Positions 1-64,000 of a stretch of DNA of 64,000 nucleotides are shown in pieces. Within the stretch, counting starts at the first letter, position 1; each line of letters begins with the position of its first letter. The DNA comes from an uncultured Chloroflexia bacterium (GTDB lineage Bacteria; Chloroflexota; Limnocylindria; Limnocylindrales; CSP1-4). Where the stretch lies: assembly GCA_963716375.1 (NCBI GenBank), contig OY970306.1, positions 2,296,477 to 2,360,476 on the forward strand, given 5' to 3'. A program made the position numbers and the translations under genes. The notes under the pieces are model-generated. The model ran no database searches and was not told the DNA's origin. It was given only the letters and a program-made list of their open reading frames with translations.

Positions 1-98
1 TCGATGCGGCCGTCCCGAATGCCGACGTCGGCCCGGTAGCCCGGCGCGCCGGTCCCGTCGACGATGATTCCGCCCAGGATCAGGATCTCGAATTCGAT
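1..98 (-). CDS. D-aminoacylase/amidohydrolase-family protein, N-terminal fragment (gene continues past the window edge)
   Basis: Reverse-strand translation of 3-98 reads IEFEILILGGIIVDGTGAPGYRADVGIRDGRI. This matches the N-terminal pattern of the complete D-aminoacylase at 52153-53721 (MEFDLIVRGGSVIDGSAG..ADVGVNGDRI). The codon aligned with that Met is ATC. There is no ATG/GTG/TTG between it and the in-frame TGA at 201-203, so the start is unresolved. Confidence 0.45.
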   Translation of the reverse strand, partial: MEFEILILGGIIVDGTGAPGYRADVGIRDGRI

Positions 99-200
99 GG
101 CCGTGTCCTCCCGCGGGGACTCTACCGCGACGGGAGACAGCCAACTGAGCCCGCCTGAACCATGGCCGCGCCCGGGGCGTCCCCAGAACGACCGGCGCGA

Positions 201-431
201 TCAGCGCGGCCGGGCGGACGGTCGGGCCGGGGTCGGGCTCTCGAACAGGCGGAACGCGAGGACCGGGCACGCGCCGACGGCCCGATGGGCGAGGTCGAGC
301 AGCTCCGGCTGCACCTCGGCGTTGCGGACGATCGGATAGCCCCAATCGTCGAGCGCGAGCAGCTCCGGCAGCAGCTCGGCGCAGATGCCGCGGCCATCGC
401 AGGCGATCCGGTCGATGTTGAGGACGGCCAT
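201..431 (-). CDS. small ferredoxin (three-Cys, single-cluster type)
   Basis: 76 aa: MAVLNIDRIACDGRGICAELLPE...HRAVGACPVLAF (C-x5-C ... CP). This is the last part of the listed 201..2576 ORF. Its ATG at 429-431 overlaps the TGA of the upstream gene (ATGA). Confidence 0.75.
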   Translation of the reverse strand: MAVLNIDRIACDGRGICAELLPELLALDDWGYPIVRNAEVQPELLDLAHRAVGACPVLAFRLFESPTPARPSARPR

Positions 432-2371
432 CAGCTGAATCCGCCGAGGACGGAGCAGCGGCCCTGCATGTGCAGCGCGAACTCGTCGGCGAAGATCCGC
501 AGGCCGCTCTTCAGGAAGACGGCGGCGCCGTCCGGGTGGGCGCACGCTCCACGGCCGGCGAGCTGCGCGCCCCACCGCCCGATTCGCTCGAGGTCGCCGG
601 GCTCCGGCGTCCGGCCGGCGACCCGCTGGGTGGCATCCGCCACGGCCCGCATTCCGAAGACGCAGGGCCCGCACTGGCCGACGCTCTCGCCGGCCATGTA
701 GGCCATCAGCGAGGCCGTCTGGACCACGCCGCACGTCGCCTGGGGCATCACGGCGATGACGCCGGCGCCGAACCACAGGCCATGGCGCGTCATCACGGCC
801 GGATCGAGCGGCAGCTCTCGCGCGTCGTGGACGTCGGCCCAGGCCCCGAACGAATCGCCGAGCATGACGCCCTGCCCAGCCCGCGTGAGCCCGCCGACGC
901 GCTCGAGCACCTCGCCCACCGTGGTCCCGAATTCGATCTCGACGACCCGCTGGGCAGGCGTCGTGCCGGAGACCGTGACGAGTGCCGTGCCCGGCGTCTC
1001 GCCGCGGCCCATCTGGCGGTACCAGGCGTCGCCATACCGTGCGATCAACGCGGCATAGGCCAGGCTCTCGACGTTCTGGACGAGCGTCGGCATCCCGCGG
1101 ACGCCGCGCTCGAACATCCGCGGCGGCGAACTGGTCGGGCGGGCATCCCCGGCGTTGATGTAGTGCACGGCCGCGGACGATTCGCCCACGACGTAGCCGA
1201 GCGGCGCCTCCACGAGCCGCACGGGCAGCGGGAATTCGTGCTGGCGTTCGGCAAGGGCGCGACTCATCGCGTCCCACGCCGGCCGATGCTCCTGGCCGAC
1301 GAACAGGACGATCTCGTCGGCCCCGACCGCGTCGGCCGCGATGATGGCGCCGTCGATCACGAGATGCGGCCGGAGTGCCATCAGGACCCGGTCCTTGCGG
1401 CTCGTCGGCTTGCCCTCGGCGCCATTGACGACGACCACGGCATTGCCGCTCGAACGCTCGGCGACGGCCCGCCACTTGCGGCCGACCGGAAAGCCCGCGC
1501 CGCCGCGGCCCTGGAGCCCCGTGGCTTCGATGATCGGGATCACCGCCGACCCGTGGAGCGGCAGCGGACCCAGCCGGCCGCGATGGTCGCGCAGGCTTTC
1601 GGCCCCGGCCGTCACGATCGGACCCGCGAGCAGCCGATCGGTCGAAAGGACCGGCGCCAGCGAGTGGGCGGTCACCGGCGGGCCGAACGGCCCGGGCGGC
1701 GGTTGTGGCGGTCGGCCTGCCCCACTCGGTGGCGGGACGTAGGTTCCCGCCTCGACCCGTGGGCCGTCCGCGAAACCGGAGGGATTGAGCATGCCGGACC
1801 GCTCGAGCGCGACCTTGGCGGGCACGAGGTCCTCGAGCCGCCGGCGCGCCTGGGCGTCGAGGATCCGCCAGGCGACGGCGCCTCCGACTGCAGCGATGCA
1901 GGCCACGTTGATGGCCTGCATCCAGAGCGCTCCGCTGTCCGTGCCGGTCCCGATGCTGTGAATCATGGCGATGGGCCAGAACGCGTAGGTCAGCCAGTGG
2001 ACAGCCCGCCACGTGCGCAGGCCGAGGCGATCGCGAACGAGGCTCGTCACGACGATCGCGATCAGGAGGTACATCGCCACGGAGCCGAGGCCGAGGTAGA
2101 GCCGGCGGTAGTCGGCCGAGAACGGGATGGCCGCCGACGTCCAGCCGAGGGCTGTGAACGGATCGATGATCGAGGTCACGATGTGGAGCGCCAGGAATAC
2201 GAGGGACGAGAGCGCGAGCGTGCGATGCAGTTCCGCCGAGAGGACCCTCGGCCAGGACGGCCGTTCCCAGCGGATCGCGGTCAGGAGGCCGAGGCAAAAG
2301 ACGATCGTGAACATGATCTGCGAGACGACGGCAGAGCCGCGGGTGCTGTACCAGAGGATCGAGTCGTTCAT
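431..2371 (-). CDS. fusion protein: ferric-reductase-type di-haem transmembrane domain + NuoF-like (NADH dehydrogenase 51-kDa-subunit-like) FMN/NADH/Fe-S domain
   Basis: 646 aa. The N-terminal ~175 aa form 5-6 hydrophobic helices with two His pairs at 13- and 12-residue spacing (H-RTLALSSLVFLAL-H and H-WLTYAFWPIAMI-H), as in MsrQ/NOX/FRE haem-b domains. After a Pro/Gly-rich linker come NuoF-type blocks: GLQGRGGAGFPVGRKW, VVVVNGAEGKPTSRKDR, LGYVVGESSAAV, PTLVQNVESL, GTALVTVSG and ESVGQCGPCVFG...GACAHPDG. Its ATG overlaps the apbE stop (ATGA at 2368-2371). Confidence 0.85.
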   Translation of the reverse strand: MNDSILWYSTRGSAVVSQIMFTIVFCLGLLTAIRWERPSWPRVLSAELHRTLALSSLVFLALHIVTSIIDPFTALGWTSAAIPFSADYRRLYLGLGSVAMYLLIAIVVTSLVRDRLGLRTWRAVHWLTYAFWPIAMIHSIGTGTDSGALWMQAINVACIAAVGGAVAWRILDAQARRRLEDLVPAKVALERSGMLNPSGFADGPRVEAGTYVPPPSGAGRPPQPPPGPFGPPVTAHSLAPVLSTDRLLAGPIVTAGAESLRDHRGRLGPLPLHGSAVIPIIEATGLQGRGGAGFPVGRKWRAVAERSSGNAVVVVNGAEGKPTSRKDRVLMALRPHLVIDGAIIAADAVGADEIVLFVGQEHRPAWDAMSRALAERQHEFPLPVRLVEAPLGYVVGESSAAVHYINAGDARPTSSPPRMFERGVRGMPTLVQNVESLAYAALIARYGDAWYRQMGRGETPGTALVTVSGTTPAQRVVEIEFGTTVGEVLERVGGLTRAGQGVMLGDSFGAWADVHDARELPLDPAVMTRHGLWFGAGVIAVMPQATCGVVQTASLMAYMAGESVGQCGPCVFGMRAVADATQRVAGRTPEPGDLERIGRWGAQLAGRGACAHPDGAAVFLKSGLRIFADEFALHMQGRCSVLGGFS

Positions 2372-3315
2372 GCCGCATCCGCCGCCGGGCCGACGAGCGG
2401 CTCCGGCCAGTGTCCGACCCGGCTGACGTCGCCGGCCCGCGACACGAGTCGGGCCGGGAGTCCGGCGGCTTCAAGCCACGCGATGGCGCGCTCGCCGAGC
2501 ACGATCGCCGCGGTCGCCGCCGTGTTGGCATCGACGCAGGTGCGGGCCACGACTGTCGCGGTCCGCCACGGCCCATCGACCGGCAATCCAGTCGCCGGAT
2601 CCACGATGTGATGGCGGACGATTCCGCCGGCCGTCCAGCGTCGAACCGTCGTGCTCGAGGTGGCCAGCGCGTCGCCGCGGATCGCGATCACCTCGCCATC
2701 GGCATCGGGTGGCGTGCGGCTGTCCTCGGCGCAGTTCACGCGCCAGCCGCCGTCGGGCGCGGGTCCGGCCGTTGCCAGGTCGCCGCCCAGGCTCACGAGG
2801 ACGCCGCAGCCGGCCGCCCGCTCGGCCGCGGTGGCCGCCAGGTCCGCGGCCAGGGCCTTGCCCGTCGAACCGAGGTCGAGACTCACCCCGCGGGGCACGC
2901 GTGCCGTTCGCGCGACCGAATCCAGCTGGATCGTGCGCCAGCCGGGCACGCGGACGATGGTGATCGGGGCAGGCATTGCGGCCGCCGTCAATGCGGCGAA
3001 ATCCCGGTCGTAGCCGAGCGCTCGGAGCGCGCCGCCGACGGTCGGATCGACAGCCCCATCGGTCATCACGGCGGCCCGGACGGCAGCCTGGAGCGCCTCG
3101 AACAGCAGTGGACTGACCCGGACGGGCCGGTCGGGTGACACATTGAGCGCGGTCAGCTCGCTATCGGCGCGGAAGCGGCTGTAGGTCGCATCGACGGTTT
3201 CGAGGACCAGGCGGACCGCCTCGGCGGCAACCGGGGCCGCCTGCTCGTCGGTCACGAGCACGTGGACGGACGTCCCGAGCGCTTCCCAGCGGACGGCGGC
3301 GATCGGCGACTCCAT
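2368..3315 (-). CDS. apbE: FAD:protein FMN transferase (ApbE family), no recognisable signal peptide
   Basis: 315 aa with ApbE-type blocks: YSRFRADSELTALN, DLGSTGKALAADL and RHHIVDPATGLPV. The N-terminus MESPIAAVRWEALGTSVHVLV goes straight into the mature-domain pattern, with no hydrophobic leader and no lipobox. Both ends have ATGA overlaps. Confidence 0.88.
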   Translation of the reverse strand: MESPIAAVRWEALGTSVHVLVTDEQAAPVAAEAVRLVLETVDATYSRFRADSELTALNVSPDRPVRVSPLLFEALQAAVRAAVMTDGAVDPTVGGALRALGYDRDFAALTAAAMPAPITIVRVPGWRTIQLDSVARTARVPRGVSLDLGSTGKALAADLAATAAERAAGCGVLVSLGGDLATAGPAPDGGWRVNCAEDSRTPPDADGEVIAIRGDALATSSTTVRRWTAGGIVRHHIVDPATGLPVDGPWRTATVVARTCVDANTAATAAIVLGERAIAWLEAAGLPARLVSRAGDVSRVGHWPEPLVGPAADAA

Positions 3316-3641
3316 CAGGATCCGCCGCTCGTTGTCTGGGCGGCCCGGCGCGTGGCCGTCGGGGTCGCGGTCGGCATGGCCGGTGTCGCGGCGGCCGTCG
3401 GGGAGGTCGTCGTCGTGGCCGCCGTCGTGGCCGCCGTCTCGACGGCCGCCGCCGTGGTCGTCCTGCTCGTGGCGGTGGTCGCGTCAGCTGCTGTCGAGCC
3501 ACCCGGATACGAGATGGCGGCGATGGCGCTGACTCCGACGACGGTCAGCGCGGCGGCGATCGTGCCACCCCGGTTGATCGCCGCCAGCCGCCGCACCATG
3601 CGGTCGCGGTTCGCGGGTCGGGAGTCGCGTGGCGTGTTCAT
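3315..3641 (-). CDS. small protein: twin-arginine-type signal/anchor followed by a Thr/Ala/Pro-rich tail (paralog A)
   Basis: 108 aa. It has an n-region RDRMVRRLAAINRGG, a weakly hydrophobic Ala/Gly-rich h-region TIAAALTVVGVSAIAAISYPG, then ~65 aa of low-complexity T/A/P ending in SGGS. AGGAAG lies ~9 nt before the ATG. Its TGA overlaps the apbE ATG. It is a paralog of 4047-4406. Confidence 0.6.
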   Translation of the reverse strand: MNTPRDSRPANRDRMVRRLAAINRGGTIAAALTVVGVSAIAAISYPGGSTAADATTATSRTTTAAAVETAATTAATTTTSPTAAATPAMPTATPTATRRAAQTTSGGS

Positions 3642-3689
3642 GGCCCAGGCTTCCTGTGGTTGGTGCGTCGACCCTGGCGCGGGGCGGCG

Positions 3690-3920
3690 TCAGGATCCTG
3701 AACCGACGGTGCCCCAGCGGAGGCTCGGTCGGCTCACTCTAGTGTCATTCGCAGGGTTCGTGCGCGAGTCGGTCGCGGCCACCTGGCTTCTCGCCCGCTG
3801 GGTCACCGGGTTCGTGCCGGGCCCGGGCGGCGGGGCGCCGATCGGCCCGAAGAGGGTGGCCTGGTCGCCGCGCACGACGACGGTTCCGGCAGGGAGGGGG
3901 CGGTCGATCGGTTGGTCCAT
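3690..3920 (-). CDS. candidate small ORF (76 aa), function unknown
   Basis: An internal Met of the listed 3690..3929 ORF is preceded by CCAGGAGTGACCCCG-ATG, a strong SD at 8 nt. The first ~40 codons are GC3-rich, as in the real genes here. The last ~25 codons use rare codons (AGA, AAT, ACT, CGA) and overlap the duplicated promoter-like segment upstream of 3315-3641. No recognisable domain. Confidence 0.3.
   Translation of the reverse strand: MDQPIDRPLPAGTVVVRGDQATLFGPIGAPPPGPGTNPVTQRARSQVAATDSRTNPANDTRVSRPSLRWGTVGSGS
3736..3741 (-). promoter_or_regulatory. putative -10 hexamer TAGAGT for small-protein gene A / apbE operon
   Basis: A TAnnnT hexamer ~95 nt upstream of the ATG at 3641. It lies inside a ~60-nt segment about 65 % identical to the segment upstream of paralog B, which carries TACAGT at the equivalent position. 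Confidence 0.3.
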
Positions 3921-4046
3921 CGGGGTCACTCCTGGTCATCGAGCTGTGCGCTCGGGTTCGAATTGCCAGGAGTGTCGCGGGCCGACCCTTTCGGTCCGAT
4001 TACGGCCGACGCGGTCTGATTCGCCCGCCACGACAGTGTCCGGGGA

Positions 4047-4406
4047 TCAGGATCCGCCGCTGCTGACGCGGCCGCGTCCCCGAGTGGACCGGGGCGGAGC
4101 CGTTGGCGCCGCGAACGTGGGCGCGGGCGTCGGTGCCGCCTGGGCCGTGGGATTCGGATTGACGGCTCCCGAGCGCGTCCGGGCCGGCGTCGGGGTGGCG
4201 GCCGGTTCGGGGTTCGTGATCCCCTGTCCGCCATCGTTGCCGCCGTCGGGCGCCGCGGCGGACGCGCCCGGGTATGAGATCGCGGCCACGGCACTGATGC
4301 CGACGACGGCCGCCGTCGCGGCGATCGCTCCGCCGCGGTTGATCAGGGAGAGCCGGCGGATGGTCCGATCCCGCTCGCGTGGACTGAGGTCCGGTGGGGT
4401 GCTCAT
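4047..4406 (-). CDS. small protein: twin-arginine-type signal/anchor followed by a Pro/Ala/Thr-rich tail (paralog B)
   Basis: 119 aa: RERDRTIRRLSLINRGG, then AIAATAAVVGISAVAAISYPGASA (an AxA-like site), then a low-complexity tail ending in SSGGS. AGGAA lies 6 nt before the ATG. The last 15 nt (AGCGGCGGATCCTGA) are identical to those of paralog A. Confidence 0.55.
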   Translation of the reverse strand: MSTPPDLSPRERDRTIRRLSLINRGGAIAATAAVVGISAVAAISYPGASAAAPDGGNDGGQGITNPEPAATPTPARTRSGAVNPNPTAQAAPTPAPTFAAPTAPPRSTRGRGRVSSGGS

Positions 4407-4504
4407 CGTGGATTCCTGTATCGCTCGGAGGTGGCCGGGACACTGGCCGTCATGAAGGTCGATGTCCCGAGCTCGTGGCCCCTGTGTCGAGGCTCGGCGT
4501 TCTG

Positions 4505-4510
4505 ACTGTA
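4505..4510 (-). promoter_or_regulatory. putative -10 hexamer TACAGT for small-protein gene B
   Basis: A TAnnnT hexamer ~99 nt upstream of the ATG at 4406, at the position equivalent to TAGAGT upstream of paralog A. Confidence 0.3.
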
Positions 4511-4642
4511 CCCGCTATCCAGGGAATCGTCGCGAACCGGTGCCTTTGGGCACCCCCGGACCGGCGGCCAACTGGCGCTGTCTTTGGGAACACACATCTT
4601 CGTCTCAGCCGACTCACAGACTGCGACGGCAGGCTGGTTGAA

Positions 4643-6076
4643 ATGAACAGCACAAGGGCGCCCCTGGGTCGACGCGCCCTCGATGGGAACCGCGGGCCCA
4701 CTCGGGGGCGGCATCTCACCGGACGTCCCGCCGTCCCGCACCCGCGGGTCTGGCCGATCGGCGTCGGCGACATTGCCTGGATCCTGCTCGGCAATGCGAT
4801 CCTGATCATCGCCATGTGGGTCCGTCACGGCCAGCTCTCCGAGCTCGGCAGCCTCTCTGGCCTCCTGACGGCTGCGGGCCAGGTCACGGCGCTGCTCGGG
4901 ACCTACGCCGTGCTGATCCAGCTCGTCCTGATGTCAAGAAGCCCATGGCTGGACCAGCAGTTCGGGATGGACCGGCTTGTTGTGTGGCACCGCTGGCTCG
5001 GGTTCGCCACGGTCTGGCTGCTCCTGGGTCACGGCATCTTCACGACCGCGGGGTATGCGCTCGGCGACGGCAGCAGCATGCCCGGCGAACTGTGGACGCT
5101 CCTCACCACCTATCCGTACGTGCTGATGGCGACCGCCGGGATGGCCCTGTTCCTGGCGGTGGGTGTCAGTTCCGTGCGGCGCGTCCGAAAGCGGGTTTCG
5201 TACGAGACGTGGTACGGGATCCACCTCTATGCGTACCTCGCGGTTGCGTTGGCATTCGCCCACCAGCTCGCGGTCGGATCCGATTTCACGTCCGATCCAC
5301 TGGCTCGCGTCTACTGGGTCGCCCTCTATGCATTCGTCGCCGTGCTGGTCCTGGTCTTTCGGATCGGTCACCCGATCGCGCTCTCGCTGCGCCATCGATT
5401 GCGCGTGTCGAGCGTCGTCCAGGAAGCGCCCGGGGTCGTGTCGGTCTACGTGACCGGTCGGGACCTGGATCGACTCGCCGTTCGAGCCGGCCAGTACTTC
5501 CTCTGGCGGTTCCTGGCGCGAGACGGATGGTGGCGAGCGCATCCCTTCTCCCTCTCGGCCGCGCCGAACGGGAAGTACCTTCGGTTGACGATCAAGGAGC
5601 TCGGCGATTGGTCGGGCGCCCTCCAGGATCTCCATCCCGGCACGCGAGTCTTCGCCGAGGGTCCATACGGGCGGCTCACCTCGTCCGCTCGGCGCACCTC
5701 GCGCGTGCTGCTGATCGCGGGCGGCATCGGGATCACGCCGCTGCGAGCGCTCCTCGAGGAACTGCCCAGCGGAGCCGGGGCGGTCACGCTGATCTATCGC
5801 GCCCGCGATTGGAGCGACGTCGTCTTCCACGACGAGCTGGAGGAACTGGCTCGAGCGCGTGGTGCCGAGATCCACTTCGTCGTCGGCGAGCGCGGCAGCC
5901 CCGACGTCCCGGACGATCCGCTCGGGGCGCCATCGATTCGCCGCCTGGTCCCCGACATCCTCATGCGGGACGTCTATCTCTGCGGCCCGCTCGGGATGAT
6001 GGACGCCGTCAGGCATGCGCTTCGAACGCTCCGTGTGCCCGCGAGTCGCATCCACAGCGAACGATTCGCGTACTGA
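4643..6076 (+). CDS. NOX/FRE-type reductase: ferric-reductase di-haem TM domain + FAD-binding + NAD(P)H-binding domains
   Basis: Start taken at MNSTRAP, the internal ATG at 4643 of the listed 4394..6076 ORF. Two His pairs are present: H-RWLGFATVWLLLG-H (13 residues apart) and H-LYAYLAVALAFA-H (12 apart). Also present are RAHPFSLS (HPFS FAD motif), LLIAGGIGITP (NAD(P)H motif) and YLCGPLGMM. Confidence 0.88.
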   Translation: MNSTRAPLGRRALDGNRGPTRGRHLTGRPAVPHPRVWPIGVGDIAWILLGNAILIIAMWVRHGQLSELGSLSGLLTAAGQVTALLGTYAVLIQLVLMSRSPWLDQQFGMDRLVVWHRWLGFATVWLLLGHGIFTTAGYALGDGSSMPGELWTLLTTYPYVLMATAGMALFLAVGVSSVRRVRKRVSYETWYGIHLYAYLAVALAFAHQLAVGSDFTSDPLARVYWVALYAFVAVLVLVFRIGHPIALSLRHRLRVSSVVQEAPGVVSVYVTGRDLDRLAVRAGQYFLWRFLARDGWWRAHPFSLSAAPNGKYLRLTIKELGDWSGALQDLHPGTRVFAEGPYGRLTSSARRTSRVLLIAGGIGITPLRALLEELPSGAGAVTLIYRARDWSDVVFHDELEELARARGAEIHFVVGERGSPDVPDDPLGAPSIRRLVPDILMRDVYLCGPLGMMDAVRHALRTLRVPASRIHSERFAY

Positions 6077-6079
6077 GAG

Positions 6080-6790
6080 ATGCGATTCGTTCTGCCACGA
6101 CGCGGCGTGCTTGCGCTCCTCAGCACGATCATCGGTCTGGTCCTCCTGCTGGGATTCAAGACTCCCCAGCCGATCCTGACGACCGGAGTCGGAATCGTTG
6201 CACGAGGCTCGAACCCGGCAAGATCGACCGCTCCAATCGCCCTTGGCCCGGGGGCTGGCAGATCTGCCACGACCAATCCGCCCGCCACTGCCATTCCGTC
6301 GCCGGCCAGCCAGACAAGCGGGATCCTCTCGGCCGCGGGCCCATCGACGTCGCCGAGCGCTGGTTCGACCACGAAACCGGTGCTCTCGACTGCCCAAGCC
6401 GGCAAGCGGGCGAATCACGCGGCCACGCCGCGGCCGGCCAGGACGCCGCCGCCTGCGCCACCCACCGCGGCGCCAACGCCGCACCGGACGCCGACTCCGA
6501 CGCCGGCCGCGTTCACCGGCAGCGTCACGGGTCCCGTTGTCGCGACCCCGTTCGGCGACGTCCAGGTTCGGGCCACCCTTTCGAGCGGGAAGCTCGTTGA
6601 CGTCCAGCCCTTGCAGATGCCGTCGGACGCGACCCGGTCGCAGATGATTGCCCAGTACGCGGCGCCGATCCTCCGGAGCGAGGCACTCACCGCCCAGAGC
6701 GCGCAGATCAACCTCGTGTCCGGAGCGACCTACACGAGCGAGGGCTACGCGCAATCGCTCCAGGCGGCTCTCGATCAGGCGAGGCGCTGA
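6080..6790 (+). CDS. membrane-anchored/exported FMN-binding-domain protein (ApbE flavinylation substrate type)
   Basis: 236 aa. The N-terminus is MRFVLPRRGVLALLSTIIGLVLLLGF, followed by a ~120-aa Pro/Thr/Ala linker. The C-terminal FMN_bind-type domain reads GDVQVRATLSSGKLVDVQPL...QSAQINLVSGATYTSEGY, with the [S/T]GA[S/T] motif. The gene starts 3 nt after the reductase gene. Confidence 0.85.
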   Translation: MRFVLPRRGVLALLSTIIGLVLLLGFKTPQPILTTGVGIVARGSNPARSTAPIALGPGAGRSATTNPPATAIPSPASQTSGILSAAGPSTSPSAGSTTKPVLSTAQAGKRANHAATPRPARTPPPAPPTAAPTPHRTPTPTPAAFTGSVTGPVVATPFGDVQVRATLSSGKLVDVQPLQMPSDATRSQMIAQYAAPILRSEALTAQSAQINLVSGATYTSEGYAQSLQAALDQARR

Positions 6791-6858
6791 CGTTTCCCGG
6801 GGAACCGGAGCAATGGGGAGCGTTTCTCGGACGCCCGGCCATCCGTGCAGCCGACAGC

Positions 6859-9522
6859 TCAGGGCTGAGGCGTCTTTCCCTGGACCAGCTGGACCATCTC
6901 ATCGAGGCTCAGGGATCGCCCCGCTGCGTACGCTTCCTCGAAGGCCTCCTCGCCCAAAGCACCCCGAGCGACGGGCGCCGGGTCGTCGAGGCCGAGGAGG
7001 TGCATCGGCGTGGCGATGTCGCCCAGAGGCTCCTTGAGTCGGGCGGCTGCACCGCAAAGGAGAGCGGCCCCCTTGGGATCGCCTTCCACGACCGCGAGCA
7101 TGCCCGCCATGATGAGGAGGCTGACGATGCGCTGCATGTCGCCCGCCTGACGGAACAGGCCGATCGCCTCGCCGAGGCTCTTGTGGGCCGCGGCGAATGC
7201 GTGGTCCTTGATGTTGATTCCGGACAGCAGACTGAGCGCGCTCGCGATCCGGAACGTTTCCCCGGCGGTTCGGAGGGCGGCCAGGTTCTCCTCCTCGACG
7301 GCTCGCGCCGCAGCGTAGTCGCCCGAGTGATACAGGATGAACACGAGAGCCTCGTGAACATTGACGAGGCTCTTGCGGTCCCCGATCGCCTCGTAGATTC
7401 GAATGGCTTCGTCGTACCTGGCCCGGGCGCCGGCATGGTCGCCGGTGAGCGCCGCCACGAACCCCGCGTTGTAGAGCGCGCCAGCGAGCCCGCCCGGATC
7501 ATCGAGCTCGCGCTCGATTTCAAGGGCCTCCTCGTAGGCGTGCCCGGCACTTGCAATGTCCGCTTGCCAGTAGGCGACGCCTCCGAGTCCGCCGAGAGCC
7601 CTCGCGCGGGCCCCGGTTCGGCCGGCTGCCCCAGGCCGATCGAGCAGACCGCGGAGCGTCTCTCGGCCCTCAACCAGGTGCCCGCGCTGCTGCCAGAACC
7701 GCCAGAGCGCCGCGGCCATGTCGAGGGCGAGCTCGATGCGGCCATCGTCGGCCGCTCGCCCAATGGCCGCCCGCAGGTTGTCGCGGTCCATCTCGAGGCG
7801 GTCGAGCCACTCTTTCGGGCGCGAGCCCAGCAGCTCGGGTTCGGCCCGTCGCGCCAGGGCCGCGAACTGGTCTTCATGTCGGTGTCGGACCGTCTCGTTC
7901 TCCGCGCCCTCAGCCAGGCGTTCGAGGCCGTACTCTCGGATCGTCTCCAGCATCAGGAAACGCGGTTCGCCATTGGGTGATTGGATCTGTCGCAGGAGGC
8001 TCTTGTCCACGAGGGAGGCCAGCGCGTCGAGCATGTCGATCCCCAGCTCGCCGTCCGGATCGCAGACCGCCGCGGCGCTCTCGATCGTGCACCCGCCGAC
8101 GAAGATGGCGAGCCGACGGAACAGCATGCGTTCAGGTGCATCCAGGAGGTCTTGGCTCCAGCCGATCGCCCCGCGGAGCGTGCGCTGTCGCTCGGGAACG
8201 TCGCGCGAGCTGCTCGTCAGAAGCGCCAGGCTCTTCTCCAGGCGCGCCAGGATGGCCTCGGGCCCGAAGAGCTTGCTGCGGGCGGCAGCCAGCTCGATCG
8301 CCAGCGGCAGGCCGTCCAGGCGTGCACAGATGGCGGCGACCGCCGACGCGTTCTGCTCGTCGAGCCGGAAGTCCGGCTGCACGGCCCGCGCCCGCTGGAT
8401 GAACAGGGCCACGCCGTCGTACCCGGTGAGCGACTCCAGGGGCGGCAGGGCACTCGGGTTCGGGACTCCCAGCGGCGGGACCGGATACTCCTGTTCACCG
8501 CTCAGATGCAGCACCTCCCGACTCGACGCCAGGACCGTCAGGTGCGGCGCAGCCGCCAGGAGACGTCCGACCAGAGGTGCGCCGGCAACAAGCTGTTCGA
8601 AGTTGTCGGCCACGAGCAGGAGGTGGAGTTCGCGCAGGTACGCCTCGAGCAGCTCCGCGACGGGCTGCTTCGGGTCTTCTCGGAGACCGATCGACTGCGC
8701 GATCGTGGTCGGGATCAGGCCAGGGTCGCTGATCGGAGCAAGCTCCACGAAGAACGCGCCGCCCGGGTATTCCGGCCGGAGTTGTTCTGCCACGCGCAGG
8801 CTCAGCCGTGTCTTGCCGGCCCCGCCTGGACCGGTCAGAGTCACCAGCCGCGAGTGCCGAACCAGCTCGCAGACCTCAGCGATCTCCCGTTCACGGCCCA
8901 CAAAGCTCGTCGCCTGGGGCGGCAGGTGGGACGGCATCTCCAGCGTCCGAGGCGGCGGGAAGTCGTCCGCCAGGCCCGGGCCGACGAGCTGCGCCAGGCG
9001 CTCCGGCAGTTCGAGATCCTTGAGCCGGAACTCGCCCAGCTCGCGCAGCTGAAGATCTGCGGGGAGCGATCCGCGGACCAGCACGCCGGTTGCCGAGGAG
9101 ACGAGAACCTGACCGCCGTGCGCCGCGGCCGCGATGCGCGCCGCACGGTGGACATCCAGGCCCACGTAGTTGTCGCCGCCGAAGGTGGCCTCGCCCGTGT
9201 GAAGACCCATGCGTACGCGGACAGCCCCGACATTGTCAGGCCACGGCTCGGTCGCAAGGGAGCGTTGCGCCGCTGCCGCGGCCGACAGAGCCGAGGCGGC
9301 ACTTTGGAACACGACGAAGAAGGCGTCCCCTTCGGTCGAAATCTCGATCCCTCCGGCCGTCTCGAACGCAGCGCGGAGGAGGCTGTGGTGCCGCTCGAGA
9401 AGCGGCCCAAACGCAGGCCCCAGGGCGGTCACGAGGCGGGTTGACCCCTCGATGTCCGTGAACATGAACGTGATCGTGCCGGTTGGCAGGGTTGAAGCAC
9501 GCGACCGCGACTGGTTCGCCAC
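6859..9522 (-). CDS. class III adenylate/guanylate cyclase domain + P-loop STAND (NB-ARC-like) ATPase + TPR repeats
   Basis: 887 aa. Cyclase blocks: TFMFTDIEGST, EGDAFFVVF, VRMGLHTGE and HRAARIAAAAHGGQVLVS. Walker A: LTGPGGAGKTRL. The C-terminal ~350 aa are TPR-like (repeated A..Y.EAL.I......). GTG start. Confidence 0.85.
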   Translation of the reverse strand: MANQSRSRASTLPTGTITFMFTDIEGSTRLVTALGPAFGPLLERHHSLLRAAFETAGGIEISTEGDAFFVVFQSAASALSAAAAAQRSLATEPWPDNVGAVRVRMGLHTGEATFGGDNYVGLDVHRAARIAAAAHGGQVLVSSATGVLVRGSLPADLQLRELGEFRLKDLELPERLAQLVGPGLADDFPPPRTLEMPSHLPPQATSFVGREREIAEVCELVRHSRLVTLTGPGGAGKTRLSLRVAEQLRPEYPGGAFFVELAPISDPGLIPTTIAQSIGLREDPKQPVAELLEAYLRELHLLLVADNFEQLVAGAPLVGRLLAAAPHLTVLASSREVLHLSGEQEYPVPPLGVPNPSALPPLESLTGYDGVALFIQRARAVQPDFRLDEQNASAVAAICARLDGLPLAIELAAARSKLFGPEAILARLEKSLALLTSSSRDVPERQRTLRGAIGWSQDLLDAPERMLFRRLAIFVGGCTIESAAAVCDPDGELGIDMLDALASLVDKSLLRQIQSPNGEPRFLMLETIREYGLERLAEGAENETVRHRHEDQFAALARRAEPELLGSRPKEWLDRLEMDRDNLRAAIGRAADDGRIELALDMAAALWRFWQQRGHLVEGRETLRGLLDRPGAAGRTGARARALGGLGGVAYWQADIASAGHAYEEALEIERELDDPGGLAGALYNAGFVAALTGDHAGARARYDEAIRIYEAIGDRKSLVNVHEALVFILYHSGDYAAARAVEEENLAALRTAGETFRIASALSLLSGINIKDHAFAAAHKSLGEAIGLFRQAGDMQRIVSLLIMAGMLAVVEGDPKGAALLCGAAARLKEPLGDIATPMHLLGLDDPAPVARGALGEEAFEEAYAAGRSLSLDEMVQLVQGKTPQP

Positions 9523-9621
9523 TCGCCCAGCATACGGCGACGGGTGATCGTGATCCGCTCGGTCACTTCAGCGCGGCGGGAACCCTCCGCAGGCGGCAAT
9601 CCCGGAGGTTGAGTGGCGTGC

Positions 9622-9635
9622 CCGACACGTGTCGG
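9622..9635. promoter_or_regulatory. perfect 14-nt palindrome CCGACACGTGTCGG flanked by direct repeats
   Basis: Perfect dyad in the 229-nt spacer between the ABC permease stop (9752) and the cyclase start (9522). It is flanked by GGAGGTTGAGT (9604-9614) and GGAGGTTGGAGT (9634-9645). Confidence 0.35.
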
Positions 9636-9751
9636 AGGTTGGAGTACCGATCTGAGCGAGGCAGGGCCGACCCACTGCTGGGGAGCTCGCCTGATCGCTG
9701 AGGAGATCGCCTCTCCGAGACACGCTCCCACGCCTCGCGGCTTGCCGACGT

Positions 9752-10546
9752 CTATCGATGGGCGGGGTCGCGTTCGTAGAGCTTCCTTGCCCACAGGAAG
9801 CCCAGCAACGAGATGGCCACGCACCAGGCCACGGCGATGACGCCGCTGTTGCCGATCGGGGTCCCGAGCAGCAGCCCGCGCAACGTCTCGATGATCGGCG
9901 TGAAGGGCTGGTTCTCCGCGAACCAGCGAAGGCCGTCCGGCAGCGTCTGCGTCGGCACGAATCCACTGCCGAGGAACAGCAGGAGCATGAGGAACATCGG
10001 CAGGTTGCTGGCGGTTTCGACGCTGCGAGTCGACAGGCCGAGTGCGACGGAGAGCCAGGTCACCGCCAGCGTCGTCAGCGCCAGCAGCGCCGCGGCCGCC
10101 ACCCAGGACAGGAGCCCGGTCGTCGGCCGGAACCCGACCAGCAGGGCGACGACCACCACGATGACCAGCGCCAGGCCGGTCTGGACGACGCTGCCGGCCA
10201 CGTGGCCGATCAGAACCGAGGCCCGGGAGATCGCCATCGTCCGGAAGCGGGCGACGATGCCCTCGGTCATGTCCATCGCCACCGAGATCGACGTCCCCGT
10301 CGCGGCACCCACGACGGTCAGCAACAGGATTCCGGGGACGACATACGCGATGTAGGCGTCCCGGCCACTGCCCGGGCCACCGAGCCCGGCGCCGAGGGTG
10401 CCGCCGAAGATGTAGACGAACAGGAGGAGCAGCACGACCGGGATGCCCGCCGTGAAGAGCGTCAGCGACGGGTATCGCTGCATGTGGCGGAGGTCCCGGC
10501 GCAGCATCGTGGCCGAATCGGTCAGGACGTGCGAGTACGAGGTCAT
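9752..10546 (-). CDS. ABC-2-type transporter permease (DrrB-like)
   Basis: 264 aa with six hydrophobic segments. The N-terminus MLRRDLRHMQRYPSLTLF is typical of ABC-2 permeases. Its start overlaps the stop of the ATPase gene (TGATG). Confidence 0.85.
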   Translation of the reverse strand: MTSYSHVLTDSATMLRRDLRHMQRYPSLTLFTAGIPVVLLLLFVYIFGGTLGAGLGGPGSGRDAYIAYVVPGILLLTVVGAATGTSISVAMDMTEGIVARFRTMAISRASVLIGHVAGSVVQTGLALVIVVVVALLVGFRPTTGLLSWVAAAALLALTTLAVTWLSVALGLSTRSVETASNLPMFLMLLLFLGSGFVPTQTLPDGLRWFAENQPFTPIIETLRGLLLGTPIGNSGVIAVAWCVAISLLGFLWARKLYERDPAHR

Positions 10547-11502
10547 CAGGCGGCTCCTTTCTGGGAGTCCGGGTGGTCGGTAAGGGACAGGAAGACGTCG
10601 TCGAGATCCGGCGTGCGAACGGACAGGCCCTCGACGGCGATCGATGCTGCATCGAGCCGGTCGAGCAGGGACCGCAGCGATCCGACGCCCCCGTCGGTCG
10701 GGACCAGCAGGGCCAGCGACTCGTCATCGCGGGCCGATACGGGGAAGAGCCGGGCGGCCTTCTCCAGCTCCCGGAGATCGGCGAACTCGAGCCGGATGTG
10801 ACCGCCAGGGACCAGGCGCTTGAGCTCGGACGGCGTGCCCTCGGCGACCAGCCGGCCGTGATCGAGGACCGCGATGCGATCGGCCAGGCGGTCCGCTTCC
10901 TCCAGGTACTGCGTCGTCAGGAAGATCGTGACGCCGTCGTCGACGAGATCGCGGACGATCTGCCACATCGTGCGGCGGCTGCGCGGGTCGAGCCCCGCGG
11001 TCGGTTCGTCGAGGAAGATGATCCGCGGGTCGCCGACGAGCGTCATCGCCAGGTCGAGCCGGCGCTGCATCCCCCCGGACCACGTCGAGACGGGCTTCCC
11101 GGTCGCCTCGACGAGGTCGAATTGCTCGAGGAGCTCCGCCGCCCGCCGCCGGCCCTCGACCTTGCCGAGGTGCCGCAGGTCGGCCATCAGCACCAGGTTC
11201 TCCTGGCCGGTGAGGAACTTGTCCACGGCCGAGAACTGGCCGGTGACGCCGATCGCGGCCCGGACGGCGTCCGGATCCCGTCGGACGTCATGGCCGGCGA
11301 CCTGCAGCTCACCGCCGTCATCGGCGATCAGCGTGGACAGGATCTGCACGGTCGTCGTCTTGCCGGCGCCGTTCGGTCCAAGGAGCGCATAGACCGTGCC
11401 GACGGGGACGTCGAGGTCGATGCCGTCGAGGACCACCTGGCTGCCGTAGGACTTCCGCAGGCCGACCGCGTGGATCGCGGACGGTCGCGTCCCGGTGGTC
11501 AT
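10546..11502 (-). CDS. ABC transporter ATP-binding protein (DrrA/daunorubicin-resistance family)
   Basis: Walker A GPNGAGKTT, signature WSGGMQRRL, Walker B IIFLDEPTAGLD, plus the DrrA-type C-terminal domain. Start taken at MTTGTRPSAIHAVGLRKSYG (G-rich SD upstream). An alternative ATG lies at 11532. Confidence 0.9.
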   Translation of the reverse strand: MTTGTRPSAIHAVGLRKSYGSQVVLDGIDLDVPVGTVYALLGPNGAGKTTTVQILSTLIADDGGELQVAGHDVRRDPDAVRAAIGVTGQFSAVDKFLTGQENLVLMADLRHLGKVEGRRRAAELLEQFDLVEATGKPVSTWSGGMQRRLDLAMTLVGDPRIIFLDEPTAGLDPRSRRTMWQIVRDLVDDGVTIFLTTQYLEEADRLADRIAVLDHGRLVAEGTPSELKRLVPGGHIRLEFADLRELEKAARLFPVSARDDESLALLVPTDGGVGSLRSLLDRLDAASIAVEGLSVRTPDLDDVFLSLTDHPDSQKGAA

Positions 11503-11538
11503 GCCACACCCCCCGGATGGGCGGCGTGGCAACGAGGC

Positions 11539-12093
11539 TCAGACGTCGAGATCTTCGACAGGCTGCAGCCGGGCGGAACTGGCCACGCTCTCGTAGAGCT
11601 GGGACGGGATCCGTTCGCGGAGCTCATCGAGCGACTCGACGACCTCGAGCGTCGACTCGGCGGGCGTGGTCCCGTAACTGATGCTCCCGATGCCAAGGTA
11701 GCCGCGCCAGCCGGCCGGCTTGCCCTCGGCATTGAGCACCGAGAAGTCGGGACTCCGTTCGATGTGGACCACGTATTTGCCCTTCCGGCCGCGGTAGACG
11801 CGGAAGGTCTCGACGCGGCTGTAGCTGGTGTTGACCCACTCCCCGAGCAGGACGCCGGTGAATTGGACCTTGCGACCACGACCAGGGCCCACGCGGACGA
11901 CGATGTCGTCAAAGCCCTCCTGCCGGCCCTCCTCCACGTCGACGTAGCGCCGAAGCGCTGCGGAAATGGCCGCGGAGAGGTTGCCGCCGGCCAGCTCCTG
12001 GGCGCGGGCGTAGAGGGGGGCGTCCCCGTCGGAGACATAGATCGTCTTGTTTGGCACGTGGACATCGTAACTCCCTGCAGGCGGTAGAGCCAT
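11539..12093 (-). CDS. EXLDI-family-like protein of unknown function
   Basis: 184 aa, the C-terminal part of the listed 11539..13188 ORF. VPNKTIYVSDGDAPLYARAQELAGGNLSAAISAALRRYV and the C-terminal VVESLDELRERIP resemble what I recall of the actinobacterial 'EXLDI protein' family; this is recognition from memory. The ATG at 12093 sits 7 nt after a TATACT hexamer (leaderless geometry). An alternative GTG lies at 12057. Confidence 0.6.
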   Translation of the reverse strand: MALPPAGSYDVHVPNKTIYVSDGDAPLYARAQELAGGNLSAAISAALRRYVDVEEGRQEGFDDIVVRVGPGRGRKVQFTGVLLGEWVNTSYSRVETFRVYRGRKGKYVVHIERSPDFSVLNAEGKPAGWRGYLGIGSISYGTTPAESTLEVVESLDELRERIPSQLYESVASSARLQPVEDLDV

Positions 12094-12100
12094 ACGTAGG

Positions 12101-12128
12101 AGTATACGTATATTCGTCAAGGGCGCAA
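12101..12128 (-). promoter_or_regulatory. putative promoter (-35 TTGCGC, 16-nt spacer, -10 TATACT) overlapped by the AT-rich palindrome TATACGTATA
   Basis: The minus strand reads TTGCGC-ccttgacgaatatacg-TATACT-cctacgt-ATG. The 10-nt perfect palindrome TATACGTATA (12103-12112) overlaps the -10. This is the most AT-rich spot in the neighbourhood. Confidence 0.45.
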
Positions 12129-12185
12129 GAGGGGAGTGTGACGACCGGTGCTGGCCAGAGGCCGCGGGGTCGCCCGATCTGCGGA

Positions 12186-13166
12186 CTACCCGAGGGCGAC
12201 CATCCGCTCGACGGCCTGGCGGGCTCGCTCCGCGATGGCTTCGGGGACGGTCACCTCGAACTGCATCTCGAGCAGTGAGTCGCGCAGGTTCTCGAGCGTG
12301 ATCATCTTCATGAAGCCACAGACCGCCTCGGCCGAGGCCGGTTCGAAGATCTTGTCCGGGGCGGCCTTGCGCAGCCGATGGAGGATGCCGACCTCCGTCG
12401 CGACGATGAAGGTCGACTTCTCGGAGGTCTGGGCGAGCCGGATCATCCCCTCGGTCGAGAGGATCTTCATGTTGTCGTTGCCGAAGGCCATGCACTGGCT
12501 GGCGCAGCCGCACTCGGGATGGACGAGGAACTCGGCGTCCGGCGACGCGTTCTGCCAGCGCTCGATGTCGTCCGAGCGGATGCCGGCGTGGACATGGCAC
12601 TCGCCGAGCCAGATCTTCAGCTTGCGGCCCGTCACGCGCTCGAGGTACATCCCCAGGTTCACGTCCGGCAGGAACAGGATCTCGCGGTCGGCCGGGATCG
12701 CCTCGATGACCGAGCGTGCGTTGCCCGAGGTGCAGCAGTAGTCGGCCTCCGCCTTGACCTCGGCCGTGGTGTTCACGTAGGCGACGACGACGGCCCCCGG
12801 GTTCTGCGCCTTCCACGTCCGCAGCTGATCGGCCGTGATCGAGTCGGCCAGGGAGCAGCCGGCGCCCAGATCCGGGATCAGGACCGTCTTGTCGGGCGAG
12901 AGGATGGCGGCCGTCTCGGCCATGAATTTGACGCCGCACATCGCGATGACCGGCCGATCCGAGGCCGCCCCGAACCGGGCGAGGGCCAGCGAATCGCCGA
13001 CGAAGTCGGCCACGTCCTGGACCTCGGCCCGCTGGTAGTTGTGGGCGAGGATCACGGCGTTGCGGGTCCGGGCGAGATCGCGGATCTCCGCCTGCAGATC
13101 GAGCACGCGGGCCCATTCCGACGGGGGCGCCAATGCCAGGGCAGGGGCCATCGCCAGCGCGGTCAT
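12186..13166 (-). CDS. nadA: quinolinate synthase
   Basis: 326 aa: ILAHNYQ, MCGVKFMAETA, AYVNTTAEVKA, CCTSGNA and HPECGC are NadA blocks. Its start overlaps the nadC stop (ATGA). Confidence 0.93.
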   Translation of the reverse strand: MTALAMAPALALAPPSEWARVLDLQAEIRDLARTRNAVILAHNYQRAEVQDVADFVGDSLALARFGAASDRPVIAMCGVKFMAETAAILSPDKTVLIPDLGAGCSLADSITADQLRTWKAQNPGAVVVAYVNTTAEVKAEADYCCTSGNARSVIEAIPADREILFLPDVNLGMYLERVTGRKLKIWLGECHVHAGIRSDDIERWQNASPDAEFLVHPECGCASQCMAFGNDNMKILSTEGMIRLAQTSEKSTFIVATEVGILHRLRKAAPDKIFEPASAEAVCGFMKMITLENLRDSLLEMQFEVTVPEAIAERARQAVERMVALG

Positions 13167-14083
13167 GAGAGAACCTCCAGGGAGACATCGAGCGAACGGG
13201 CGCCGTGCGTGAGCGCGCCCACGGAGATGAAGTCGACGCCGGTCTCGGCGATCGATCGGATGGTGGCGAGGTTGACGCCGCCCGAAGCCTCGAGCGGGAC
13301 CCGGCCGGCGACGAGATCGACGGCCTGGCGCTGCAGTGCCAGCGGCATGTTGTCGAGCAGGATGCGGTCCGCTCCGGCCGCCAGGGCCTCGCGAACGTCG
13401 GCGAGGGATTCGGTCTCGACCTCGATCAGCAGGGACGGCGCCGCCGCCCGCGCCCTTCGCACGGCCGGGCCGACGCCGCCAGCGGCTCGGAGATGGTTGT
13501 CCTTGATGAGCACCGCGTCGTACAGGCCGAGGCGATGGTTGGTGCCGCCACCGCAGCGAACGGCGTACTTCTCGAGCGCCCGGAGGCCGGGCGTGGTCTT
13601 GCGGGTGTCGAGGATGACGGCCCCGGTACCGGTCACGGCATCGACATAGGCTCGCGTCAGGGTCGCGATGCCGGACAACCGTGCCAGCAGGTTCAGCGCC
13701 GTCCGCTCCCCCGCCAGGACGGCCCGCAACGGACCTTCGATCTGTGCGACGACTGCCGGCGGCGCGTCGAACGTGGCCGCATCTTCCGCGAGGTGCGTGA
13801 CGCTGACCTCGGCGTCGAGCGCGGCGAACGTGGCGTCGATGACGGCGAGTCCAGCGAGCACGCCCGGTTCCTTCAGGAGGACGCGCGCCCGGCAGCGAGT
13901 CGCCGGATCGATGAGCGCCTCGCTCGTGACGTCGCCCGGACCGAGGTCCTCGGCGAGGGCCGCCGCCACGACGCGCGCCAGATCGGGCGCGTCGGCAAGC
14001 AGGGCTAGGAACGATCCGTGTGGCGCGGTCCGGCCCGGAACCGTGGCCGGGGCCGGCCCGGCACCGGCAAGGGTCGCGCTCAC
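13163..14083 (-). CDS. nadC: nicotinate-nucleotide diphosphorylase (carboxylating) / quinolinate phosphoribosyltransferase
   Basis: AGERTALNLL, ILDTRKTTPGLR, KYAVRCGGG.NHR, LIKDNH and LDNM are NadC blocks. Start set at the GTG at 14081-14083 (VSATLAG...); the longer listed ORF (to 14206) only adds non-homologous sequence. The start is uncertain. Confidence 0.88.
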   Translation of the reverse strand: MSATLAGAGPAPATVPGRTAPHGSFLALLADAPDLARVVAAALAEDLGPGDVTSEALIDPATRCRARVLLKEPGVLAGLAVIDATFAALDAEVSVTHLAEDAATFDAPPAVVAQIEGPLRAVLAGERTALNLLARLSGIATLTRAYVDAVTGTGAVILDTRKTTPGLRALEKYAVRCGGGTNHRLGLYDAVLIKDNHLRAAGGVGPAVRRARAAAPSLLIEVETESLADVREALAAGADRILLDNMPLALQRQAVDLVAGRVPLEASGGVNLATIRSIAETGVDFISVGALTHGARSLDVSLEVLS

Positions 14084-14200
14084 GACACGATCCGTGCGCG
14101 GGCGCGCGTCACGGTGGTCTCGAATGCCGACAATGGGCGGGTCAAGGGACGCCTCGGTAGGTTTACGACTCTGGAGCGAATACCGGCAGGATACACGCCC

Positions 14201-14896
14201 ATGCAAGACCTTTCAAGCCCGTTTGGCCAGCCGACGCACTACGTCCTCGGCGCGGTGCTGCAGGTTCGCGACGATCAGCTGGACGTACTGCTCTGGCAGC
14301 GGGCCCGCGAACCGTTCGCCGGCCAGTGGTCGCTGCCCGGCGGCGCGCTCGTGGCGCGCGAATCGCTGGAGGCCTCGATCCGCCGCCACCTGGCGGCCAA
14401 GGTCGACGTTCGCGAGCTCGCCCACCTCGAGCAGCTCGAGACCCTCAGCGAGCCGGACCGGCACCCCGATGAGTGGCAGGTCGCAACTGCCTATCTCGGG
14501 CTCGTCCCGTCCGACGCGAACCCCTCGCTGCCATCCGACACGGCCTGGCACCGGATCGGGTCACTGCCGCCGCTCGCGTTCGACCACCAGCGGATCGTGA
14601 TGGCCGCCCGCGATCGCCTCCGCGCCAAGCTCTCCTACACGAACGTCGGCTTCGCGATCGCACCGCGCGAGTTCACCCTGGCGGAGTTGCGGGACCTGTA
14701 CGCCGCGGCCCTCGGCCACCAGGTCGCGGCCACGAACCTCCAGCGGATCCTGGTGCGGCGGCAGCTGCTCGAACCACTTGTCGAGCGGCGCGCCCCGACG
14801 GCCGCGGGTGGCCGGCCGGCCCAGCTCTTCCGGTTCCGGACGCGCCAGATCGAGATCACGGACCAGTTCGCCGTCCTGAAGCCGCGCGACCGCTGA
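14201..14896 (+). CDS. nrtR: NrtR-type regulator (degenerate Nudix domain + C-terminal winged helix)
   Basis: 231 aa, from the internal ATG of the listed 14018..14896 ORF. The Nudix fold has a degenerate box, GGALVARESLEASIRRHLAAKV: the REUxEE glutamates are replaced by RHLAAK. The C-terminus FTLAELRDLYAAALGHQVAATNLQRILVRR is the NrtR wHTH pattern. It is divergent from nadC-nadA. Confidence 0.8.
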   Translation: MQDLSSPFGQPTHYVLGAVLQVRDDQLDVLLWQRAREPFAGQWSLPGGALVARESLEASIRRHLAAKVDVRELAHLEQLETLSEPDRHPDEWQVATAYLGLVPSDANPSLPSDTAWHRIGSLPPLAFDHQRIVMAARDRLRAKLSYTNVGFAIAPREFTLAELRDLYAAALGHQVAATNLQRILVRRQLLEPLVERRAPTAAGGRPAQLFRFRTRQIEITDQFAVLKPRDR

Positions 14897-14900
14897 CCGC

Positions 14901-15033
14901 AGGCCACGAACGAGAAGGCGCAGGCCGGGGCGTCGGTTCGAGATCGCCAGAGGCCACGATCGAGCTCGGCGGCTCCAGCGCGGCCCCTGAGCCCGGCAAT
15001 CTGCCGGGCTGCCACCGGGTGACCGTTAGCCGA
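14901..15033 (+). repeat. intergenic repeat family, copy 1 (core + tail), left arm of a ~390-nt imperfect palindrome
   Basis: Core blocks are ACGAACGAGAAGGCGCAGGCCGGGGCGTCGGTTCGA and GGCTCCAGCGCGGCC. The tail reads ...TGCCACCGGGTGACCGTTAGCC. It matches the reverse complement of 15151-15288 and the copies at 45112-45265 and 49977-50060. Confidence 0.8.
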
Positions 15034-15081
15034 GTGACCTTGGCCCGACCTGGCGATTCGGTGCATCGATTTCGCCGGGAG

Positions 15082-15097
15082 TTGACAAATTCGTCAA
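15082..15097. promoter_or_regulatory. dyad TTGAC-AAATTC-GTCAA at the centre of the large palindrome
   Basis: TTGACAAATTCGTCAA has 5-nt inverted arms and a 6-nt spacer. It sits in a locally AT-richer patch midway between the two repeat arms. Confidence 0.3.
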
Positions 15098-15150
15098 CCA
15101 TTGGAACTCGAATCGCGGCCTTGACCGGCGCGGCGCCGTTCGAGGCCTGC

Positions 15151-15288
15151 CCAACGATCACCTGGTGGCAATGCGGCAGAAACCTGCGGCGGCTGTCGGC
15201 CCCGACGGCCGCGCTGGAGCCACCGACCAACCTCGTCGGCGCGGGCGGCATCGAACCGACGCCCCGGCCCGCGCCTCCTCGTTCGTCT
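15151..15288 (-). repeat. intergenic repeat family, copy 2 (core + tail), right arm of the palindrome
   Basis: The reverse complement reads GACGAACGAGGAGGCGCGGGCCGGGGCGTCGGTTCGATGCC...GGTGGCTCCAGCGCGGCC...TGCCACCAGGTGATCGTTGG. Confidence 0.8.
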
Positions 15289-15340
15289 TCGCCCGGGAGT
15301 GCAACAGGGTCGGCCGCCGCTCGCGGGTCGTGGCGCGGCC

Positions 15341-15346
15341 TAGACT
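15341..15346 (+). promoter_or_regulatory. putative -10 hexamer TAGACT, 7 nt before the ATG of the amidohydrolase gene (leaderless geometry)
   Basis: The sequence reads ggccTAGACTttcggccATGgag. No SD is possible in the 7-nt gap. Confidence 0.4.
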
Positions 15347-15353
15347 TTCGGCC

Positions 15354-16625
15354 ATGGAGACGCAGCGCATTTCGGTCGGGAATCTCATCGATGGCACCGG
15401 GGCCGCCGCTCAGCGCGACTGGGCGATCCTCGTCGAGGGCGAGACGATCGTCGACGTCGGGCCGGATGCGCGGGTGCCCCGGCCGGCTCACGCGCGAATG
15501 CGCGAATACCCGGGCGGAACGGCGCTGCCGGGCCTCATCGATACGCACGTCCATCTCGTGATCCCCCGCTCGACGGGCAGCATGCTCGACGAGATGCTGG
15601 CGATGTCCGACGACGAGCTGGTCGTCCTGGGTGCGGCTTCGGCGGAGCGGTTCCTGCGGGCCGGCGTGACGACGATCTTCGACTGCGGCGGGCGCGGCGA
15701 CACCGTGTTCCGGATCCGCGACGCCGTGAACAAGGGCCTCGTGCTGGGGCCCCGAACGCTGATCAGCGGCCGGCCGATCACGCCGACCGGCGGCCACTGC
15801 TGGTGGTGGGGCGGCGAGGCGGACGGGGTCGAAGGCGTGCGCGACGCCGTGATCCGGCTCCTCGACGAGGAGGGCGCCGACGGCATCAAGATGATGGCGA
15901 CGGGCGGCTACATGACGACGACCACGACGCCCGGCCAGGCGACCTATCCGCTCGAGGTCTTCGAGGCGGCCGTCGAGGAGGCGCACCGGCGCGGGCGCTA
16001 CATCACCGCGCACGCCCACGGCGTCGAAGGCATGCGGCTCGCGTCGGAGGCCGGCATCGATTGCCTTCAGCACGCCTCGATGATCGGGCCGGACGGGACG
16101 TGGCAGTTCTCGGACGAGGTCGCGCGTGGCATGGCGACCCGCGGCACCCGGGCGGCGATGACGATGGCCCAGAGCATGCGCGTCGAGCGCGAACGCGGCA
16201 CGGACGTCGACTGGCGCAAGGCGAAGCGCGGCGACCGGCTCGGGATCGCGATGTGGATGGCCGACGCGCGGCAGCTCGCCGATGCGGGCGTGGAGCTGGT
16301 GATCGGCACGGACATGTCGAGCGTCATCGACACGGACCACGGCGAGGAGACGATCCTCGAGATCGAGGCGTTCGTGGAGATCGGGTTCACGCCGCTCGAG
16401 GCGATCCGCGCGGCGACGGCGCTGGCGGCGGTGAACCTGAAGATCGAGGGGCTCACGGGTCGCCTGGCGCCCGGCCTTGCGGCCGACGTGCTGATCGTCG
16501 AGGGCGAGCCACATCGCGACATCCACGACCTGCGGAACGGGCGGCTCGTGCTGCGCGCGGGTCGGCCGGTGCTGCCGACGCCGCTCGCTCCGCCACCGAA
16601 GCGACTGGCCGCCCTGCCCGCCTGA
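15354..16625 (+). CDS. metal-dependent amidohydrolase (imidazolonepropionase/prolidase-related family)
   Basis: 423 aa, from the internal ATG (METQRISVGNLIDGTG) of the listed 15165..16625 ORF. Blocks: LPGLIDTHVHL, GVTTIFDCGG, ADGIKMMATGG, ITAHAHG and IGTD. It is a paralog of the partial gene at 62983-64000. Confidence 0.85.
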   Translation: METQRISVGNLIDGTGAAAQRDWAILVEGETIVDVGPDARVPRPAHARMREYPGGTALPGLIDTHVHLVIPRSTGSMLDEMLAMSDDELVVLGAASAERFLRAGVTTIFDCGGRGDTVFRIRDAVNKGLVLGPRTLISGRPITPTGGHCWWWGGEADGVEGVRDAVIRLLDEEGADGIKMMATGGYMTTTTTPGQATYPLEVFEAAVEEAHRRGRYITAHAHGVEGMRLASEAGIDCLQHASMIGPDGTWQFSDEVARGMATRGTRAAMTMAQSMRVERERGTDVDWRKAKRGDRLGIAMWMADARQLADAGVELVIGTDMSSVIDTDHGEETILEIEAFVEIGFTPLEAIRAATALAAVNLKIEGLTGRLAPGLAADVLIVEGEPHRDIHDLRNGRLVLRAGRPVLPTPLAPPPKRLAALPA

Positions 16626-16746
16626 AGGGAACGGTCGGACGCCTCGCGCCAGGCGCATCGCCGGCCTGAGGGACGCGGCCCGGCGCAGGATCGGGACCGC
16701 GCAACGCGGGTGGTCGGCCGACCGCCGAGCGCGGCCGGCGGCCCGC

Positions 16747-17007
16747 TCAGATCAGTGGCGTGCCGTCCGCGGCGTGGCTGAGATCGGCGCACTCGATGAG
16801 GCAGCCTCGCGCATCGCGCCCGGGCGCCCCGCTGAAGTGCCGCCACAGGGTCACGGACTCGCCGTCGTTGTCATACCACCCGGGGGCCTGCTCGAGGCGA
16901 CAGCCGCAGGCGCGGCAGACGGTCGGGCCCTGGTGACTCGACCAGCTGGTGGCCGTCAGGCGGAATGTCTCGATCGGGGTGGACGGGCGGGCGTTGTAGA
17001 GACTCAT
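16747..17007 (-). CDS. small Cys-rich hypothetical protein
   Basis: 86 aa with five Cys (CRACGC ... GCLIEC). A perfect SD (AGGAGG) lies 6 nt before the ATG. It sits 76 nt downstream of gltB on the same strand. Confidence 0.55.
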   Translation of the reverse strand: MSLYNARPSTPIETFRLTATSWSSHQGPTVCRACGCRLEQAPGWYDNDGESVTLWRHFSGAPGRDARGCLIECADLSHAADGTPLI

Positions 17008-17083
17008 CGCGATCCTCCTGCTGGGCGGCCGGCACTGGGAAAGAGGAAGTCAGAAATACGCCGGGTGGTCGGCGGGTCGCTGG

Positions 17084-21844
<4,761 letters not shown>

Positions 21845-22024
21845 GGCCGGCCGCCGGGGATCGCCGGGGTGGTCGCCACGACGGGCAGCCTGACCCGCGG
21901 TCCAATCGCGAATCTAGGCCGGCTCGAGGACCCGGTCAGCGACAGGCGGGTGTCGCTTGGGTTGCGATTGGGAACGGCCCGGCAGGGCGCGAGCCGCAGC
22001 CCCGCGAAGGTCTACGATCGGCGT

Positions 22025-23785
22025 GTGCCGACCCGACCTCCGACTCGTGTGAACCGGCGCACGATCGCCGCCATCGTGCCGCCGGCGCGGCGCCCGACCG
22101 GCCGTCGGGCCGTCCTCATCGTGGCCGCATCGGCGCTGATCCTGGCGGGCGCCAGCCTCGTCATCGTCTTGGTCGAGGGGCCGCTCGATGTCCCGGATGC
22201 GTCGCCGGTGTACCTGGTGGCCGTCGTCGCGATTGCCACGCTCTTCGGGACGTGGCCGGCGATCGGCAGCGCCATTGCGTCGTTCCTGCTGTACGACCTG
22301 CTGTTCATCGAGCCGCGGTTCACGCTCACCGTCGCCGATCCCCGCGAGTGGATCAACCTGCTGCTGTTCCTGCTCGTCGGGATCGTGATCGGCCGGCTGG
22401 TCGCCCTTCAGGCTGAGCGAGCCGACGAGGCCGACCGGAGAGCCCGCGAGGCCCTCGCGCTGTTCGGCATCAGCCGCGCGTTGGCCACCGCCTCGACGGT
22501 CGCGGAGGCTGCCCCGGCCGTGCTGCGGCTGCTCGTGGCCGACAGCCGGATGGATCGGATCTGGGTCGCCACGAGCAGTCCCGCGGGGGAGGTGACGATC
22601 GTCGACTCGGCGCCGGACCAGCCGCGGCCGGCCGGCCGGGTCCACTGGCTGCTGGCGCGGACGCCCGGCGACCAGCCCGCGAAATGGGTCCGCCAGCACG
22701 TCGCCACGGAGCCACGCCGCCCCGGCGCCCCGGCGCCGTCGGTCGCCGCGGGCAGCGCATCGGGCGCGGCGGGCGGCGCATCGGGCGCGGCGGGCAGCGC
22801 ATCGGTCGCGGCGGGCGCATCCGCGTCCCCGACCCGCAACGTGGCGCTGTTCAGGATCCGGGTCGAAGTCGAGGGCCAGGTACTCGGGTCCCTGTGGGCG
22901 AGCCGCGGCGACGGCGAGACGGTCCCGAACGGGGAGGAGACGCGACTGCTCTCCCTCGCCGCGGACCAGCTCGGTCTCGGCCTGCTACGCGACCAGCTCA
23001 CGTCCGAGGCGACGACCGCCGAGGTCGCGCGGCAGGCGGACGCGCTGAAGAGTGCCCTCCTCACGTCCGTCTCGCACGACCTGCGGACGCCGCTCTCGAG
23101 CATCCGGGCGGCGGCAGGCAGCCTGATGGACCCGGCGCTCGCCTGGTCCCCCGACGAGCGAATCGCGACCGCGAAGGTCATCGACCTCGAAGCAGAACGG
23201 CTGAGCCGACTCGTCCGGAATCTCCTGGACCTCAGCCGCATCGAGGGCAACGCGCTGCGGCCCGAACTCGAGGTGTTCGATCTCGGCGACCTGCTCGCGC
23301 CGATCGTCGGCCGCCTCGGTTCCGTGGTCGGCGCCGGCCGGGTCGAGCTGGATCTGGCGGCCGATCTCCCGCCAGTCCGAATCGATGCCATCTACCTCGA
23401 CGAAGCGATCACGAACCTGCTCGAGAATGCCGCGCGGTACGCGGGCCCCGGCGCGCGGATCCGGATCGACGGCCGGCAGACAGCGCCGGGCGTCGTCACG
23501 GTCGTCGTGGAAGACGGCGGACCGGGCGTGCCGGCCGATGCCCTGCCTCGTCTCTTCGAGAAGTTCTATCGGGCGCCTGGCGCGAAGGCGGTCTCCCAGC
23601 GCGGGATGGGGATCGGGCTCAGCGTCGTCAAGGGCCTCGTCGAGGCGATGGGCGGCCAGGTGAACGCACGCCCGAGCGAGCTCGGCGGCCTCGCGGTCGA
23701 GCTGCTCCTGCCGGCGGCCCCGCCGGCGCCGGGCGACTCCGCGTCCGCGGAGCGATTGACCGCGGATCCAGCTCGCTCGAATTGA
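22025..23785 (+). CDS. kdpD: sensor histidine kinase, C-terminal KdpD-type half (DUF4118 membrane domain + GAF-like + HisKA + HATPase)
   Basis: Membrane block: ASPVYLVAVVAIATLFGTWPAIGSAIASFLLYDLLFIEPRFTL. H-box: SHDLRTPLSSI. N/G boxes: NLLENAARY and GMGIGLSVVKGLVE. It lacks the KdpD N-terminal/Usp part. The start is uncertain (GTG at 22025 or 22049; the ORF is open from 21869). Confidence 0.82.
   Translation: MPTRPPTRVNRRTIAAIVPPARRPTGRRAVLIVAASALILAGASLVIVLVEGPLDVPDASPVYLVAVVAIATLFGTWPAIGSAIASFLLYDLLFIEPRFTLTVADPREWINLLLFLLVGIVIGRLVALQAERADEADRRAREALALFGISRALATASTVAEAAPAVLRLLVADSRMDRIWVATSSPAGEVTIVDSAPDQPRPAGRVHWLLARTPGDQPAKWVRQHVATEPRRPGAPAPSVAAGSASGAAGGASGAAGSASVAAGASASPTRNVALFRIRVEVEGQVLGSLWASRGDGETVPNGEETRLLSLAADQLGLGLLRDQLTSEATTAEVARQADALKSALLTSVSHDLRTPLSSIRAAAGSLMDPALAWSPDERIATAKVIDLEAERLSRLVRNLLDLSRIEGNALRPELEVFDLGDLLAPIVGRLGSVVGAGRVELDLAADLPPVRIDAIYLDEAITNLLENAARYAGPGARIRIDGRQTAPGVVTVVVEDGGPGVPADALPRLFEKFYRAPGAKAVSQRGMGIGLSVVKGLVEAMGGQVNARPSELGGLAVELLLPAAPPAPGDSASAERLTADPARSN
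22748..22825 (+). repeat. in-frame 21-nt tandem repeat (about 3.5 copies) inside the kinase gene
   Basis: The units are GCGGGCAGCGCATCGGGCGCG, GCGGGCGGCGCATCGGGCGCG, GCGGGCAGCGCATCGGTCGCG, then a partial unit. They encode AGSASGAAGGASGAAGSASVAAGASAS. Confidence 0.85.
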
Positions 23786-23853
23786 GCGCTTGTTGAGGGG
23801 TCCGGCCTTCGCCTGACCCCGATTCCTCTTGGTGCCCTGCGTACGTTCAAGGC

Positions 23854-24312
23854 ATGGCAGAACCAGGGGCCGATCCCCTCGAACCATCACCGGCGCCCGC
23901 CGACCCATACCGCGCAATCCTCCTGGTCGAAGACGACGAGACCCTTGCCGGCCTGCTCGCGCACCACCTTGAGGCGCGGGGATTTCTGGTCGATGCCGTG
24001 GGCACGGCCGAAGAGGCCTCCGGCTACGTCCGAAGCGGCGTCCGGCCGTGGCTCGTCCTGCTGGACATCAACCTCCCGGGCGATTCCGGCTGGGCGCTGC
24101 TGCGCCATGGACCGCTGGCCGGCCCCGACGCTCCGCCGGTGGTCGTCATGAGTGCCGTGCCCGTGTCCCCGGCCCGCCTCCAGGAGTACCGCGTGGCCGG
24201 CTATCTGCCGAAGCCGTTTCCGATCGATGCGCTCATGGATTTCGTCGAGCGCCTCGACAACACCGCTGCAGGGCGCGGTCCGCGGACCGTCCCGGAGGGA
24301 ATCGATGCCTGA
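23854..24312 (+). CDS. single-domain response regulator (receiver only, no output domain)
   Basis: 152 aa: ILLVEDDE, LVLLDINLPGDSG (phospho-acceptor Asp), VVVMSA and YLPKPF. The protein ends ~25 aa after the receiver fold. Confidence 0.85.
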   Translation: MAEPGADPLEPSPAPADPYRAILLVEDDETLAGLLAHHLEARGFLVDAVGTAEEASGYVRSGVRPWLVLLDINLPGDSGWALLRHGPLAGPDAPPVVVMSAVPVSPARLQEYRVAGYLPKPFPIDALMDFVERLDNTAAGRGPRTVPEGIDA

Positions 24313-24394
24313 TCTCGTCGCCATCGCGTTGATCGTGGGGTGGGCGCTGGTCTTCCTGGCCTACCTGCTGATCTGCCGGGCGCTCGCGCGATGA
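24305..24394 (+). CDS. 29-aa hydrophobic micro-protein upstream of kdpF
   Basis: MPDLVAIALIVGWALVFLAYLLICRALAR forms one TM helix. Its ATG overlaps the end of the regulator gene, and its TGA overlaps the kdpF ATG (ATGA). Confidence 0.45.
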   Translation: MPDLVAIALIVGWALVFLAYLLICRALAR

Positions 24395-24480
24395 ACATCA
24401 CCGACGCCATCGGTGGCGTGATCGCGCTCCTCGTCGGCCTGTACCTCCTGTGGACCCTCGTCCGTGCGGAGGATTTTTGA
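24391..24480 (+). CDS. kdpF: K+-transporting ATPase subunit F
   Basis: MNITDAIGGVIALLVGLYLLWTLVRAEDF is 29 aa. The C-terminal L.RAEDF matches the KdpF signature (E. coli ...LINAEAF). It is not in the ORF track because it is shorter than 60 aa. It ends 1 nt before kdpA. Confidence 0.8.
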   Translation: MNITDAIGGVIALLVGLYLLWTLVRAEDF

Positions 24481-24481
24481 C

Positions 24482-26194
24482 ATGGGTGCGACTGAGATCC
24501 TGACGGCCATCGCGCTGTTCGGAGCCGTGCTGCTCGTGACGCCAGTCCTCGGCGGCTACATGTTTCGTGTGTACGAGGGCCAGCGGACGTTCCTGTCGCC
24601 GGTCCTCGGGCCCGTTGAACGCGGCACCTACCGCCTCCTGGGCGTCGACGAGGCCAGCGAGCAGGGCTGGCTCGCCTACGGCACCTCGCTGATCGTGTTC
24701 TCGTTCCTGCTGATCCTCATCCTGTACCTGCAGCAGCGGGTGCAGGACATCCTGCCGCTCAACACCAGCGGCACGACCGTCGGGCCCGTCTCGCCCGATC
24801 TCGCGTTCAACACCGCGGTCAGTTTCGGCACCAACACGAACTGGCAGAACTACTCCGGCGAGAACACGATGACGTACCTCACGCAGATGGCCGGACTCGC
24901 CGTCCGGAACTTCACGTCCGCGGCGGAAGGCATGGTCGTGGCCATCGCCCTGGTCCGCGGCCTGACGCGCCGCTCGTCGCAGACGCTCGGCAACTTCTGG
25001 GTGGACATCACCCGGACCTGCCTGTACGTCCTGCTGCCGATCAGCGTGGTCGGGGCACTCATCCTCGCGTCGCAGGGCGTCGTCCAGACGCTCGGTGGCT
25101 CCGTCGTGGCGACAACGCTCCAGGGCATCCAGCAGACCGTGTCGCTCGGGCCGGTCGCCTCCCAGGAGGTCATCAAGGAGCTCGGCAACAACGGCGGCGG
25201 CTTCTTCAACGCCAACTCCGCCCATCCGTTCGAGAATCCGAACGGCCTCACGAACCTGTTCGAGATGTTCCTGATCCTGATCATCCCGTTCGGCCTGACC
25301 TTCACGTTCGGCCGCATGGCCGGCGATCGCCGGCAGGGCTGGGCGCTTTTCGCCGTGATGATGCTCGTCCTCGTGGTCGGGGCCGGCGTGGCGATGGTCA
25401 GCGAGGCCGGCTCCAATCCGATCCTGCCCCAGGGCATCAACACGGCCCTCGGCAACATGGAGGGCAAGGAGGTCCGCTTCGGCTCCGCGGTCGGCGGCCT
25501 GTTCGCCGCGGTCACGACCGGGACGAGCACGGGCGCGGTCAACGCGATGCACGACAGCTTCCTGCCGGTCGGCGGCCTCGTGCCGCTGTTCAACATCGAA
25601 CTGGGCGAGATCGTGCCGGGCGGCGCCGGCGCCGGCCTCTACGGGATCCTGATGTTCGCGATCCTGGCGGTCTTCATCGCCGGCCTGATGGTCGGCCGGA
25701 CGCCCGAGTTCCTCGGCAAGAAGATCGAGGCCTTCGAGATCAAGATGGCGATGCTGGTCGTCCTCGTCCTGGCCGCGAGCATCCTCGGCTTCACGGCCCT
25801 TGCCGTCGCCATTCCGATCGGGGTGAGCAGCATCCTGAACCCCGGACCGCACGGCTTCAGCGAGATCCTCTACGCCTTCAGCAGCCAGACCGGCAACAAC
25901 GGCTCGGCGTTCGCCGGCCTGACCGGCAACACGGACTTCTACAACCTCACTGGCGGCTTCGCGATGCTGCTCGGCCGGTTCGGAATGATGATCCCGATCC
26001 TGGCCATCGCCGGCTCCATGGCCGCCAAGCGGCGCGTCGCGCCGTCCCTGGGCACGTTCCCAACCACGGGACCGCTCTGGGTGGGGCTCCTCATTGGCGT
26101 GATTCTCATCGTGGGCGCACTCACGTTCTTCCCGGCGCTGGCGCTGGGCCCGATCGTCGAGCAGCTGCTCATGCAGGCCGGGAAGGTGTTCTGA
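24482..26194 (+). CDS. kdpA: K+-transporting ATPase subunit A
   Basis: 570 aa, starting at [14 protein letters not shown] with GGAGGA 9 nt upstream. It has about 10 TM segments. Blocks: [31 protein letters not shown] and TGTSTGAVN. Confidence 0.93.
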
Positions 26195-28398
26195 TGCTCA
26201 GCTCACGCGGTACCACAACAGCAACCGCCGGCCGAATTGCCCGGACGGTGATCGACACGAGCCGCGGCACGCGCCGCGCGCAGCGCGCCGAAAAGGAGGC
26301 CCGCAGCGGCGGAACCGCCGGCGGCCCGCGCGGGATCTTCGATCCGCAACTCCTGCGATCGGCGATCCCGCAGGCCGTTCGCAAGCTCGATCCGCGCAGC
26401 ATGATCCGCAACCCGGTCATGTTCGTCGTCGAGATCGCGGCCGCGCTGGTGACGGTCGTCTTCGTCCTGGACGCGACCGGGGTCAGCGCGGGTGCACCCC
26501 GCGAGATCGGGCGCAGCGTCGGCTTCGAGTTGCAGATCGCCATCTGGCTCTGGTTCACGGCCCTCTTTGCGACCTATGCCGAGGCATTGGCCGAGGCCCG
26601 CGGCAAGGCCCAGGCGGCAACCCTTCGCCGCACCCGATCCCAGACGACCGCCCATCGCCGGCGGGCGGATGGCTCGATCGAGGACATCGGCTCCAGCGAG
26701 CTTCGCGCCGGCGACGTGATCGTCGTCCGTGAAGGCGAGACCATCCCCGGTGACGGCGACGTCGTCGAAGGCGTGGCCTACGTCAACGAGGCCGTGATCA
26801 CGGGCGAATCGGCACCGGTCCTGAAGGAGCCGGGCACGGATATCCGATCGTCGGTCACCGGCGGCACATTCGTCACCAGCGACACGCTGGCGATCCGGAT
26901 CACGGCCAACCCCGGCGACACGTTCCTCGACCGGATGATCGCGCTCGTGGAAGGGGCCAAGCGCAAGCGGACTCCGAACGAGATCGCGCTCTCGATCCTG
27001 CTCTCGGGCCTCACCATCGTGTTCCTCCTGGCCACGGCGACGCTTCGGCCATTCGGGCTCTACGCGGACGCGCCGCTGGGCGTCGTCGTCCTCGTCGCGC
27101 TGCTCGTGTGCCTGATCCCGACGACCATCGGCGGCCTCCTGTCCGCGATCGGCATCGCCGGCATGGATCGCGTGGCGCGCTTCAACGTCCTCGCGATGAG
27201 CGGGCGCGCGGTCGAAGCGTCCGGCGACGTGGACGTGATCCTGCTCGACAAGACCGGCACGATCACGTTCGGCAATCGACTGGCCTCGGCGATCACGCCC
27301 TTCGCGGGCGTCGACGAGACCGAGGTCCTGCGAGCCGCGCTCCTGACCTCCATCCATGACGAGACGCCCGAGGGCCGCTCGATCGTCGAGTTCGCCAGCG
27401 CGCGCCTCGGACTCGCGGCACCCGACCAGGCCGCGACGACCGCCGCGCCGGCCGTTGGCGAGGAGATCCGGGAAGTAATCCCGTTCTCCGCCCAGACGCG
27501 GATGAGCGGCGTGATCCTGACCGACGGTGCCGTCGTCATGAAGGGTGCGGCCGACGCGATCGCGGCCACGCTCGAAGGGCCGGTACCGCCCGACCTGGGG
27601 ACCCTCGCCGACGCCATCGGCGGCCGCGGCGCGACGCCGCTCGCCATCCGCCGCGACGGCCGCGGCCTCGGCATGATCGAGCTCAAGGACACGGTCAAGC
27701 CCGGCCTGAAGGAGCGCTTCGACGAGCTCCGGCGGATGGGCATCCGGACCGTGATGGTCACGGGCGACAACCCGCTGACCGCGAAGACGATCGCCGAGGA
27801 GGCGGGAGTCGACGACTTCCTGGCCCAGGCCAAGCCCGAGGACAAGATCGCGCTCATCCGCAAGGAGCAGGCGGACGGCCACCTTGTCGCGATGACCGGC
27901 GACGGCACCAACGACGCCCCGGCCGTGGCCCAGGCCGACGTCGGCATGGCCATGAACAGCGGCACGTCGGCCTGCAAGGAGGCGGCCAACATGGTCGACC
28001 TCGACTCGAACCCGACGAAGCTGATCGAGGTCATCGCGATCGGGAAGCAGCTGCTGATCACGCGCGGCGCGATCACGACATTCTCCATCGCCAACGACGT
28101 CGCCAAGTACTTCGCGATCCTGCCGGCGATGTTCGTGGTCGCCTACCCGGAGCTCGACCAGCTCAACGTCATGCGGCTGTCGACGCCGGAGAGCGCCATC
28201 CTGTCGGCCGTCATCTTCAACGCGCTGATCATCATCGCGCTCGTCCCGCTGTCGATCCGCGGCGTCGCCTATCGAGCCGCCCCGGCCAGCGAGCTGCTCC
28301 GCCGGAACCTCCTGATCTACGGAGTCGGCGGGATCATCGCCCCCTTCATCGGCATCAAGGCGATCGATGTGATCGTCTCGGCGCTGCACCTCGCCTGA
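26194..28398 (+). CDS. kdpB: K+-transporting P-type ATPase subunit B
   Basis: 734 aa with DKTGTIT, MVTGDN and [10 protein letters not shown]. Its start overlaps the kdpA stop. Confidence 0.95.
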
Positions 28399-28412
28399 GG
28401 CAGGAGTCCGTC

Positions 28413-29012
28413 ATGTCAACCTTTGTGCGCAGCCAGCTCCGGCCGGCCATCGCCCTCATCTTCGTCCTGACCCTCATCACTGGCTTCGCCTACCCGGCCG
28501 CCGTCACCGCGGTCGCCCAGGTCGCGTTCCCGAGCCAGGCCAACGGTTCGCTGGTCGTGATCAATGGCACGACCATGGGCTCGGCCCTGATCGGCCAGGC
28601 CTTCAGCGACCCGAAGTACTTCTGGAGCCGGCTCTCGGCCGCCGGCGCGACGGCAACGAACCCGGGCGGCTACGACGGCACCGCCTCGGGTGGCTCCAAC
28701 CTCGGGCCGACGAACAAGACCCTCATCGATCGGGTCACGGCCGATCTGGCGCGGCTCCAGGCAGCGAACCCCGGCGGCGCGCTCGTGCCGATCGACCTCC
28801 TGACATCATCCGCATCCGGCCTCGATCCGGACATCAGCCCGGCGGCGGCCGAATACCAGGTCGTCCGCGTCGCCACGGCGCGCGGGATCAGCCCCGACGC
28901 CGTTCGGGCGCTGGTGGCCAGGCACACGACCCAGCCGATCCTCGGGTTCCTGGGAGAGCCGCACGTCAACGTGCTCCAGCTCAACCTCGACCTCGACGGC
29001 CTGCTGCGGTGA
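28413..29012 (+). CDS. kdpC: K+-transporting ATPase subunit C
   Basis: 199 aa with a single N-terminal TM. Blocks: GSNLGPTN, DLLTSSASGLDPDISP and HVNVLQLNL. Confidence 0.92.
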   Translation: MSTFVRSQLRPAIALIFVLTLITGFAYPAAVTAVAQVAFPSQANGSLVVINGTTMGSALIGQAFSDPKYFWSRLSAAGATATNPGGYDGTASGGSNLGPTNKTLIDRVTADLARLQAANPGGALVPIDLLTSSASGLDPDISPAAAEYQVVRVATARGISPDAVRALVARHTTQPILGFLGEPHVNVLQLNLDLDGLLR

Positions 29013-29022
29013 CGGGCGGCAG

Positions 29023-30204
29023 GTGATGGACGCGAAGGAAGGTCCCAGGAACGGGCGGGCCGCGGAGCCCGGCCGGCCGAGCGGCGACGAGATGCTCGCT
29101 CGCGTTCGCTCGGAGAGCCCGGGCGGCGGTCGAGGCCGGCTGCGCGTCTACCTCGGCATGGCGCCGGGTGTCGGGAAGACGTACGCGGCCCTCGAGGAGG
29201 CGCACCGGCGGCTCGAGCGCGGGACGGACATCGTGGTGGGGTTCATCGAGCCCCACGGCCGGCCTCGCACCGTGGCACTGCTCGAAGGCCTCGAGATCCT
29301 GCCGCGGCGGCACGTCACGTACCGGGGCGTCGAGCTCGACGAGCTCGATCCGGACGCCGTCATCGCCCGCCACCCGCGGGTCGCGCTGATCGACGAGCTG
29401 GCCCATACGAACGTGCCGGGTTCGCCACGCGAGAAGCGCTGGCAGGACGTCGACGTGATTCGAGACGCCGGGATCGACGTGATCAGCACGCTCAACGTCC
29501 AGCACCTCGAATCGACGGCCGATGCGGTCCAGACGATCACCGGGGCGCCCGTCAACGAACGCCTGCCGGATGCCGTGCTCGACCGCGCCGACGAGATCGA
29601 GCTCGTCGACATGAGCCCGCATGCGCTTCGCCAGCGAATGCGTCACGGCAACGTCTACCCGCCGGACCGGGCCCAGATCGCGCTCGATCGATTCTTCACG
29701 GAGCCGAACCTCACGGCCCTCCGCGAGCTCGCCCTGCGGCGCGTTGCCCGCCAGGTCGATTCGGAGCTGCAGGTCCTCCAGGCGCCGGTCCTCGGCAAGG
29801 AACCGTGGCCCGTCAGCGACCGGGTCATGGTCCTCGTCGGCCCCCATCCGGGGTCGCGCCACGCGATCCGCCGGGCGGCCATGATGGCGGCGTCGTTGCG
29901 AGCCCCGCTGATGGCCCTGTTCGTCGAGACGCCCAATTTCGAGAAGGCGTCGCGAGACGCCCAGCAGGACGTCCGCGAGGACCTCGAGTTCGCCGAGGAT
30001 CTCGGCGCGGCGGTCTTCCGCGAGCAGGGTGAGCGCGTGTTCGACACGGTCGTCGAGGTCGCGCGGGCGCGCCAGATTACGCATCTGTTCCTGAGCAACC
30101 ACCCGGCCGAGGGCATCGGCCGCGTCTTCCGCCGGTCGCTCGCAGACGCCCTTCTGGAGGCGCTGCCGGGCGTCGACCTCCACCAGGTCCGGACAGCCGA
30201 GTAG
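29023..30204 (+). CDS. kdpD: stand-alone KdpD N-terminal sensor domain + Usp domain protein (no kinase part)
   Basis: 393 aa. LRVYLGMAPGVGKTYAALEEA, VVGFIEPHGR, DELAHTN and ISTLNVQHLES are KdpD N-terminal blocks. These are followed by a Usp-like domain (RVMVLVGPHPGSRHAIRRAAMMA). GTG at 29023, ATG at 29026. Confidence 0.88.
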   Translation: MMDAKEGPRNGRAAEPGRPSGDEMLARVRSESPGGGRGRLRVYLGMAPGVGKTYAALEEAHRRLERGTDIVVGFIEPHGRPRTVALLEGLEILPRRHVTYRGVELDELDPDAVIARHPRVALIDELAHTNVPGSPREKRWQDVDVIRDAGIDVISTLNVQHLESTADAVQTITGAPVNERLPDAVLDRADEIELVDMSPHALRQRMRHGNVYPPDRAQIALDRFFTEPNLTALRELALRRVARQVDSELQVLQAPVLGKEPWPVSDRVMVLVGPHPGSRHAIRRAAMMAASLRAPLMALFVETPNFEKASRDAQQDVREDLEFAEDLGAAVFREQGERVFDTVVEVARARQITHLFLSNHPAEGIGRVFRRSLADALLEALPGVDLHQVRTAE

Positions 30205-30217
30205 GTCGATCTGCAAC

Positions 30218-30253
30218 GAGCCTGACGCGGGTCGGCCAGCGACCCAGAGGCTC
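30218..30253. terminator. GC-rich nested hairpin between convergent genes (possible bidirectional terminator)
   Basis: GAGCCT-gacgc-GGGTCG-gccag-CGACCC-ag-AGGCTC gives an outer 6-bp and an inner 6-bp stem. There is no U-tract. Confidence 0.35.
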
Positions 30254-30259
30254 GGTCCC

Positions 30260-30907
30260 CTACTCGATCTGGACCCCGAGGCCCGTCAGCAGCCCGATTG
30301 CATCGGGCATCGAGAAGCGCGCCTTGCGCACCCGGTTCTGCAGCGGGTCGATCAGGTAGCCGGTCGCGCCGCGCAGGTCGGCGCCGGTCAGGTTCGTGTC
30401 GGAGAACAGCGCGCCGGCCAGGTCCGTCCTCGTCAGCACCGCGTCGCCCAGGTCCGCGGCGGCGAAATCGGCTTCGCGCGCCGTCGAATCGAGCAGGCGG
30501 AGGCCGTGCAGGTTGACGCCGAAGAAACTCGACTGGCTGACGAGGCAACGCTCGAAGCTGACCTGGAGCGCCAGCTTCGCGGGCCGATCGACGATCGTCC
30601 AATCGAAGCCGACCAGCTTCGAATCCAGGAAGCGCACGTCGATGAACCGCGACGTCGGCACCTTCGCCAGGCTGAGGTCGCACGTCGTGAAGGTGCAGTC
30701 CGTGAACGAGCAGCCGCTGAGCTCCGCGCCACCGAACGAGCAGCGGTCGAACAGGCAGCCGGAGAACGCGACGTTCCGCAGGCGCGCGCCGGTAGCCTTG
30801 AGATTCCGGAACTCGGCGCCTGAATAGTCGCCGCCGTCCTGGATCTCGGGCCCGGGAGTTCGCGACCTGGTCACCGGCGACCAGCCTAGCAGTCCGTCGG
30901 CGACCAC
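30260..30907 (-). CDS. pentapeptide-repeat protein
   Basis: 215 aa. Continuous A(D/N)LxX-type repeats run through most of the length, e.g. FSGCLFDRCSFGGAELSGCSFTDCTFTTCDLS and ADLGDAVLTRTDLAGALFSDTNLTGADLRGA. Confidence 0.88.
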   Translation of the reverse strand: MVADGLLGWSPVTRSRTPGPEIQDGGDYSGAEFRNLKATGARLRNVAFSGCLFDRCSFGGAELSGCSFTDCTFTTCDLSLAKVPTSRFIDVRFLDSKLVGFDWTIVDRPAKLALQVSFERCLVSQSSFFGVNLHGLRLLDSTAREADFAAADLGDAVLTRTDLAGALFSDTNLTGADLRGATGYLIDPLQNRVRKARFSMPDAIGLLTGLGVQIE

Positions 30908-31019
30908 CTCCGAGATCCGCGTGGCGGTACCAACGATTGATTGCGGGTCCGTGGGTCAACTGGTGTGATGGCGATCCAATGCCTGTCGACCATCGCCGCC
31001 GCCAACGGACCGGGGCTCG

Positions 31020-33383
31020 ATGAGCGCGTCCAGGGGACGAGCTCGGACTGTTCGCGATGTCGGCGCTGCCCTCGTCGTGATGATGCTCATCGCGGCCTGC
31101 AGTGCCGTGCACGTCGTGACGTTGTTCGACGCTCCAGGCCCCCCGGAGTCGAACACGGGCCGCGTCGTTGTGTTTCCGCTGACGCCGCCAGCAGACGGGC
31201 TTCCCGGATCTGGGCCCGCCATCGGAGTCCGGGCCATCTCGGCCGGCGGGCGGCATACCTGCGCTCTCACCGCGTCTGCGGGGGTCGCATGCTGGGGCTA
31301 CAACAGGAGCGGCGAACTGGCGACTGGGACGATCGCCAACAGCAGCCACCCGGTGGTCGTTTCGGGCCTCCCCGATCATCTGACGGCGGTCAGCTCGGGA
31401 GATTCCTCGAGCTGCGCGCTGACAGCGGCTGGTGCAGTCTGGTGTTGGGGCGCCAACGGCAACGGCCAGCTGGGCACTGGCGGGTTCGCCGGTGCGGTCC
31501 TCAAGCCAGTCATGGTTCAGGGGCTCAGCGGACCGGTCGTCGCGGTCTCCACCGGAGACTTCCACGCCTGTGCACTCACCCAGGCCGGTGGGGTCGAATG
31601 CTGGGGCGGCAACCGCCACGGCGACCTCGGGAACGGCGACACCATCGATCACGCCCTCCCGGTCGGCGTGACGGGCCTGGACTCCGGTGTGCGGGCCATC
31701 GCGGCCGGGGGCAACGTGAACTGCGCCCTGGTCGACGAGGACGGGACCGTGACCTGCTGGGGCGACAACGTGGCCGGCGAGGTCGGCAACGGTCTCACGG
31801 GCCGCATCCCGGCCATGGGCAAGGTGAAGGGGCTGTCGGGGATCCGGGCGATTTCGGCCGGGCTTGACTACGCCTGCGCGTTGACGACCGAGAGCGGGGT
31901 CCGGTGCTGGGGCTCCAATGCCCATGGCCAGCTCGGGGATGGAACGTTCGCGGACAGTGCCATTCCGGTGGACGTCGTCGGTCTCGCGCACGGAGTCCGG
32001 GCCATCTCCGCTGGCGCGGGTCACGCCTGCGCCCTCCTCCGCGATGCGACCGTGGCCTGCTGGGGCCGGGATTTCGACGGCGAGCTTGGCAATGGCCGGA
32101 ACCAGGCTTCAGGTGTCCCTGTCGCTGTCTCGGGGCTCGACCGCGTCACGGCCATCGGCGCAGGCGGCATGCACAGCTGCGCCACAGTCGCCACAGGGGC
32201 GATCAAGTGCTGGGGTTACGACGGGGATGGCCAGCTCGGTGACGGTTCTCCGGCATTGACAGGGCTGCCGGTTCCGGTACTCGGCCTGACCAGCGGCATG
32301 ACGGCGATCGCGAGCGGCGGCAATCACACGTGCGCCATTGCGCCGGATGGAACCGTTGCCTGCTGGGGCCATGCCACCGGGGGGGACCTCGGGGATGGTG
32401 CCAATCTCGATCGCTATCGCCCGGTCAGCGTCCGGGACCTGCCAGCCCCGGCGATCGCGTTGGCGCTGGGCGACAAGCACAGCTGCGCCCTCACGAAGCC
32501 CGGTGCGGTGGCGTGCTGGGGCTACAACGGCGACGGCGAGCTCGGCGATGGCTCGACAGCGGACTCCGCGACCGCGATCGCGGTTGCCGGTCTGAGCCAC
32601 GGGGTCCTCGCCATCGGCGCAGGCGACGTGTTCACCTGCGCCCTGACCTCGGCCGGCGGCGTGAAGTGCTGGGGCGACAACGCGGTCGGTGAGTTGGGCC
32701 TGGCTCCGGCGACGTTGCCGTCGCGGTCGGTGCCGGGCGACGTGCCAGGGCTGACCAGCGGCGTCACGGCGATCGCGGTGGGGGGTGCCACGGCATGCGC
32801 TCTGACCTCGGCCGGCGGCGTCAAATGCTGGGGTAATAACCAATCTGGCCAGCTCGGGACGGCCGACGGCGTGTCGTCCGGGACGTTCAGCGCGAAACCA
32901 CTCGGCGTCAAGGGTCTCTCTCGAGGCGTGCTCGCGATCACCGTCGGCCGCAGTCACGCCTGTGCCATCGACCAGTCCCGACATGCCATCTGCTGGGGCA
33001 ACAACCTCGCCGGCCAACTCGGGAATGCCGGGTGGAACGAGAGCTCGCGACCGGGAGTCGTGGCCGAGGCCGGTGAGGTGACGGACATCGTCGCCGGAGC
33101 CGCCCATACCTGCGTGCGGGAACCCCAGCACCGAACGTACTGCTGGGGCAACAACCTGTTCGGCGAACTCGGCGACGACGCGATCGTCTCGGAGACCGTG
33201 CCCGTCCGCGTGGTGGGGCTGCCCGCCGAGACGACTGCCCTCGCACTCGGCGGCGATCAGACCTGCGCCATCGTGGTCGGTGGCGCCGTGTGGTGCTGGG
33301 GCTACGACGGCCGCGGCGAGCTCGGCAACGGGACGGTCACGCATCGGCTGCTCCCGGTGGACGTCATCGCGGTCCCTCGGTAG
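31020..33383 (+). CDS. RCC1-repeat lipoprotein (about 14 blades, i.e. two beta-propellers)
   Basis: 787 aa. The signal has a lipobox (VVMMLIAAC). About 14 repeats of the HxCAL...G.V.CWG.N..GQLG.G pattern follow. Confidence 0.88.
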   Translation: MSASRGRARTVRDVGAALVVMMLIAACSAVHVVTLFDAPGPPESNTGRVVVFPLTPPADGLPGSGPAIGVRAISAGGRHTCALTASAGVACWGYNRSGELATGTIANSSHPVVVSGLPDHLTAVSSGDSSSCALTAAGAVWCWGANGNGQLGTGGFAGAVLKPVMVQGLSGPVVAVSTGDFHACALTQAGGVECWGGNRHGDLGNGDTIDHALPVGVTGLDSGVRAIAAGGNVNCALVDEDGTVTCWGDNVAGEVGNGLTGRIPAMGKVKGLSGIRAISAGLDYACALTTESGVRCWGSNAHGQLGDGTFADSAIPVDVVGLAHGVRAISAGAGHACALLRDATVACWGRDFDGELGNGRNQASGVPVAVSGLDRVTAIGAGGMHSCATVATGAIKCWGYDGDGQLGDGSPALTGLPVPVLGLTSGMTAIASGGNHTCAIAPDGTVACWGHATGGDLGDGANLDRYRPVSVRDLPAPAIALALGDKHSCALTKPGAVACWGYNGDGELGDGSTADSATAIAVAGLSHGVLAIGAGDVFTCALTSAGGVKCWGDNAVGELGLAPATLPSRSVPGDVPGLTSGVTAIAVGGATACALTSAGGVKCWGNNQSGQLGTADGVSSGTFSAKPLGVKGLSRGVLAITVGRSHACAIDQSRHAICWGNNLAGQLGNAGWNESSRPGVVAEAGEVTDIVAGAAHTCVREPQHRTYCWGNNLFGELGDDAIVSETVPVRVVGLPAETTALALGGDQTCAIVVGGAVWCWGYDGRGELGNGTVTHRLLPVDVIAVPR

Positions 33384-33407
33384 CCGCCTGATCTCCGGCC
33401 CCGGCCA

Positions 33408-34862
33408 TCAGGCAACCGGCGAGGATCGTTCACCATCGACCCGGCCCTCGGCAGCGAGCCTCGCCCGGGCGGCCGCCAGCGCTTCCGCGACCCGCCGCGG
33501 CGCCGTGCCGCCGATGACGTCGCAGCCGGCCATCGCACCCTCTACCGTCGCTACGGCGCGCAGCTCGCCGGGCACAGCTGGATCGCCCGCCAGCCGGCGA
33601 GCCTCGGGGTCTTCGCTCCGCGCCAGCGCCGCGCGAACGGTGCTCTCCTCGAGTGCATCCAGCGTCACGCCGGCCCGTTCCGCATCGGCAACGAGCGACC
33701 CGACGATGTGGTGCGCGGCGCGGAACGGCACGCCGCGCCGGACGAGCGCGTCGGCCACGGCCGTGGCCGTCGTGTACCCCTCGGCCGCGGCCGCCCGCAT
33801 CCGGCCACGGTCGATGGTGAGCGTGGCGATCAGCCCGGTCATCACGCCGAGCGACGCTTCGAGCGTGGCGGCGCTCTCGAACAGCGGCGCCTTGTCCTCC
33901 TGGAGGTCGCGCTGGTAGGCCAGCGGCAGGCCCTTGAGCAGCGCCAGCAGCCCCGCGACATGGCCGCCGACGCGGGCCGCGCGGCCGCGGACGAGCTCGG
34001 CCGGGTCCGGGTTCTTCTTGTTCGGCATCATCGACGAGCCGGTCGAGAACGCATCGGCCACGCGCACGAACCCGAAGCGCGGATTCGACCACCAGGTGAT
34101 CTCCTCCGCCAAACGCGAGAGGTGGACCATCGCCAACGCCATTGCCGCGACCGATTCGACGACGAAGTCCCGGTCGCTGACCGCATCGAGCGAATTGGCC
34201 GTGACGCCATCGAAGCCGAGCTCTGCCGCGGTCGCCTCGCGATCCAGCGGGTAACCGGCGCCCGCCAGCGCCCCGGCGCCGAGCGGCGATCGATTGGACC
34301 GCCGCGTAGCGTCCGCCAGCCGGCCCCGGTCGCGCTCGAGCATCTCGACGTAGGCGAGCAGGTGGTGCGCGAAGAGGACCGGTTGCGCGGGCTGGATGTG
34401 CGTGGTCCCGGGCAGGACCGCGTCGCCATCGCGCTCGGCAAGGTCGACGAGGGCCCGCTCGAAGTGGACGATGGCGGCATCGAGTGCGGCGACCGTCCGC
34501 CGCAGCCAGAGTCGCAGATCCAGCGCGACCTGGTCGTTGCGCGATCGGCCCGTGTGGAGCTTGCCGGCGAGCGGCCCGATCCTGGCGTCGAGGGCGACCT
34601 CGAGGTTGAGGTGGATGTCCTCGAGGGCCGGATCCCAGGTGATCGTGCCCGCTTCGACCTCGTCGCGGAGCGCGCTCAGTCCCGCGACGAGCGTCGCGAC
34701 CTCGTCGGGCGTGAGTAGCCCCGCTCGCCCCAGGCCGCGGACATGGGCGATCGAACCCGCCAGGTCATCGATCGCCAGCGCCTGGTCGAGCTCGATCGAG
34801 CGCGTGAAATCGGCGGTCCGCTGGTCATTCGCCTCGGCAAATCGGCCGCCCCAGAGCCGCAT
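33408..34862 (-). CDS. argH: argininosuccinate lyase
   Basis: 484 aa from MRLWGGRF, with AGGAGG 4 nt upstream. Blocks: HTGRSRNDQV and GSSMMPNKKNPD. Confidence 0.95.
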   Translation of the reverse strand: MRLWGGRFAEANDQRTADFTRSIELDQALAIDDLAGSIAHVRGLGRAGLLTPDEVATLVAGLSALRDEVEAGTITWDPALEDIHLNLEVALDARIGPLAGKLHTGRSRNDQVALDLRLWLRRTVAALDAAIVHFERALVDLAERDGDAVLPGTTHIQPAQPVLFAHHLLAYVEMLERDRGRLADATRRSNRSPLGAGALAGAGYPLDREATAAELGFDGVTANSLDAVSDRDFVVESVAAMALAMVHLSRLAEEITWWSNPRFGFVRVADAFSTGSSMMPNKKNPDPAELVRGRAARVGGHVAGLLALLKGLPLAYQRDLQEDKAPLFESAATLEASLGVMTGLIATLTIDRGRMRAAAAEGYTTATAVADALVRRGVPFRAAHHIVGSLVADAERAGVTLDALEESTVRAALARSEDPEARRLAGDPAVPGELRAVATVEGAMAGCDVIGGTAPRRVAEALAAARARLAAEGRVDGERSSPVA

Positions 34863-34958
34863 CGTCCCTCCTGCGCCGGCGTGCGATGGCCGAATGCCCA
34901 CCGCGGCCCCATGTGCGCCCGCGCCTCGACCCGGCCGCAGCGGCCATCGTAGCCGCTG

Positions 34959-36218
34959 TCACGGCGTCAGAACGGGTTCGGGGAATTCGGGGTCGAGCGT
35001 TGGGTCGACCATGCCCTGGGCGTCCTGGCCCGGCGGTGACCCACCGACACCCGGGACTTCCGCCTCCGACGCCTGCTTTTCGCCGCGGCGCGGCAGTGAC
35101 CGCCAGGCGACGATCGCGGCAAGCACGGCCGCGACCGACCCGAGCGAGAACACGAAGCCTGGCCCGAGCGAGTCATAGATCAGGCCGCCGATGACGTTGG
35201 CGATCACGGCCGAGATCCCGAAGGCCATCGTCTGGAACAGTGCCTGGCCGGTGCCCTGGAGGCGGCTCGGCAGCAGCACGCCGATCGTCAGGACGCAGGC
35301 GTACCACAGGCCGGCGAACGCAAAGCCCGTGACGAGGCGCGTCGCGATGATCAGCGTCGGATCGTCGATGAACGCCCAGCTGAAGGTGCAGACCGCGTAG
35401 AGGAGCGCGCTGAGGATGAACAGCCCGCGCTGGCCGACGCGGGCGGCGATCACGCCGGCGACGAGCAGCCCCGGCACTTCCATGAGGGCGGCGACCCCCG
35501 AGGACAGGCCAACGTCGGAGGGCTGCCCGCCGAGATCGACGATCCGCAGGCTGAGGAACGTCACGCCGGCCAGGACGTCGACGTAGACGAGGCCAACGGC
35601 CAGCAGCACCCCGGGCAGGCGCGGCGCCGAGGCGATCGCGAGGCGCATCGAGCCGCCTCGTTCGCCGTGGGTGCGAACACGCGATGCCCGCGGCGGGTTC
35701 GGGATCAGGAACAGCAGCGCGGCCATGAACACGGCCCCGGCGGCCCAGAGGAACGGCGCCGGGCCATAGCCGACGCGGTCGTACAGGAAGCCGGCGAAGA
35801 TGACCACGATCCCGAAGGAGAGGCTCGTCAGGAGGCGAAGCGGGCCGTATTGCTTCGCCCGGTCGATGACCATGCTCACCGCCAGGGCATCGGCCAGTGG
35901 AGCGAACGCGGCCTCGAAGATCGTAAAGACGACGACGATCAGGCCGAGCACGACCGGGGGCCACGGCGCGCCGAACCCGACCATGACGACCGCCCCACCG
36001 ATCGCAGCCACCTGGAGCGCACGGACGCGACCGAGCGTCACGTCGGCGAGATGGCCCCAGATCGGGACGACGATGGTGAAGCCGACCGCCGAGACCGCGG
36101 CGATCAGGCCGATGGCCGCCGGATCAAAGCCACGAGCCTGGAGCATCACCGTGATGAACGGGTAGATGACGGCGATCGCGCCGCCGGTGACGAGGAAGAT
36201 GACTCGGACGGCGCGCAC
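34959..36218 (-). CDS. MFS transporter
   Basis: About 12 TM segments. Start set at the GTG at 36216-36218 (VRAVRVIFLVTGG); the 44 extra residues of the listed ORF (to 36350) are Pro/Gly/Arg low complexity. The start is uncertain. Confidence 0.8.
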   Translation of the reverse strand: MRAVRVIFLVTGGAIAVIYPFITVMLQARGFDPAAIGLIAAVSAVGFTIVVPIWGHLADVTLGRVRALQVAAIGGAVVMVGFGAPWPPVVLGLIVVVFTIFEAAFAPLADALAVSMVIDRAKQYGPLRLLTSLSFGIVVIFAGFLYDRVGYGPAPFLWAAGAVFMAALLFLIPNPPRASRVRTHGERGGSMRLAIASAPRLPGVLLAVGLVYVDVLAGVTFLSLRIVDLGGQPSDVGLSSGVAALMEVPGLLVAGVIAARVGQRGLFILSALLYAVCTFSWAFIDDPTLIIATRLVTGFAFAGLWYACVLTIGVLLPSRLQGTGQALFQTMAFGISAVIANVIGGLIYDSLGPGFVFSLGSVAAVLAAIVAWRSLPRRGEKQASEAEVPGVGGSPPGQDAQGMVDPTLDPEFPEPVLTP

Positions 36219-36693
36219 CGGTTCGATGGTAGCGGCACGACGGTCGCCGCGGCGGCACGACGGTCGCCGTCGTTTCGGTGCCGGAAGACCTGGGCGGGTT
36301 GTGGCCGGGCCGTGGTCGGTCGTGGTCGGGCCGTGGCCCGGTCCGTGCACGCTGCATGTTCATTGCGGGCATCGACGGCCCAGGGCCCGCGCGATCTCGT
36401 GGCGGCCGTCGGCGGCGGGCCGGCGGCGGCTCGATCGACCCATTCGCGCTCATGTGGCGTGCAATTCGGTCGACAACCAATGCTGGCCGGGGCGCTGGTG
36501 GGCGATGTGGCGTTCGAAGACGGCGGAATGAACATGGCGCGTGCACGGGACGCGTCGATGGGCGCGGAGGAAAGACGGCAGCCTCGGACCGCCCGCCCCG
36601 GCCACGCGGACGTGCCCGATTGGCTTATTTGACTAGGCCAACAGCCGTTGACTCCGCTAGGATGGCGCCATTCGTTCTGACGAGGCGCCGCGC

Positions 36694-37644
36694 ATGGCTT
36701 CGACGAGTTCCCGGAGCGACTCGCTGATCTTCGGCCTGCTCGGGCTCATCTGGGGCAGCAGCTTCCTGTTCATCAAGATCGGCGGCGAATCGCTCGGGCC
36801 GTTCACGCTCGTCAGCCTCCGCCTGATCTTCGGGGCCCTCCTGCTCGGCGCGGTCGTGATCGCGTCCCGGCAGCCGATGCCGCGCGATCCGCGCGTCCTC
36901 GGCCACCTCGCCGTCCTCGGCGTCCTCTCGGTCTTCCTGCCGTTCTCGCTCATCACCTGGGGCGAGACGCACATCGACTCGGGCCTTGCGTCGATCCTGA
37001 ATTCGACGACGCCCCTGTTCACGATCGTGGTCGCCGGCCTGCTGCTCCCGGACGAGCCGATCACGCTCAATCGCGTCCTCGGCCTGCTGATCGGGTTCGG
37101 TGGCGTCGTGCTCGTCACGAGCCAGTCACTCGGCGGCGGCTCGGATTCGATGGCCCTGCTCGGCGACCTGGCCGTCGCAGTCGCCGCCGTCTCGTACTCG
37201 TTCGGCGCGGTCTACGCTCGGCTCCACGCCCGAGGGCTGCGGCCGATGACGGTCGGGCTGTCGCAGACGCTCTTCGGCCTCGTCTACGCGCTCATCCCGG
37301 CCCTCCTGTTCGAGCATCCGCTCGGGGCGGGCATCGAGCCGCAGGCGCTCTTCTCGGTCGCCTGGCTGGGCCTGCTCGGGACAGGCGTGGCCTATCTCAT
37401 CTTCTTCCGGCTGCTCTCGAAATGGGGCGCCACGCGAACGCAACTCGTGACGTACCTGCTGCCGCCCGTCGGGGTCGCCCTCGGGGTCATCGTCCTCGGC
37501 GAGCAGATCGATCTCCAGATCGTCGCGGGGACGGCGTTGATCATCGGCGGCGTCGCGCTCGTGAACCGCCGGCGCGGCGGCCGCACGCTCTACCAGCGCG
37601 CCCAACCGATCGCAGAGCCGGAGCCGTCGGTCGCGACGAGCTGA
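36694..37644 (+). CDS. EamA/DMT-family transporter
   Basis: 316 aa with 10 TM segments and two EamA-type halves (LIWGSSFLFIK...; YSFGAVYARL...). Confidence 0.85.
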   Translation: MASTSSRSDSLIFGLLGLIWGSSFLFIKIGGESLGPFTLVSLRLIFGALLLGAVVIASRQPMPRDPRVLGHLAVLGVLSVFLPFSLITWGETHIDSGLASILNSTTPLFTIVVAGLLLPDEPITLNRVLGLLIGFGGVVLVTSQSLGGGSDSMALLGDLAVAVAAVSYSFGAVYARLHARGLRPMTVGLSQTLFGLVYALIPALLFEHPLGAGIEPQALFSVAWLGLLGTGVAYLIFFRLLSKWGATRTQLVTYLLPPVGVALGVIVLGEQIDLQIVAGTALIIGGVALVNRRRGGRTLYQRAQPIAEPEPSVATS

Positions 37645-37719
37645 ACCGGCGTCCGCCTCACGTTCCGACCGGCCCGCACGACTCGTACCATCGCGCCAAC
37701 GCCCCGCCCAGGAGCCTCC

Positions 37720-38595
37720 GTGCCGCCCATCGTCCTGCTGATGATCGCCCTCGCGGCGCTCATGCATGCCGCCTGGAACGTCCTCCTCAAGACGTCCGGC
37801 GATCCGCTGCTGACGTCCGGCCGGGCGATGATCGCCGCGACGTCGATCGGCTTTCCGCTGGCGGTCATCGGCTGGTTCGCGACCGGCCAGCCGGCCATCC
37901 CACCGGAAGCGTGGCTCCTGGGTGTCATCTCGGGGCTCCTCGAGATCGCCTACTTCATCCTGCTGGCCGCGGCCTATCGGCGCGGTGAGCTGTCGGTCGT
38001 CTACCCCATCGCGCGCGGGACCGCGCCGCTGCTGGCGGTGATCGCCGGGGTCGTCATCCTGGGCGAGCGACTGGGCCCGATGGGCTCGGTCGGGGTGATC
38101 TGCCTGCTCGGCGGACTCCTCCTCGTGCAGCGTCCATGGCGGTTCCTGCGGGGCGGCCCGATGGTCGAGGCGGCCGTCCCGTTCGCGATCGCCTGCGGGT
38201 TCTCGATCGCGGCCTACTCGACCGTCGATTCCGTCGGCGCGCGATCGGTCGCCCCGTGGCTGTTCGCGGCGATCCTGTTTCCCGTCACGGCCGTCGGCCT
38301 CGCGATCTGGATCCGGATCGTCGGCGTGGCCGACCCGCGGGCGACGACTCCGACCTGGGGCCGTTCGGCGGCGGCCGGGTTGCTCGCAATCGGGGCCTAT
38401 CTGCTGGTGCTGGCCGCCTATGCGATCGCGCCACTCTCGGCAGTGGCGCCACTGCGCGAGTCGGCCGTGGTGCTCGTCACGGGCTGGGGCACGCTTCGGC
38501 TCGGCGAGGCAGCCGGTCGGCCAGACGCTGTCCGCAAGATCGGGGGCGCGGCGATCATCGTCGCCGGGGCGCTGCTGCTCGCACTCGAGGGTTGA
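37720..38595 (+). CDS. DMT-superfamily (EamA-like) transporter
   Basis: 291 aa with 10 TM segments. GTG start with AGGAG 5 nt upstream. Confidence 0.75.
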   Translation: MPPIVLLMIALAALMHAAWNVLLKTSGDPLLTSGRAMIAATSIGFPLAVIGWFATGQPAIPPEAWLLGVISGLLEIAYFILLAAAYRRGELSVVYPIARGTAPLLAVIAGVVILGERLGPMGSVGVICLLGGLLLVQRPWRFLRGGPMVEAAVPFAIACGFSIAAYSTVDSVGARSVAPWLFAAILFPVTAVGLAIWIRIVGVADPRATTPTWGRSAAAGLLAIGAYLLVLAAYAIAPLSAVAPLRESAVVLVTGWGTLRLGEAAGRPDAVRKIGGAAIIVAGALLLALEG

Positions 38596-38727
38596 GCGGG
38601 CCCGTCGGGGCCCGGCCGCATGTCGTCGCCGCGTGTCGTCGCCGCGTGTCTCTCGCGTCCGGCGGCGCCACGAGTCCGCGACGCGAATCCGCGCCGCGCT
38701 GCCACTCGGCGTCGGGCACCGCATCTG

Positions 38728-39258
38728 CTACGAGAGGCGCGACTCCCGCGGCCGCTGCTGGCTCCGGGTCCAGTCGTCCTCGGCGATCTCCTTCACGGCG
38801 CGGAGATGCGCCTCCGCCCGATCGGCGACCGAGTCGCGGCCGAGCCGGACCAGCAGGCTGGCCACTCGATCGCCGGTCTGGAACGTCGCCACGTGGACGA
38901 CCCGCGTGCCGCCCGCCCGTGGTTCGAGCCGCCAGCACCACTCCTCGCCGAAGGTCGGAGCGCTGATCCGGAGCCGGAACGTGGACGACGGCCGCGCTTC
39001 GAGGCTCTCGAGCGTCGCCTCGCTGCGGAGGAGTCCGAGGCGCACGCGTCCACGGCGGCAGGCCGAGGCGGCCGGCCAGGCGGGTTCGGCGGGGCCAAGC
39101 GTCAGCTCCGGGAAGAGGCGGGCCACGTTCGCCGGGTCGCCGAGGGTCGCGAACACGATCCGCGGCGGCGCGTTCACGAAGACGCGCCGCTCCACGTGCA
39201 GCGGGCTTGGCTGCCGGGGGACGGAGCTGCGTTCCGAGCGAAGAGGTCCGATGGCCAT
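38728..39258 (-). CDS. SRPBCC-superfamily (START/polyketide-cyclase-like fold) protein
   Basis: 176 aa. HVERRVFVNAPPRIVFATLGDPANVARLFPE is the typical N-terminal strand-helix of this fold. It starts 1 nt after the upstream gene's stop. Confidence 0.65.
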   Translation of the reverse strand: MAIGPLRSERSSVPRQPSPLHVERRVFVNAPPRIVFATLGDPANVARLFPELTLGPAEPAWPAASACRRGRVRLGLLRSEATLESLEARPSSTFRLRISAPTFGEEWCWRLEPRAGGTRVVHVATFQTGDRVASLLVRLGRDSVADRAEAHLRAVKEIAEDDWTRSQQRPRESRLS

Positions 39259-39259
39259 G

Positions 39260-40351
39260 TCAGCGCCCGACCGGATGCCAGACGGTCTTCATCTCGAGGA
39301 AGGCGGCGATCCATTCGGGCCGCTGCGCCTGCCGGTCATCGGCCCAGTCGAAGCGGGCGTCGGCCATGCCCGCCGGCCGCTTCGCGAGGCGCTTCACGCT
39401 GTCGGCCGCTGCGGCCTCGGTCGCCTGGCGCATCTCGGGCGGAACACCCCACGTATCCAGCGCGTCCACGTCGGCGTGGGCGGCGAGGACCGGCACGAGC
39501 TCTCGCCGCAACCCGGTCAGGACGTTCACGACACCGGCCGGCACGTCGGACGTGGCGAGCACCTCGGTCAGGGTCACGGCGGGCAGCGGGCGCTGCTCCG
39601 ACGCGATGACGACGGCCACGTTGCCGGTCAGCAGGACCGGCGCGAGGCGCGAAACGAGCCCCAGCAGCGACGAGGATTCGGGGGCCACGAGGCCGACCAC
39701 GCCGGTCGGCTCGGGGAAGGTGAAGTTGAAGTACGGCGCACCGACCGGATTGACCGAGCCGAGCACCTGGCTGACCTTGTCGGCCCAGCCGGCGTACCAG
39801 ACCCAGCGGTCGATGGACAGCTCCACGACGACCCGCGCCGCTTCGGACGTCAGTCCCTCAGCCTGACCGACCTCGTCGACGAACTGGGCGCGGCGTCCCT
39901 CGAGCAGCTCCGCCACCCGATACAGGACCTGGCCCCGATTCATCGCGGTCTTGTCGGCCCAGCCGGCGAACGCGCCGCGGGCGATGCGCACCGAATCCCG
40001 CAGGTCCTTCCGCGAGGCGCGGCTGGCGTTCGCGAGCGGCGTGCCATCCGCACCGGCAACGAGGTAGGTCCGGCCCGATTCGGAGCGCGGGAAGGCGCCG
40101 CCGATGTACAGCTTGTAGGTCTTGCGGACCTCGAGACGATCGGGCCCGGTCTCGATCGCGGCGACGGCGCGGCCTGCGGCGGCCCGTTTCGACACGGCCG
40201 CGGCTGGGACCCTGGCCGCGGCTGGGACCCTTGCGCCGTTCGCGGCGGCGGCAGGGACCTTCGCACCTTTGCCGGCGGGCTCCGTGGCGGCGGCCCCCTT
40301 TGCGGCCGCAGCCCGAGCAGCGGACCCGTTCGTTCGATCGCCGGCGGCCAT
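39260..40351 (-). CDS. aldehyde-dehydrogenase-like protein lacking the catalytic domain (half-ALDH)
   Basis: 363 aa, part of the listed 39260..41320 ORF. After an Ala/Lys-rich N-terminus it aligns with the ALDH N-terminal/NAD domain (YKLYIGGAF, WYAGWADK, EPTGVVGLVAPESSS, VLLTGNVAVVIASE, PAGVVNVLTG). It stops before the ELGGK/catalytic-Cys region. Its ATG overlaps the stop of the full ALDH (ATGA). Confidence 0.7.
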   Translation of the reverse strand: MAAGDRTNGSAARAAAAKGAAATEPAGKGAKVPAAAANGARVPAAARVPAAAVSKRAAAGRAVAAIETGPDRLEVRKTYKLYIGGAFPRSESGRTYLVAGADGTPLANASRASRKDLRDSVRIARGAFAGWADKTAMNRGQVLYRVAELLEGRRAQFVDEVGQAEGLTSEAARVVVELSIDRWVWYAGWADKVSQVLGSVNPVGAPYFNFTFPEPTGVVGLVAPESSSLLGLVSRLAPVLLTGNVAVVIASEQRPLPAVTLTEVLATSDVPAGVVNVLTGLRRELVPVLAAHADVDALDTWGVPPEMRQATEAAAADSVKRLAKRPAGMADARFDWADDRQAQRPEWIAAFLEMKTVWHPVGR

Positions 40352-41859
40352 CAGCGATCCTCCAGCCGGACGTACGCGTGCAGGCCGTGCATGCCGCCTT
40401 CGCGTCCGAAGCCGGATTCGCGGTAGCCCCCGAACGGGCTCGTCGGGTCGAACCGGTTGAACGTGTTCGCCCAGATCACGCCGGCGCGGAGCTTGCGCGT
40501 CATGGACAGGATCCGGCTCCCCTTCTCCGTCCAGACGCCCGCCGAGAGGCCGTAGGCCGTGTTGTTCGCCTTCTCGATGGCCTCCTCCGGCGTCCGGAAG
40601 GTCAGCGTCGAGAGGACCGGCCCGAAGATCTCCTCGCGGGCGATTCGATGGCTCTGCGCGACGTTCGTGAACAGCGTCGGCCGGAAATAGAAGCCGCGCT
40701 CCGGCAGGTCGCAGGCCGGCTGGTACAGGTCGGCGCCCTCGGCCGAGCCGGCCGCCACGAGCTCGGTGATCTTGTCCAGCTGCGCGCGGCTGTTGATCGC
40801 GCCGACGTCGGTGTTCTTGTCGAGCGGATCGCCGACCCGGATCGTGGCAAGGCGATCCTTCAGCTTGGCGATGACCTCGTCGGCAATCGATTCCTGGACC
40901 AGCAGCCGCGATCCGGCGCAGCAGACCTCGCCCTGGTTGAAGTAGATCCCGTTGACGATGCCCTCGATGGCCTGGTCGAGCGGTGCGTCGTCGAAGACGA
41001 TATTGGCGGCCTTGCCGCCGAGCTCGAGCGTGAGGGCCTTGTCGGTGCCGGCCACGCCGACGGCGATCCGCTTGCCGATCTCGGTCGAGCCGGTGAACGC
41101 GATCTTGTCGACACCCGGGTGGCGGACCAGGGCCATCCCCATCTCGCCGGGCCCCGGGACGATGTTGACGACGCCTGGCGGCAGGTCGGCCTCGCGGCAC
41201 AGTTCTGCGAAGAGCAGTGCCGTCAGCGGCGTGGTCGAGGCCGGCTTCAGGACGACCGTGTTGCCCGCGGCCAGGGCCGGGGCGATCTTCCAGGCGAGCA
41301 TCAGCAGCGGGAAGTTCCACGGGATGATCTGCCCGGCGACACCGAGGGGCCGGGCGATCCGGCCCGGGAACGCGTACTCGAGCTTGTCGGCCCAGCCCGC
41401 GTAGTACCAGAAGTGTGCCGCGGCGAGCGGGACGTCGACGTCGCGTGATTCCTTGATCGGCTTGCCCGAATCCATCGATTCGAGGACGGCGAACTCCCGG
41501 CTGCGCTCCTGGAGCAACCGTGCGATCCGGAACAGGTACTTGGCGCGCTCCCGGCCAGGCAGGTCGCCCCAGCGCCGGCGAAACGCGGTCCGGGCCGCCC
41601 GAACGGCGCGATCGACGTCCGCCGCGCCGCCCTTGCTGACGGTGGTCAGGACCTCCTCGGTCGAGGGGTCGATGTCGATGAATGTCGCGCCGTCAGCGGC
41701 CGGGCTCTCGCGGCCGTTGATGAAGAGGCCGTAGTGCGGGCGGAGCTTGACGATCTCTCGCGACTCGGGCGCGGGGGCGTATTCCCAGGGGATCGCCTGG
41801 CCGTCGCCGAGGCCCCAGGACGAGGGCGCGGCAGGCATCGGCAGGCGCGAGGTGGTCAC
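40351..41859 (-). CDS. NAD(P)-dependent aldehyde dehydrogenase
   Basis: 502 aa: IIPWNFPLLM, VVLKPASTTPLTA, FTGSTEIG, LELGGKA, catalytic Cys in GEVCCAGSRLLV, and EEIFGPV. Confidence 0.92.
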   Translation of the reverse strand: MTTSRLPMPAAPSSWGLGDGQAIPWEYAPAPESREIVKLRPHYGLFINGRESPAADGATFIDIDPSTEEVLTTVSKGGAADVDRAVRAARTAFRRRWGDLPGRERAKYLFRIARLLQERSREFAVLESMDSGKPIKESRDVDVPLAAAHFWYYAGWADKLEYAFPGRIARPLGVAGQIIPWNFPLLMLAWKIAPALAAGNTVVLKPASTTPLTALLFAELCREADLPPGVVNIVPGPGEMGMALVRHPGVDKIAFTGSTEIGKRIAVGVAGTDKALTLELGGKAANIVFDDAPLDQAIEGIVNGIYFNQGEVCCAGSRLLVQESIADEVIAKLKDRLATIRVGDPLDKNTDVGAINSRAQLDKITELVAAGSAEGADLYQPACDLPERGFYFRPTLFTNVAQSHRIAREEIFGPVLSTLTFRTPEEAIEKANNTAYGLSAGVWTEKGSRILSMTRKLRAGVIWANTFNRFDPTSPFGGYRESGFGREGGMHGLHAYVRLEDR

Positions 41860-41986
41860 GAACGAACCCCGTGGAGGCGATCGAGTGGCGGGCCGCTGCT
41901 CATCGTCCGGGCATTATCGCACCGGCCGCCGCGGGTCCCGTTCGGGCTCGCTGAGAGGCGTCCGGCTCGGGCCGGCACGACGGCCT

Positions 41987-44809
41987 TCAACGCAGCAGCG
42001 CGAACCCGTCCAGGTTGACTCTCGGCCGGCCGGGCGTGCCGACCACGGTGAGGACGACCGTATGGCCGGCCGATGCCGAGAGGTTGCGGACGAAGATCAG
42101 CTGCCGGGATTCGGCCGCGCGCGATGCCAGGTCGAACCGCCCGAGCGACCGGCCGTCGAGCGAGACGTCTACCTGGCCGAACTTCGGTCCGGTCGGCGCA
42201 ACGACCCCGAAGGATCGGCCGGTGAAGGTCAGCGTTGCCGTCGATCCGACGGCCGTGGCCGTCCGGACGCGACCGTCGAGCGCCGTCTTGTCCTTGACCG
42301 AGGTCCAGCCGGCACTGAACGCGATCTGCGTCGAGCGGTCATCGATCAGGCTCAGCTTGACTGGCAGGCCGCGAATCCCGTCGGCGGTGTTGCCCGCACC
42401 GTCCATGGCCGTGACCTCGAATTCGTAGACCGCCCCGGCGGGCACCGCGATCGCCGCGGTCCGCGCGCTCGCCGGCACGGAGATCGAGTCATAGGCCTCG
42501 CCGTCCTGGAACGCCGTCACGTTGTAGCTCGAGATGCTGCTGCGCGAATCGGTCGCGCCGGTCCAGCTGACCTCGAGCGGGACCGCGGAGCCCTGGAGCG
42601 CCGTCGCCGGGAGCCTCGGCTGCGTCGGCCGCGTCGAGGTCGGGGGCGTCGTGTCGAGGATGATGGAGTCGGTGCTGAGCGCGGACCAGTGACCCGCGCC
42701 ATCGCCCCACTGGATGTAGACGCGGTGGAGGCCGTCGCCGGCCCGGCCGCCGAACTCGGGATCGGTCAGCGACCACGGCGCCGCGTCAGCGACGGGCAGG
42801 GTCCGGCCGAGGCGCAGCACGCCGTTCGCGTCCACGTCGGGCCGGTTCGAGGCCCGGACCACGGTCACCGCGACCTTGGGCGGACTGACGAGATCGAGCA
42901 GGACGAACGGATCGTCCACGAACGTGTCATCGCCTTCGATCGTCATCGTGCCTTCGAGTGCACCCGGATCGGCCGGACTGAGCCGGGAGACCCAGGTCAG
43001 CCAGCTGCCGTTCGGGGCCGGGACTTCGTCGGCCTGCCAGATCGAGGACGGGTTGACGGGATCGGCGGCGAGCACGTTCCAATCGCCCCAGCGCGTCCCG
43101 TCGTACGTGCCGAAGCCGGGCGTGATCAGGGCGGGCGGTCCAAACGTGGCTGAGGCGGGCGATCGGTAGGTCGCCCAGTTCGAGATCCCGGACGTCGGCG
43201 ACGACCGCGAGTACTCGACCCAGGTCGTTCCGTCCGTGGCCCGACCGACGCCGCCCATGAAGAGGTCGAACCCCTTCTGGCTGAACGTGGTGTCCGACAG
43301 GACGGTCGGCACGGCGCCGTCACTCAGCTCCGTGACCCGGACGCAGGTCCGGTCCGCGTTGTCGCCAGCCGGCCGGCACGAGACGCTGGCGACCGTGAAC
43401 ACGCGTCCGGGACCGCTGATCGCATCGGTCGGGCCGTTGTCGACGGCCGTGGCGATCGTCGGCGGATCGCCCGGCTGGTGGGGCTGCGGGGGGTCGGACC
43501 AGGCCGCAATCCCCTGCGTCACCGTGACATTGATCGGGGCGGCAACGGTCACGTTCCCGGCGGCATTGCTGCCGGTCACGGTGCTGAAGCCGATGTCGGC
43601 CGTGGTGTCCGAGTCGTTCTGGATGGCGACGACGGCATGGCCGATCGCCTGGCTTCCGGATGAGGCGGACGGCCGCCAGGTCGCGAGGGTCGGATCGGCG
43701 TCCGTGGTGGTGACGGACAGGCTCGCTGCGCCGGCGTAGAGCTGCGCCCAATCCAGCACGACCATGCTCGAGCCCGCGAAGTCGCTGGCGTCCATGCAGC
43801 CGGTCGTGCCGGGCGGCGAGACGAAGACGTTGACCCCGACCATGACCAGCGAATCCGTCGTGCCCATGCCCGGGTAGTCGATCATCTTGCCGGGGTAGAC
43901 GAGGCGGTAGACGTTCCAGACGCCGAGTGGGTCGTCGGTCGCCGAGACGGCAACATTCAGGAAGCTGTGGCTGCAGTCCCAGCTGATCTCAGCAGCGACC
44001 CAGCGATCGTGGAGCGTGTCCTTCAGGACGTGGGGATCGGCCTCCTGCTCGGCATTGCTGAGCTGGAAGAACGACGGCAGGTCGATGACCTCCTGGTCCC
44101 CACTGCTGCGGTCGGTGACGAGCAGCAGCTCATTGACCGACTGGACCGACCAGGCGGTATCGACCGCGATGCCCGGATCGGGCGGCTCTTCGCACAGCTC
44201 GCTCGGGTCGCAGAACAGGTAGAGCTGCGAATCGTCGGCGTCGCTGATGCCGAAGAAGCCTTCGTCGGACCGGATCCGGGGCAGGTCACCGGGGGTTGCC
44301 GCGGCCGCCTGGGCGGTCGTGGTGGCGGTCGTGGGGCGGCTGGCGGACGTGGCGCGGTCCGAGGTCGTGGTGGTGCGGCTGGCGGACGCGGTGCGGCTGG
44401 CCGCCGCGGTCCCGCCCATCGCGAACGGAACGTGCGGCAGAGCCCGACGCGCGAGCGGTCGAGAGGTGGCGCCGGTGCGCGGGGCTTCGGGGATCGTGAG
44501 GCGCTCGGAAAGCGGATCGGAGCCGGCCGTGCCCGCGCCGCTCGGCGATGTCCGCCCGACCGTGAGCGCGCGAGCCGAGTGGCGGACCACCCGGGGCACC
44601 GTAGTGTGGCTGACCGGCAGGGCCTGGGCGCGCGAGCCCGTCAGCGCGGCCGCGGCAGTGGCAGTGGCAGCCGAGGGGTCCGTTGCGGCCGTCGTTCCGG
44701 TCGCGCCGATGTCGGCTGTGCCGGATGGGCCGGCCGTGGCCCCCTGCACCGCGCTCACGACGAGAACGAGCGCTGCAGCGATCGAGAGGAAGGGGCGCCG
44801 AGTGCCCAT
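41987..44809 (-). CDS. large secreted protein of unknown function (signal peptide, T/A/S-rich linker, unknown central domain, FN3-like and jelly-roll-like C-terminal domains)
   Basis: 940 aa from MGTRRPFLSIAAALVLVVSAVQGATAG, the internal Met of the listed 1170-aa ORF. The central ~500 aa have no motif I recognise. The C-terminus has an FN3-like segment (LEVSWTGATDSRSSISSYNV...YEFEVTAMDGAGN) and a terminal beta-sandwich-like module ending VNLDGFALLR. Confidence 0.7.
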   Translation of the reverse strand: MGTRRPFLSIAAALVLVVSAVQGATAGPSGTADIGATGTTAATDPSAATATAAAALTGSRAQALPVSHTTVPRVVRHSARALTVGRTSPSGAGTAGSDPLSERLTIPEAPRTGATSRPLARRALPHVPFAMGGTAAASRTASASRTTTTSDRATSASRPTTATTTAQAAAATPGDLPRIRSDEGFFGISDADDSQLYLFCDPSELCEEPPDPGIAVDTAWSVQSVNELLLVTDRSSGDQEVIDLPSFFQLSNAEQEADPHVLKDTLHDRWVAAEISWDCSHSFLNVAVSATDDPLGVWNVYRLVYPGKMIDYPGMGTTDSLVMVGVNVFVSPPGTTGCMDASDFAGSSMVVLDWAQLYAGAASLSVTTTDADPTLATWRPSASSGSQAIGHAVVAIQNDSDTTADIGFSTVTGSNAAGNVTVAAPINVTVTQGIAAWSDPPQPHQPGDPPTIATAVDNGPTDAISGPGRVFTVASVSCRPAGDNADRTCVRVTELSDGAVPTVLSDTTFSQKGFDLFMGGVGRATDGTTWVEYSRSSPTSGISNWATYRSPASATFGPPALITPGFGTYDGTRWGDWNVLAADPVNPSSIWQADEVPAPNGSWLTWVSRLSPADPGALEGTMTIEGDDTFVDDPFVLLDLVSPPKVAVTVVRASNRPDVDANGVLRLGRTLPVADAAPWSLTDPEFGGRAGDGLHRVYIQWGDGAGHWSALSTDSIILDTTPPTSTRPTQPRLPATALQGSAVPLEVSWTGATDSRSSISSYNVTAFQDGEAYDSISVPASARTAAIAVPAGAVYEFEVTAMDGAGNTADGIRGLPVKLSLIDDRSTQIAFSAGWTSVKDKTALDGRVRTATAVGSTATLTFTGRSFGVVAPTGPKFGQVDVSLDGRSLGRFDLASRAAESRQLIFVRNLSASAGHTVVLTVVGTPGRPRVNLDGFALLR

Positions 44810-45111
44810 GCGTGCCCTCACACCCACCCCCAGACGGAGTCGATCACGGCGCGCATCTGCCGTCGCCCGCGTGCGTGGATCATAGGTCACCGGGCCGCGC
44901 CCCCCATCACGGATCGATGCCGCCGAATGGCCGCGTCGCCGGGCACGTCCCTCGATTTCCCGCCGCACGTCGCCAGCCACGCTCCCCAGCCCTCTGAGCG
45001 AGCCGTGACCTCGATCGGGCTGGACAAGTGACGCCGCCAGTTGGCGACGTCCCCAGGATCTGGACCGCCCGACGGGATCTGCCAGCGGCGCCAGGCGATG
45101 CCTCGGCCGCA

Positions 45112-45265
45112 AAGGACGACGACTGCGCGGGCCCGGGCGTCGGTTCGGCTTCGGCCGGCCACCGGGAACGAGATCCGTGCCTCCAGCGCGGCCGCCCCGA
45201 GCGACCTGCCCCGGCCCCGTCTCCTGTAGCCTTGCGCGCACGCCCGGTCGCCGAATCGGCCCATT
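45112..45265 (+). repeat. intergenic repeat family, copy 4 (core + tail)
   Basis: The core reads AAGGACGACGACTGCGCGGGCCCGGGCGTCGGTTCGGCTTCGGCC...GGGAACGAGATCCGTGCCTCCAGCGCGGCCGCC. A degenerate tail follows (...CTGCC...TAGCC...GCCGAATCGG). It lies in the 490-nt spacer upstream of the methyltransferase gene. Confidence 0.75.
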
Positions 45266-45299
45266 CGGCGTCCCGGCTGTCTCGAGGACGCGCGCCCGC

Positions 45300-46094
45300 A
45301 TGGATCGACTGGCCCACACGCTGGAGCTCCTCGATGGTCCGCTCGAGCCCGACACCCTCGCGGGCAACCTGCGCGACCTCGCCCGAATCAACCGCTGGCT
45401 CGGTGGGGCGAGCTTGAGCCGGCACGCGCTCGAGCGCCTGTCCTGGTCCGGTGGACCCCGGCTGGATCTGCTCGATGTCGGAACCGGCGGCGCTGACATC
45501 CCGCTTCGCCTGCTCGAATCGTGGTCGGGCTCGACCGGTCTGACCGTCGTCGCCGTGGACAGCCGACCGGAGGTGATCGATGCCGCGCGACGCGTCCACC
45601 CGGGGATCGACAGGACGACGGGTCTTCGACTCGAGGTCGCCGATGGAGCGGCGCTGCCGTTTTCCGACGGGCAGTTCGACGTCGTCCACGCCTCGATGGT
45701 GCTGCATCACCTCGAACCAGGCGAAGCCGTCGCCATGCTGCGCGAACTGCGGCGTGTCGCCCGCCGGGCCATCGTGATCAACGACCTGCAGCGCGCCCGG
45801 ATCCACTGGCTGGGGGCGTGGCTGATGGGCCACCTGCTGACGCGGAACGCCTACACGCGCAATGACGCACCGCTGTCGGTGCGGCGCGCCTACACGGCCC
45901 GGGAGATGAGTCGCCTGCTGGTCGAGGCGGGTCTTCGGCCGAGATCGATCGAGCGGGGCTTCCTCGGCCACCGCTGGGCGATCCTGGCCGAGGTGCCGGA
46001 CGCGGCCGGTGGCGCGGCCGGCGTTGGCGGCGCCACGGTCGGCGTTGGTGGCGCCACGGCCTCAGCCGCCCCGCCGCCCGGCGCTGCCTCGTGA
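45300..46094 (+). CDS. class I SAM-dependent methyltransferase
   Basis: 264 aa from the internal Met MDRLAHTLE. Motif I is LLDVGTGGADIP; motif II/III is FDVVHASMVLHHL. The C-terminus is a Gly/Ala/Val tail made by a 21-nt x2 repeat. Confidence 0.85.
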   Translation: MDRLAHTLELLDGPLEPDTLAGNLRDLARINRWLGGASLSRHALERLSWSGGPRLDLLDVGTGGADIPLRLLESWSGSTGLTVVAVDSRPEVIDAARRVHPGIDRTTGLRLEVADGAALPFSDGQFDVVHASMVLHHLEPGEAVAMLRELRRVARRAIVINDLQRARIHWLGAWLMGHLLTRNAYTRNDAPLSVRRAYTAREMSRLLVEAGLRPRSIERGFLGHRWAILAEVPDAAGGAAGVGGATVGVGGATASAAPPPGAAS

Positions 46095-47417
46095 GCGCGG
46101 CCGGCGAACGTCACGAGGCGACCGACGTGGCGATCGTCGGCGGTGGGCCGGCAGGCGCCGCGCTGGCCATCAGGCTTGCCCGCGCCGGCCGGGAGGTCGT
46201 GCTCCTGGAACGGGCACCGGCATACCGCTGGCGCGCCTGCGGCGTCTTCAGCTCCCCGGCGACGCTGGCCGAGCTGTCGTCCCTCGGCCTGACCGAGCCA
46301 GACCTGGCGCGCGTGGCCCGCCCGATCCCGCGGCTCTGGGTCGCGGCTCCCGGCGGCACCGAGTTCCCGCTCGACTACGGCCGAGGCAGCGGCGACGAAC
46401 CCACGGCGGTCGGCTTCGATCGGTCGGCGCTCGATCCCCTGCTGCTAGAGCACGCCGCGGACGCCGGCGCGGACATCCGGCTCGGGACGACCGTGGCGGA
46501 GGTCGACCTGGCGGGCCCCGGCGGAGCGGCGAGCAGGAGGTGCGGGTGGCGGTGCCCGCCGACGGGCCGGCGGCCGGTTGACGCTCGCGGGTCCGAAGGG
46601 TCGTTCGACGCTCGAGGCGCGGCTCGTCGTCGGGGCCGACGGGATCCGCTCGACCGTCGCCCGAGCCGCCGGCGTCGCCCGGCCCGCCCGGCTGCCGGTG
46701 CGGATCGGGCTCACCTACCATGTCTCGGAGGCGGTCGACGCTGGCGGACGAGCGGTCGACGGGCGGATGATCGTCGTTCGAGGCGGCTACTGCGGCCTCG
46801 CTCCGGTGCCTGGAGGTCGCGTGAACGTCGGCATCGTCCTGTGGGGTCGCCAGCGGCGTGCAGCGCTGGCGCGACTCGGGGCGGCCACGGCCACGGCGGC
46901 CATCGTCGATTCGCTGCCGGCCTGGCCGGCCGGCCACGGCCCGAGCCTCGTCTCAAATCGCCTCGACGCGGTGGCGGGCGCGGCCCCGATCGCCCATCGC
47001 GTCAGCCGCCGGGCCGGCCCCGGCTGGATGCTGGTCGGCGATGCGGCCGGCTTCCTCGACCCATTCACGGGCGAGGGCCTGCACCGGGCGTTCGTGTCGG
47101 CTCGGTTGGCCGCGGCGGCGATCGGCGGGGGCGACGGCCGCTCGACGACCGCCCCTCGGATGACCTCCGCAGACACTCGCTCCACCGACATCGCCTCGGC
47201 CTACGAACGGGCCATGCGCGCCCAGTTCGCCGCCAAGGACCTCGTCAGCTGGATCGTCCAGCTCGTCGTCGCCCGCCCGGTCCTCTTCGACCATACCGCC
47301 ATCCGCCTCGCTCGCCGGGCGGCCCTGCGTGAGCAGATGGGCCTGGTCATGGGCGACCTCGCGCCGGCTCGCGAGGCGTTCGACCCACGCTTCCTGGCCG
47401 CGCTCATTGCCCCGTGA
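46091..47417 (+). pseudogene. FAD-dependent oxidoreductase (geranylgeranyl-reductase / UbiH-like family) interrupted by two apparent frameshifts
   Basis: The N-terminal part (frame of 46091) carries DVAIVGGGPAGAALAIRLA...TTVAEVDLAGPGG. A middle piece, EQEVRVAVPADGPAAG, lies in the frame of ORF 46009..46581. The C-terminal part (frame of 46578) carries TLAGPKGRSTLEARLVVGADGIRSTVAR...GDAAGFLDPFTGEGL. The frame changes near 46522-46530 and near 46577-46581. Both ends have GTGA overlaps with neighbouring genes. These could be assembly indels. Confidence 0.65.
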
Positions 47418-47875
47418 CGAACCCCGCCGACTCCCCGCACCGCCCGGATCGCGTCATCCGCCTCGGCGCCTATGCCGTCTGCGTGGACGATCGCCGGATC
47501 CTCCTGTGCCGGATGGCGCCGGGCTACCCGCGGGCGGGCGCCTGGACACTGCCCGGTGGCGGCGTCCACTTCGGCGAGGACCCGAACGTCGCCGTGCTGC
47601 GCGAGCTGGCCGAGGAGACCGGCCTCAGCGGCGCCGTCGAGGCGCCCCTCGGCGTGTATTCGCGCCACATCCCGCCGACCGAGTCGCAGTCCGGCCGCGA
47701 CATCCACGTCGTCGGCCTCGTGTTCCGGGTGCGGATCACCGGCGGGACGCTCCGCGACGAGGTCGACGAATCGACCGACCGCAGCGCCTGGATGGATCTC
47801 GACGACCTCAGCCACCTCGACGTCGTCGACATCGCGACCTTCGCGCTGCGGCTCCTCGACAGCCCGGACTCCTGA
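47414..47875 (+). CDS. Nudix hydrolase (intact Nudix box)
   Basis: 153 aa. GGGVHFGEDPNVAVLRELAEETGL matches Gx5Ex7REUxEExGU. Confidence 0.88.
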   Translation: MTNPADSPHRPDRVIRLGAYAVCVDDRRILLCRMAPGYPRAGAWTLPGGGVHFGEDPNVAVLRELAEETGLSGAVEAPLGVYSRHIPPTESQSGRDIHVVGLVFRVRITGGTLRDEVDESTDRSAWMDLDDLSHLDVVDIATFALRLLDSPDS

Positions 47876-47880
47876 CCTCG

Positions 47881-48495
47881 ATGCACTCGGCAGTCTCGAT
47901 CGACATCGCGGCGTCGCCGCAGCTCGTCTTCCGGCTGGCCGCGGACGTCGAGCGCTGGCCCCAGCTCCTGCCCCACTACCAGCGCGCTCGTCGGATCCGC
48001 ACCGATCCCGACGGCGTTCGCGTCGTGCTGTTCGTCGCGCGCCGGCCGCTCGTGCCGCCGCTTGGTCTCGGCCTGCCCGTGGCCTGGCGAGCTCGGACCT
48101 GGGCCGAGCCGGAACGCCGCCAGCTGCAATTCGTCCACGTCGGCGGCCCGACCGGGGGCATGGACGTGACGTGGCACATCGAGCCGGCGGTGAGCGGCAG
48201 TCGCGTCACGATCGACCATGCCTTCGAGCGCGCCGTCCCGCTGCCGATCCTCGGCCCGCTGCTCGGGGCCGGGTTGTGGCCGGCGTTCATCGACCGCTTC
48301 TTCACCCGACCGATCGCGGGCCGGACGCTAGCCACCTTCAAGGCCCTGGCGGAAGCGCTCGCGGCCGAGGAGCCAGCCAACGGCGGCGGATCGATCGCCA
48401 GCGACAGATCCCGTGCCGCCGCGCCCCGTGCCGTCGACGGATCCCGAGCCGGCGATGAGTCCGCCCGGTCGTCGCGAACGAATCTCTGGCCATGA
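47881..48495 (+). CDS. SRPBCC-superfamily protein (polyketide cyclase/dehydrase or COQ10-like)
   Basis: 204 aa, from the internal ATG of the listed 47329..48495 ORF. MHSAVSIDIAASPQLVFRLAADVERWPQLLPHY is the typical N-terminus of this fold. Its stop overlaps the KS start (ATGA). Confidence 0.72.
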   Translation: MHSAVSIDIAASPQLVFRLAADVERWPQLLPHYQRARRIRTDPDGVRVVLFVARRPLVPPLGLGLPVAWRARTWAEPERRQLQFVHVGGPTGGMDVTWHIEPAVSGSRVTIDHAFERAVPLPILGPLLGAGLWPAFIDRFFTRPIAGRTLATFKALAEALAAEEPANGGGSIASDRSRAAAPRAVDGSRAGDESARSSRTNLWP

Positions 48496-49770
48496 CCGAT
48501 CGACGCGACTCCCCCCGCCGGGTCTGGATCACGGGGATCGGCGTGATCACGGCGATCGGCCTCGGCCGCGATGCCTTCTGGGCCGGCGTCCAGGCCGGCC
48601 GCTCACCCGTCCGCCGGATCGACCGCTTCGACCCCTCGGCGTTCCGCTCCCAGGTCGCAGCACAGGTCGATGACTTCGACCCGGTCGATTTCATGCCGCC
48701 CAAGACGGCCCGCCAGCTCGACCGGTTCAGCCAGTTCGGCCTCGTGGCGGGACAGATGGCGCTCGCGGACGCGGGCCTCGTCCCCGGCCGCGACGGCGCG
48801 GCGCACCCGCAGGCAATCGGCATCTACCTCGGCAGTGCCCTCGGCGGGATCGCCTATGCCGAGGAGCAGCACGAGCGCTATCTCGAACGCGGCATCCGCT
48901 CCGTGGCGCCGAACCTCGCCCTGGCGGTCTTCGGCGGGGCGGCGCCGGCCAACCTCGGGATCGCGCTCGACGTTCGGGGCCCGATCCTCTCGACCGCGAA
49001 TTCCTGCGCCTCCGGCGCCGTGGCCATCGGCGAGGCCCTCGGCGCGATCCGGACCGGCGAGATCGATGCGGCCGTGGCGGGCGGCGTCGAGATTCCCGCT
49101 GAGCCCGCTCGCGTTCGGGGCCTTCGACATCATCCGGGCCCTTTCGGCCGGCCACAACGAGTGTCCCGACGGCGCGGCGCGGCCCTTCGATCGCGAACGA
49201 GATGGATTCGTGATGGGCGAAGGCGCGGCGCTGCTCGTCCTCGAGGATGCCGAGACCGCGGCCCGCCGCGGCGCCACGCCCTACGCCGAGGTGCTGGGCT
49301 ACGGCGCGACATCCGATGCCCATCACATGGTCCAGCCCCGGCCCGACGGCACCGAGGCGGCCCGCGCGGCCTCCATCGCGCTGCGGACGGGCGGCGTGGC
49401 GCCTGACGAGATCGACTACGTGAACGCACACGCCTCCTCGACGCCGATCGGCGACCTGGCCGAGGCCCGCGCGATCGGTCTCGCCCTCGGCCGGCGCGCG
49501 GCCGACGTCCCCGTCAGCGGCACGAAGGCCCTGTACGGGCACCCGCTCGGGGCATCGGGCGCGATCGAGGCAGCGTTGTGCGCCCTGACGATTGCGCGTG
49601 GCTGGGCGCCGCCGTCGGTCAACCTCGCCGACCCCGACGCGGAGATCGCCGAGTTGCTGCCGGGCCTGCTCCGCGAAGGCCGAGCCGGTACCTACCGGCG
49701 GGTCCTCTCGACGTCGTTCGGCTTCGGCGGCCTCAACGCGGCCCTCGTTTTCGGGGCGCCGGAAGGCTGA
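48492..49770 (+). pseudogene. FabF/KAS I-II-type beta-ketoacyl synthase interrupted by one apparent frameshift
   Basis: Frame 1 reads VWITGIGVITAIG...TANSCASGAVAIG (active-site Cys)...AVAGGVEIP. Frame 2 reads LSPLAFGAFDIIRALS...VNAHASSTPIGD (His)...YGHPLGASGA (His)...SFGFGGLNAALVF. The shift falls at the C-run at 49095-49097. This could be an assembly indel. Confidence 0.7.
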
Positions 49771-49800
49771 GCGGTGGGACATCGCGCCGCCCAGGATGTG

Positions 49801-50060
49801 GTCAGATTCTCACCCGGCGGGCCTTAGCCAAGGATCTGCGAAGGGCACCGGGCCCGCGGACCCGCGATTCGGGCCCGTTGTCCCGTCCAGGTATCCGCCG
49901 TCGTCTAACCACGATTCCCCGGGCTGGTCGGACGCCGGCCCGGATCTGGCTAACGGTCACGGGGCGGGAATCTGAGAGGAACGACGACGAATCCGCGGGC
50001 CGGGGCGTCGGTTCGACGCCGGCATCGCCCAGGAACGGGGCGAGTGGCTCCAGCGCGGCC
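49801..50060 (+). repeat. intergenic repeat family, locus 3: inverted pair of tail modules (49801-49873 / 49905-49977) followed by core copy 3 (49977-50060)
   Basis: TCAGATTC...CCTTAGCC (plus strand) is mirrored by GGCTAACGGTCAC...GAATCTGA. The core follows: AGGAACGACGACGAATCCGCGGGCCGGGGCGTCGGTTCGACGCC...GAGTGGCTCCAGCGCGGCCGCCACTC. Confidence 0.7.
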
Positions 50061-50101
50061 GCCACTCCCCGCGGCCGCCACCCCCCGCGGCCGCCACTCG
50101 C
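50054..50101 (+). repeat. 16-nt tandem repeat x3 (CGCGGCCGCCAC(T/C)C(C/G)C(C))
   Basis: The three units are CGCGGCCGCCACTCCC, CGCGGCCGCCACCCCC and CGCGGCCGCCACTCGC. Each contains a GCGGCCGC palindrome. The array ends 1 nt before the dipeptidase stop codon. Confidence 0.85.
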
Positions 50102-50102
50102 C

Positions 50103-51206
50103 CTATGCGGGCAGCGTCCGTTCGAACAGCCGGACCCAGTTGCGGAACATGATGTTCTCCACGTCCGACTCGGCATAGCCGCGCCGGCGGAGGATGCCCT
50201 CGATCCTGTGGTAATCCATGATCGTGTCGACGTCGGCCGGGGCACACTCACGGCCGCCCTGGCCGTCGGTGTCGCCGCCGATTCCGGCGTGGAGGGCATC
50301 GCCGGCCATCTGGCAGACGTAGTCGATGTGGTTGACGAGATCCTCGAGCGTCACCTCGGCCCGCTGGAACCACTTGCGGTTGTTCGGCCAGGCGTCCGTG
50401 CCCCAATCGGGCGCGCCCTTCGGCCATAGCATCCAGGTGTCCATCGAGGCACCGACCACACCGTCCCGATCGATCACCGCCTGGATCAGGTCGTCGGGCA
50501 GTTGTCGCTCGCCGGCACAGAGGGCGCGGGCATTCGAGTGCGTCGCCAGCAGCGGCCCCTCGAACACCGCCAGCGCCTCGCGAACCGAGGCATCGGACGT
50601 GTGCGTCACGTCGAGCAGCATCCCGAGCCGGTCCATCTCGCGCAGGAAGGCCGGTCCCCGCTCGAGCAGGCCGCCGTCCGTCCCGGTCCCCGTGCCATGG
50701 GCGTAGGGGCTGACGCCGTAGTGGCCGAGGCTGATCAGCCGGATCCCATCGTCCCACCACTCGCCGAGCTGGGCCGGTTCGACGACCGAATCCGCGCCCT
50801 CCAGGCCGAGCACGGCGCCCACCGCCAGCTTCGATCGGGCCGCCTCGCTGCCGTCGGCCGCCGTCCATTCCGCGATCTGGGCCGTGACGTCGCCGCGCGT
50901 CCGGATGATGCGGAGCTCGCCCTCGTCCTCGAGCGCGTCGTAGTAGCCGATCTGGCCCTTGCCGATGGCGTAGGTCAGGTGCGGCCTGTTGGCGCCGTTG
51001 ATCGTGTTGCCTTCCCGCTGCATGTCCGAGCAGACCTTGAGGATCGCGATGGCCATGCCTGCCCGGCGCATCTCCGGCAGGGAGGCGAGTGCGATGTTCT
51101 CGTAGTCGCGGTCGCGAGCCCGCATCTCGTCGAGCGGCAGGGTCACGTCCCGCCGCAGCGACAGCGCGAGCGGGGCCATCGGGTAGTCGCCATCGACGAT
51201 CAGCAC
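50103..51206 (-). CDS. membrane-dipeptidase-family (peptidase M19) protein
   Basis: 367 aa: GLEGADSV, GIRLISLGHYG, LLDVTHTSD, ATHSNARALC and GIGGDTDG. GTG start with GAGGAGG 5 nt upstream. The usual N-terminal H-x-D is D-G-D here (VDGDYP). Confidence 0.8.
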   Translation of the reverse strand: MLIVDGDYPMAPLALSLRRDVTLPLDEMRARDRDYENIALASLPEMRRAGMAIAILKVCSDMQREGNTINGANRPHLTYAIGKGQIGYYDALEDEGELRIIRTRGDVTAQIAEWTAADGSEAARSKLAVGAVLGLEGADSVVEPAQLGEWWDDGIRLISLGHYGVSPYAHGTGTGTDGGLLERGPAFLREMDRLGMLLDVTHTSDASVREALAVFEGPLLATHSNARALCAGERQLPDDLIQAVIDRDGVVGASMDTWMLWPKGAPDWGTDAWPNNRKWFQRAEVTLEDLVNHIDYVCQMAGDALHAGIGGDTDGQGGRECAPADVDTIMDYHRIEGILRRRGYAESDVENIMFRNWVRLFERTLPA

Positions 51207-51427
51207 GCGATCCTCCTCAAGGTCGTCTCAGCGCCGCAGAGCGGCGAGCCCTCCGGCCGGCCGCTGGGTGACGGTTCTCGACCGTGATTCTGCGGCAGCC
51301 GGACTCACGCCGCGACGTGATCGCCGCAGGACCGGAAACCCGCGACGAGCCGCGACGGAGCACGGAACGCGCCACCTGCCCGGCTAGACTACGGTCGCGC
51401 CCCGGCCGGTTGGGAGGCCGGCAAGCG

Positions 51428-52114
51428 ATGCCACGGGATGAGGTCCTCATGCAGGCAGAGATCTACCGCGGTCGCCCGAATCTCCTCATGGATCACCTCC
51501 AGCTGGGCCTGCGGCCGGCCGGCGAGGCGGACCCGCGGGTCTACCTGAGCCTGTACGTGATCCCGTGGTCCCGCGAGCTCGGCGCCGGTCACGTGGCGCT
51601 CCTGCGGCACGTCCCGGCCAACCCTGGTGGCGCGCGCGACGAGGATCAGACGGTCGATGCCACGCTCAGCGACAACCCGGCGCTCGCCCGGGCGCTCCAA
51701 TCGCAGCTCCGGGCGGTCGGCTACAACCGCGTCGACCTGACGACCGAGCCGCGGCCGGCGAGCTTCACCCGCAGCCCGCTGCGCGATCAGGAGCACGTGC
51801 GCTACCTGATCGCCTCGATCGGCCTCGAGATCGATGCGCGCTGGGAGGAACTCGGCGAGCCGATTTTCGCCGCCGGACCGGCGCCGCAGCGACCGGCCGA
51901 CCAGGAGATCTGGTCGATGCTGTTCGAGGCGGGGCGCGCCAGCCTGGCCATCAACGGCAGCCCGGTGCCAGGCTCGCCGTACCGGCTGGAGCACTGGCGC
52001 GACTGGCTCGGTCGAACGCTCTGCTCGGCCCACGTGGCGCGCGGCGAGATCCTGGCCGATCGCCCGACCGACGGCTCCGATTGGACCGGTCGAGGGACGG
52101 CCGCGAAACCCTGA
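51428..52114 (+). CDS. hypothetical protein (228 aa), no recognised domain
   Basis: From the internal ATG of the listed 51284..52114 ORF, with GGGAGG 10 nt upstream. Codon third positions are GC-rich throughout. No motif I can name. Confidence 0.5.
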   Translation: MPRDEVLMQAEIYRGRPNLLMDHLQLGLRPAGEADPRVYLSLYVIPWSRELGAGHVALLRHVPANPGGARDEDQTVDATLSDNPALARALQSQLRAVGYNRVDLTTEPRPASFTRSPLRDQEHVRYLIASIGLEIDARWEELGEPIFAAGPAPQRPADQEIWSMLFEAGRASLAINGSPVPGSPYRLEHWRDWLGRTLCSAHVARGEILADRPTDGSDWTGRGTAAKP

Positions 52115-52152
52115 GCCTCGCGGAAGCCTCGAGGTGGCGGGTCGACCACGAC

Positions 52153-53721
52153 CTACCGCTTCCGCACCACTCGTCCGGGCAGCGCCCCCGTCCACGCACC
52201 GTGATCGAGCGCCTGCGTGCCGTTGACCACGACCGCATCGATGCCGACGGGCTCGAGCCGCGGCTGCTCCCAGGTCGAGCGATCGGCGACGGTCGCCGGG
52301 TCGAAGACGACGATGTCCGCGGCGAGGCCCTCGACGAGCCGCCCGCGGTCGCCGACGTTGTACCGGTCGGCCACCATGCCGCTCATCTTGTGGATCGCCG
52401 TCTCGAGGCTGACCGCCTTGAGCTCGCGCACCTGGTAGCGCAGGACCCGAGCGAAGCAGCCTGCCCCGCGCGGATGCGGCAGCTGGCCGTGGGCGATGCC
52501 GTCGCTCGCGACGAGCATCCGCGGGTGCGTGATCGTCGCCCGGACCGTCGGCTCGAACTCCTCGTCCGTAAAGCCGCGGTGGTAGACGAGGAGCGCGTCC
52601 GGCAACTCCTCTTCCACGAGGACGGTGACGAAATCGCGCAGGGACAGGCCCTCGCTCTCGGCCGCTTCGGGGATCGTCTGGCCGATGAAGCGGCCGGTCT
52701 TCGTCTCGGAGAAGTACGCGCGAGCCCGGTTGTTGGCGGGCAGGTCCAGGGCCAGGTGCAGGCTGTCGACGATCCGGTCGCGGTAGGCGGGGTCGCGCAT
52801 CCGGACCTGGAGCGCGTCGGGTCCGCCGACCTGGTCCGGCAGTGGCAGGCTCATCAGGAAGTGGGTCGAGCCGGCAGGATACATGTACGACTCGATGGAG
52901 AAGTCCGCCGTGCCCTCCCGCTCGGCGGCCTCGATCAGCGGCCGATGTTCCGGCTCGACGCTGAAATGGGCGATGCTCACCGGGATCCCGGCCTCCCGGC
53001 TGATCGTCATCGTCTCCTCGAAGGCGGCCGCGGTGCCGACCCCCGAGTAGCGGATGTGCGCGGCGTAGACGCCGTCGTACTCGGCGACGACCCTGGCGAG
53101 CTCGACCAGCTCTCGCGTGTCCGAGTTCGCGCCCGGCTGGTAGTCGAGGCCGGCGTTGAGGCCGACCGCTCCTGCGTCCATCCACTCGCGGGTTGCCTGC
53201 CGCATCTGCTCGAGCTCGGCGTCGGTCGCAATCCGCGGCTCCCAGCCCATCGCCCCGAAGCGAATCCCGTTGTGCGGCGCCATCGGGATGACGTTCTCCG
53301 GGATGCGGCCCGGGAAGATGGCGAGGAACTTCTCGACGGTCGGCCAGTCGAAGTCGAAGTCGCCGGGACCGGTCGCGAAGATCGTCGAGCGCCACAGCTC
53401 CATGGCCTTCTCGCGGGACAGCGGGGCCCAGCCGAAGCCATCCGGCGCGGTCATGATCGAGGTCACGCCCTGCTGGAGGTTGGCAAACCGGCCGAGCGCC
53501 CCCTCCTGGGGCAGCGCGATCTCCGTGTGGCTGTGGGCATCGATGAAGCCCGGGCTGACGATCCGGCCGGTCGCGTCGATCTCGCGGGCGGCCGTCGAGC
53601 CGGTCAGGTCGCCGATGGCGGCGATCCGGTCACCGTTGACGCCGACGTCGGCACGCCGGGCCACGGCCCCCGCCGAGCCGTCGATCACCGAACCGCCACG
53701 GACGATCAGGTCGAACTCCAT
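52153..53721 (-). CDS. D-aminoacylase (N-acyl-D-amino-acid deacylase) family amidohydrolase
   Basis: 522 aa: MEFDLIVRGGSVIDGS, SPGFIDAHSHTE, and a C-terminal beta-sandwich with VVNGT. Confidence 0.88.
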   Translation of the reverse strand: MEFDLIVRGGSVIDGSAGAVARRADVGVNGDRIAAIGDLTGSTAAREIDATGRIVSPGFIDAHSHTEIALPQEGALGRFANLQQGVTSIMTAPDGFGWAPLSREKAMELWRSTIFATGPGDFDFDWPTVEKFLAIFPGRIPENVIPMAPHNGIRFGAMGWEPRIATDAELEQMRQATREWMDAGAVGLNAGLDYQPGANSDTRELVELARVVAEYDGVYAAHIRYSGVGTAAAFEETMTISREAGIPVSIAHFSVEPEHRPLIEAAEREGTADFSIESYMYPAGSTHFLMSLPLPDQVGGPDALQVRMRDPAYRDRIVDSLHLALDLPANNRARAYFSETKTGRFIGQTIPEAAESEGLSLRDFVTVLVEEELPDALLVYHRGFTDEEFEPTVRATITHPRMLVASDGIAHGQLPHPRGAGCFARVLRYQVRELKAVSLETAIHKMSGMVADRYNVGDRGRLVEGLAADIVVFDPATVADRSTWEQPRLEPVGIDAVVVNGTQALDHGAWTGALPGRVVRKR

Positions 53722-53809
53722 CGGAACTCCTCACAGGTGGCGGTCGGGCGAACTCACGAGGGGGGCGCCCGAATGATATCGAGCGCTCGGGATGGACACC
53801 GGGCGAAGG

Positions 53810-54664
53810 TCAGCTCCGCCGCTGCGACTTGGGATCGAGCGCGTCGCGGAGGCCGTCGCCGACGAAGTTGACGGCGAGGACGAGCAAGGCGATGACCATC
53901 CCGGCCGGGAGCCAGAACCATGGTGCTCCCTGCAGGACCGCGGGAGCGCGCGCTTCGATGATCATGTTGCCGAGACTCGGCTGCGGCGCCTGGACCCCGA
54001 GGCCGAGGAATGACAGGCTGGCCTCGAGCAGGATCGCGCTGGCGACGCCGAAGGTGGCCACGACCGTCAGGGGCCCGACAAGGTTCGGCAGCAGGTGGCG
54101 GGTCACGATGGCGCGATCGGCGACGCCGACCACGCGGGCCGCGATCACGAACTCCGCCTCCCGCAGGAACAGCAGCTGGCCGCGCACGATGCGCGCCACG
54201 GCGGGCCAGCCGAGGAGGCCGATGACGGCGATGACCGAGATCAGGCTCGGCCCGATCACCGCGACGAAGATGATCACGAAGAGCAGCGTCGGGATGCTCA
54301 GGACGACGTCCGTGCAGCGCATCAGGAACTGGTCCACGCCGCCGCCGAGGAAGCCCGCCAGCAGCCCGATCAGCGTGCCGATCGTGACGTAGACAGCGAC
54401 GGCGCCGAAGCCGACGATCAGGGACGTCCGGGCGCCGAGTGCGACTCGGGCCAGGACGTCGCGCCCGGACGTGTCGGTGCCCAGGATGTGGCCGAATCCT
54501 GGCGGCGCGGGCGGGGGCCGCGAGATGTCCGTGAAGAACGGGTCGCCGAGTACCAGCGGCCCGAAGATGGCCAGCAAGGTGAACGCGCCGAGCGTGACCA
54601 GGCCCAGCATGGCCAGGCGATGGCGGCGGAACCGGACGAGCGGTCGCATGCAGCAGCGATTCAT
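53810..54664 (-). CDS. ABC peptide-type transporter permease (DppC/OppC-like)
   Basis: 284 aa: ILGTDTSGRDVLARV and an EAA-like loop. An alternative start lies at 54649. Confidence 0.88.
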   Translation of the reverse strand: MNRCCMRPLVRFRRHRLAMLGLVTLGAFTLLAIFGPLVLGDPFFTDISRPPPAPPGFGHILGTDTSGRDVLARVALGARTSLIVGFGAVAVYVTIGTLIGLLAGFLGGGVDQFLMRCTDVVLSIPTLLFVIIFVAVIGPSLISVIAVIGLLGWPAVARIVRGQLLFLREAEFVIAARVVGVADRAIVTRHLLPNLVGPLTVVATFGVASAILLEASLSFLGLGVQAPQPSLGNMIIEARAPAVLQGAPWFWLPAGMVIALLVLAVNFVGDGLRDALDPKSQRRS

Positions 54665-54702
54665 GTGCCGTGAGTGCGACCTGGTTTGCTGCGGTCATGG
54701 CG

Positions 54703-55714
54703 TCAGCGTCCGGTCAATCGGATGCGCGGGTCGACGTAGGTGTACGCGACGTCGGTCACGATGTTCATGATCAGGACGACCACGGCCACGAGCAGGACGA
54801 TGCCCATCATCAGCGACGGGTCCCGCTGGGACGCCGCGCGCACCGCCAGGAGCCCCATCCCGGGCCACGAGAAGACCTGCTCGGTGATGATCGCGCCGGC
54901 CACGAGATCGGGCAGCAGCAGCCCGACGATCGTGATGATCGGGATGAGGGCGTTACGCAGGCCGTGGCGGATCAGCACGGTCCGGCTGACGAGGCCCTTC
55001 GAGCGGGCCGTCGTGACGTATTCGCTGCCAAGGACCTCGAGCATGCTGGCCCGGGTATAGCGCATCAGCGGCGCGGCGCTCGCAAAGCCGAGGATCAGCA
55101 CTGGCATCACCATGTGGCCGCTGAGGTCGAGCGGGTTGAATGGTTTGCCGAGCGTCGTCATCCCCCCGATGGGGAGCAGGTGGAACGACACGCCGGCGAC
55201 GTAGATGAGGATCAGCCCGAGAACGAACGTCGGCGTGCTGATGATGATCATCGTGACGCTGGTCAAGCAGGTAGTCGAGCTTGCCGTACTGCTTGACGGC
55301 CGAGATGACCCCGAAGGGGATGCCCACCAGCAGGGCGAGCAGGAGCGCGGACGTCATCAGCAGGAGCGTGGGACCGATCCTGGGCAGGATCTCGTCGATG
55401 ACCGGGCGGCGGGTCGACAGCGTGTAGCCGAGATTGCCCTCGAGCACGCCTGCGACTGCCTTGTCGCCGGTGACGGCCGCCACGACCGGCTGCAGGCCGA
55501 TCCAGCGGATGTAGCGGACGTATGGCGGCCCGTCGAGCCCGAGGTCCTTCCGGACCGCTTCGATCTGCGCGGGCGTCATGTGCGCGCGCGCTTCCGGATC
55601 GATCAGCGTCCCGAGCTGGTCCGGGGCCGTGGACAGGATCGCGAACGCGATGACGGTGATCCCGAACAGGACCGGGATCGCGATGAGGATGCGGCGGAGG
55701 ATGTAGGCGCCCAT
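54703..55714 (-). pseudogene. ABC peptide-type transporter permease (DppB/OppB-like) interrupted by one apparent frameshift
   Basis: The N-terminal frame reads MGAYILRRILIAIPVLFGITVIAFAIL...AVKQYGKLDYL. The C-terminal frame reads TSVTMIIISTPTFVLGLILIY...EYVTTARSKGL...TDVAYTYVDPRIR. The junction is near 55262-55267. This could be an assembly indel. Confidence 0.7.
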
Positions 55715-55794
55715 CGACGCGTCAGCCCGAACGGAGCTGGCGGTCGATGGGCACCCACACGCTCATGACCTTGCCTAAGCGGTTGAGCGTCGCC

Positions 55795-57669
55795 CTACTG
55801 GGTGACGGACCAGTTGACGGCGTCGATGGTGACGTAGCGCTCGAAGCTCGGCACTTCGACACCCACGACGCGCTTGTTGACGGCATGGACGCCGGCCAGC
55901 TGCCACAGGTACATCTGCGGGACGTCGTCGTTGAGGATCTTGGCGATCTGGTGGTAGGTGTCGTCCTGGGCGGCAGCGTCCACCTGGGTTCGAGCCTTCC
56001 GGAACAGAGCGCGAAGATCGCAGTTGTAGTAGCCGGACTGGGCGATCGGATCTTCGTCGCCACACTTGAAGTAGATCTCGGAACGGGACGGGCTGAGGCC
56101 CTCGCTGCCACCGGCACCGAAGGTCAGATCGTACTGGTCGCGGCTGGCGCTGCTCGTGAACATCGTGTTGTACGTGTCGATGTCGAGGGCGTTCAGCTCG
56201 ATCTTGAACCCGACTGCCTCAAGCTGCTGCTTGACGATCGGGGCGATCTTGCCGCCGTCGGCGAGATCGGTCGCGTACGCGAACCGGATCATCTTGCTGG
56301 GATCGAACTTGCCGTCCGCGACCGCAGCGGCGATCAGGTCCTTCGCCTTCTGCGGGTCGAACGGGTACTCGTTGAGGCCGTCGTAGGCCTTGAACCCCGG
56401 CGGGTTCCAGAGGATCTTGTTCTTGCCGCCCTCGAGCTGATCGTTGATCGTGCGCCGGTCGATGGCGTAGTACATCGCCTGGCGAACGCGCTTGTCGGTC
56501 AAGTCGACCGTGGGCGGCTTGAGGTTGAGCTTGTACTTTGCGTTCCACTCGACACGCTGTGCCGCTGTGTCCACGTTCGGCGTGAGTTCGAAGATGCCCG
56601 GTGCCTGGACGATCTGGACGTTCAGGATGTCCACCTTGGACAGTGGCTCGGCGTTGGTGGCGCCGACGTTGAGGGCAATGTCAAGCTCGCCGCTCTGGAC
56701 CTGGGCCAGGGCCGTGTCCGACTTGATGGCCTTGTAGAAGACGATGTCGAGCTTCGGCCTGCCGCCGTAGTAGTCCGGGTTGGCGTCGAACTCGATGTAC
56801 TGGTCGGGCACGATCGCCTTGACGGTGAACGGGCCGGTGCCGATCGGGGTCTTGTTCTTGAAGTCGCCCTTGTTGATCTGGTCGAGCGTCTGGCCCGTGA
56901 GGATGTGCTCGGGCATGATCACGCTCGGCGCGTCGGCCATGCTGCGCAGGAAGAACACGTCCGGCGCGGCCAGGGTGAAGACCACGGTGTAGTCATCGGG
57001 CGCTGTGACGCCCGGGAACGCCGCCGTGCCGCCGCAGACGGTCGCATCGGTCAGCGCCGCGTCGCAGGCCTTCTGGGCCTCCGCCTGGCCCTTGAGCGAG
57101 AACCACGCCGGCGGGAAGCCAACGTAACCGTTCGCGTTCTCAGCGGCCCAGGTGGCCGTGTAGACCACGTCCTTGGACGTGAACGGCGTGCCGTCCTGCC
57201 ACTTGATGTCCTTCCGGAGGTGGAAGGTGAAGGTCGTGGCGTCCGGCGAGATCTCCCAGCTCTCGGCCATGCGCGGCTTCAGGGTCTGGAGCGTCTTGTC
57301 GCTCAGGTCCATCGCCACGAGGGTGTCGAAGACGAGGTAGTAGAGCATGTACTGGTTGCTCTGGGCCTCGACGGGATGGAAGACGAGGGCCGCTTCCGCG
57401 AAGCGCGTGAAGCTGACCGAGCCGCCGGTGCCACCGGCCGCAGAGGGGGCGGCAGTCGCGGCGGACGTCGGAGCCGCGGTCGGTGCGGCGGTGGGCGCGG
57501 CCGTCGGAGCCGCGGTTGGCGCGGCCGTCGGAGCCGCGGTGGGGGCGGCCGTCGGAGCCGCGGTGGGGGCGGCCGTCGGGGCCGCGGATGGAGCGGGCGT
57601 CGCGCTGGACGAACACGCTCCCAGGATCAGGGCGAAGACCGCCCCAAGCGTGAGCCATTTTCGGCGCAT
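55795..57669 (-). CDS. ABC transporter substrate-binding lipoprotein, family 5 (peptide/nickel type)
   Basis: 624 aa from MRRKWLTLGAVFALILGAC (lipobox), with GAGGAG 5 nt upstream. An (APTA)x9 linker follows, then family-5 blocks (FTFHLRKDIKWQDGTPFTSKDVVYT). Confidence 0.9.
   Translation of the reverse strand: MRRKWLTLGAVFALILGACSSSATPAPSAAPTAAPTAAPTAAPTAAPTAAPTAAPTAAPTAAPTAAPTSAATAAPSAAGGTGGSVSFTRFAEAALVFHPVEAQSNQYMLYYLVFDTLVAMDLSDKTLQTLKPRMAESWEISPDATTFTFHLRKDIKWQDGTPFTSKDVVYTATWAAENANGYVGFPPAWFSLKGQAEAQKACDAALTDATVCGGTAAFPGVTAPDDYTVVFTLAAPDVFFLRSMADAPSVIMPEHILTGQTLDQINKGDFKNKTPIGTGPFTVKAIVPDQYIEFDANPDYYGGRPKLDIVFYKAIKSDTALAQVQSGELDIALNVGATNAEPLSKVDILNVQIVQAPGIFELTPNVDTAAQRVEWNAKYKLNLKPPTVDLTDKRVRQAMYYAIDRRTINDQLEGGKNKILWNPPGFKAYDGLNEYPFDPQKAKDLIAAAVADGKFDPSKMIRFAYATDLADGGKIAPIVKQQLEAVGFKIELNALDIDTYNTMFTSSASRDQYDLTFGAGGSEGLSPSRSEIYFKCGDEDPIAQSGYYNCDLRALFRKARTQVDAAAQDDTYHQIAKILNDDVPQMYLWQLAGVHAVNKRVVGVEVPSFERYVTIDAVNWSVTQ
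57466..57590 (-). repeat. 12-nt in-frame tandem repeat (about 10 copies) encoding (APTA)n
   Basis: The plus strand shows GTCGGAGCCGCGGT(G/C/T)GG(G/T)GCGGCC units with a 24-nt higher order. The protein reads APTAAPTAAPTAAPTAAPTAAPTAAPTAAPTAAPTAAPT. Coordinates are approximate. Confidence 0.8.
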
Positions 57670-57791
57670 GGTGACTCCTCGACATGCAGCGGCGCTGGAT
57701 GTGGTGGCGGGCGAGGCGGGCGGCGCTGGCATCTCCACTCCTCACTTGGAGACGCAACCGGCCGGCCGCGGTGAATGCTCGGCCCGAGAGG

Positions 57792-57820
57792 ACGCTAGCA
57801 CTCGCCCCTCGCAGCGTCAA
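57792..57820 (-). promoter_or_regulatory. putative promoter of the peptide-transport operon (-35 TTGACG, 17-nt spacer, -10 TAGCGT)
   Basis: The minus strand reads TTGACG-ctgcgaggggcgagtgc-TAGCGT, about 120 nt upstream of the ATG at 57669. Confidence 0.5.
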
Positions 57821-57821
57821 T

Positions 57822-57844
57822 ATTCACCCATTCCATTCACCCAT
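57822..57844 (-). promoter_or_regulatory. direct repeat ATGGGTGAAT-gga-ATGGGTGAAT abutting the -35 (candidate activator site)
   Basis: Two perfect 10-nt copies with a 13-nt period sit 1 nt upstream of the TTGACG hexamer, in a locally AT-rich patch of the 300-nt divergent intergenic region. Confidence 0.45.
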
Positions 57845-57970
57845 CCCGGTCGTCTCGATGGGCCCGCCGGCCGTCGCGATCGGACGTCCGTGCCCCTGCA
57901 GCGCCACTGCGGGGCGGTCATCTCGTTACCCTGATCGGCAGCAGCGTCAGCACAGCGATGGGAGCGAAGC

Positions 57971-59080
57971 GTGGCACTCGGCGCAACCGGCAAGAAGATC
58001 GAGCTCGACTCGGCTGGCATCGTCCGCCTGATCGACGTCCCCGTGCCCGAGACCGGGCCGAACGACGTGCTGGTCCGGACGACGCTCAGCCAGGTGAGCG
58101 CCGGGACGGAGATGAACGACGTCCGCCAGCGGCGCGCCGCAGCGCCGGCCGATCGCGCCGGCTTCGCCAGGATCGGCCTCGGGTACACCACGGTCGGAAT
58201 CGTCGAGCGGGTCGGCAAGAACGTCCGCGACTTCAAGGCCGGCGACCGCGTCCTGGGCCAGGGCAACCACGGCTCGTTCTGGGTCGTGCCATACGACCAG
58301 GCGGCCGTCGACTCGGGGCTCGTCAACTCGCCGCTGCTCGAGAAGGTCCCGGACAACCTCGAGGATGTCGAGATCGTCTTCGCCATGCTCGGCGACGTGG
58401 CCCTCCACGCCGTCCGCAACGGCAAGGTCCACCTCGGCGATTCGGTGGCGGTCTACGGCCTCGGCCAGATCGGCCTGCTCGCCCTCCAGCTCGGCGGCCT
58501 CGACGGCGGCCATCCCCTGCTCGGCGTGGATCCGTCCCCCAGTCGCCGGGAGCTCGCCAGGAAGCTCGGCGCGACTCAGACGTTCGACGCCATGGCGCCC
58601 GACGTCGTCGAGGCGATCCACGCGGCGACGACGATCCCCTTCTCCTTCAAGGACGACCAGTCGCACGGCCTCGAGCCGGGTTCGGGCGTGGACGTCCAGA
58701 TTCACACCACGGCCCGGCTCGAGCCGCTCGACACGATGTTCCGGGCGGCCGCCGACCGCGGCCGGATCGTGCTGGCCGGCACGCCGTCGGCCTGGCCGGA
58801 GCGGGGCCCGCGCGCCAACATCGGCGTGGACGAGTTCCTCCGCCGCGAGGTCAGCCTCGTCGGCTCCTACGAGACCGGCCTGACCCGCCCGCATCCGTAC
58901 TGGCCGTGGTCGCGCGCCCGCAACCGGGCCGTCGTGCTCGACCTCATCGGCCGGGGCAAGCTCGACGTCAAGCCGATGATCAGCCACGTCGTGCCCGCGG
59001 CCGAGGCGCCCAAGATGTACGACCTGATGCACCAGGGCCCCGAGGGCTGGATGGCGATCAACTTCCTCTGGAACCAGTAA
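57971..59080 (+). CDS. MDR-superfamily (zinc-type alcohol-dehydrogenase-like) oxidoreductase
   Basis: 369 aa with a GroES-like N-terminal domain (VLVRTTLSQVSAGTE). The Rossmann motif is VAVYGLGQIGLLALQL. The catalytic-zinc Cys/His ligands are not obvious. GTG start. Confidence 0.75.
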   Translation: MALGATGKKIELDSAGIVRLIDVPVPETGPNDVLVRTTLSQVSAGTEMNDVRQRRAAAPADRAGFARIGLGYTTVGIVERVGKNVRDFKAGDRVLGQGNHGSFWVVPYDQAAVDSGLVNSPLLEKVPDNLEDVEIVFAMLGDVALHAVRNGKVHLGDSVAVYGLGQIGLLALQLGGLDGGHPLLGVDPSPSRRELARKLGATQTFDAMAPDVVEAIHAATTIPFSFKDDQSHGLEPGSGVDVQIHTTARLEPLDTMFRAAADRGRIVLAGTPSAWPERGPRANIGVDEFLRREVSLVGSYETGLTRPHPYWPWSRARNRAVVLDLIGRGKLDVKPMISHVVPAAEAPKMYDLMHQGPEGWMAINFLWNQ

Positions 59081-59145
59081 CGCCAGTAACGCCGGGAGGG
59101 CGGGCCCGAGCGGCCCGCCGCCGACCCGTCCGAATGGAGGCGACC

Positions 59146-59619
59146 GTGCCGCGAGAGATCGAGATCGTGTTCGTCGACGACCAGGTCGTCGGCCGGGTCC
59201 TGCTGCTGGATGACGAGGCGCCGCGGACGTGCCAGGCCGTGTGGGACTCACTCCCCCAGGCCGGCTCGGGTTCGCACGCCATGTACACGGGGACCTCGGG
59301 GGCCCTCTTCTTCGAGGACTCGACGATCGGGGCGGACATCGGCCCGGAGAACATGACCACGAACATCCAGACCGGCGACGTGATGTTCACGCACTACGAC
59401 GCCGGCACGCGACACGGTCATCTGAACGCGCTGAGCGAGGTCTACTGGGCCTACGACCGCTACGTCCGGCCGATCATTCCGGGCCAGCACATCCCGGCGA
59501 TCGCCAACGTCTTCGGGCGGGTCATCGGCGATCCGGAGCCCTTCTACGAGATGTCGCGGCGGCTCCACTCCGAAGGGTTCAAGCAGATCGAGATCCGGCG
59601 CGGCCGCACGACGCCCTGA
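59146..59619 (+). CDS. DUF3830-like (cyclophilin-like fold) protein of unknown function
   Basis: 157 aa from the GTG at 59146 (GGAGG 5 nt upstream). An alternative ATG lies at 59134. EIVFVDD..V.GRVLLLDDEAPRTCQAVWDSLP resembles the DUF3830 pattern as I recall it. Confidence 0.55.
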   Translation: MPREIEIVFVDDQVVGRVLLLDDEAPRTCQAVWDSLPQAGSGSHAMYTGTSGALFFEDSTIGADIGPENMTTNIQTGDVMFTHYDAGTRHGHLNALSEVYWAYDRYVRPIIPGQHIPAIANVFGRVIGDPEPFYEMSRRLHSEGFKQIEIRRGRTTP

Positions 59620-59874
59620 GGGCGACGGCGAGGCGGCGGGCAAGGGCCGTGGGCGCGGCGGCCCGGCGGCCCGGCGCTTCGTCGCCTTTGCACACCGGGG
59701 GAGCACTGGCCACGATCGGGAGTCGGTCCAGGCGGGCCCGCGGTCAGACAACGTCCCGGGCCGTGCACGAATGGGGACGAATCGGAACGATTCCAGGGCC
59801 TGACTGGCCGGCCGCGCGATCGGTTCCGTCTCCAATGCTCCTGGGGTGAACATCAGCGACAACCGAGTCGCCCG

Positions 59875-61402
59875 TCAGCCGGGAGCCACGACCAGCGCGG
59901 TCGGGTCGTCGCGGCGGCGGCGAACGGGCCGCAGCACGTAGACGCACCAGGCCCCGAACGCGAGCACGAACAGGGTCATCTGCCCGACGGCGATCAACGT
60001 GATCGCCGCCTCCGAATGGAGGAGGTCGCCGAAGGGCAGGTTCGGGACGCTGGCTCCGATCCCCCCGAATCCTCCCCCGCCGGCCGGCCCACCCGGTCCG
60101 CCGCCGAACCCCTGGCCGCCGAACCCCTGGCCGCCGCCTCGGCCGCCGCCGATCCGACTCGTCGAGAGCGTCAGGACGGCGTGCAGGTTGGCCACGTTGA
60201 GCAGCCCGGTGGCGACGTACCACGCCGACCAGGCCAGGGACCCGACGGCGAGGAGGGCGCCCGTCGCGAACATCGGCAAGAGGTATCGCTCGTGGACGCG
60301 CGTCGGCAGCGCGAAGAAGGCGAAGGCCACGACCGTGAACCCGAGCAGGATCGCCGTTCGATCGTCACGGATCAGCAGGCCACCGGCAACCGCGAGGCCG
60401 ACCCCGCCGAGCAGGAGCGCGCCGACGGTGACGGCGCTGAGACCACCGAACACGACGAGGGAATCGGGCGTCCACTGGCCACCGACGCCGGCCCCGATCG
60501 TGGCGGCCAGCGAATCGGGTCCGACGAGGGCCCAGCCATTGAACGCGTTGGCCGTGAGCACGCTGAACTGGCCGGCCGTATCGGCCAGCAGGACGGCGAG
60601 ACCCGCAACGTGGCTGATGAGGGGCAGATCGGCCAGGGACGCCGGCGCCAGGCGGGGCAGATCGAATGGCAGGAGCGGGACGATGAAGACCGCAGCCGCC
60701 ACGAACCCGGCCGTGACGAGGCGGCCCGGCCCCTGCTGGCGCGTGAACCAGCCACCGAGCCGATCGTCGAGGCGGGCCATGCGCGGGCCGAGGACGGGCA
60801 CCGGCCCGGAGCCGACGCGGAGCAGGTGGCGCCGCAGCAGGACCGGGAGGACGACGACCAGGCAGACGAGATCCTGCGGCTTGACGAGGACCCCGATCAT
60901 CGCCATCGCCGCGGCCGGCTCGCTCCAGCCATCGATCAGGAGCAGCACCGCCGCGAGCATGACGAGCGTCCCGATCGAATCGACCTGACCCCACAACGCC
61001 GAGTCGTACCAGGTCACCGGGATGAAGAGGAAGAGGCCCGCAGCGAGCAGCGCCCGACGGTCGCCGAACCAGCGGCGCGCCGCCACGAACAGGAGTGCGG
61101 CGATCGCGATGTCCGCCAGCATCGCCGGCAGCTTCAGGAGCGCCAGGTCGACCTGCGCGGACGACACACCGAGGAGACTGCCGAGCCCATCGCCGAGTGC
61201 GCCGATGAGCCACAGGACGTACAGGTAGCCCGGCGGGTAATTGGCGCTGGCCGCGGAGGCGTAGAAATTGCCCGGTCCGACCCGGGCGATCGTCTGCGCC
61301 CACTGGCCGAACAGGCCGAGGTCGCTGGCAAGGCCCTGGCCCGGGAAGAGCACGTACGCGATGAGCGAGCCGCAGGGCGAGGCCGGCCGCCAGCAGGACC
61401 AC
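59875..61402 (-). pseudogene. GT-C-fold integral-membrane glycosyltransferase (ALG6/8- or PMT_2-like) with an apparent N-terminal frameshift
   Basis: More than 12 TM segments. Blocks: NFYASAASANYPPGYLY, KLPAMLADIAIA, WGQVDS and RVHERYLLP. The first helix is split between frames: VVLLAAGLALRL in the frame of ORF 60365..61402, then LIAYVLFPGQG in the frame of ORF 59875..61641, with the junction near 61362-61368. The C-terminus is Gly-rich (GGGRGGGQGFGGQGFGGGPGGPAGGGGFGG). Confidence 0.6.
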
Positions 61403-61660
61403 GATCGCCGGGACCGCGTTCCGGAGCCGGGTCCCGTCGTCGGACCGTCAATCGCCGTCGGGCTGCCGGCCGCGGCATGACGGCCGGCCGCATCGGGACG
61501 GCCGCTGCGGCCGTGTCGGCCGAGGTCATCGGGTGGAGCCGGCGCGTCAGGCCGGTGCGGGTTCGCATGATCGCCCATCAATAGGCGCGATTCGGCTGAG
61601 AAGACGCTGAAACGGCGGCGCAGGGCGGCTGGCGACCGCACGCAACCCGCGCCCGCGCCG

Positions 61661-62767
61661 TCAGACCCGGGCGGGCGTCCGCTCCATGGCCCGCCAGGCC
61701 TCCGGGACGATCTCGAGCGCCCGATCGATGTCGGCCTCGACGATGCCGTAGTGGGTCACGGCGCGGATCAGGTCGCCGACATGGGCGAAGGTCAGGACGC
61801 CGCGGTCCCACAGCTCGGCGACGAATCGCGCCCGGGTCTCGCGCCAGTTCGCTTCGTCGGAGCGGACGCGGAACATCACGAAGTTCGTCAGCAGGCGCGA
61901 GAGATCGACCTCGAGGAAATCGAACTGCGCGAGGCCCTCGCCGAGCCGGCGCGCCAGCGCGTGATCCTCCGCCAACCGGTCGATCATGCCATCGGGGCCC
62001 GGCTGGAGGGCCAGGACCCCGGCCGCGGCGATGATCCCCGCCTGGCGCATCCCGCCGCCGACGAGCTTTCGCGCTCGCCGCGCGCGATGAATGAAGTCGT
62101 GGTCGCCGGCGACGACGCCGCCGACGGGGCAGGCCAGGCCCTTCGAAAGCGAGATCATCACGGAGTCGACCGGCCGGCAGAGCTCCGACGCCGGCACGCC
62201 CAGCGCCACGACTGCGTTGAACAGGCGGGCGCCGTCGAGGTGGAGCGGCACGCCCCGCCCGTGGGCGATCGCCGCCACCCGCTCCGTGTACTCCACGGTC
62301 AGCGGCAGGCCCATCGACGCGTTGACGGTGTTCTCGATCGTGACCAGCGAGCTGATCGGGTCGTGGACGTCCTGGCTCGGATCGCGGAACGCGGCCTCGA
62401 TCTCGGCCGGGTCCAGCATGCCGTCGGGCCCGGGCTCGAGGCCCCGCGCGGACGCACCGACGAGCGAGGCGTACCCGCCCGCCTCGCCGGCGAGGCTGTG
62501 GGAATGGGCGCCGCCGATGATCTCGCCGCCCCGCGGCACCCAGGCCAGCATCGAGACGAGGTTGCCCATCGTGCCCGAGGCGACGAAGAGCGCCTCCTCC
62601 TTGCCGAGCAGCTCCGCCGCCCGCACCTCCAGCGCATTGACGGTCGGATCCTCGGCGTAGACGTCATCCCCGACCGGGGCCGCGGCCATGGCCCGGCGCA
62701 TCGCCTCGGACGGCTGGGTGACGGTGTCCGAGCGCAGGTCGATTTCGGTCAACGGCACGATTCGCAC
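61661..62767 (-). CDS. ltaE: low-specificity L-threonine aldolase (PLP-dependent)
   Basis: 368 aa: IDLRSDTVTQPS, VGDDVYAEDPTVN, FVASGTMGNL and SLSKGL (PLP Lys). GTG start. Confidence 0.88.
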   Translation of the reverse strand: MRIVPLTEIDLRSDTVTQPSEAMRRAMAAAPVGDDVYAEDPTVNALEVRAAELLGKEEALFVASGTMGNLVSMLAWVPRGGEIIGGAHSHSLAGEAGGYASLVGASARGLEPGPDGMLDPAEIEAAFRDPSQDVHDPISSLVTIENTVNASMGLPLTVEYTERVAAIAHGRGVPLHLDGARLFNAVVALGVPASELCRPVDSVMISLSKGLACPVGGVVAGDHDFIHRARRARKLVGGGMRQAGIIAAAGVLALQPGPDGMIDRLAEDHALARRLGEGLAQFDFLEVDLSRLLTNFVMFRVRSDEANWRETRARFVAELWDRGVLTFAHVGDLIRAVTHYGIVEADIDRALEIVPEAWRAMERTPARV

Positions 62768-62982
62768 CGGCGGCAGCGTAGGTCATGGCGGACAGTGTAG
62801 CGATCCCCGGGGGCGGCCCGAAACGCCAGCATGGCCCCGGCGACGACCCCGCGGTCGGCCACCGGTCGGCCTCGGGGTGGAGCCCGGCCCGGGCCTGCGA
62901 GGGCAGGGTGGCGTATGGCACGATCAGCCCGAAACCGCCGGTGCCGGGCACGGGTCCGACGGCGCGCAGGAGGAACGCTGAG

Positions 62983-64000
62983 TTGAGCACCGCCGTTCGT
63001 CGAATCGGCCCGCCGTCCATCCGGATCTCCGTCGGCCACCTCATCGATGGGACGGATGCGGCCCCGATCGACGACGCGGCGATCCTGGTCGTCGGCGATC
63101 GAATCGAGGCGGTCGGCCCGGCCAGCAGCGTGCCCACCCCGGACGACGCACGGCTGCTCGCCTTCCCCGAGGCCACGGCCCTGCCGGGACTGATCGATGC
63201 GCACGTCCACGTGACCTTCGCGGGTGACGTCGATCCGCTCGGCACGATGGCCAAGGAGACGGACGACGAGCTGGTCGCGCGCGGGCTCGTCAACACGGAG
63301 CGGCTGCTGCGATCCGGCGTGACGACCGCCTTCGATTGCGGCTCGCGGAATGCGACGGGGTTTGCCGTCCGGGAGGCGCTGCTGCGGGGGGCGGCCGTCG
63401 GTCCGCGGCTCATGGTCTCGGGCCGGCCCGTGACGCTCCGGCGCGGCCACTGCCACTGGCTCAACGGCGAGGTGGACGGCATCGACGGGATCCGCTCGGC
63501 GATTCGCCACCTGATCGAGGTCGAGGGCGCGGACGGGATCAAGATGATGGCCACCGGCGGCGGCATGACCACGGGGACCGACTCGCGCTGGGCCGCGTTC
63601 ACGGTCGAGGAGCTGGCCGCAGCCGCCGACGAGGCGCATCGGCACGACCGGATCATCACGACCCACGCCCACGGCGTGCCGGGGATCCGCAACGCCACCC
63701 TGGGCGGCATCGATGGGATCCAGCACACGACGATGATGGGCCCCGACTGGAGCTGGACCTTCGACGAGGAGGTCGCCGGGCTGATGGCCGAGCGCGGCAC
63801 ACGCGCCTGCCCGACGATGGGCGCCGGGATCCGGGTCGAGCTCGAGGGCGGCATCAACATCATGGACATGCAGCCGAACCCGGGCCGGATCAGTCGCAAC
63901 GAGTCGATCGACAACGGCCGGCGACTGCACGCGGCGGGCGTGCCGATGGTTCCCGCCACCGACGTCGGCGTCACCCTGACCGACTTCGGCGAGGAGCTGT
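62983..64000 (+). CDS. metal-dependent amidohydrolase, paralog of 15354-16625 (3' end beyond the window)
   Basis: Not in the ORF track because it has no stop in the window. A TTG at 62983 is preceded by AGGAGG at 9 nt. The translation reads LSTAVRRIGPPSIRISVGHLIDGTDAAPI...LPGLIDAHVHV...GVTTAFDCGS...ADGIKMMATGGG...ITTHAHG, collinear with the 15354 gene. Confidence 0.8.
   Translation, partial: MSTAVRRIGPPSIRISVGHLIDGTDAAPIDDAAILVVGDRIEAVGPASSVPTPDDARLLAFPEATALPGLIDAHVHVTFAGDVDPLGTMAKETDDELVARGLVNTERLLRSGVTTAFDCGSRNATGFAVREALLRGAAVGPRLMVSGRPVTLRRGHCHWLNGEVDGIDGIRSAIRHLIEVEGADGIKMMATGGGMTTGTDSRWAAFTVEELAAAADEAHRHDRIITTHAHGVPGIRNATLGGIDGIQHTTMMGPDWSWTFDEEVAGLMAERGTRACPTMGAGIRVELEGGINIMDMQPNPGRISRNESIDNGRRLHAAGVPMVPATDVGVTLTDFGEEL

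Follow-up and report, generated by a model that had tools for sequence, protein, structure and literature searches.

Genes and features of the locus

The genes and features that we describe lie between positions 201 and 6790 of the window, the whole 64-kb stretch of DNA analysed:

201..431, minus strand: single-cluster ferredoxin with three Cys, 76 aa (Pfam Fer4_15, E 2e-10)
431-2371, minus strand: fusion ORF of 646 aa, uninterrupted (Pfam Ferric_reduct 35, Complex1_51K 108 and NADH_4Fe-4S 56 bits)
431..1636, minus strand: NuoF-like NAD(P)H/FMN/Fe-S domain of the fusion, aa 246-646 plus stop codon (Pfam PF01512, PF10589)
1637..1801, minus strand: Pro-rich linker joining both fusion domains, about aa 191-245; here, all relatives have a stop codon followed by another start
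1802..2371, minus strand: ferric-reductase-type six-helix di-haem domain of the fusion, aa 1-190 (Pfam PF01794)
2368..3315, minus strand: ApbE1, leaderless FAD:protein FMN transferase homologue, 315 aa (Pfam PF02424, 178 bits)
3315..3641, minus strand: small108, first gene of the operon, 108 aa (family HMM E 4.5e-20)
3318..3338, minus strand: heptad Q-T-T-S-G-G-S of small108, candidate site Ser108 (from its register with D-x-x-[ST]-G-A-[ST])
3642..4046, minus strand: spacer between both small-protein genes, with a 79-aa ORF (3690-3929) of uncertain reality
4047..4406, minus strand: small119, paralogue of small108, 119 aa (ORF; family HMM E 1e-24)
4050..4070, minus strand: heptad R-V-S-S-G-G-S of small119, candidate site the last Ser (from sequence and family statistics)
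4407..4642, no strand: divergent intergenic region between the small119 and NOX-like genes (from the coordinates of the flanking ORFs)
4643..6076, plus strand: bacterial NOX-type reductase, 477 aa (Pfam Ferric_reduct di-haem TM, FAD_binding_8 with HPFS, NAD_binding_1 with GGIGITP)
6080..6790, plus strand: membrane-anchored FMN_bind protein, 236 aa (Pfam PF04205, 24.7 bits; cut-off 22)
6710..6730, plus strand: flavinylation motif N-L-V-S-G-A-T of the FMN_bind protein, predicted FMN-Thr Thr217

The domain calls of a first-pass annotation all held in profile searches: the ApbE protein, the ferric-reductase-TM::NuoF-like fusion, the three-Cys ferredoxin, the NOX/FRE-type reductase with bis-His haem motifs, HPFS and GGIGITP, and, 3 nt after the stop codon of the reductase gene, the FMN_bind protein with LVSGATYTS. 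No terminal enzyme is encoded at the locus, and the general description as a flavinylation-linked transmembrane redox locus with FNR-type and NuoF-type cytoplasmic inputs is supported.

The gene layout required revision. Every minus-strand junction had been described as an ATGA overlap; this is true of one of the three (ApbE/fusion), and the small-protein/ApbE and fusion/ferredoxin junctions are TGATG with a 1-nt overlap. Because of the TGATG sequence, we placed the ferredoxin gene at 201-431; 201-434 was rejected, as the junction puts the boundary at 431. The plus-strand pair had been placed back-to-back with the operon, but the small119 gene, missed in the first pass, and a 405-nt spacer before the operon intervene, so that it is small119 that faces the NOX-like gene. 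The ORF in the spacer has a GC3 of 0.84 and is not conserved, no homologue being found across the compared related loci. Rfam searches gave no match in the spacer or in the divergent intergenic region, and the latter contains no consensus promoter.

Reductases, ferredoxin and ApbE1

We compared the locus with 160 related loci, namely the best 80 from a search with the NuoF-type query and the best 80 from a search with the NOX-like query. Among the 80 NuoF-type loci, 36 encode ApbE, the ferric-reductase domain, the NuoF-like protein and the ferredoxin together, and the other 44 are NuoF-only. Both reductases of the window have the four haem-ligand His residues, spaced i/i+14 and i/i+13; those of the fusion (His49, His63, His125 and His138) are invariant in 36/36 relatives. 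The fusion itself was found in the window only: the membrane-domain and NuoF-like genes are split in all 36 relatives, and they are separately called genes in L161, L162, L165, and L166. The NuoF-like domain matched HydB/NuoF in PDB (E 1e-44), and its score against TIGR01959 (210 bits) was below the cut-off of 559. Its cluster site has three Cys residues (Cys567, Cys570, and Cys610), with Val564 in place of the first Cys; the three are present, and the first is missing, in 80/80 of the best relatives. The ferredoxin gene lies downstream of the NuoF-like gene in 79 of these best 80 loci, and Cys11, Cys17, and Cys55 of the ferredoxin are invariant in 76-78 relatives.

The NOX-like protein best matched PDB entry 8qt6, an 'FAD-binding FR-type domain-containing protein' (E 3e-17). 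Its best 80 relatives share 58-68% identity with it, and the L117 alignment begins at residue 1. The FMN_bind protein consists of an N-terminal hydrophobic anchor, a P/T/A-rich linker and the FMN_bind domain (residues 159-232), and its motif has Asn in place of the usual Asp at -6.

ApbE1 is the sole ApbE within the window. It has no signal peptide; its Pfam domain starts at residue 13, and its best PDB matches were 1vrm and 6nxi. ApbE1 keeps the equivalents of Ser241 and His257 of the Vibrio cholerae enzyme, but Asp285, one of three conserved active-site residues in the latter, is replaced by Asn264. This Asn is present in 120/120 close homologues, in which the Ser241 and His257 equivalents are also invariant; 107/121 retain an Asp located two residues upstream. 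Owing to the Asp-to-Asn change, the activity of ApbE1 could differ.

A family of small membrane proteins with a conserved C-terminal heptad

The first operon gene had been described as encoding a signal plus linker, but its product also has a conserved C-terminal motif. Small119 (46-65% identity to small108) has the same C-terminus, with an Arg-rich N-terminus, one helix and a P/A/T-rich tail that ends in RVSSGGS. An AF2 model of small108 (43-sequence alignment) has a single helix at residues 9-44 and a pLDDT below 50 over residues 48-87, with no further secondary structure predicted. Neither protein matched Pfam or NCBIfam. Members of the unnamed, unannotated family have one helix and a tail that is disordered and rich in S and T. 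The family is widespread: the search gave 849 clusters at E<=1e-3, all of small proteins, all with a match reaching the C-terminus and none with a Pfam or NCBIfam match. Its HMM matched 34/34 full-cassette loci with enough flanking sequence and only L051 of the 44 NuoF-only loci; it matched none of the 80 NOX loci.

The consensus end in almost all members, H-[AV]-[ST]-[ST]-G-[GSA]-S, aligns in register with D-x-x-[ST]-G-A-[ST], the ApbE motif. The pattern [ST][ST]G[GSA]S followed by 0-3 terminal residues is present in 108/110 unique members and 128/136 further representatives; all of the former 108 have Gly at -2 and Ser at 0, and 82 of them have His at -6. Within the locus, [ST]G[AGS][ST] is found only in small108, small119, and the FMN_bind protein. 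We propose the small proteins as candidate ApbE substrates that lack a flavin-binding domain. According to published work, a motif of seven residues is sufficient for ApbE, terminal positions being the most effective; replacing its Asp by Ala matters little, and Ser is tolerated. In FMN_red, an unstructured C-terminal extension was flavinylated in experiment. 'Orphan' apbE genomes still exist.

Several observations count against this proposal. The heptad differs from the canonical motif by His, Gln or Arg for Asp at -6 and by Gly or Ser for Ala at -1, and we found no test of Gly or Ser at -1 in the literature consulted. The acceptor is always Ser, the less favoured residue. The leaderless form of ApbE1 and its Asp-to-Asn change also count against the proposal, which leaves both unexplained. 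The Arg-rich N-terminal flank suggests an extracytoplasmic tail, as do the GtrA and PMT_2 glycosylation genes beside 5-8 of the 36 cassettes (0/80 NOX and 0/44 NuoF-only loci). With a leaderless ApbE1 and a tail predicted outside the membrane, flavinylation would precede translocation, or export would be unconventional; the Tat route is unsupported, because the N-terminal RR is not conserved.

Alternatively, the small proteins may be unflavinylated and act as subunits of the haem domain with a structural or assembly function, comparable to p22phox for NOX2. Their C-terminus would then be conserved for another reason: as a docking peptide, as the target of a different modification, or because it overlaps the ribosome-binding site of apbE and couples the translation of the two genes. 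Two conserved juxtamembrane segments, 'R-L-R-x-L-T' and 'AA-x-S-Y-x-G', suggest helix packing and agree with such a role, as do the non-canonical motif and the altered ApbE1. In nearly all loci, the small-protein gene ends in a stop codon that overlaps the start of apbE, and the Gly-Gly codons of the heptad occupy the expected ribosome-binding site of apbE, with GGNGG located 5-10 nt upstream; this site could account for part of the conservation. However, 'TGSS' variants lack GGNGG and still keep the amino-acid pattern. The [ST][ST] residues and the final Ser are encoded through both Ser codon families across relatives; as the Ser and Gly codons of the heptad vary freely, selection acts on the protein level. 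The motif is also kept where no apbE follows, in small119 and in the downstream copies of L047, L052, L056, L068, L070, L079, and L162. Moreover, some members (P0047, P0070, and P0082) have the canonical TGAS, and the cassette contains no other candidate substrate. We regard the view that the small proteins are unflavinylated as rather unlikely.

Conservation of the two halves in related genomes

The two reductases had been interpreted as alternative inputs to one ApbE/FMN_bind pair. This implies that the FNR-type and NuoF-type reductases both reduce one FMN_bind protein, served by one ApbE, the small proteins being incidental. The two units are indeed adjacent and divergently arranged, and the 64 kb contain a single ApbE gene and a single FMN_bind gene, but the halves never co-localize in the 160 related loci. 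A NOX-like or FMN_bind gene was found within 10 kb of the NuoF-type gene in 0/80 loci, and the cassette within 8 kb of the NOX-like gene in 0/80. In metagenome-assembled genomes (MAGs) that hold both, they are on different contigs or, on one shared contig (CAVRBO010000004.1), separated by more than 340 kb (L143 stops at 157 kb, and L055 begins at 505 kb).

The cassette (small protein, ApbE, ferric-reductase TM protein, NuoF-like protein and three-Cys ferredoxin) is self-contained and recurs without an FMN_bind gene in Chloroflexota, Dormibacterota, and one Streptomyces. In Streptomyces anandii, all five genes are present and every junction is a 4-nt overlap, with no FMN_bind gene nearby; L162-L166 are arranged similarly. 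The FMN_bind gene is adjacent to or near the NOX-like gene in about 75 of the best 80 relatives, and this pair has its own distinct ApbE (25-36% identity) in about 34 of the 80. ApbE goes with the NuoF-type cassette and the FMN_bind gene goes with the NOX-like gene; the two modules are independent, and among the loci compared they stand side by side only in this genome or lineage. Furthermore, the gene that faces the NOX-like gene is itself a cassette component.

Some sharing of ApbE is consistent with the data. In 4/4 MAGs that hold the cassette, the NOX locus has no ApbE of its own, and in 3/3 MAGs that lack the cassette it has one, a sample of only seven genomes. Asn at -6 of the FMN_bind motif, as in the window, occurs in 9/41 loci without ApbE2 vs 1/37 with it. 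This complementarity weakly suggests that ApbE1 may also flavinylate the FMN_bind protein of the window. A single system fed by both reductases nevertheless seems improbable to us.

Very improbable is the view that ApbE1 is not a protein flavin transferase but an FAD-binding or FAD-hydrolysing factor supplying FMN to the NuoF-like protein, resembling the FAD pyrophosphatase form of Ftp/ApbE described in PMC4767422: the invariant Asn264, the lack of a leader and the position of apbE directly upstream of the FMN-dependent NuoF-like protein fit it, but the conserved Ser, His and upstream Asp residues speak against it, it leaves the motif-bearing small protein, the constant companion of ApbE1, unexplained, and the NuoF-like protein has no [ST]G[AGS][ST] motif and would need none.

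Proposed electron transfer and comparison with known systems

We favour two independent NAD(P)H-driven modules of the 'MsrQ-like' class, one of which (module A) has flavin-tail small proteins, a reading to which we give about an even chance. In module B (4643-6790, plus strand), the common form, NAD(P)H would reduce the FAD of the NOX-like protein, and two b-haems would pass the electrons on to a covalent FMN, which the anchored FMN_bind protein would bear on Thr217 outside the membrane. The widely conserved module A (4406-201, minus strand) comprises one or two small proteins, an ApbE of the 'ApbE1' subfamily, the di-haem domain, the NuoF-like protein and the ferredoxin. NAD(P)H would be oxidized at the NuoF-like FMN, and electrons would move through the Fe-S centre(s) to the two haems, with the ferredoxin as a relay or alternative donor. 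They would then exit onto FMN esterified by ApbE1 to the Ser that ends the heptad. In this scheme, the small protein lacks a flavin-binding domain; its single helix would serve as the anchor, and about 60 flexible, S/T-rich residues would tether the flavin to it. Fe(III) is weakly hinted at as the terminal acceptor.

The NOX-like protein and its FMN_bind partner form the flavinylation system named 'MsrQ-like' by Meheust et al. (2021), who recorded both input types for such clusters (1437 with an NAD-binding domain and 31 with a NuoF-like protein). Both kinds of module have thus been described already, and the small-protein family is the unannotated part; if its tails bear flavin, they may be tethered electron carriers of a new type.

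Genes of the locus

Genes were defined by ORF listing and Pfam searches, in a window whose G+C content is about 70%. We refer to the minus-strand genes (4406-201) as the cassette and to the plus-strand genes as the NOX/FMN_bind pair.

Genes of the locus (window position, strand, description)
201-431, minus: three-Cys ferredoxin (Fer4_15)
431-2371, minus: single 646-aa ORF, a fusion of Ferric_reduct (PF01794, 35 bits), Complex1_51K (108 bits) and NADH_4Fe-4S (56 bits) (Pfam)
2368-3315, minus: ApbE (PF02424, 178 bits)
3315-3641, minus: small108, a 108-aa small protein (ORF; no family match)
4047-4406, minus: small119, a 119-aa paralogue of small108 (ORF; family HMM)
4643-6076, plus: NOX-like protein with Ferric_reduct (68 bits), FAD_binding_8 and NAD_binding_1 (Pfam), HPFS and GGIGITP
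6080-6790, plus: FMN_bind protein (PF04205, 24.7 bits against a cut-off of 22), LVSGATYTS

The genes and domains reported in the first-pass annotation were borne out by the ORF listing and Pfam, as were the start of the FMN_bind gene three bases past the NOX-like stop codon and, from the sequence, the four haem-ligating His residues in each reductase. Its claim that every junction in the minus-strand operon is an ATGA overlap holds for the junction between ApbE and the fusion; the other two are TGATG. The plus-strand pair had been described as back-to-back with the operon, but the NOX-like gene faces small119. The small protein had been taken for a mere signal and linker; both copies end in a common C-terminal motif.

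The ApbE has no signal peptide, its domain beginning at residue 13 (Pfam), and no hydrophobic N-terminal anchor such as the FMN_bind protein has. Within the locus, the sequence [ST]G[AGS][ST] is confined to small108, small119 and the FMN_bind protein; a motif scan for flavinylation sites within the fusion, ApbE, ferredoxin and NOX-like proteins found none. In the FMN_bind protein, the sequence is SGAT at residues 214-217, inside PF04205, with Asn for Asp at -6 (position 0 is the last residue of the motif). No second ApbE is encoded in the 64-kb window, no terminal enzyme is encoded at the locus, and nothing above chance was obtained for RNA families, FMN or other riboswitches, promoters or terminators in window positions 1-10000.

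The other genes of the window are those of an ordinary chromosome: NadA/NadC, GltB, KdpABC, an ABC transporter and a cyclase-STAND regulator. The regulator, an 887-aa protein with adenylate/guanylate cyclase, STAND NTPase and TPR regions, is encoded at 6859-9522 (minus strand), right after the FMN_bind gene. Since orthologues (41-54% identity) occur near the NOX-like gene in four fetched relative loci (L084, L090, L150 and L158), this protein may be a regulator of the NOX/FMN_bind pair. NadA, NadC and an NrtR-like Nudix regulator are encoded at 12186-14896, about 8 kb from the cassette, and a QRPTase gene lies 2.5 kb from the cassette in relative locus L165; NAD-biosynthesis genes near the cassette may represent conserved synteny. 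KdpD is seemingly split into a DUF4118-HisKA-HATPase half at 21869-23785 (plus strand), upstream of kdpABC (24464-29012), and a sensor and Usp half in a separate ORF at 29023-30204 (plus strand), downstream of kdpABC.

Distribution of the two modules

To obtain relatives, the best 80 loci for the fusion protein and the best 80 for the NOX-like protein were taken from species-representative genomes, and the module content of each locus was determined by tblastn with all window proteins. Nearly all of the fetched loci (54-68% identity) were from Chloroflexota (Limnocylindria/'Chloroflexia') or Dormibacterota MAGs, and the window probably belongs to the same group. ApbE, the di-haem Ferric_reduct protein (FRD), the NuoF-like protein and the ferredoxin occurred together in 36 of the best 80 fusion-query loci, and the NuoF-like protein and ferredoxin alone in the remaining 44. 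About 75 of the best 80 NOX-query loci contained both the NOX-like and FMN_bind genes; in about 34 of these, FMN_bind was followed by a different ApbE (ApbE2), 25-36% identical to the window ApbE (ApbE1).

The other module was absent from every locus of both sets. In the eight assemblies that appeared in both, separate contigs carry the two modules, save for one shared contig (CAVRBO010000004.1), where a distance of more than 340 kb separates them: one locus (L143) ends at 157 kb and the other (L055) starts at 505 kb. As the modules are never co-located in these relatives, the back-to-back arrangement is specific to the window's lineage. The earlier idea of one ApbE/FMN_bind pair served by two reductases as one system is thus unsupported by gene-neighbourhood conservation (none co-located among the 160 best loci).

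In MAGs showing both modules, the NOX locus had no ApbE of its own when the cassette was present (4/4), and had its own ApbE when only the NuoF-like and ferredoxin genes were present (3/3), a small sample of seven genomes. At -6 of the FMN_bind motif, Asn takes the place of Asp in 9 of 41 loci without their own ApbE versus 1 of 37 with it, and the window has Asn. On this small sample, the single ApbE of the window may also mature the FMN_bind protein, the only part of the integration idea that survives. Each module is of a known kind, and the original finding is largely ordinary: two known module types as neighbours.

Redox proteins of the cassette

In Streptomyces anandii, gene calls and Pfam place the small protein, ApbE, Ferric_reduct, NuoF-like and Fer4_15 genes in the same order, all with 4-nt overlaps, and the order recurs in several MAGs on contigs encoding small-protein homologues. 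No FMN_bind gene was seen near the cassette on the S. anandii or MAG contigs viewed. The haem domain and the NuoF-like protein are encoded by separate genes in 36 of 36 relatives; the fusion is therefore unique to the window and is a local variant.

The haem ligands of the fusion, His49/His63 and His125/His138 (spacings 14 and 13), are invariant in all 36 relatives; the corresponding pairs of the NOX-like protein, read from its sequence, are HRW...GH and IHLY...AH. The fusion has a NuoF-like domain instead of the HPF[ST] and G-x-G-x-x-P motifs. At the cluster site of this domain, the window has Val in place of the first Cys, which is also lost in 80 of 80 relatives (to Ala, Ser, Val or Thr); the remaining three Cys never vary, and neither do the three Cys of the ferredoxin in relatives. 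The domain scores 210 bits against the TIGR01959 equivalog, below the cut-off of 559, and its gene neighbours are ApbE and the ferredoxin; it is not encoded with nuoE, nuoG or other complex I genes. Judged by sequence, the window protein is NuoF-like, not NuoF.

The NuoF-like protein with its three-Cys site and the three-Cys ferredoxin also form a stand-alone two-gene unit, seen in many Chloroflexia MAGs (44 loci, including L002, L003 and L005-L008). No conserved upstream partner was seen in three such loci inspected. The unit has the appearance of a soluble NAD(P)H:ferredoxin module that is yet to be characterised.

A dedicated OmpR-type response regulator and histidine kinase pair adjoins the cassette in about 26 of 36 loci, also in L161, L162, L165 and L166, and is not beside the window cassette. 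The position held by two-component genes in relatives is occupied here by an amidohydrolase/D-aminoacylase-like gene (IEFEILILGGIIVDGTGAPGY...; 1 to about 105, minus strand), which begins about 100 nt after the ferredoxin stop codon and is truncated by the window's left edge. VIT1 adjoins the small gene in L164 and lies within 6-8 kb in four other loci, a faint echo of the iron-assimilation suggestion for MsrQ-like systems.

A family of small proteins with a C-terminal motif

In 31 of 32 informative loci, the gene that terminates where apbE begins codes for a protein of 93-124 aa. These proteins have an Arg-rich N-terminus, one helix and a tail rich in S/T/A/P, and end in [AV][ST][ST]G[GS]S. 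In the exception (L079), a YceI gene is upstream of apbE and the small protein is encoded downstream. Wherever the flank was long enough, a family HMM detected the protein in each full-cassette locus, with a second, downstream copy in six loci, and matched none of the 80 NOX loci, which places small119 in the cassette.

A word-indexed profile search gave 82 clusters, and an exhaustive search of clusters at 50% identity gave 849 representatives with E<=1e-3, 245 of them with E<=1e-10. All are small, unnamed and free of Pfam domains, and the match reaches the C-terminus. Soil Chloroflexota and Dormibacterota are rich in members of the family, and the matching ApbE proteins number in the thousands. 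Searches for a known fold gave no Pfam or NCBIfam match for the small protein and no precomputed Pfam domain in 82 homologues. AF2, with a 43-sequence alignment, predicted one helix (residues 9-44) and no further secondary structure, with pLDDT below 50 at residues 48-87.

The motif stands at the sequence end in 108 of 110 and in 128 of 136 sequences examined, the exceptions being mostly fragments or frameshifts, with a few near-miss endings. It is followed by the protein end or by one to three more residues.

Residues of the C-terminal heptad (the 108 motif-bearing sequences of the 110 set)
-6: His 82, Thr 9, Gln 6, Arg 3
-5: Val or Ala
-4: Ser or Thr
-3: Thr or Ser, 102/108
-2: Gly, 108/108
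-1: Gly 68, Ser 37, Ala 3
0: Ser, 108/108

In the two window copies, position -1 is Gly and position -6 is Gln or Arg. The canonical TGAS occurs in a few family members.

Between the two small-protein genes of the window lies a 79-aa ORF (3690-3929, minus strand; GC3 0.84) with no homologue in 166 fetched loci. It ends in GTVGSGS, and its last nine nucleotides (GGATCCTGA) are identical to those of the small108 and small119 genes; the ORF may be a duplicate in decay, or the resemblance may be chance. A search of the 3642-4046 spacer for a third, degenerate copy gave no HMM match and no homologue, the common GGATCCTGA ending being the only resemblance.

Small proteins as candidate substrates of ApbE

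ApbE recognizes D-x-x-[ST]-G-A-[ST] and places FMN on the last residue, according to PMC12052999. The findings of Tong et al. 2021, as cited there, are that seven residues are enough, that a tag performs best at a terminus, that replacing the Asp by Ala matters little and that Ser also works. Flavinylation of an unstructured extension at the C-terminus of Lactococcus FMN_red has been demonstrated (Huang et al. 2024, PMC11334425). The small-protein heptad, H-[AV]-[ST]-[ST]-G-[GSA]-S, is in register with the recognition motif: it agrees at [ST] -3, Gly -2 and [ST] 0, and differs at Ala -1 and Asp -6. Besides an ApbE, the cassette encodes a haem wire across the membrane, and it offers no candidate substrate other than the small proteins. 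We therefore propose that these are its cognate ApbE substrates, carrying tethered flavins outside the membrane. Our literature search found no description of a small protein with such a tail as an ApbE substrate.

An extracytoplasmic location of the tail, predicted from sequence, is supported by the positive-inside rule and by GtrA and PMT_2 (protein O-mannosyltransferase-like) genes, which flank 5-8 of 36 cassettes (for example, L165 13521-16030 and L162 8345-8782) versus 0 of 124 other loci (80 NOX and 44 NuoF-only loci). These neighbours also hint that the S/T-rich tail is O-glycosylated.

Conservation of the motif could instead reflect translation of the next gene, because its Gly-Gly codons fall where apbE would be expected to have its ribosome-binding site. 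The heptad codons vary synonymously, both Ser codon families included; this variation, the TGSS variants and the copies without a downstream apbE rule out such a constraint as the sole cause, and the overlap accounts at most for part of the conservation. A YceI-domain protein is encoded upstream of apbE in L162 (2301-3041) and L079, and there the small tail protein is found beside GtrA, downstream of two-component genes. The YceI protein was rejected as an alternative substrate: it has no [ST]G[AGS][ST], and the small tail protein is kept in both loci. YceI of E. coli is paired with a cytochrome b561 gene. Programmed frameshifting or readthrough, which would join the small protein to ApbE as its membrane anchor, is excluded by the plain TGATG, ATGA or GTGA overlaps with no slippery site, by the different relative frame used in L072 and L076, and by the length of ApbE1 (none of the 120 closest exceeds 344 aa). 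A Tat signal was dismissed because the twin Arg is not conserved, only R-L-R.

ApbE1 matches PDB entries 1vrm (E 2e-26) and 6nxi (E 8e-20). Its Ser220 and His236, equivalent to Ser241 and His257 of V. cholerae ApbE, are invariant. The equivalent of Asp285 is Asn264 in 120 of 120 close homologues, with an Asp two residues upstream in 107 of 121, whereas the other ApbE type keeps Asp or Glu. The Asn264 may be a change coupled with that of the substrate Asp to His, or may signify altered activity. ApbE1 is leaderless across its family (8-11 residues before the ALGT motif in 112 of 120 homologues), as is the other ApbE type of these phyla. A secretion signal or lipobox is typical of the ApbE family and not universal. 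A misfit remains in that the ApbE is leaderless yet both candidate substrates look extracytoplasmic.

These features lead to a tentative reading, to which we give slightly less than an even chance: the small proteins would be a widespread new class of ApbE substrates without a flavin-binding domain. A single helix would anchor a disordered, possibly glycosylated tail of about 60 residues, and a dedicated leaderless ApbE subfamily would attach FMN covalently to the terminal Ser. The tethered flavin could then shuttle electrons from the outer haem of a NOX-like membrane domain to acceptors in the cell envelope. The active-site Asp of ApbE would have changed to Asn jointly with the Asp to His change in the substrate motif. 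The conserved family and its own ApbE subfamily are the part of the locus worth experiment.

In many bacteria, the chief means of exporting electrons without cytochromes is by flavinylated proteins. In every ApbE substrate known to us, the flavin sits within a folded domain or packs against one. A flavin held by nothing but a flexible tether would, if true, be a different design, nearer to the free flavin shuttles of extracellular electron transfer, but in bound form. Some of the 'orphan' apbE genes left over from earlier surveys would also be accounted for. The respiratory physiology of Chloroflexota and Dormibacterota is poorly known. Protein engineering would gain a flavin tag that is natural, shorter and paired with a transferase of its own.

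Comparison with known systems

The closest likeness is to MsrQ-like systems (PMC8238504; AlphaFold model in Huang et al., mSystems 2024, PMC11334425), in which a PF01794 di-haem protein is encoded beside apbE and a flavinylation substrate. Under the cluster definition of Meheust et al. 2021, the window has two PF01794 genes (431-2371 and 4643-6076), and ApbE (2368-3315) and FMN_bind (6080-6790), two of the four listed partners (ApbE, FMN_bind, DUF2271 and DUF3570), lie within five genes. VIT1 is an occasional neighbour in both. Both input types had been catalogued, with 1437 MsrQ-like clusters having an NAD-binding domain and 31 a NuoF-like one (Meheust et al., eLife 2021, PMC8238504). Unlike those systems, the window has both types side by side, its membrane domain is fused to the NuoF-like domain (0/36 relatives), and its NuoF-type cassette has the tail-motif small protein instead of FMN_bind, DUF2271 or DUF3570. 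The small protein is not described in these two papers, as far as they are searchable. As the ApbE of the cassette is leaderless, the Meheust survey would have filtered out those clusters that have no predicted signal peptide.

The engineered 'Flavin-tag' (Tong et al. 2021, as cited in PMC12052999) and the FMN_red extension (Huang et al. 2024) resemble the tail in being short unstructured terminal peptides; in them, such a peptide suffices for ApbE to put FMN on the last Ser or Thr. The Flavin-tag is artificial, whereas the small-protein tail is a natural candidate; the FMN_red tail folds back onto an existing flavin-binding domain, and the small proteins have no folded domain. The motifs also differ, H-[AV]-[ST]-[ST]-G-[GSA]-S against D-x-x-[ST]-G-A-[ST].

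Both reductases share the six-helix di-haem domain of the NOX/FRE/MsrQ superfamily, with four His (spacings 14 and 13); in addition, the plus-strand protein carries HPFS for FAD and GGIGITP for NAD(P)H, as expected of NOX/FRE. Its best PDB match is 8qt6/8qq7, titled 'FAD-binding FR-type domain-containing protein', which we take to be Streptococcus pneumoniae NOX. In contrast to NOX/FRE, electrons presumably go to a covalent flavoprotein and not straight to O2 or Fe(III), and the minus-strand protein has a NuoF-type dehydrogenase in place of the FNR type. That part resembles NuoF/Nqo1 and HydB in its Complex1_51K FMN/NADH fold, GRGGAGFP sequence and C-terminal Fe-S domain (E 1e-44 to 7p5h_B). 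It departs from NuoF/Nqo1 in the first Cys of the N3 site, absent in all 80, in having no NuoE/NuoG partners, in its score below the equivalog cut-off, and in the three-Cys ferredoxin that always follows, 44 loci having this pair alone.

The cytoplasmic ApbE of Klebsiella pneumoniae (PMC12052999) likewise has no signal peptide, and its target is modified inside the cell. That target is a soluble cytoplasmic fumarate reductase (PMC12052999), whereas in both candidate targets here the site is predicted to lie on the outer side of the membrane.

What the first reader, a model, noticed from the sequence alone, without database searches (positions are those of the whole stretch)
431..2371. Unusual fusion: MsrQ/NOX-type di-haem membrane domain fused to a NuoF-like NADH/FMN/Fe-S module with a non-canonical cluster motif
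Seen: one 646-aa ORF joins a ferric-reductase-type TM domain to a complete NuoF-like soluble domain through a Pro/Gly-rich linker (PPPSGAGRPPQPPPGPFGPP). The TM domain has His pairs spaced 13 and 12 residues apart. The soluble domain has GRGGAGFPVGRKW, an SLBB-like segment and a C-terminal Fe-S helix bundle.
In the position of the canonical NuoF N3 motif ES-C-xx-C-xx-C, the sequence reads ES-V-GQ-C-GP-C. The first Cys is therefore Val, leaving that Cys pair plus GACAHPDG and a terminal GRC. The FMN loop GAYICGEE is replaced by LGYVVGES.
Established: known ferric-reductase-domain proteins take electrons from an FNR-like FAD/NAD(P)H module (NOX, FRE) or from a separate partner (MsrQ with Fre). 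NuoF normally works inside complex I or soluble hydrogenase/formate dehydrogenase diaphorase modules.
Inference: this is a self-contained NADH:haem-b transmembrane electron conduit with a different input chemistry, possibly using the co-translated ferredoxin (201-431) as an extra relay. I cannot tell from the sequence whether this architecture has been characterised.
Basis: partly seen in the sequence, partly recalled or inferred. Interest (0 to 1): 0.7.

Follow-up and report, generated by a model that had tools for sequence, protein, structure and literature searches.

The report
Haem conduit fused to NuoF-like dehydrogenase
One bacterial gene joins a two-haem membrane "wire" to an NADH-oxidising module of the complex I type; the fusion is real and is a fused version of a five-gene cassette, mentioned once in 2021 but never studied, that probably carries electrons from NADH to a flavin-tagged peptide outside the cell.

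Summary
ORF 431..2371(-) encodes 646 aa: a 5-helix ferric-reductase-type domain with four invariant His (H49/H63, H125/H138), a 70-aa linker and a NuoF-like FMN/NADH plus Fe-S module. Every quoted motif is present.

It is not an assembly artefact. At least 12 independent homologues are fused the same way and share a conserved linker motif.

It is not a stand-alone oddity either. In 79 of 80 related loci from Chloroflexota/Dormibacterota-labelled MAGs, the haem protein (~195 aa) and the NuoF-like protein (~415 aa) are adjacent genes. They sit in a cassette with a 3-Cys ferredoxin, a signal-peptide-less ApbE flavin transferase, and a small membrane-anchored Ser/Thr-rich protein. That small protein ends in V-[ST]-[ST]-G-[GA]-S, an ApbE-type flavinylation motif. 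The window carries the fused form.

The family replaces the first N3 cysteine with Ala/Val/Ser throughout.

Most likely mechanism: NADH to FMN, to an Fe-S cluster, to ferredoxin, across two haems b, to an outside flavin.

Méheust et al. 2021 noted NuoF-like genes in 31 "MsrQ-like" flavinylation clusters. The kind is therefore known bioinformatically but is uncharacterised. I rate it a new variant of a known kind, of moderate interest.

The parts
431..2371 (-). Fusion gene, 646 aa: haem-b ferric-reductase-type domain, linker, NuoF-like module
   Evidence: ORF; three Pfam domains above cut-off; at least 12 independent full-length fused homologues at 63-72% identity.
1847..2371 (-). Residues 1-175: five-helix membrane domain. 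H49/H63 lie on helix 2 and H125/H138 on helix 4 (inner and outer haem ligand pairs). The conserved outside loops are DPFT.LGW..IPFS and HGIGTG[ST]D.
   Evidence: Ferric_reduct hit. His positions and invariance. Helices in both AlphaFold models. K+R counts per loop give N-terminus out and C-terminus in.
1637..1846 (-). Residues 176-245: linker. It contains a conserved block (VP...NP.GF.GGPR.EAGT) followed by a Pro/Gly-rich stretch of variable length.
   Evidence: N196, P197, G203, P204 and E207 are invariant in the fused homologues, while length varies by up to about 50 residues. AlphaFold confidence is low at residues 236-243. Split relatives lack this block.
434..1636 (-). Residues 246-646: NuoF-like module. 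It comprises an FMN/NADH Rossmann-like domain (281-438), an SLBB-like segment (about 462-505) and a helical Fe-S bundle (548-635) with C567, C570 and C610. V564 replaces the first N3 Cys.
   Evidence: Pfam. TIGR01959 scores 210 bits against a cut-off of 558.65. PDB sequence hits to HydB/NuoF at E 1e-44. Foldseek TM up to 0.84. Residue counts at key columns.
201..431 (-). Ferredoxin, 76 aa, single cluster with three Cys (C-x2-R-x2-C...C-P). It is translationally coupled to the fusion gene.
   Evidence: Fer4_15 hit. TGATG overlap. The same 3-Cys pattern, never with Cys at the middle position, in 74 of 79 orthologues.
2368..3315 (-). ApbE-family FAD:protein FMN transferase, 315 aa, with no signal peptide or lipobox. 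It overlaps the fusion gene start by ATGA.
   Evidence: ApbE hit at 178 bits. Junction sequence. There is no in-frame start codon in the 56 codons upstream. The orthologues likewise start directly at the domain.
3315..3641 (-). Small protein, 108 aa: Arg-rich N-tail, one membrane helix, Thr/Ala-rich linker, C-terminus ...TTSGGS. Candidate ApbE substrate and outside electron acceptor.
   Evidence: Paralogue of the protein at 4047..4406. Orthologues found in at least 51 of 80 loci, with tails VTSGGS, AVSGGS, VSGASH, AVSGAS and others. The Gly codons vary synonymously. K+R averages 5.6 in the N-flank and 0.2 in the C-flank.
4047..4406 (-). Second copy of the small protein, 119 aa, ending ...RVSSGGS.
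   Evidence: 46% identical to the first copy, E 9e-25. No gene overlaps its stop codon. Second copies are also seen in L023, L043, L067, L069, L075 and L080.
4394..6076 (+). Neighbouring classical NOX-like gene on the opposite strand (Ferric_reduct + FAD_binding_8 + NAD_binding_1). The true start is probably downstream of 4394.
   Evidence: Pfam. It is not found next to the cassette in any of the other loci.
6080..6790 (+). Membrane-anchored FMN_bind protein carrying a canonical SGAT flavinylation motif.
   Evidence: FMN_bind hit at residues 159-232. The sequence ...LVSGATYTS... is visible.

Best explanation
The gene encodes the central, fused component of a cytoplasm-to-outside electron export chain.

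Proposed path. NADH is oxidised at a non-covalent FMN in the cytoplasmic NuoF-like module. Electrons pass one at a time to its Fe-S cluster, which has three Cys ligands and an unknown or absent fourth. From there they go to the co-translated three-Cys ferredoxin, either as a relay or as a bound extra subunit. They then cross the membrane through the inner haem b (H49/H125) and the outer haem b (H63/H138). On the outer face the most likely acceptor is an FMN attached by the co-encoded ApbE to the C-terminal Ser of the small membrane-tethered protein. That protein could swing on its Ser/Thr-rich linker to reach terminal acceptors such as Fe(III), quinones/humics, O2 or a reductase encoded elsewhere.

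The fusion is a lineage-specific joining of two genes that are adjacent and separate in most relatives.

Shown here: the domain content, the His and Cys patterns, the topology prediction, the conserved gene order, the fusion-versus-split distribution and the conserved C-terminal motif. Inferred: cofactor binding, the direction and order of electron transfer, flavinylation of the small protein and the terminal acceptor.
For: Domains and motifs.

FMN/NADH determinants are largely kept: GRGGAGF, K299, N316, E319, Y393, G396-E397 and NVES.

The soluble module has a NuoF/HydB fold, TM up to 0.84.

Topology is N-terminus out, C-terminus in. Loops 1, 3 and the post-TM5 segment carry 2.6, 3.9 and 2.5 K+R, against 1.1, 1.3 and 0.1 for the other side.

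Cassette content over 80 loci found through the haem domain alone: a NuoF-like gene is adjacent in 79, ferredoxin in 74, ApbE is within the flank in 66, and the small protein is present in at least 51. Gene order varies (ApbE upstream in 32 loci, downstream in 34) while content is kept.

The fused forms make one clade in a rough NJ tree, plus one outlier. The linker motif is conserved at the protein level.

The small-protein tails include canonical [ST]GA[ST] variants and show synonymous Gly-codon variation. ApbE-dependent flavinylation of FMN_red proteins, whose predicted sites lie on an unstructured C-terminal extension, has been shown experimentally (PMC11334425).

Méheust et al. proposed NAD(P)H as the donor for MsrQ-like systems and noted NuoF-like partners (PMC8238504).
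Against: No cofactor, activity or localisation has been measured.

ApbE lacks any export signal in all loci, whereas the small protein's tail is predicted to be outside. Either flavinylation precedes translocation, or ApbE is exported unconventionally, or the tail is not the substrate.

The N3-type cluster lacks one Cys ligand family-wide, so its nature and even its presence are uncertain.

D94 of canonical NuoF is Ala in all 119 family members, so FMN binding could be altered.

The 70-residue partly disordered linker gives no assurance that the soluble module docks under the haem.

No terminal reductase or iron-uptake gene is conserved nearby.

The fold search with the membrane domain alone was inconclusive.
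Confidence: 0.55

Rival explanations
1. It is a non-pumping NADH:quinone oxidoreductase. The NuoF-like/ferredoxin pair feeds the di-haem protein, which acts as a membrane quinone-reducing subunit, like the cytochrome b subunits of other dehydrogenases. Electrons would end in the menaquinone pool rather than outside the cell.
For: NuoF-type modules normally feed respiratory chains. E. coli MsrQ, a relative of the membrane domain, carries a bound ubiquinone that may accept electrons (PMC12525009 abstract). No terminal extracytoplasmic reductase is conserved near the cassette.
Against: It does not explain the near-constant presence of ApbE and of a small protein with an outside-facing flavinylation-type tail. 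It also does not explain the strongly conserved outer loops next to the outer haem. Two stacked haems spanning the membrane are not needed to reduce quinone from the cytoplasmic side.
Confidence: 0.15
2. It is an MsrPQ-like or NOX-like system. The haem domain would deliver electrons directly to a dedicated extracytoplasmic enzyme encoded elsewhere, or to O2 to make superoxide. On this reading ApbE and the small protein serve the neighbouring classical NOX-like/FMN_bind pair, or something else.
For: The four-His 13/12 spacing is that of NOX/FRE enzymes. In this window a classical NOX-like gene and an FMN_bind gene with an SGAT motif lie next door.
Against: The NOX-like/FMN_bind pair is absent from all 85 other loci, while ApbE and the small protein remain. 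No MsrP-type molybdoenzyme gene appears among the conserved neighbours.
Confidence: 0.15
3. The NuoF-like/ferredoxin pair is primarily a soluble NAD(P)H:ferredoxin reductase system, for example for P450s or other ferredoxin clients. The haem protein would merely anchor it, or drain excess electrons as a safety valve.
For: NuoF-like plus Fer4_15 pairs exist without any haem protein or ApbE nearby (L003, L004). These pairs are sister to the fused clade in the NJ tree.
Against: Every member of this haem-protein subfamily with enough flanking sequence has the NuoF-like gene adjacent (79 of 80). The covalent fusion argues that electron transfer between the two is the selected function.
Confidence: 0.1
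4. The long ORF is an artefact: two adjacent genes joined by a sequencing or assembly indel.
For: In relatives the two genes abut or overlap, so a single indel could merge them. Such merged, frame-shifted products do occur in public data: the apparent ApbE-haem-protein fusions P0177 and P0257, and the C-terminus of P0166.
Against: At least 12 independently assembled homologues from JGI, ENA, NCBI and Logan sources show the same fusion. Their linker varies in length but contains invariant residues. Split relatives lack that linker block. There is no frame-shift signature in the window sequence.
Confidence: 0.02

Closest known systems
'MsrQ-like' flavinylation-associated transmembrane electron-transfer clusters (Méheust et al. 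2021, eLife, PMC8238504)
   Same: A PF01794 haem membrane protein is encoded next to ApbE. The paper states that 31 such clusters include a NuoF-like (PF10589) protein and infers NAD(P)H as the cytosolic donor.
   Different: Typical members are described as six-helix proteins, often with a C-terminal NAD_binding_1 domain, clustered with an FMN_bind gene. [quoted passage not shown] Here the donor module is NuoF-like and covalently fused, a three-Cys ferredoxin is obligatory, and ApbE has no signal peptide. There is no FMN_bind domain in the conserved cassette. In its place is a small protein with a C-terminal [ST]G[GA]S tail. None of these points is described in that paper or in its 2024 follow-up.
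NADPH oxidases and ferric reductases (NOX/FRE, including bacterial SpNOX, PDB 8qq7)
   Same: Four His on two helices with 13 and 12 intervening residues. A cytoplasmic nicotinamide-nucleotide dehydrogenase is fused C-terminally to the haem domain. The overall logic of exporting electrons is shared.
   Different: The dehydrogenase is a complex I-type FMN/Fe-S module, not an FNR-type FAD/NADPH domain. There are five predicted helices rather than six. An additional ferredoxin is present. The profile match to SpNOX is only marginal (E 8.3).
MsrQ (YedZ) with the flavin reductase Fre, and STEAP
   Same: Same Pfam superfamily. Electrons are supplied from a cytosolic NAD(P)H oxidoreductase to an outside acceptor. 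STEAP1 is the top (non-significant) structural match of the membrane domain.
   Different: MsrQ is described as carrying a b-type haem plus a bound FMN, and it serves the periplasmic molybdoenzyme MsrP. Here there are four invariant His, no MsrP gene nearby, and the donor is fused.
NuoF / HoxF / HydB / NfnB / FdsB flavoprotein subunits
   Same: Same fold (TM up to 0.84), same glycine-rich FMN loop, and the same positions for three of the four cluster ligands.
   Different: It scores far below the NuoF equivalog cut-off (210 against 558.65 bits). The first N3 Cys is Ala/Val/Ser family-wide. Family-specific residues are H612-P613 and A318. There is no NuoE partner or nuo/hyd/fds context in any locus examined. 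The partner is a small 3-Cys ferredoxin.
Flavin-based extracellular electron transfer of Listeria (Ndh2, EetA/B, PplA, FmnB)
   Same: An ApbE-type enzyme and a membrane-tethered flavinylated protein on the outer face act as the last carrier to extracellular acceptors (summarised in PMC8238504).
   Different: The Listeria route runs through a quinone and EetA/B, and PplA has folded FMN_bind domains. Here the route is haem-based and the putative carrier is a disordered tail with a single terminal motif.

Membership tests
Ferric reductase domain superfamily (Pfam PF01794; NOX, FRE, STEAP, MsrQ/YedZ) | Match to the family profile above its curated cut-off | tested here: met
   35.1 bits against a cut-off of 28, residues 16-135. 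The same domain is precomputed for most fused homologues and is found in distant relatives.
Ferric reductase domain superfamily (Pfam PF01794; NOX, FRE, STEAP, MsrQ/YedZ) | Two His pairs on two non-adjacent helices, with 13 and 12 intervening residues (the bis-haem motif of NOX/FRE) | tested here: met
   H49/H63 and H125/H138. Invariant in 10 to 12 clean homologues.
Ferric reductase domain superfamily (Pfam PF01794; NOX, FRE, STEAP, MsrQ/YedZ) | Six transmembrane helices | tested here: not met
   Five helices appear in both AlphaFold models and in the hydrophobicity/charge analysis. The helix that precedes the core in NOX is absent.
Ferric reductase domain superfamily (Pfam PF01794; NOX, FRE, STEAP, MsrQ/YedZ) | Structural similarity of the membrane domain to solved members | tested here: inconclusive
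   The domain-only model has pLDDT 69. The best Foldseek hit is STEAP1, at E 0.54 and TM 0.35. The profile search of PDB sequences gives only SpNOX, at E 8.3.
Ferric reductase domain superfamily (Pfam PF01794; NOX, FRE, STEAP, MsrQ/YedZ) | Binds haem b | not testable with these tools
   Needs UV-visible or pyridine haemochrome analysis of the purified protein.
NuoF proper (complex I 51-kDa subunit, TIGR01959) | Score above the equivalog cut-off | tested here: not met
   210.3 bits against a cut-off of 558.65.
NuoF proper (complex I 51-kDa subunit, TIGR01959) | Four-Cys ligation of cluster N3 (C-x2-C-x2-C plus a distal C) | tested here: not met
   The first Cys is V564 here and Ala 113 / Val 4 / Ser 1 among 119 family members.
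NuoF proper (complex I 51-kDa subunit, TIGR01959) | NuoE partner and nuo operon context | tested here: not met
   No 2Fe-2S thioredoxin-like gene or other nuo gene appears in the window cassette or in the annotated related loci.
NuoF-like superfamily (Complex1_51K + NADH_4Fe-4S fold) | Both Pfam domains present and the NuoF fold | tested here: met
   Pfam hits at 108.5 and 56.5 bits. Foldseek TM 0.76-0.84 to complex I subunits over about 380-417 columns.
MsrQ-like flavinylation-associated system (operational definition of Méheust et al. 2021) | A PF01794 gene within five genes of an ApbE or FMN_bind gene | tested here: met
   ApbE is the adjacent gene and overlaps by ATGA. The FMN_bind gene at 6080..6790 lies within five genes of ApbE.
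MsrQ-like flavinylation-associated system (operational definition of Méheust et al. 2021) | [quoted passage not shown] | tested here: inconclusive
   ApbE has none. The FMN_bind protein of this window has an N-terminal hydrophobic anchor, but no signal-peptide predictor was available. Most related loci have no FMN_bind gene at all.
ApbE substrates (flavinylated proteins) | [S/T]GA[S/T]-like motif with a Ser/Thr acceptor, encoded next to apbE | tested here: met
   This refers to the small protein, not the fusion. Tails are VTSGGS, AVSGGS, VSGASH, AVSGAS, VTGASR and others, in at least 51 loci. The motif definition is from PMC8238504.
ApbE substrates (flavinylated proteins) | Covalent FMN actually attached | not testable with these tools
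   Needs co-expression with ApbE, in-gel fluorescence and mass spectrometry.

The most novel reading that the evidence does not exclude
The cassette could be a previously undescribed minimal electron-export machine with three unusual parts. First, a complex I-type NADH module, with a three-Cys (possibly His-assisted or 3Fe-4S) cluster and a 3Fe-4S-type ferredoxin, feeds a NOX-like di-haem conduit. Second, the outside carrier is not a folded flavoprotein but a membrane-tethered, disordered Ser/Thr-rich peptide whose very last Ser carries FMN. Third, that FMN is put on by a cytoplasmic, signal-less ApbE before the tail is threaded across the membrane. This would be a new class of ApbE substrate and a new order of events for extracytoplasmic flavinylation.
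Probability: 0.3. Interest if true: 0.75.

Novelty: new variant of a known kind. Interest (0 to 1): 0.5.

Why it matters
Known ferric-reductase-domain enzymes take electrons from an FNR-type FAD domain (NOX, FRE), from an F420H2:NADP+ oxidoreductase-like domain (STEAP) or from a separate flavin reductase (MsrQ with Fre). This last sentence rests on my own knowledge. A complex I-type FMN/Fe-S input, here welded to the haem domain, is a different way to build a transmembrane NADH oxidase. The fusion also gives Rosetta-stone evidence that the widespread split gene pairs work together.

The cassette occurs in MAGs labelled Chloroflexota and Dormibacterota, many of them from soil or permafrost samples by their isolate names. 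Their means of reaching outside electron acceptors or iron are little known. It also points to a candidate new ApbE substrate and to a signal-less ApbE serving an apparently outside target. The 2021 survey filtered for signal peptides and could have missed this; that survey notes that some ApbE substrates remain unidentified.

If the mechanism holds, the single 646-aa protein plus three small partners would be a compact, expressible NADH-to-outside electron conduit.

Tried and rejected
1. C547 and C639 as replacements for the missing N3 cysteine. Both positions are also Cys in mycobacterial NuoF, which has all four ligands. C547 also sits at the start of a helix predicted to be continuous over residues 548-567, about 30 Å from C567. 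H612 (115 of 119) remains an untested candidate ligand.

2. The SGGS tail as a mere by-product of a Shine-Dalgarno sequence for the overlapping downstream gene. The Gly codons vary (GGC GGC, GGA GGT, GGG GGC and others). Some tails read SGAS. The second copy in the window has no overlapping downstream gene.

3. Tat export of a pre-flavinylated small protein. A twin-Arg is present in some N-tails but not conserved.

4. A longer ApbE with a hidden signal peptide. There is no start codon in the 56 in-frame codons upstream, and the orthologues begin at the same point. A frameshift joining the small protein to ApbE cannot be general, because ApbE follows the ferredoxin in 34 loci.

5. A flavinylation motif inside the haem domain, the NuoF-like module or the ferredoxin. 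None is conserved.

6. Apparent ApbE-haem-protein fusions in the representative library (P0177, P0257, P0193, P0216). By eye the sequences carry frame-shifted, Arg-rich stretches, so they are probably artefacts.

7. Structure search with the membrane domain alone. It was inconclusive.

8. Rfam scan of the whole window for an FMN or other riboswitch. Nothing was found.

9. Retrieving the 31 NuoF-containing clusters from the supplement of the 2021 paper. The stored file is truncated and the one hit was an ordinary NuoF.

10. Conserved neighbours that might name the terminal acceptor. Only lineage-level synteny was found: FtsEX-like, M23 peptidase, thiolase.


Full report
**1. What is in the sequence**

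The minus-strand ORF 431..2371 encodes 646 aa. Pfam finds three domains above their gathering cut-offs:
- Ferric_reduct, residues 16-135, 35.1 bits;
- Complex1_51K, residues 281-438, 108.5 bits;
- NADH_4Fe-4S, residues 553-634, 56.5 bits.

SLBB is only sub-threshold (E 0.015, residues 465-500). NCBIfam's NuoF equivalog model scores 210 bits against a cut-off of 558.65. The soluble part is therefore NuoF-like but not NuoF.

The only His residues in the first 200 residues are at 49, 63, 125 and 138, giving 13 and 12 intervening residues. In alignments to solved HydB and to mycobacterial NuoF, V564 falls on the first Cys of ES-C-G-x-C-x-P-C. C567, C570 and C610 fall on the other three ligands of cluster N3.

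An AlphaFold2 model built on 119 sequences has mean pLDDT 82 and pTM 0.75. It shows five long helices in residues 3-175, a low-confidence stretch at 236-243, and a well-modelled soluble module. That module superposes on HydB, NfnB and complex I 51-kDa subunits, with target TM-scores up to 0.84.

Counts of Lys and Arg per loop across the fused homologues are 2.6, 3.9 and 2.5 for loop 1, loop 3 and the post-helix-5 segment. They are 1.1, 1.3 and 0.1 for the N-tail, loop 2 and loop 4. By the positive-inside rule the N-terminus is outside and the NuoF-like module is in the cytoplasm. H49/H125 then lie near the inner face and H63/H138 near the outer face.

**2. The fusion is real**

A search of 5.8 billion proteins returned about 14 full-length clusters with the same three Pfam domains, at 63-72% identity, from JGI, ENA, NCBI and Logan assemblies. 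One further cluster was at 47%.

In their alignment the linker varies in length by up to about 50 residues. It nevertheless contains invariant residues N196, P197, G203, P204 and E207. That pattern indicates translation under selection, not a frame error.

A rough neighbour-joining tree of the NuoF-like parts places the window with L001, L005, L006, L007 and L009 in one clade. The fused L002, an error-prone long-read assembly, falls apart from them on a long branch. So there were one or two fusion events.

A full HMMER scan of 1.84 billion representative proteins with the membrane domain gave 283 hits at E <= 1e-30. Of the best 150, three exceed 600 aa. Two are haem-domain/NuoF-like fusions: P0010, which represents the window's cluster, and P0217. 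P0217 is 40% identical and carries an extra hydrophobic segment in its linker, so its topology is unclear. The third, P0257, is an apparent ApbE-haem-protein fusion that I judge to be an artefact.

**3. The fusion is the rare form of a conserved cassette**

I scanned one genome per GTDB species with the membrane domain alone. This found 260 relatives, and 80 loci were fetched. Most are labelled Chloroflexota, Chloroflexi or Dormibacterota (Dormiibacterota); a few carry other labels.

I mapped the window's proteins onto all ORFs of these loci. The results:
- a NuoF-like gene lies directly downstream of the haem gene in 79 of 80;
- a Fer4_15 ferredoxin follows in 74;
- ApbE is within the flank in 66, upstream in 32 and downstream in 34.

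In nearly all loci outside the window's clade, the haem protein (about 185-200 aa) and the NuoF-like protein (about 400-415 aa) are separate genes that abut or overlap.

Annotated contigs show the same picture: small protein, ApbE, fusion, ferredoxin in L001 and L002. NuoF-like/ferredoxin pairs without a haem protein or ApbE also exist (L003, L004).

In the window the four genes are translationally coupled: TGATG between the small protein and ApbE, ATGA between ApbE and the fusion, and TGATG between the fusion and the ferredoxin.

**4. Family-wide peculiarities of the soluble module and the ferredoxin**

Among 119 family members:
- the first N3 position is Ala in 113, Val in 4 and Ser in 1, never Cys;
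- C547, C567, C570, C610 and C639 are each Cys in 118;
- H612 is present in 115 and D614 in 117;
- the position of canonical Asp94 is Ala in all 119.

Mycobacterial NuoF also has Cys at the positions of C547 and C639, together with all four ligands. Those two residues are therefore not family-specific replacements. The cluster could be a 3Fe-4S centre, or a 4Fe-4S centre with a non-Cys or recruited ligand. This is open.

The ferredoxin has exactly three Cys, arranged C-x2-X-x2-C...C-P, in 74 of 79 orthologues. X is His, Arg, Ser, Tyr, Phe or Ala. From general knowledge of such ferredoxins this is the 3Fe-4S pattern; that reading is an inference.

**5. The small protein and ApbE**

Upstream of ApbE (or, in the other gene order, upstream of the haem gene) lies a gene for a roughly 100-aa protein with no Pfam match. 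It has an Arg-rich N-tail containing an R-D-R motif, one hydrophobic helix, a Ser/Thr/Ala-rich low-complexity stretch and a conserved extreme C-terminus.

Over the loci the tails read VTSGGS (12), AVSGGS (8), VTGGSR (5), VSGASH (5), AVTGGS (4), VTTGGS, ATSGGS, AVSGAS, VTGASR and others. This is the [S/T]G[A/G][S/T] pattern of ApbE flavinylation sites, as defined in PMC8238504.

The two Gly codons vary synonymously between loci, so the conservation is at the protein level. A strict form of the tail motif occurs in 36 of 8,048 ORFs of all loci, and all but two of these are the cassette-associated small protein or its second copy. The window has two copies, 46% identical.

The flanks of the helix carry on average 5.6 K+R on the N side and 0.2 on the C side, so the tail should be outside.

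ApbE-dependent flavinylation of FMN_red proteins, whose predicted sites lie on an unstructured C-terminal extension, has been shown experimentally (PMC11334425).

ApbE in this cassette begins directly at the catalytic domain in every locus, without a signal peptide or lipobox. In the window no alternative start exists. How a cytoplasmic ApbE would serve an outside tail is unexplained. Modification of the very last residue before the tail is threaded through the membrane is physically conceivable but untested.

**6. Most likely mechanism**

NADH is oxidised at FMN in the cytoplasmic module. Single electrons then pass through its Fe-S cluster and the ferredoxin to the inner haem, then to the outer haem, then to an outside carrier. 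The best candidate for that carrier is FMN on the tail of the small protein.

Steps shown: domain content, ligand patterns, predicted topology, conserved synteny and the gene fusion. Steps inferred: all cofactor occupancies, the position of the ferredoxin in the chain, flavinylation of the small protein and the terminal acceptor.

The rivals, weighed in the Rival explanations section, are a quinone reductase, an MsrPQ/NOX-like role, a soluble ferredoxin-reductase role and an artefact.

**7. Relation to what is known**

Méheust et al. 2021 defined 'MsrQ-like' flavinylation clusters: 1,797 clusters, mostly in Actinobacteria, usually with a C-terminal NAD_binding_1 domain. They remarked that 31 clusters include a NuoF-like protein. 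The 2024 follow-up does not mention NuoF. The 2013 survey of the ferric-reductase-domain superfamily showed no NuoF term in the full-text search and none of my NADH-dehydrogenase search terms.

So the association is on record as one sentence of comparative genomics. The following appear undescribed in the literature I could search:
- the fused protein;
- the obligatory ferredoxin;
- the altered cluster ligands;
- the signal-less ApbE;
- the tail-motif protein.

In this window a classical NOX-like gene and an FMN_bind gene with an SGAT motif lie divergently next to the cassette. That adjacency is not seen in the other loci.

**8. Verdict**

Novelty: new variant of a known, uncharacterised kind. 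Interest 0.5. A bioenergetics specialist would find the input module and the candidate flavin-tail carrier worth an experiment, but the general idea of NAD(P)H-fed haem conduits coupled to flavinylation is already published.

Noticed in passing
window 3315-3641 (-) and 4047-4406 (-); orthologues in at least 51 of loci L006-L085: This is a family of roughly 100-aa proteins with no Pfam match. Each has an Arg-rich N-tail with an R-D-R motif, one membrane helix, a Ser/Thr-rich linker and a conserved extreme C-terminus V-[ST]-[ST]-G-[GA]-S, which in some loci is the canonical SGAS. It is always encoded with ApbE and the haem protein, so it is a candidate new class of ApbE substrate.
   Followed up: partly
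window 2368-3315 (-); ApbE genes of L001-L085: ApbE in this cassette has no signal peptide or lipobox in any locus, although its likely substrates are predicted to face outside. Those substrates are the small-protein tail and, in the window, the FMN_bind protein with an SGAT motif.
   Followed up: partly
window 4394-6790 (+): A classical bacterial NOX-like gene (Ferric_reduct + FAD_binding_8 + NAD_binding_1) is followed by a membrane-anchored FMN_bind protein with an SGAT motif. Both are transcribed divergently from the cassette. This adjacency is specific to the window.
   Followed up: partly
window 3690-3929 (-); L001 6221-6625 (+): A short ORF lies between the two small-protein copies. It shares a conserved block (..AG.[VL]V...D[QK]ATLFGP[IV]GA) with an ORF at the same relative position in L001 (E 5e-7 pairwise). 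It has no Pfam match and its function is unknown.
   Followed up: partly
L003 7001-8471, L004 7001-8471: These loci carry stand-alone pairs of a 415-aa NuoF-like protein and a 73-aa Fer4_15 ferredoxin, with no haem protein or ApbE nearby. In the NJ tree they are sister to the fused clade. They suggest that the NuoF-like/ferredoxin couple is a module in its own right.
   Followed up: partly
proteins P0123, P0126, P0132 and about 90 of the 150 best representatives: Many of the closest relatives of the haem domain are 330-390 aa. In the three sequences read (P0123, P0126, P0166) they carry a sixth hydrophobic helix followed by a conserved GW[AS]ARxGTP motif and a C-terminal region of roughly 150-270 aa with no Pfam match. 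In P0166 a frame-shifted NuoF-like N-terminus follows, so the NuoF-like partnership seems to extend to this architecture.
   Followed up: partly
proteins P0177, P0257, P0193, P0216: These are apparent ApbE-haem-protein fusion proteins in public predicted proteomes. By eye they contain frame-shifted Arg-rich stretches and look like merged adjacent genes from error-prone assemblies.
   Followed up: partly
window 6859-9522 (-): This is an 887-aa ORF. Its N-terminus reads like a class III adenylate/guanylate cyclase domain (..FMFTDIEGST..). It is followed by an NTPase-like and a TPR-like region typical of large signal-transduction ATPases. This was judged by eye only.
   Followed up: no
L021-L082, about 2-4 kb upstream of the haem gene: In about 20 loci with the small-haem-NuoF-like-ferredoxin-ApbE order, an FtsE/FtsX-like fused ABC protein and a coiled-coil M23 peptidase are conserved upstream. 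This is probably lineage synteny rather than a functional link.
   Followed up: no
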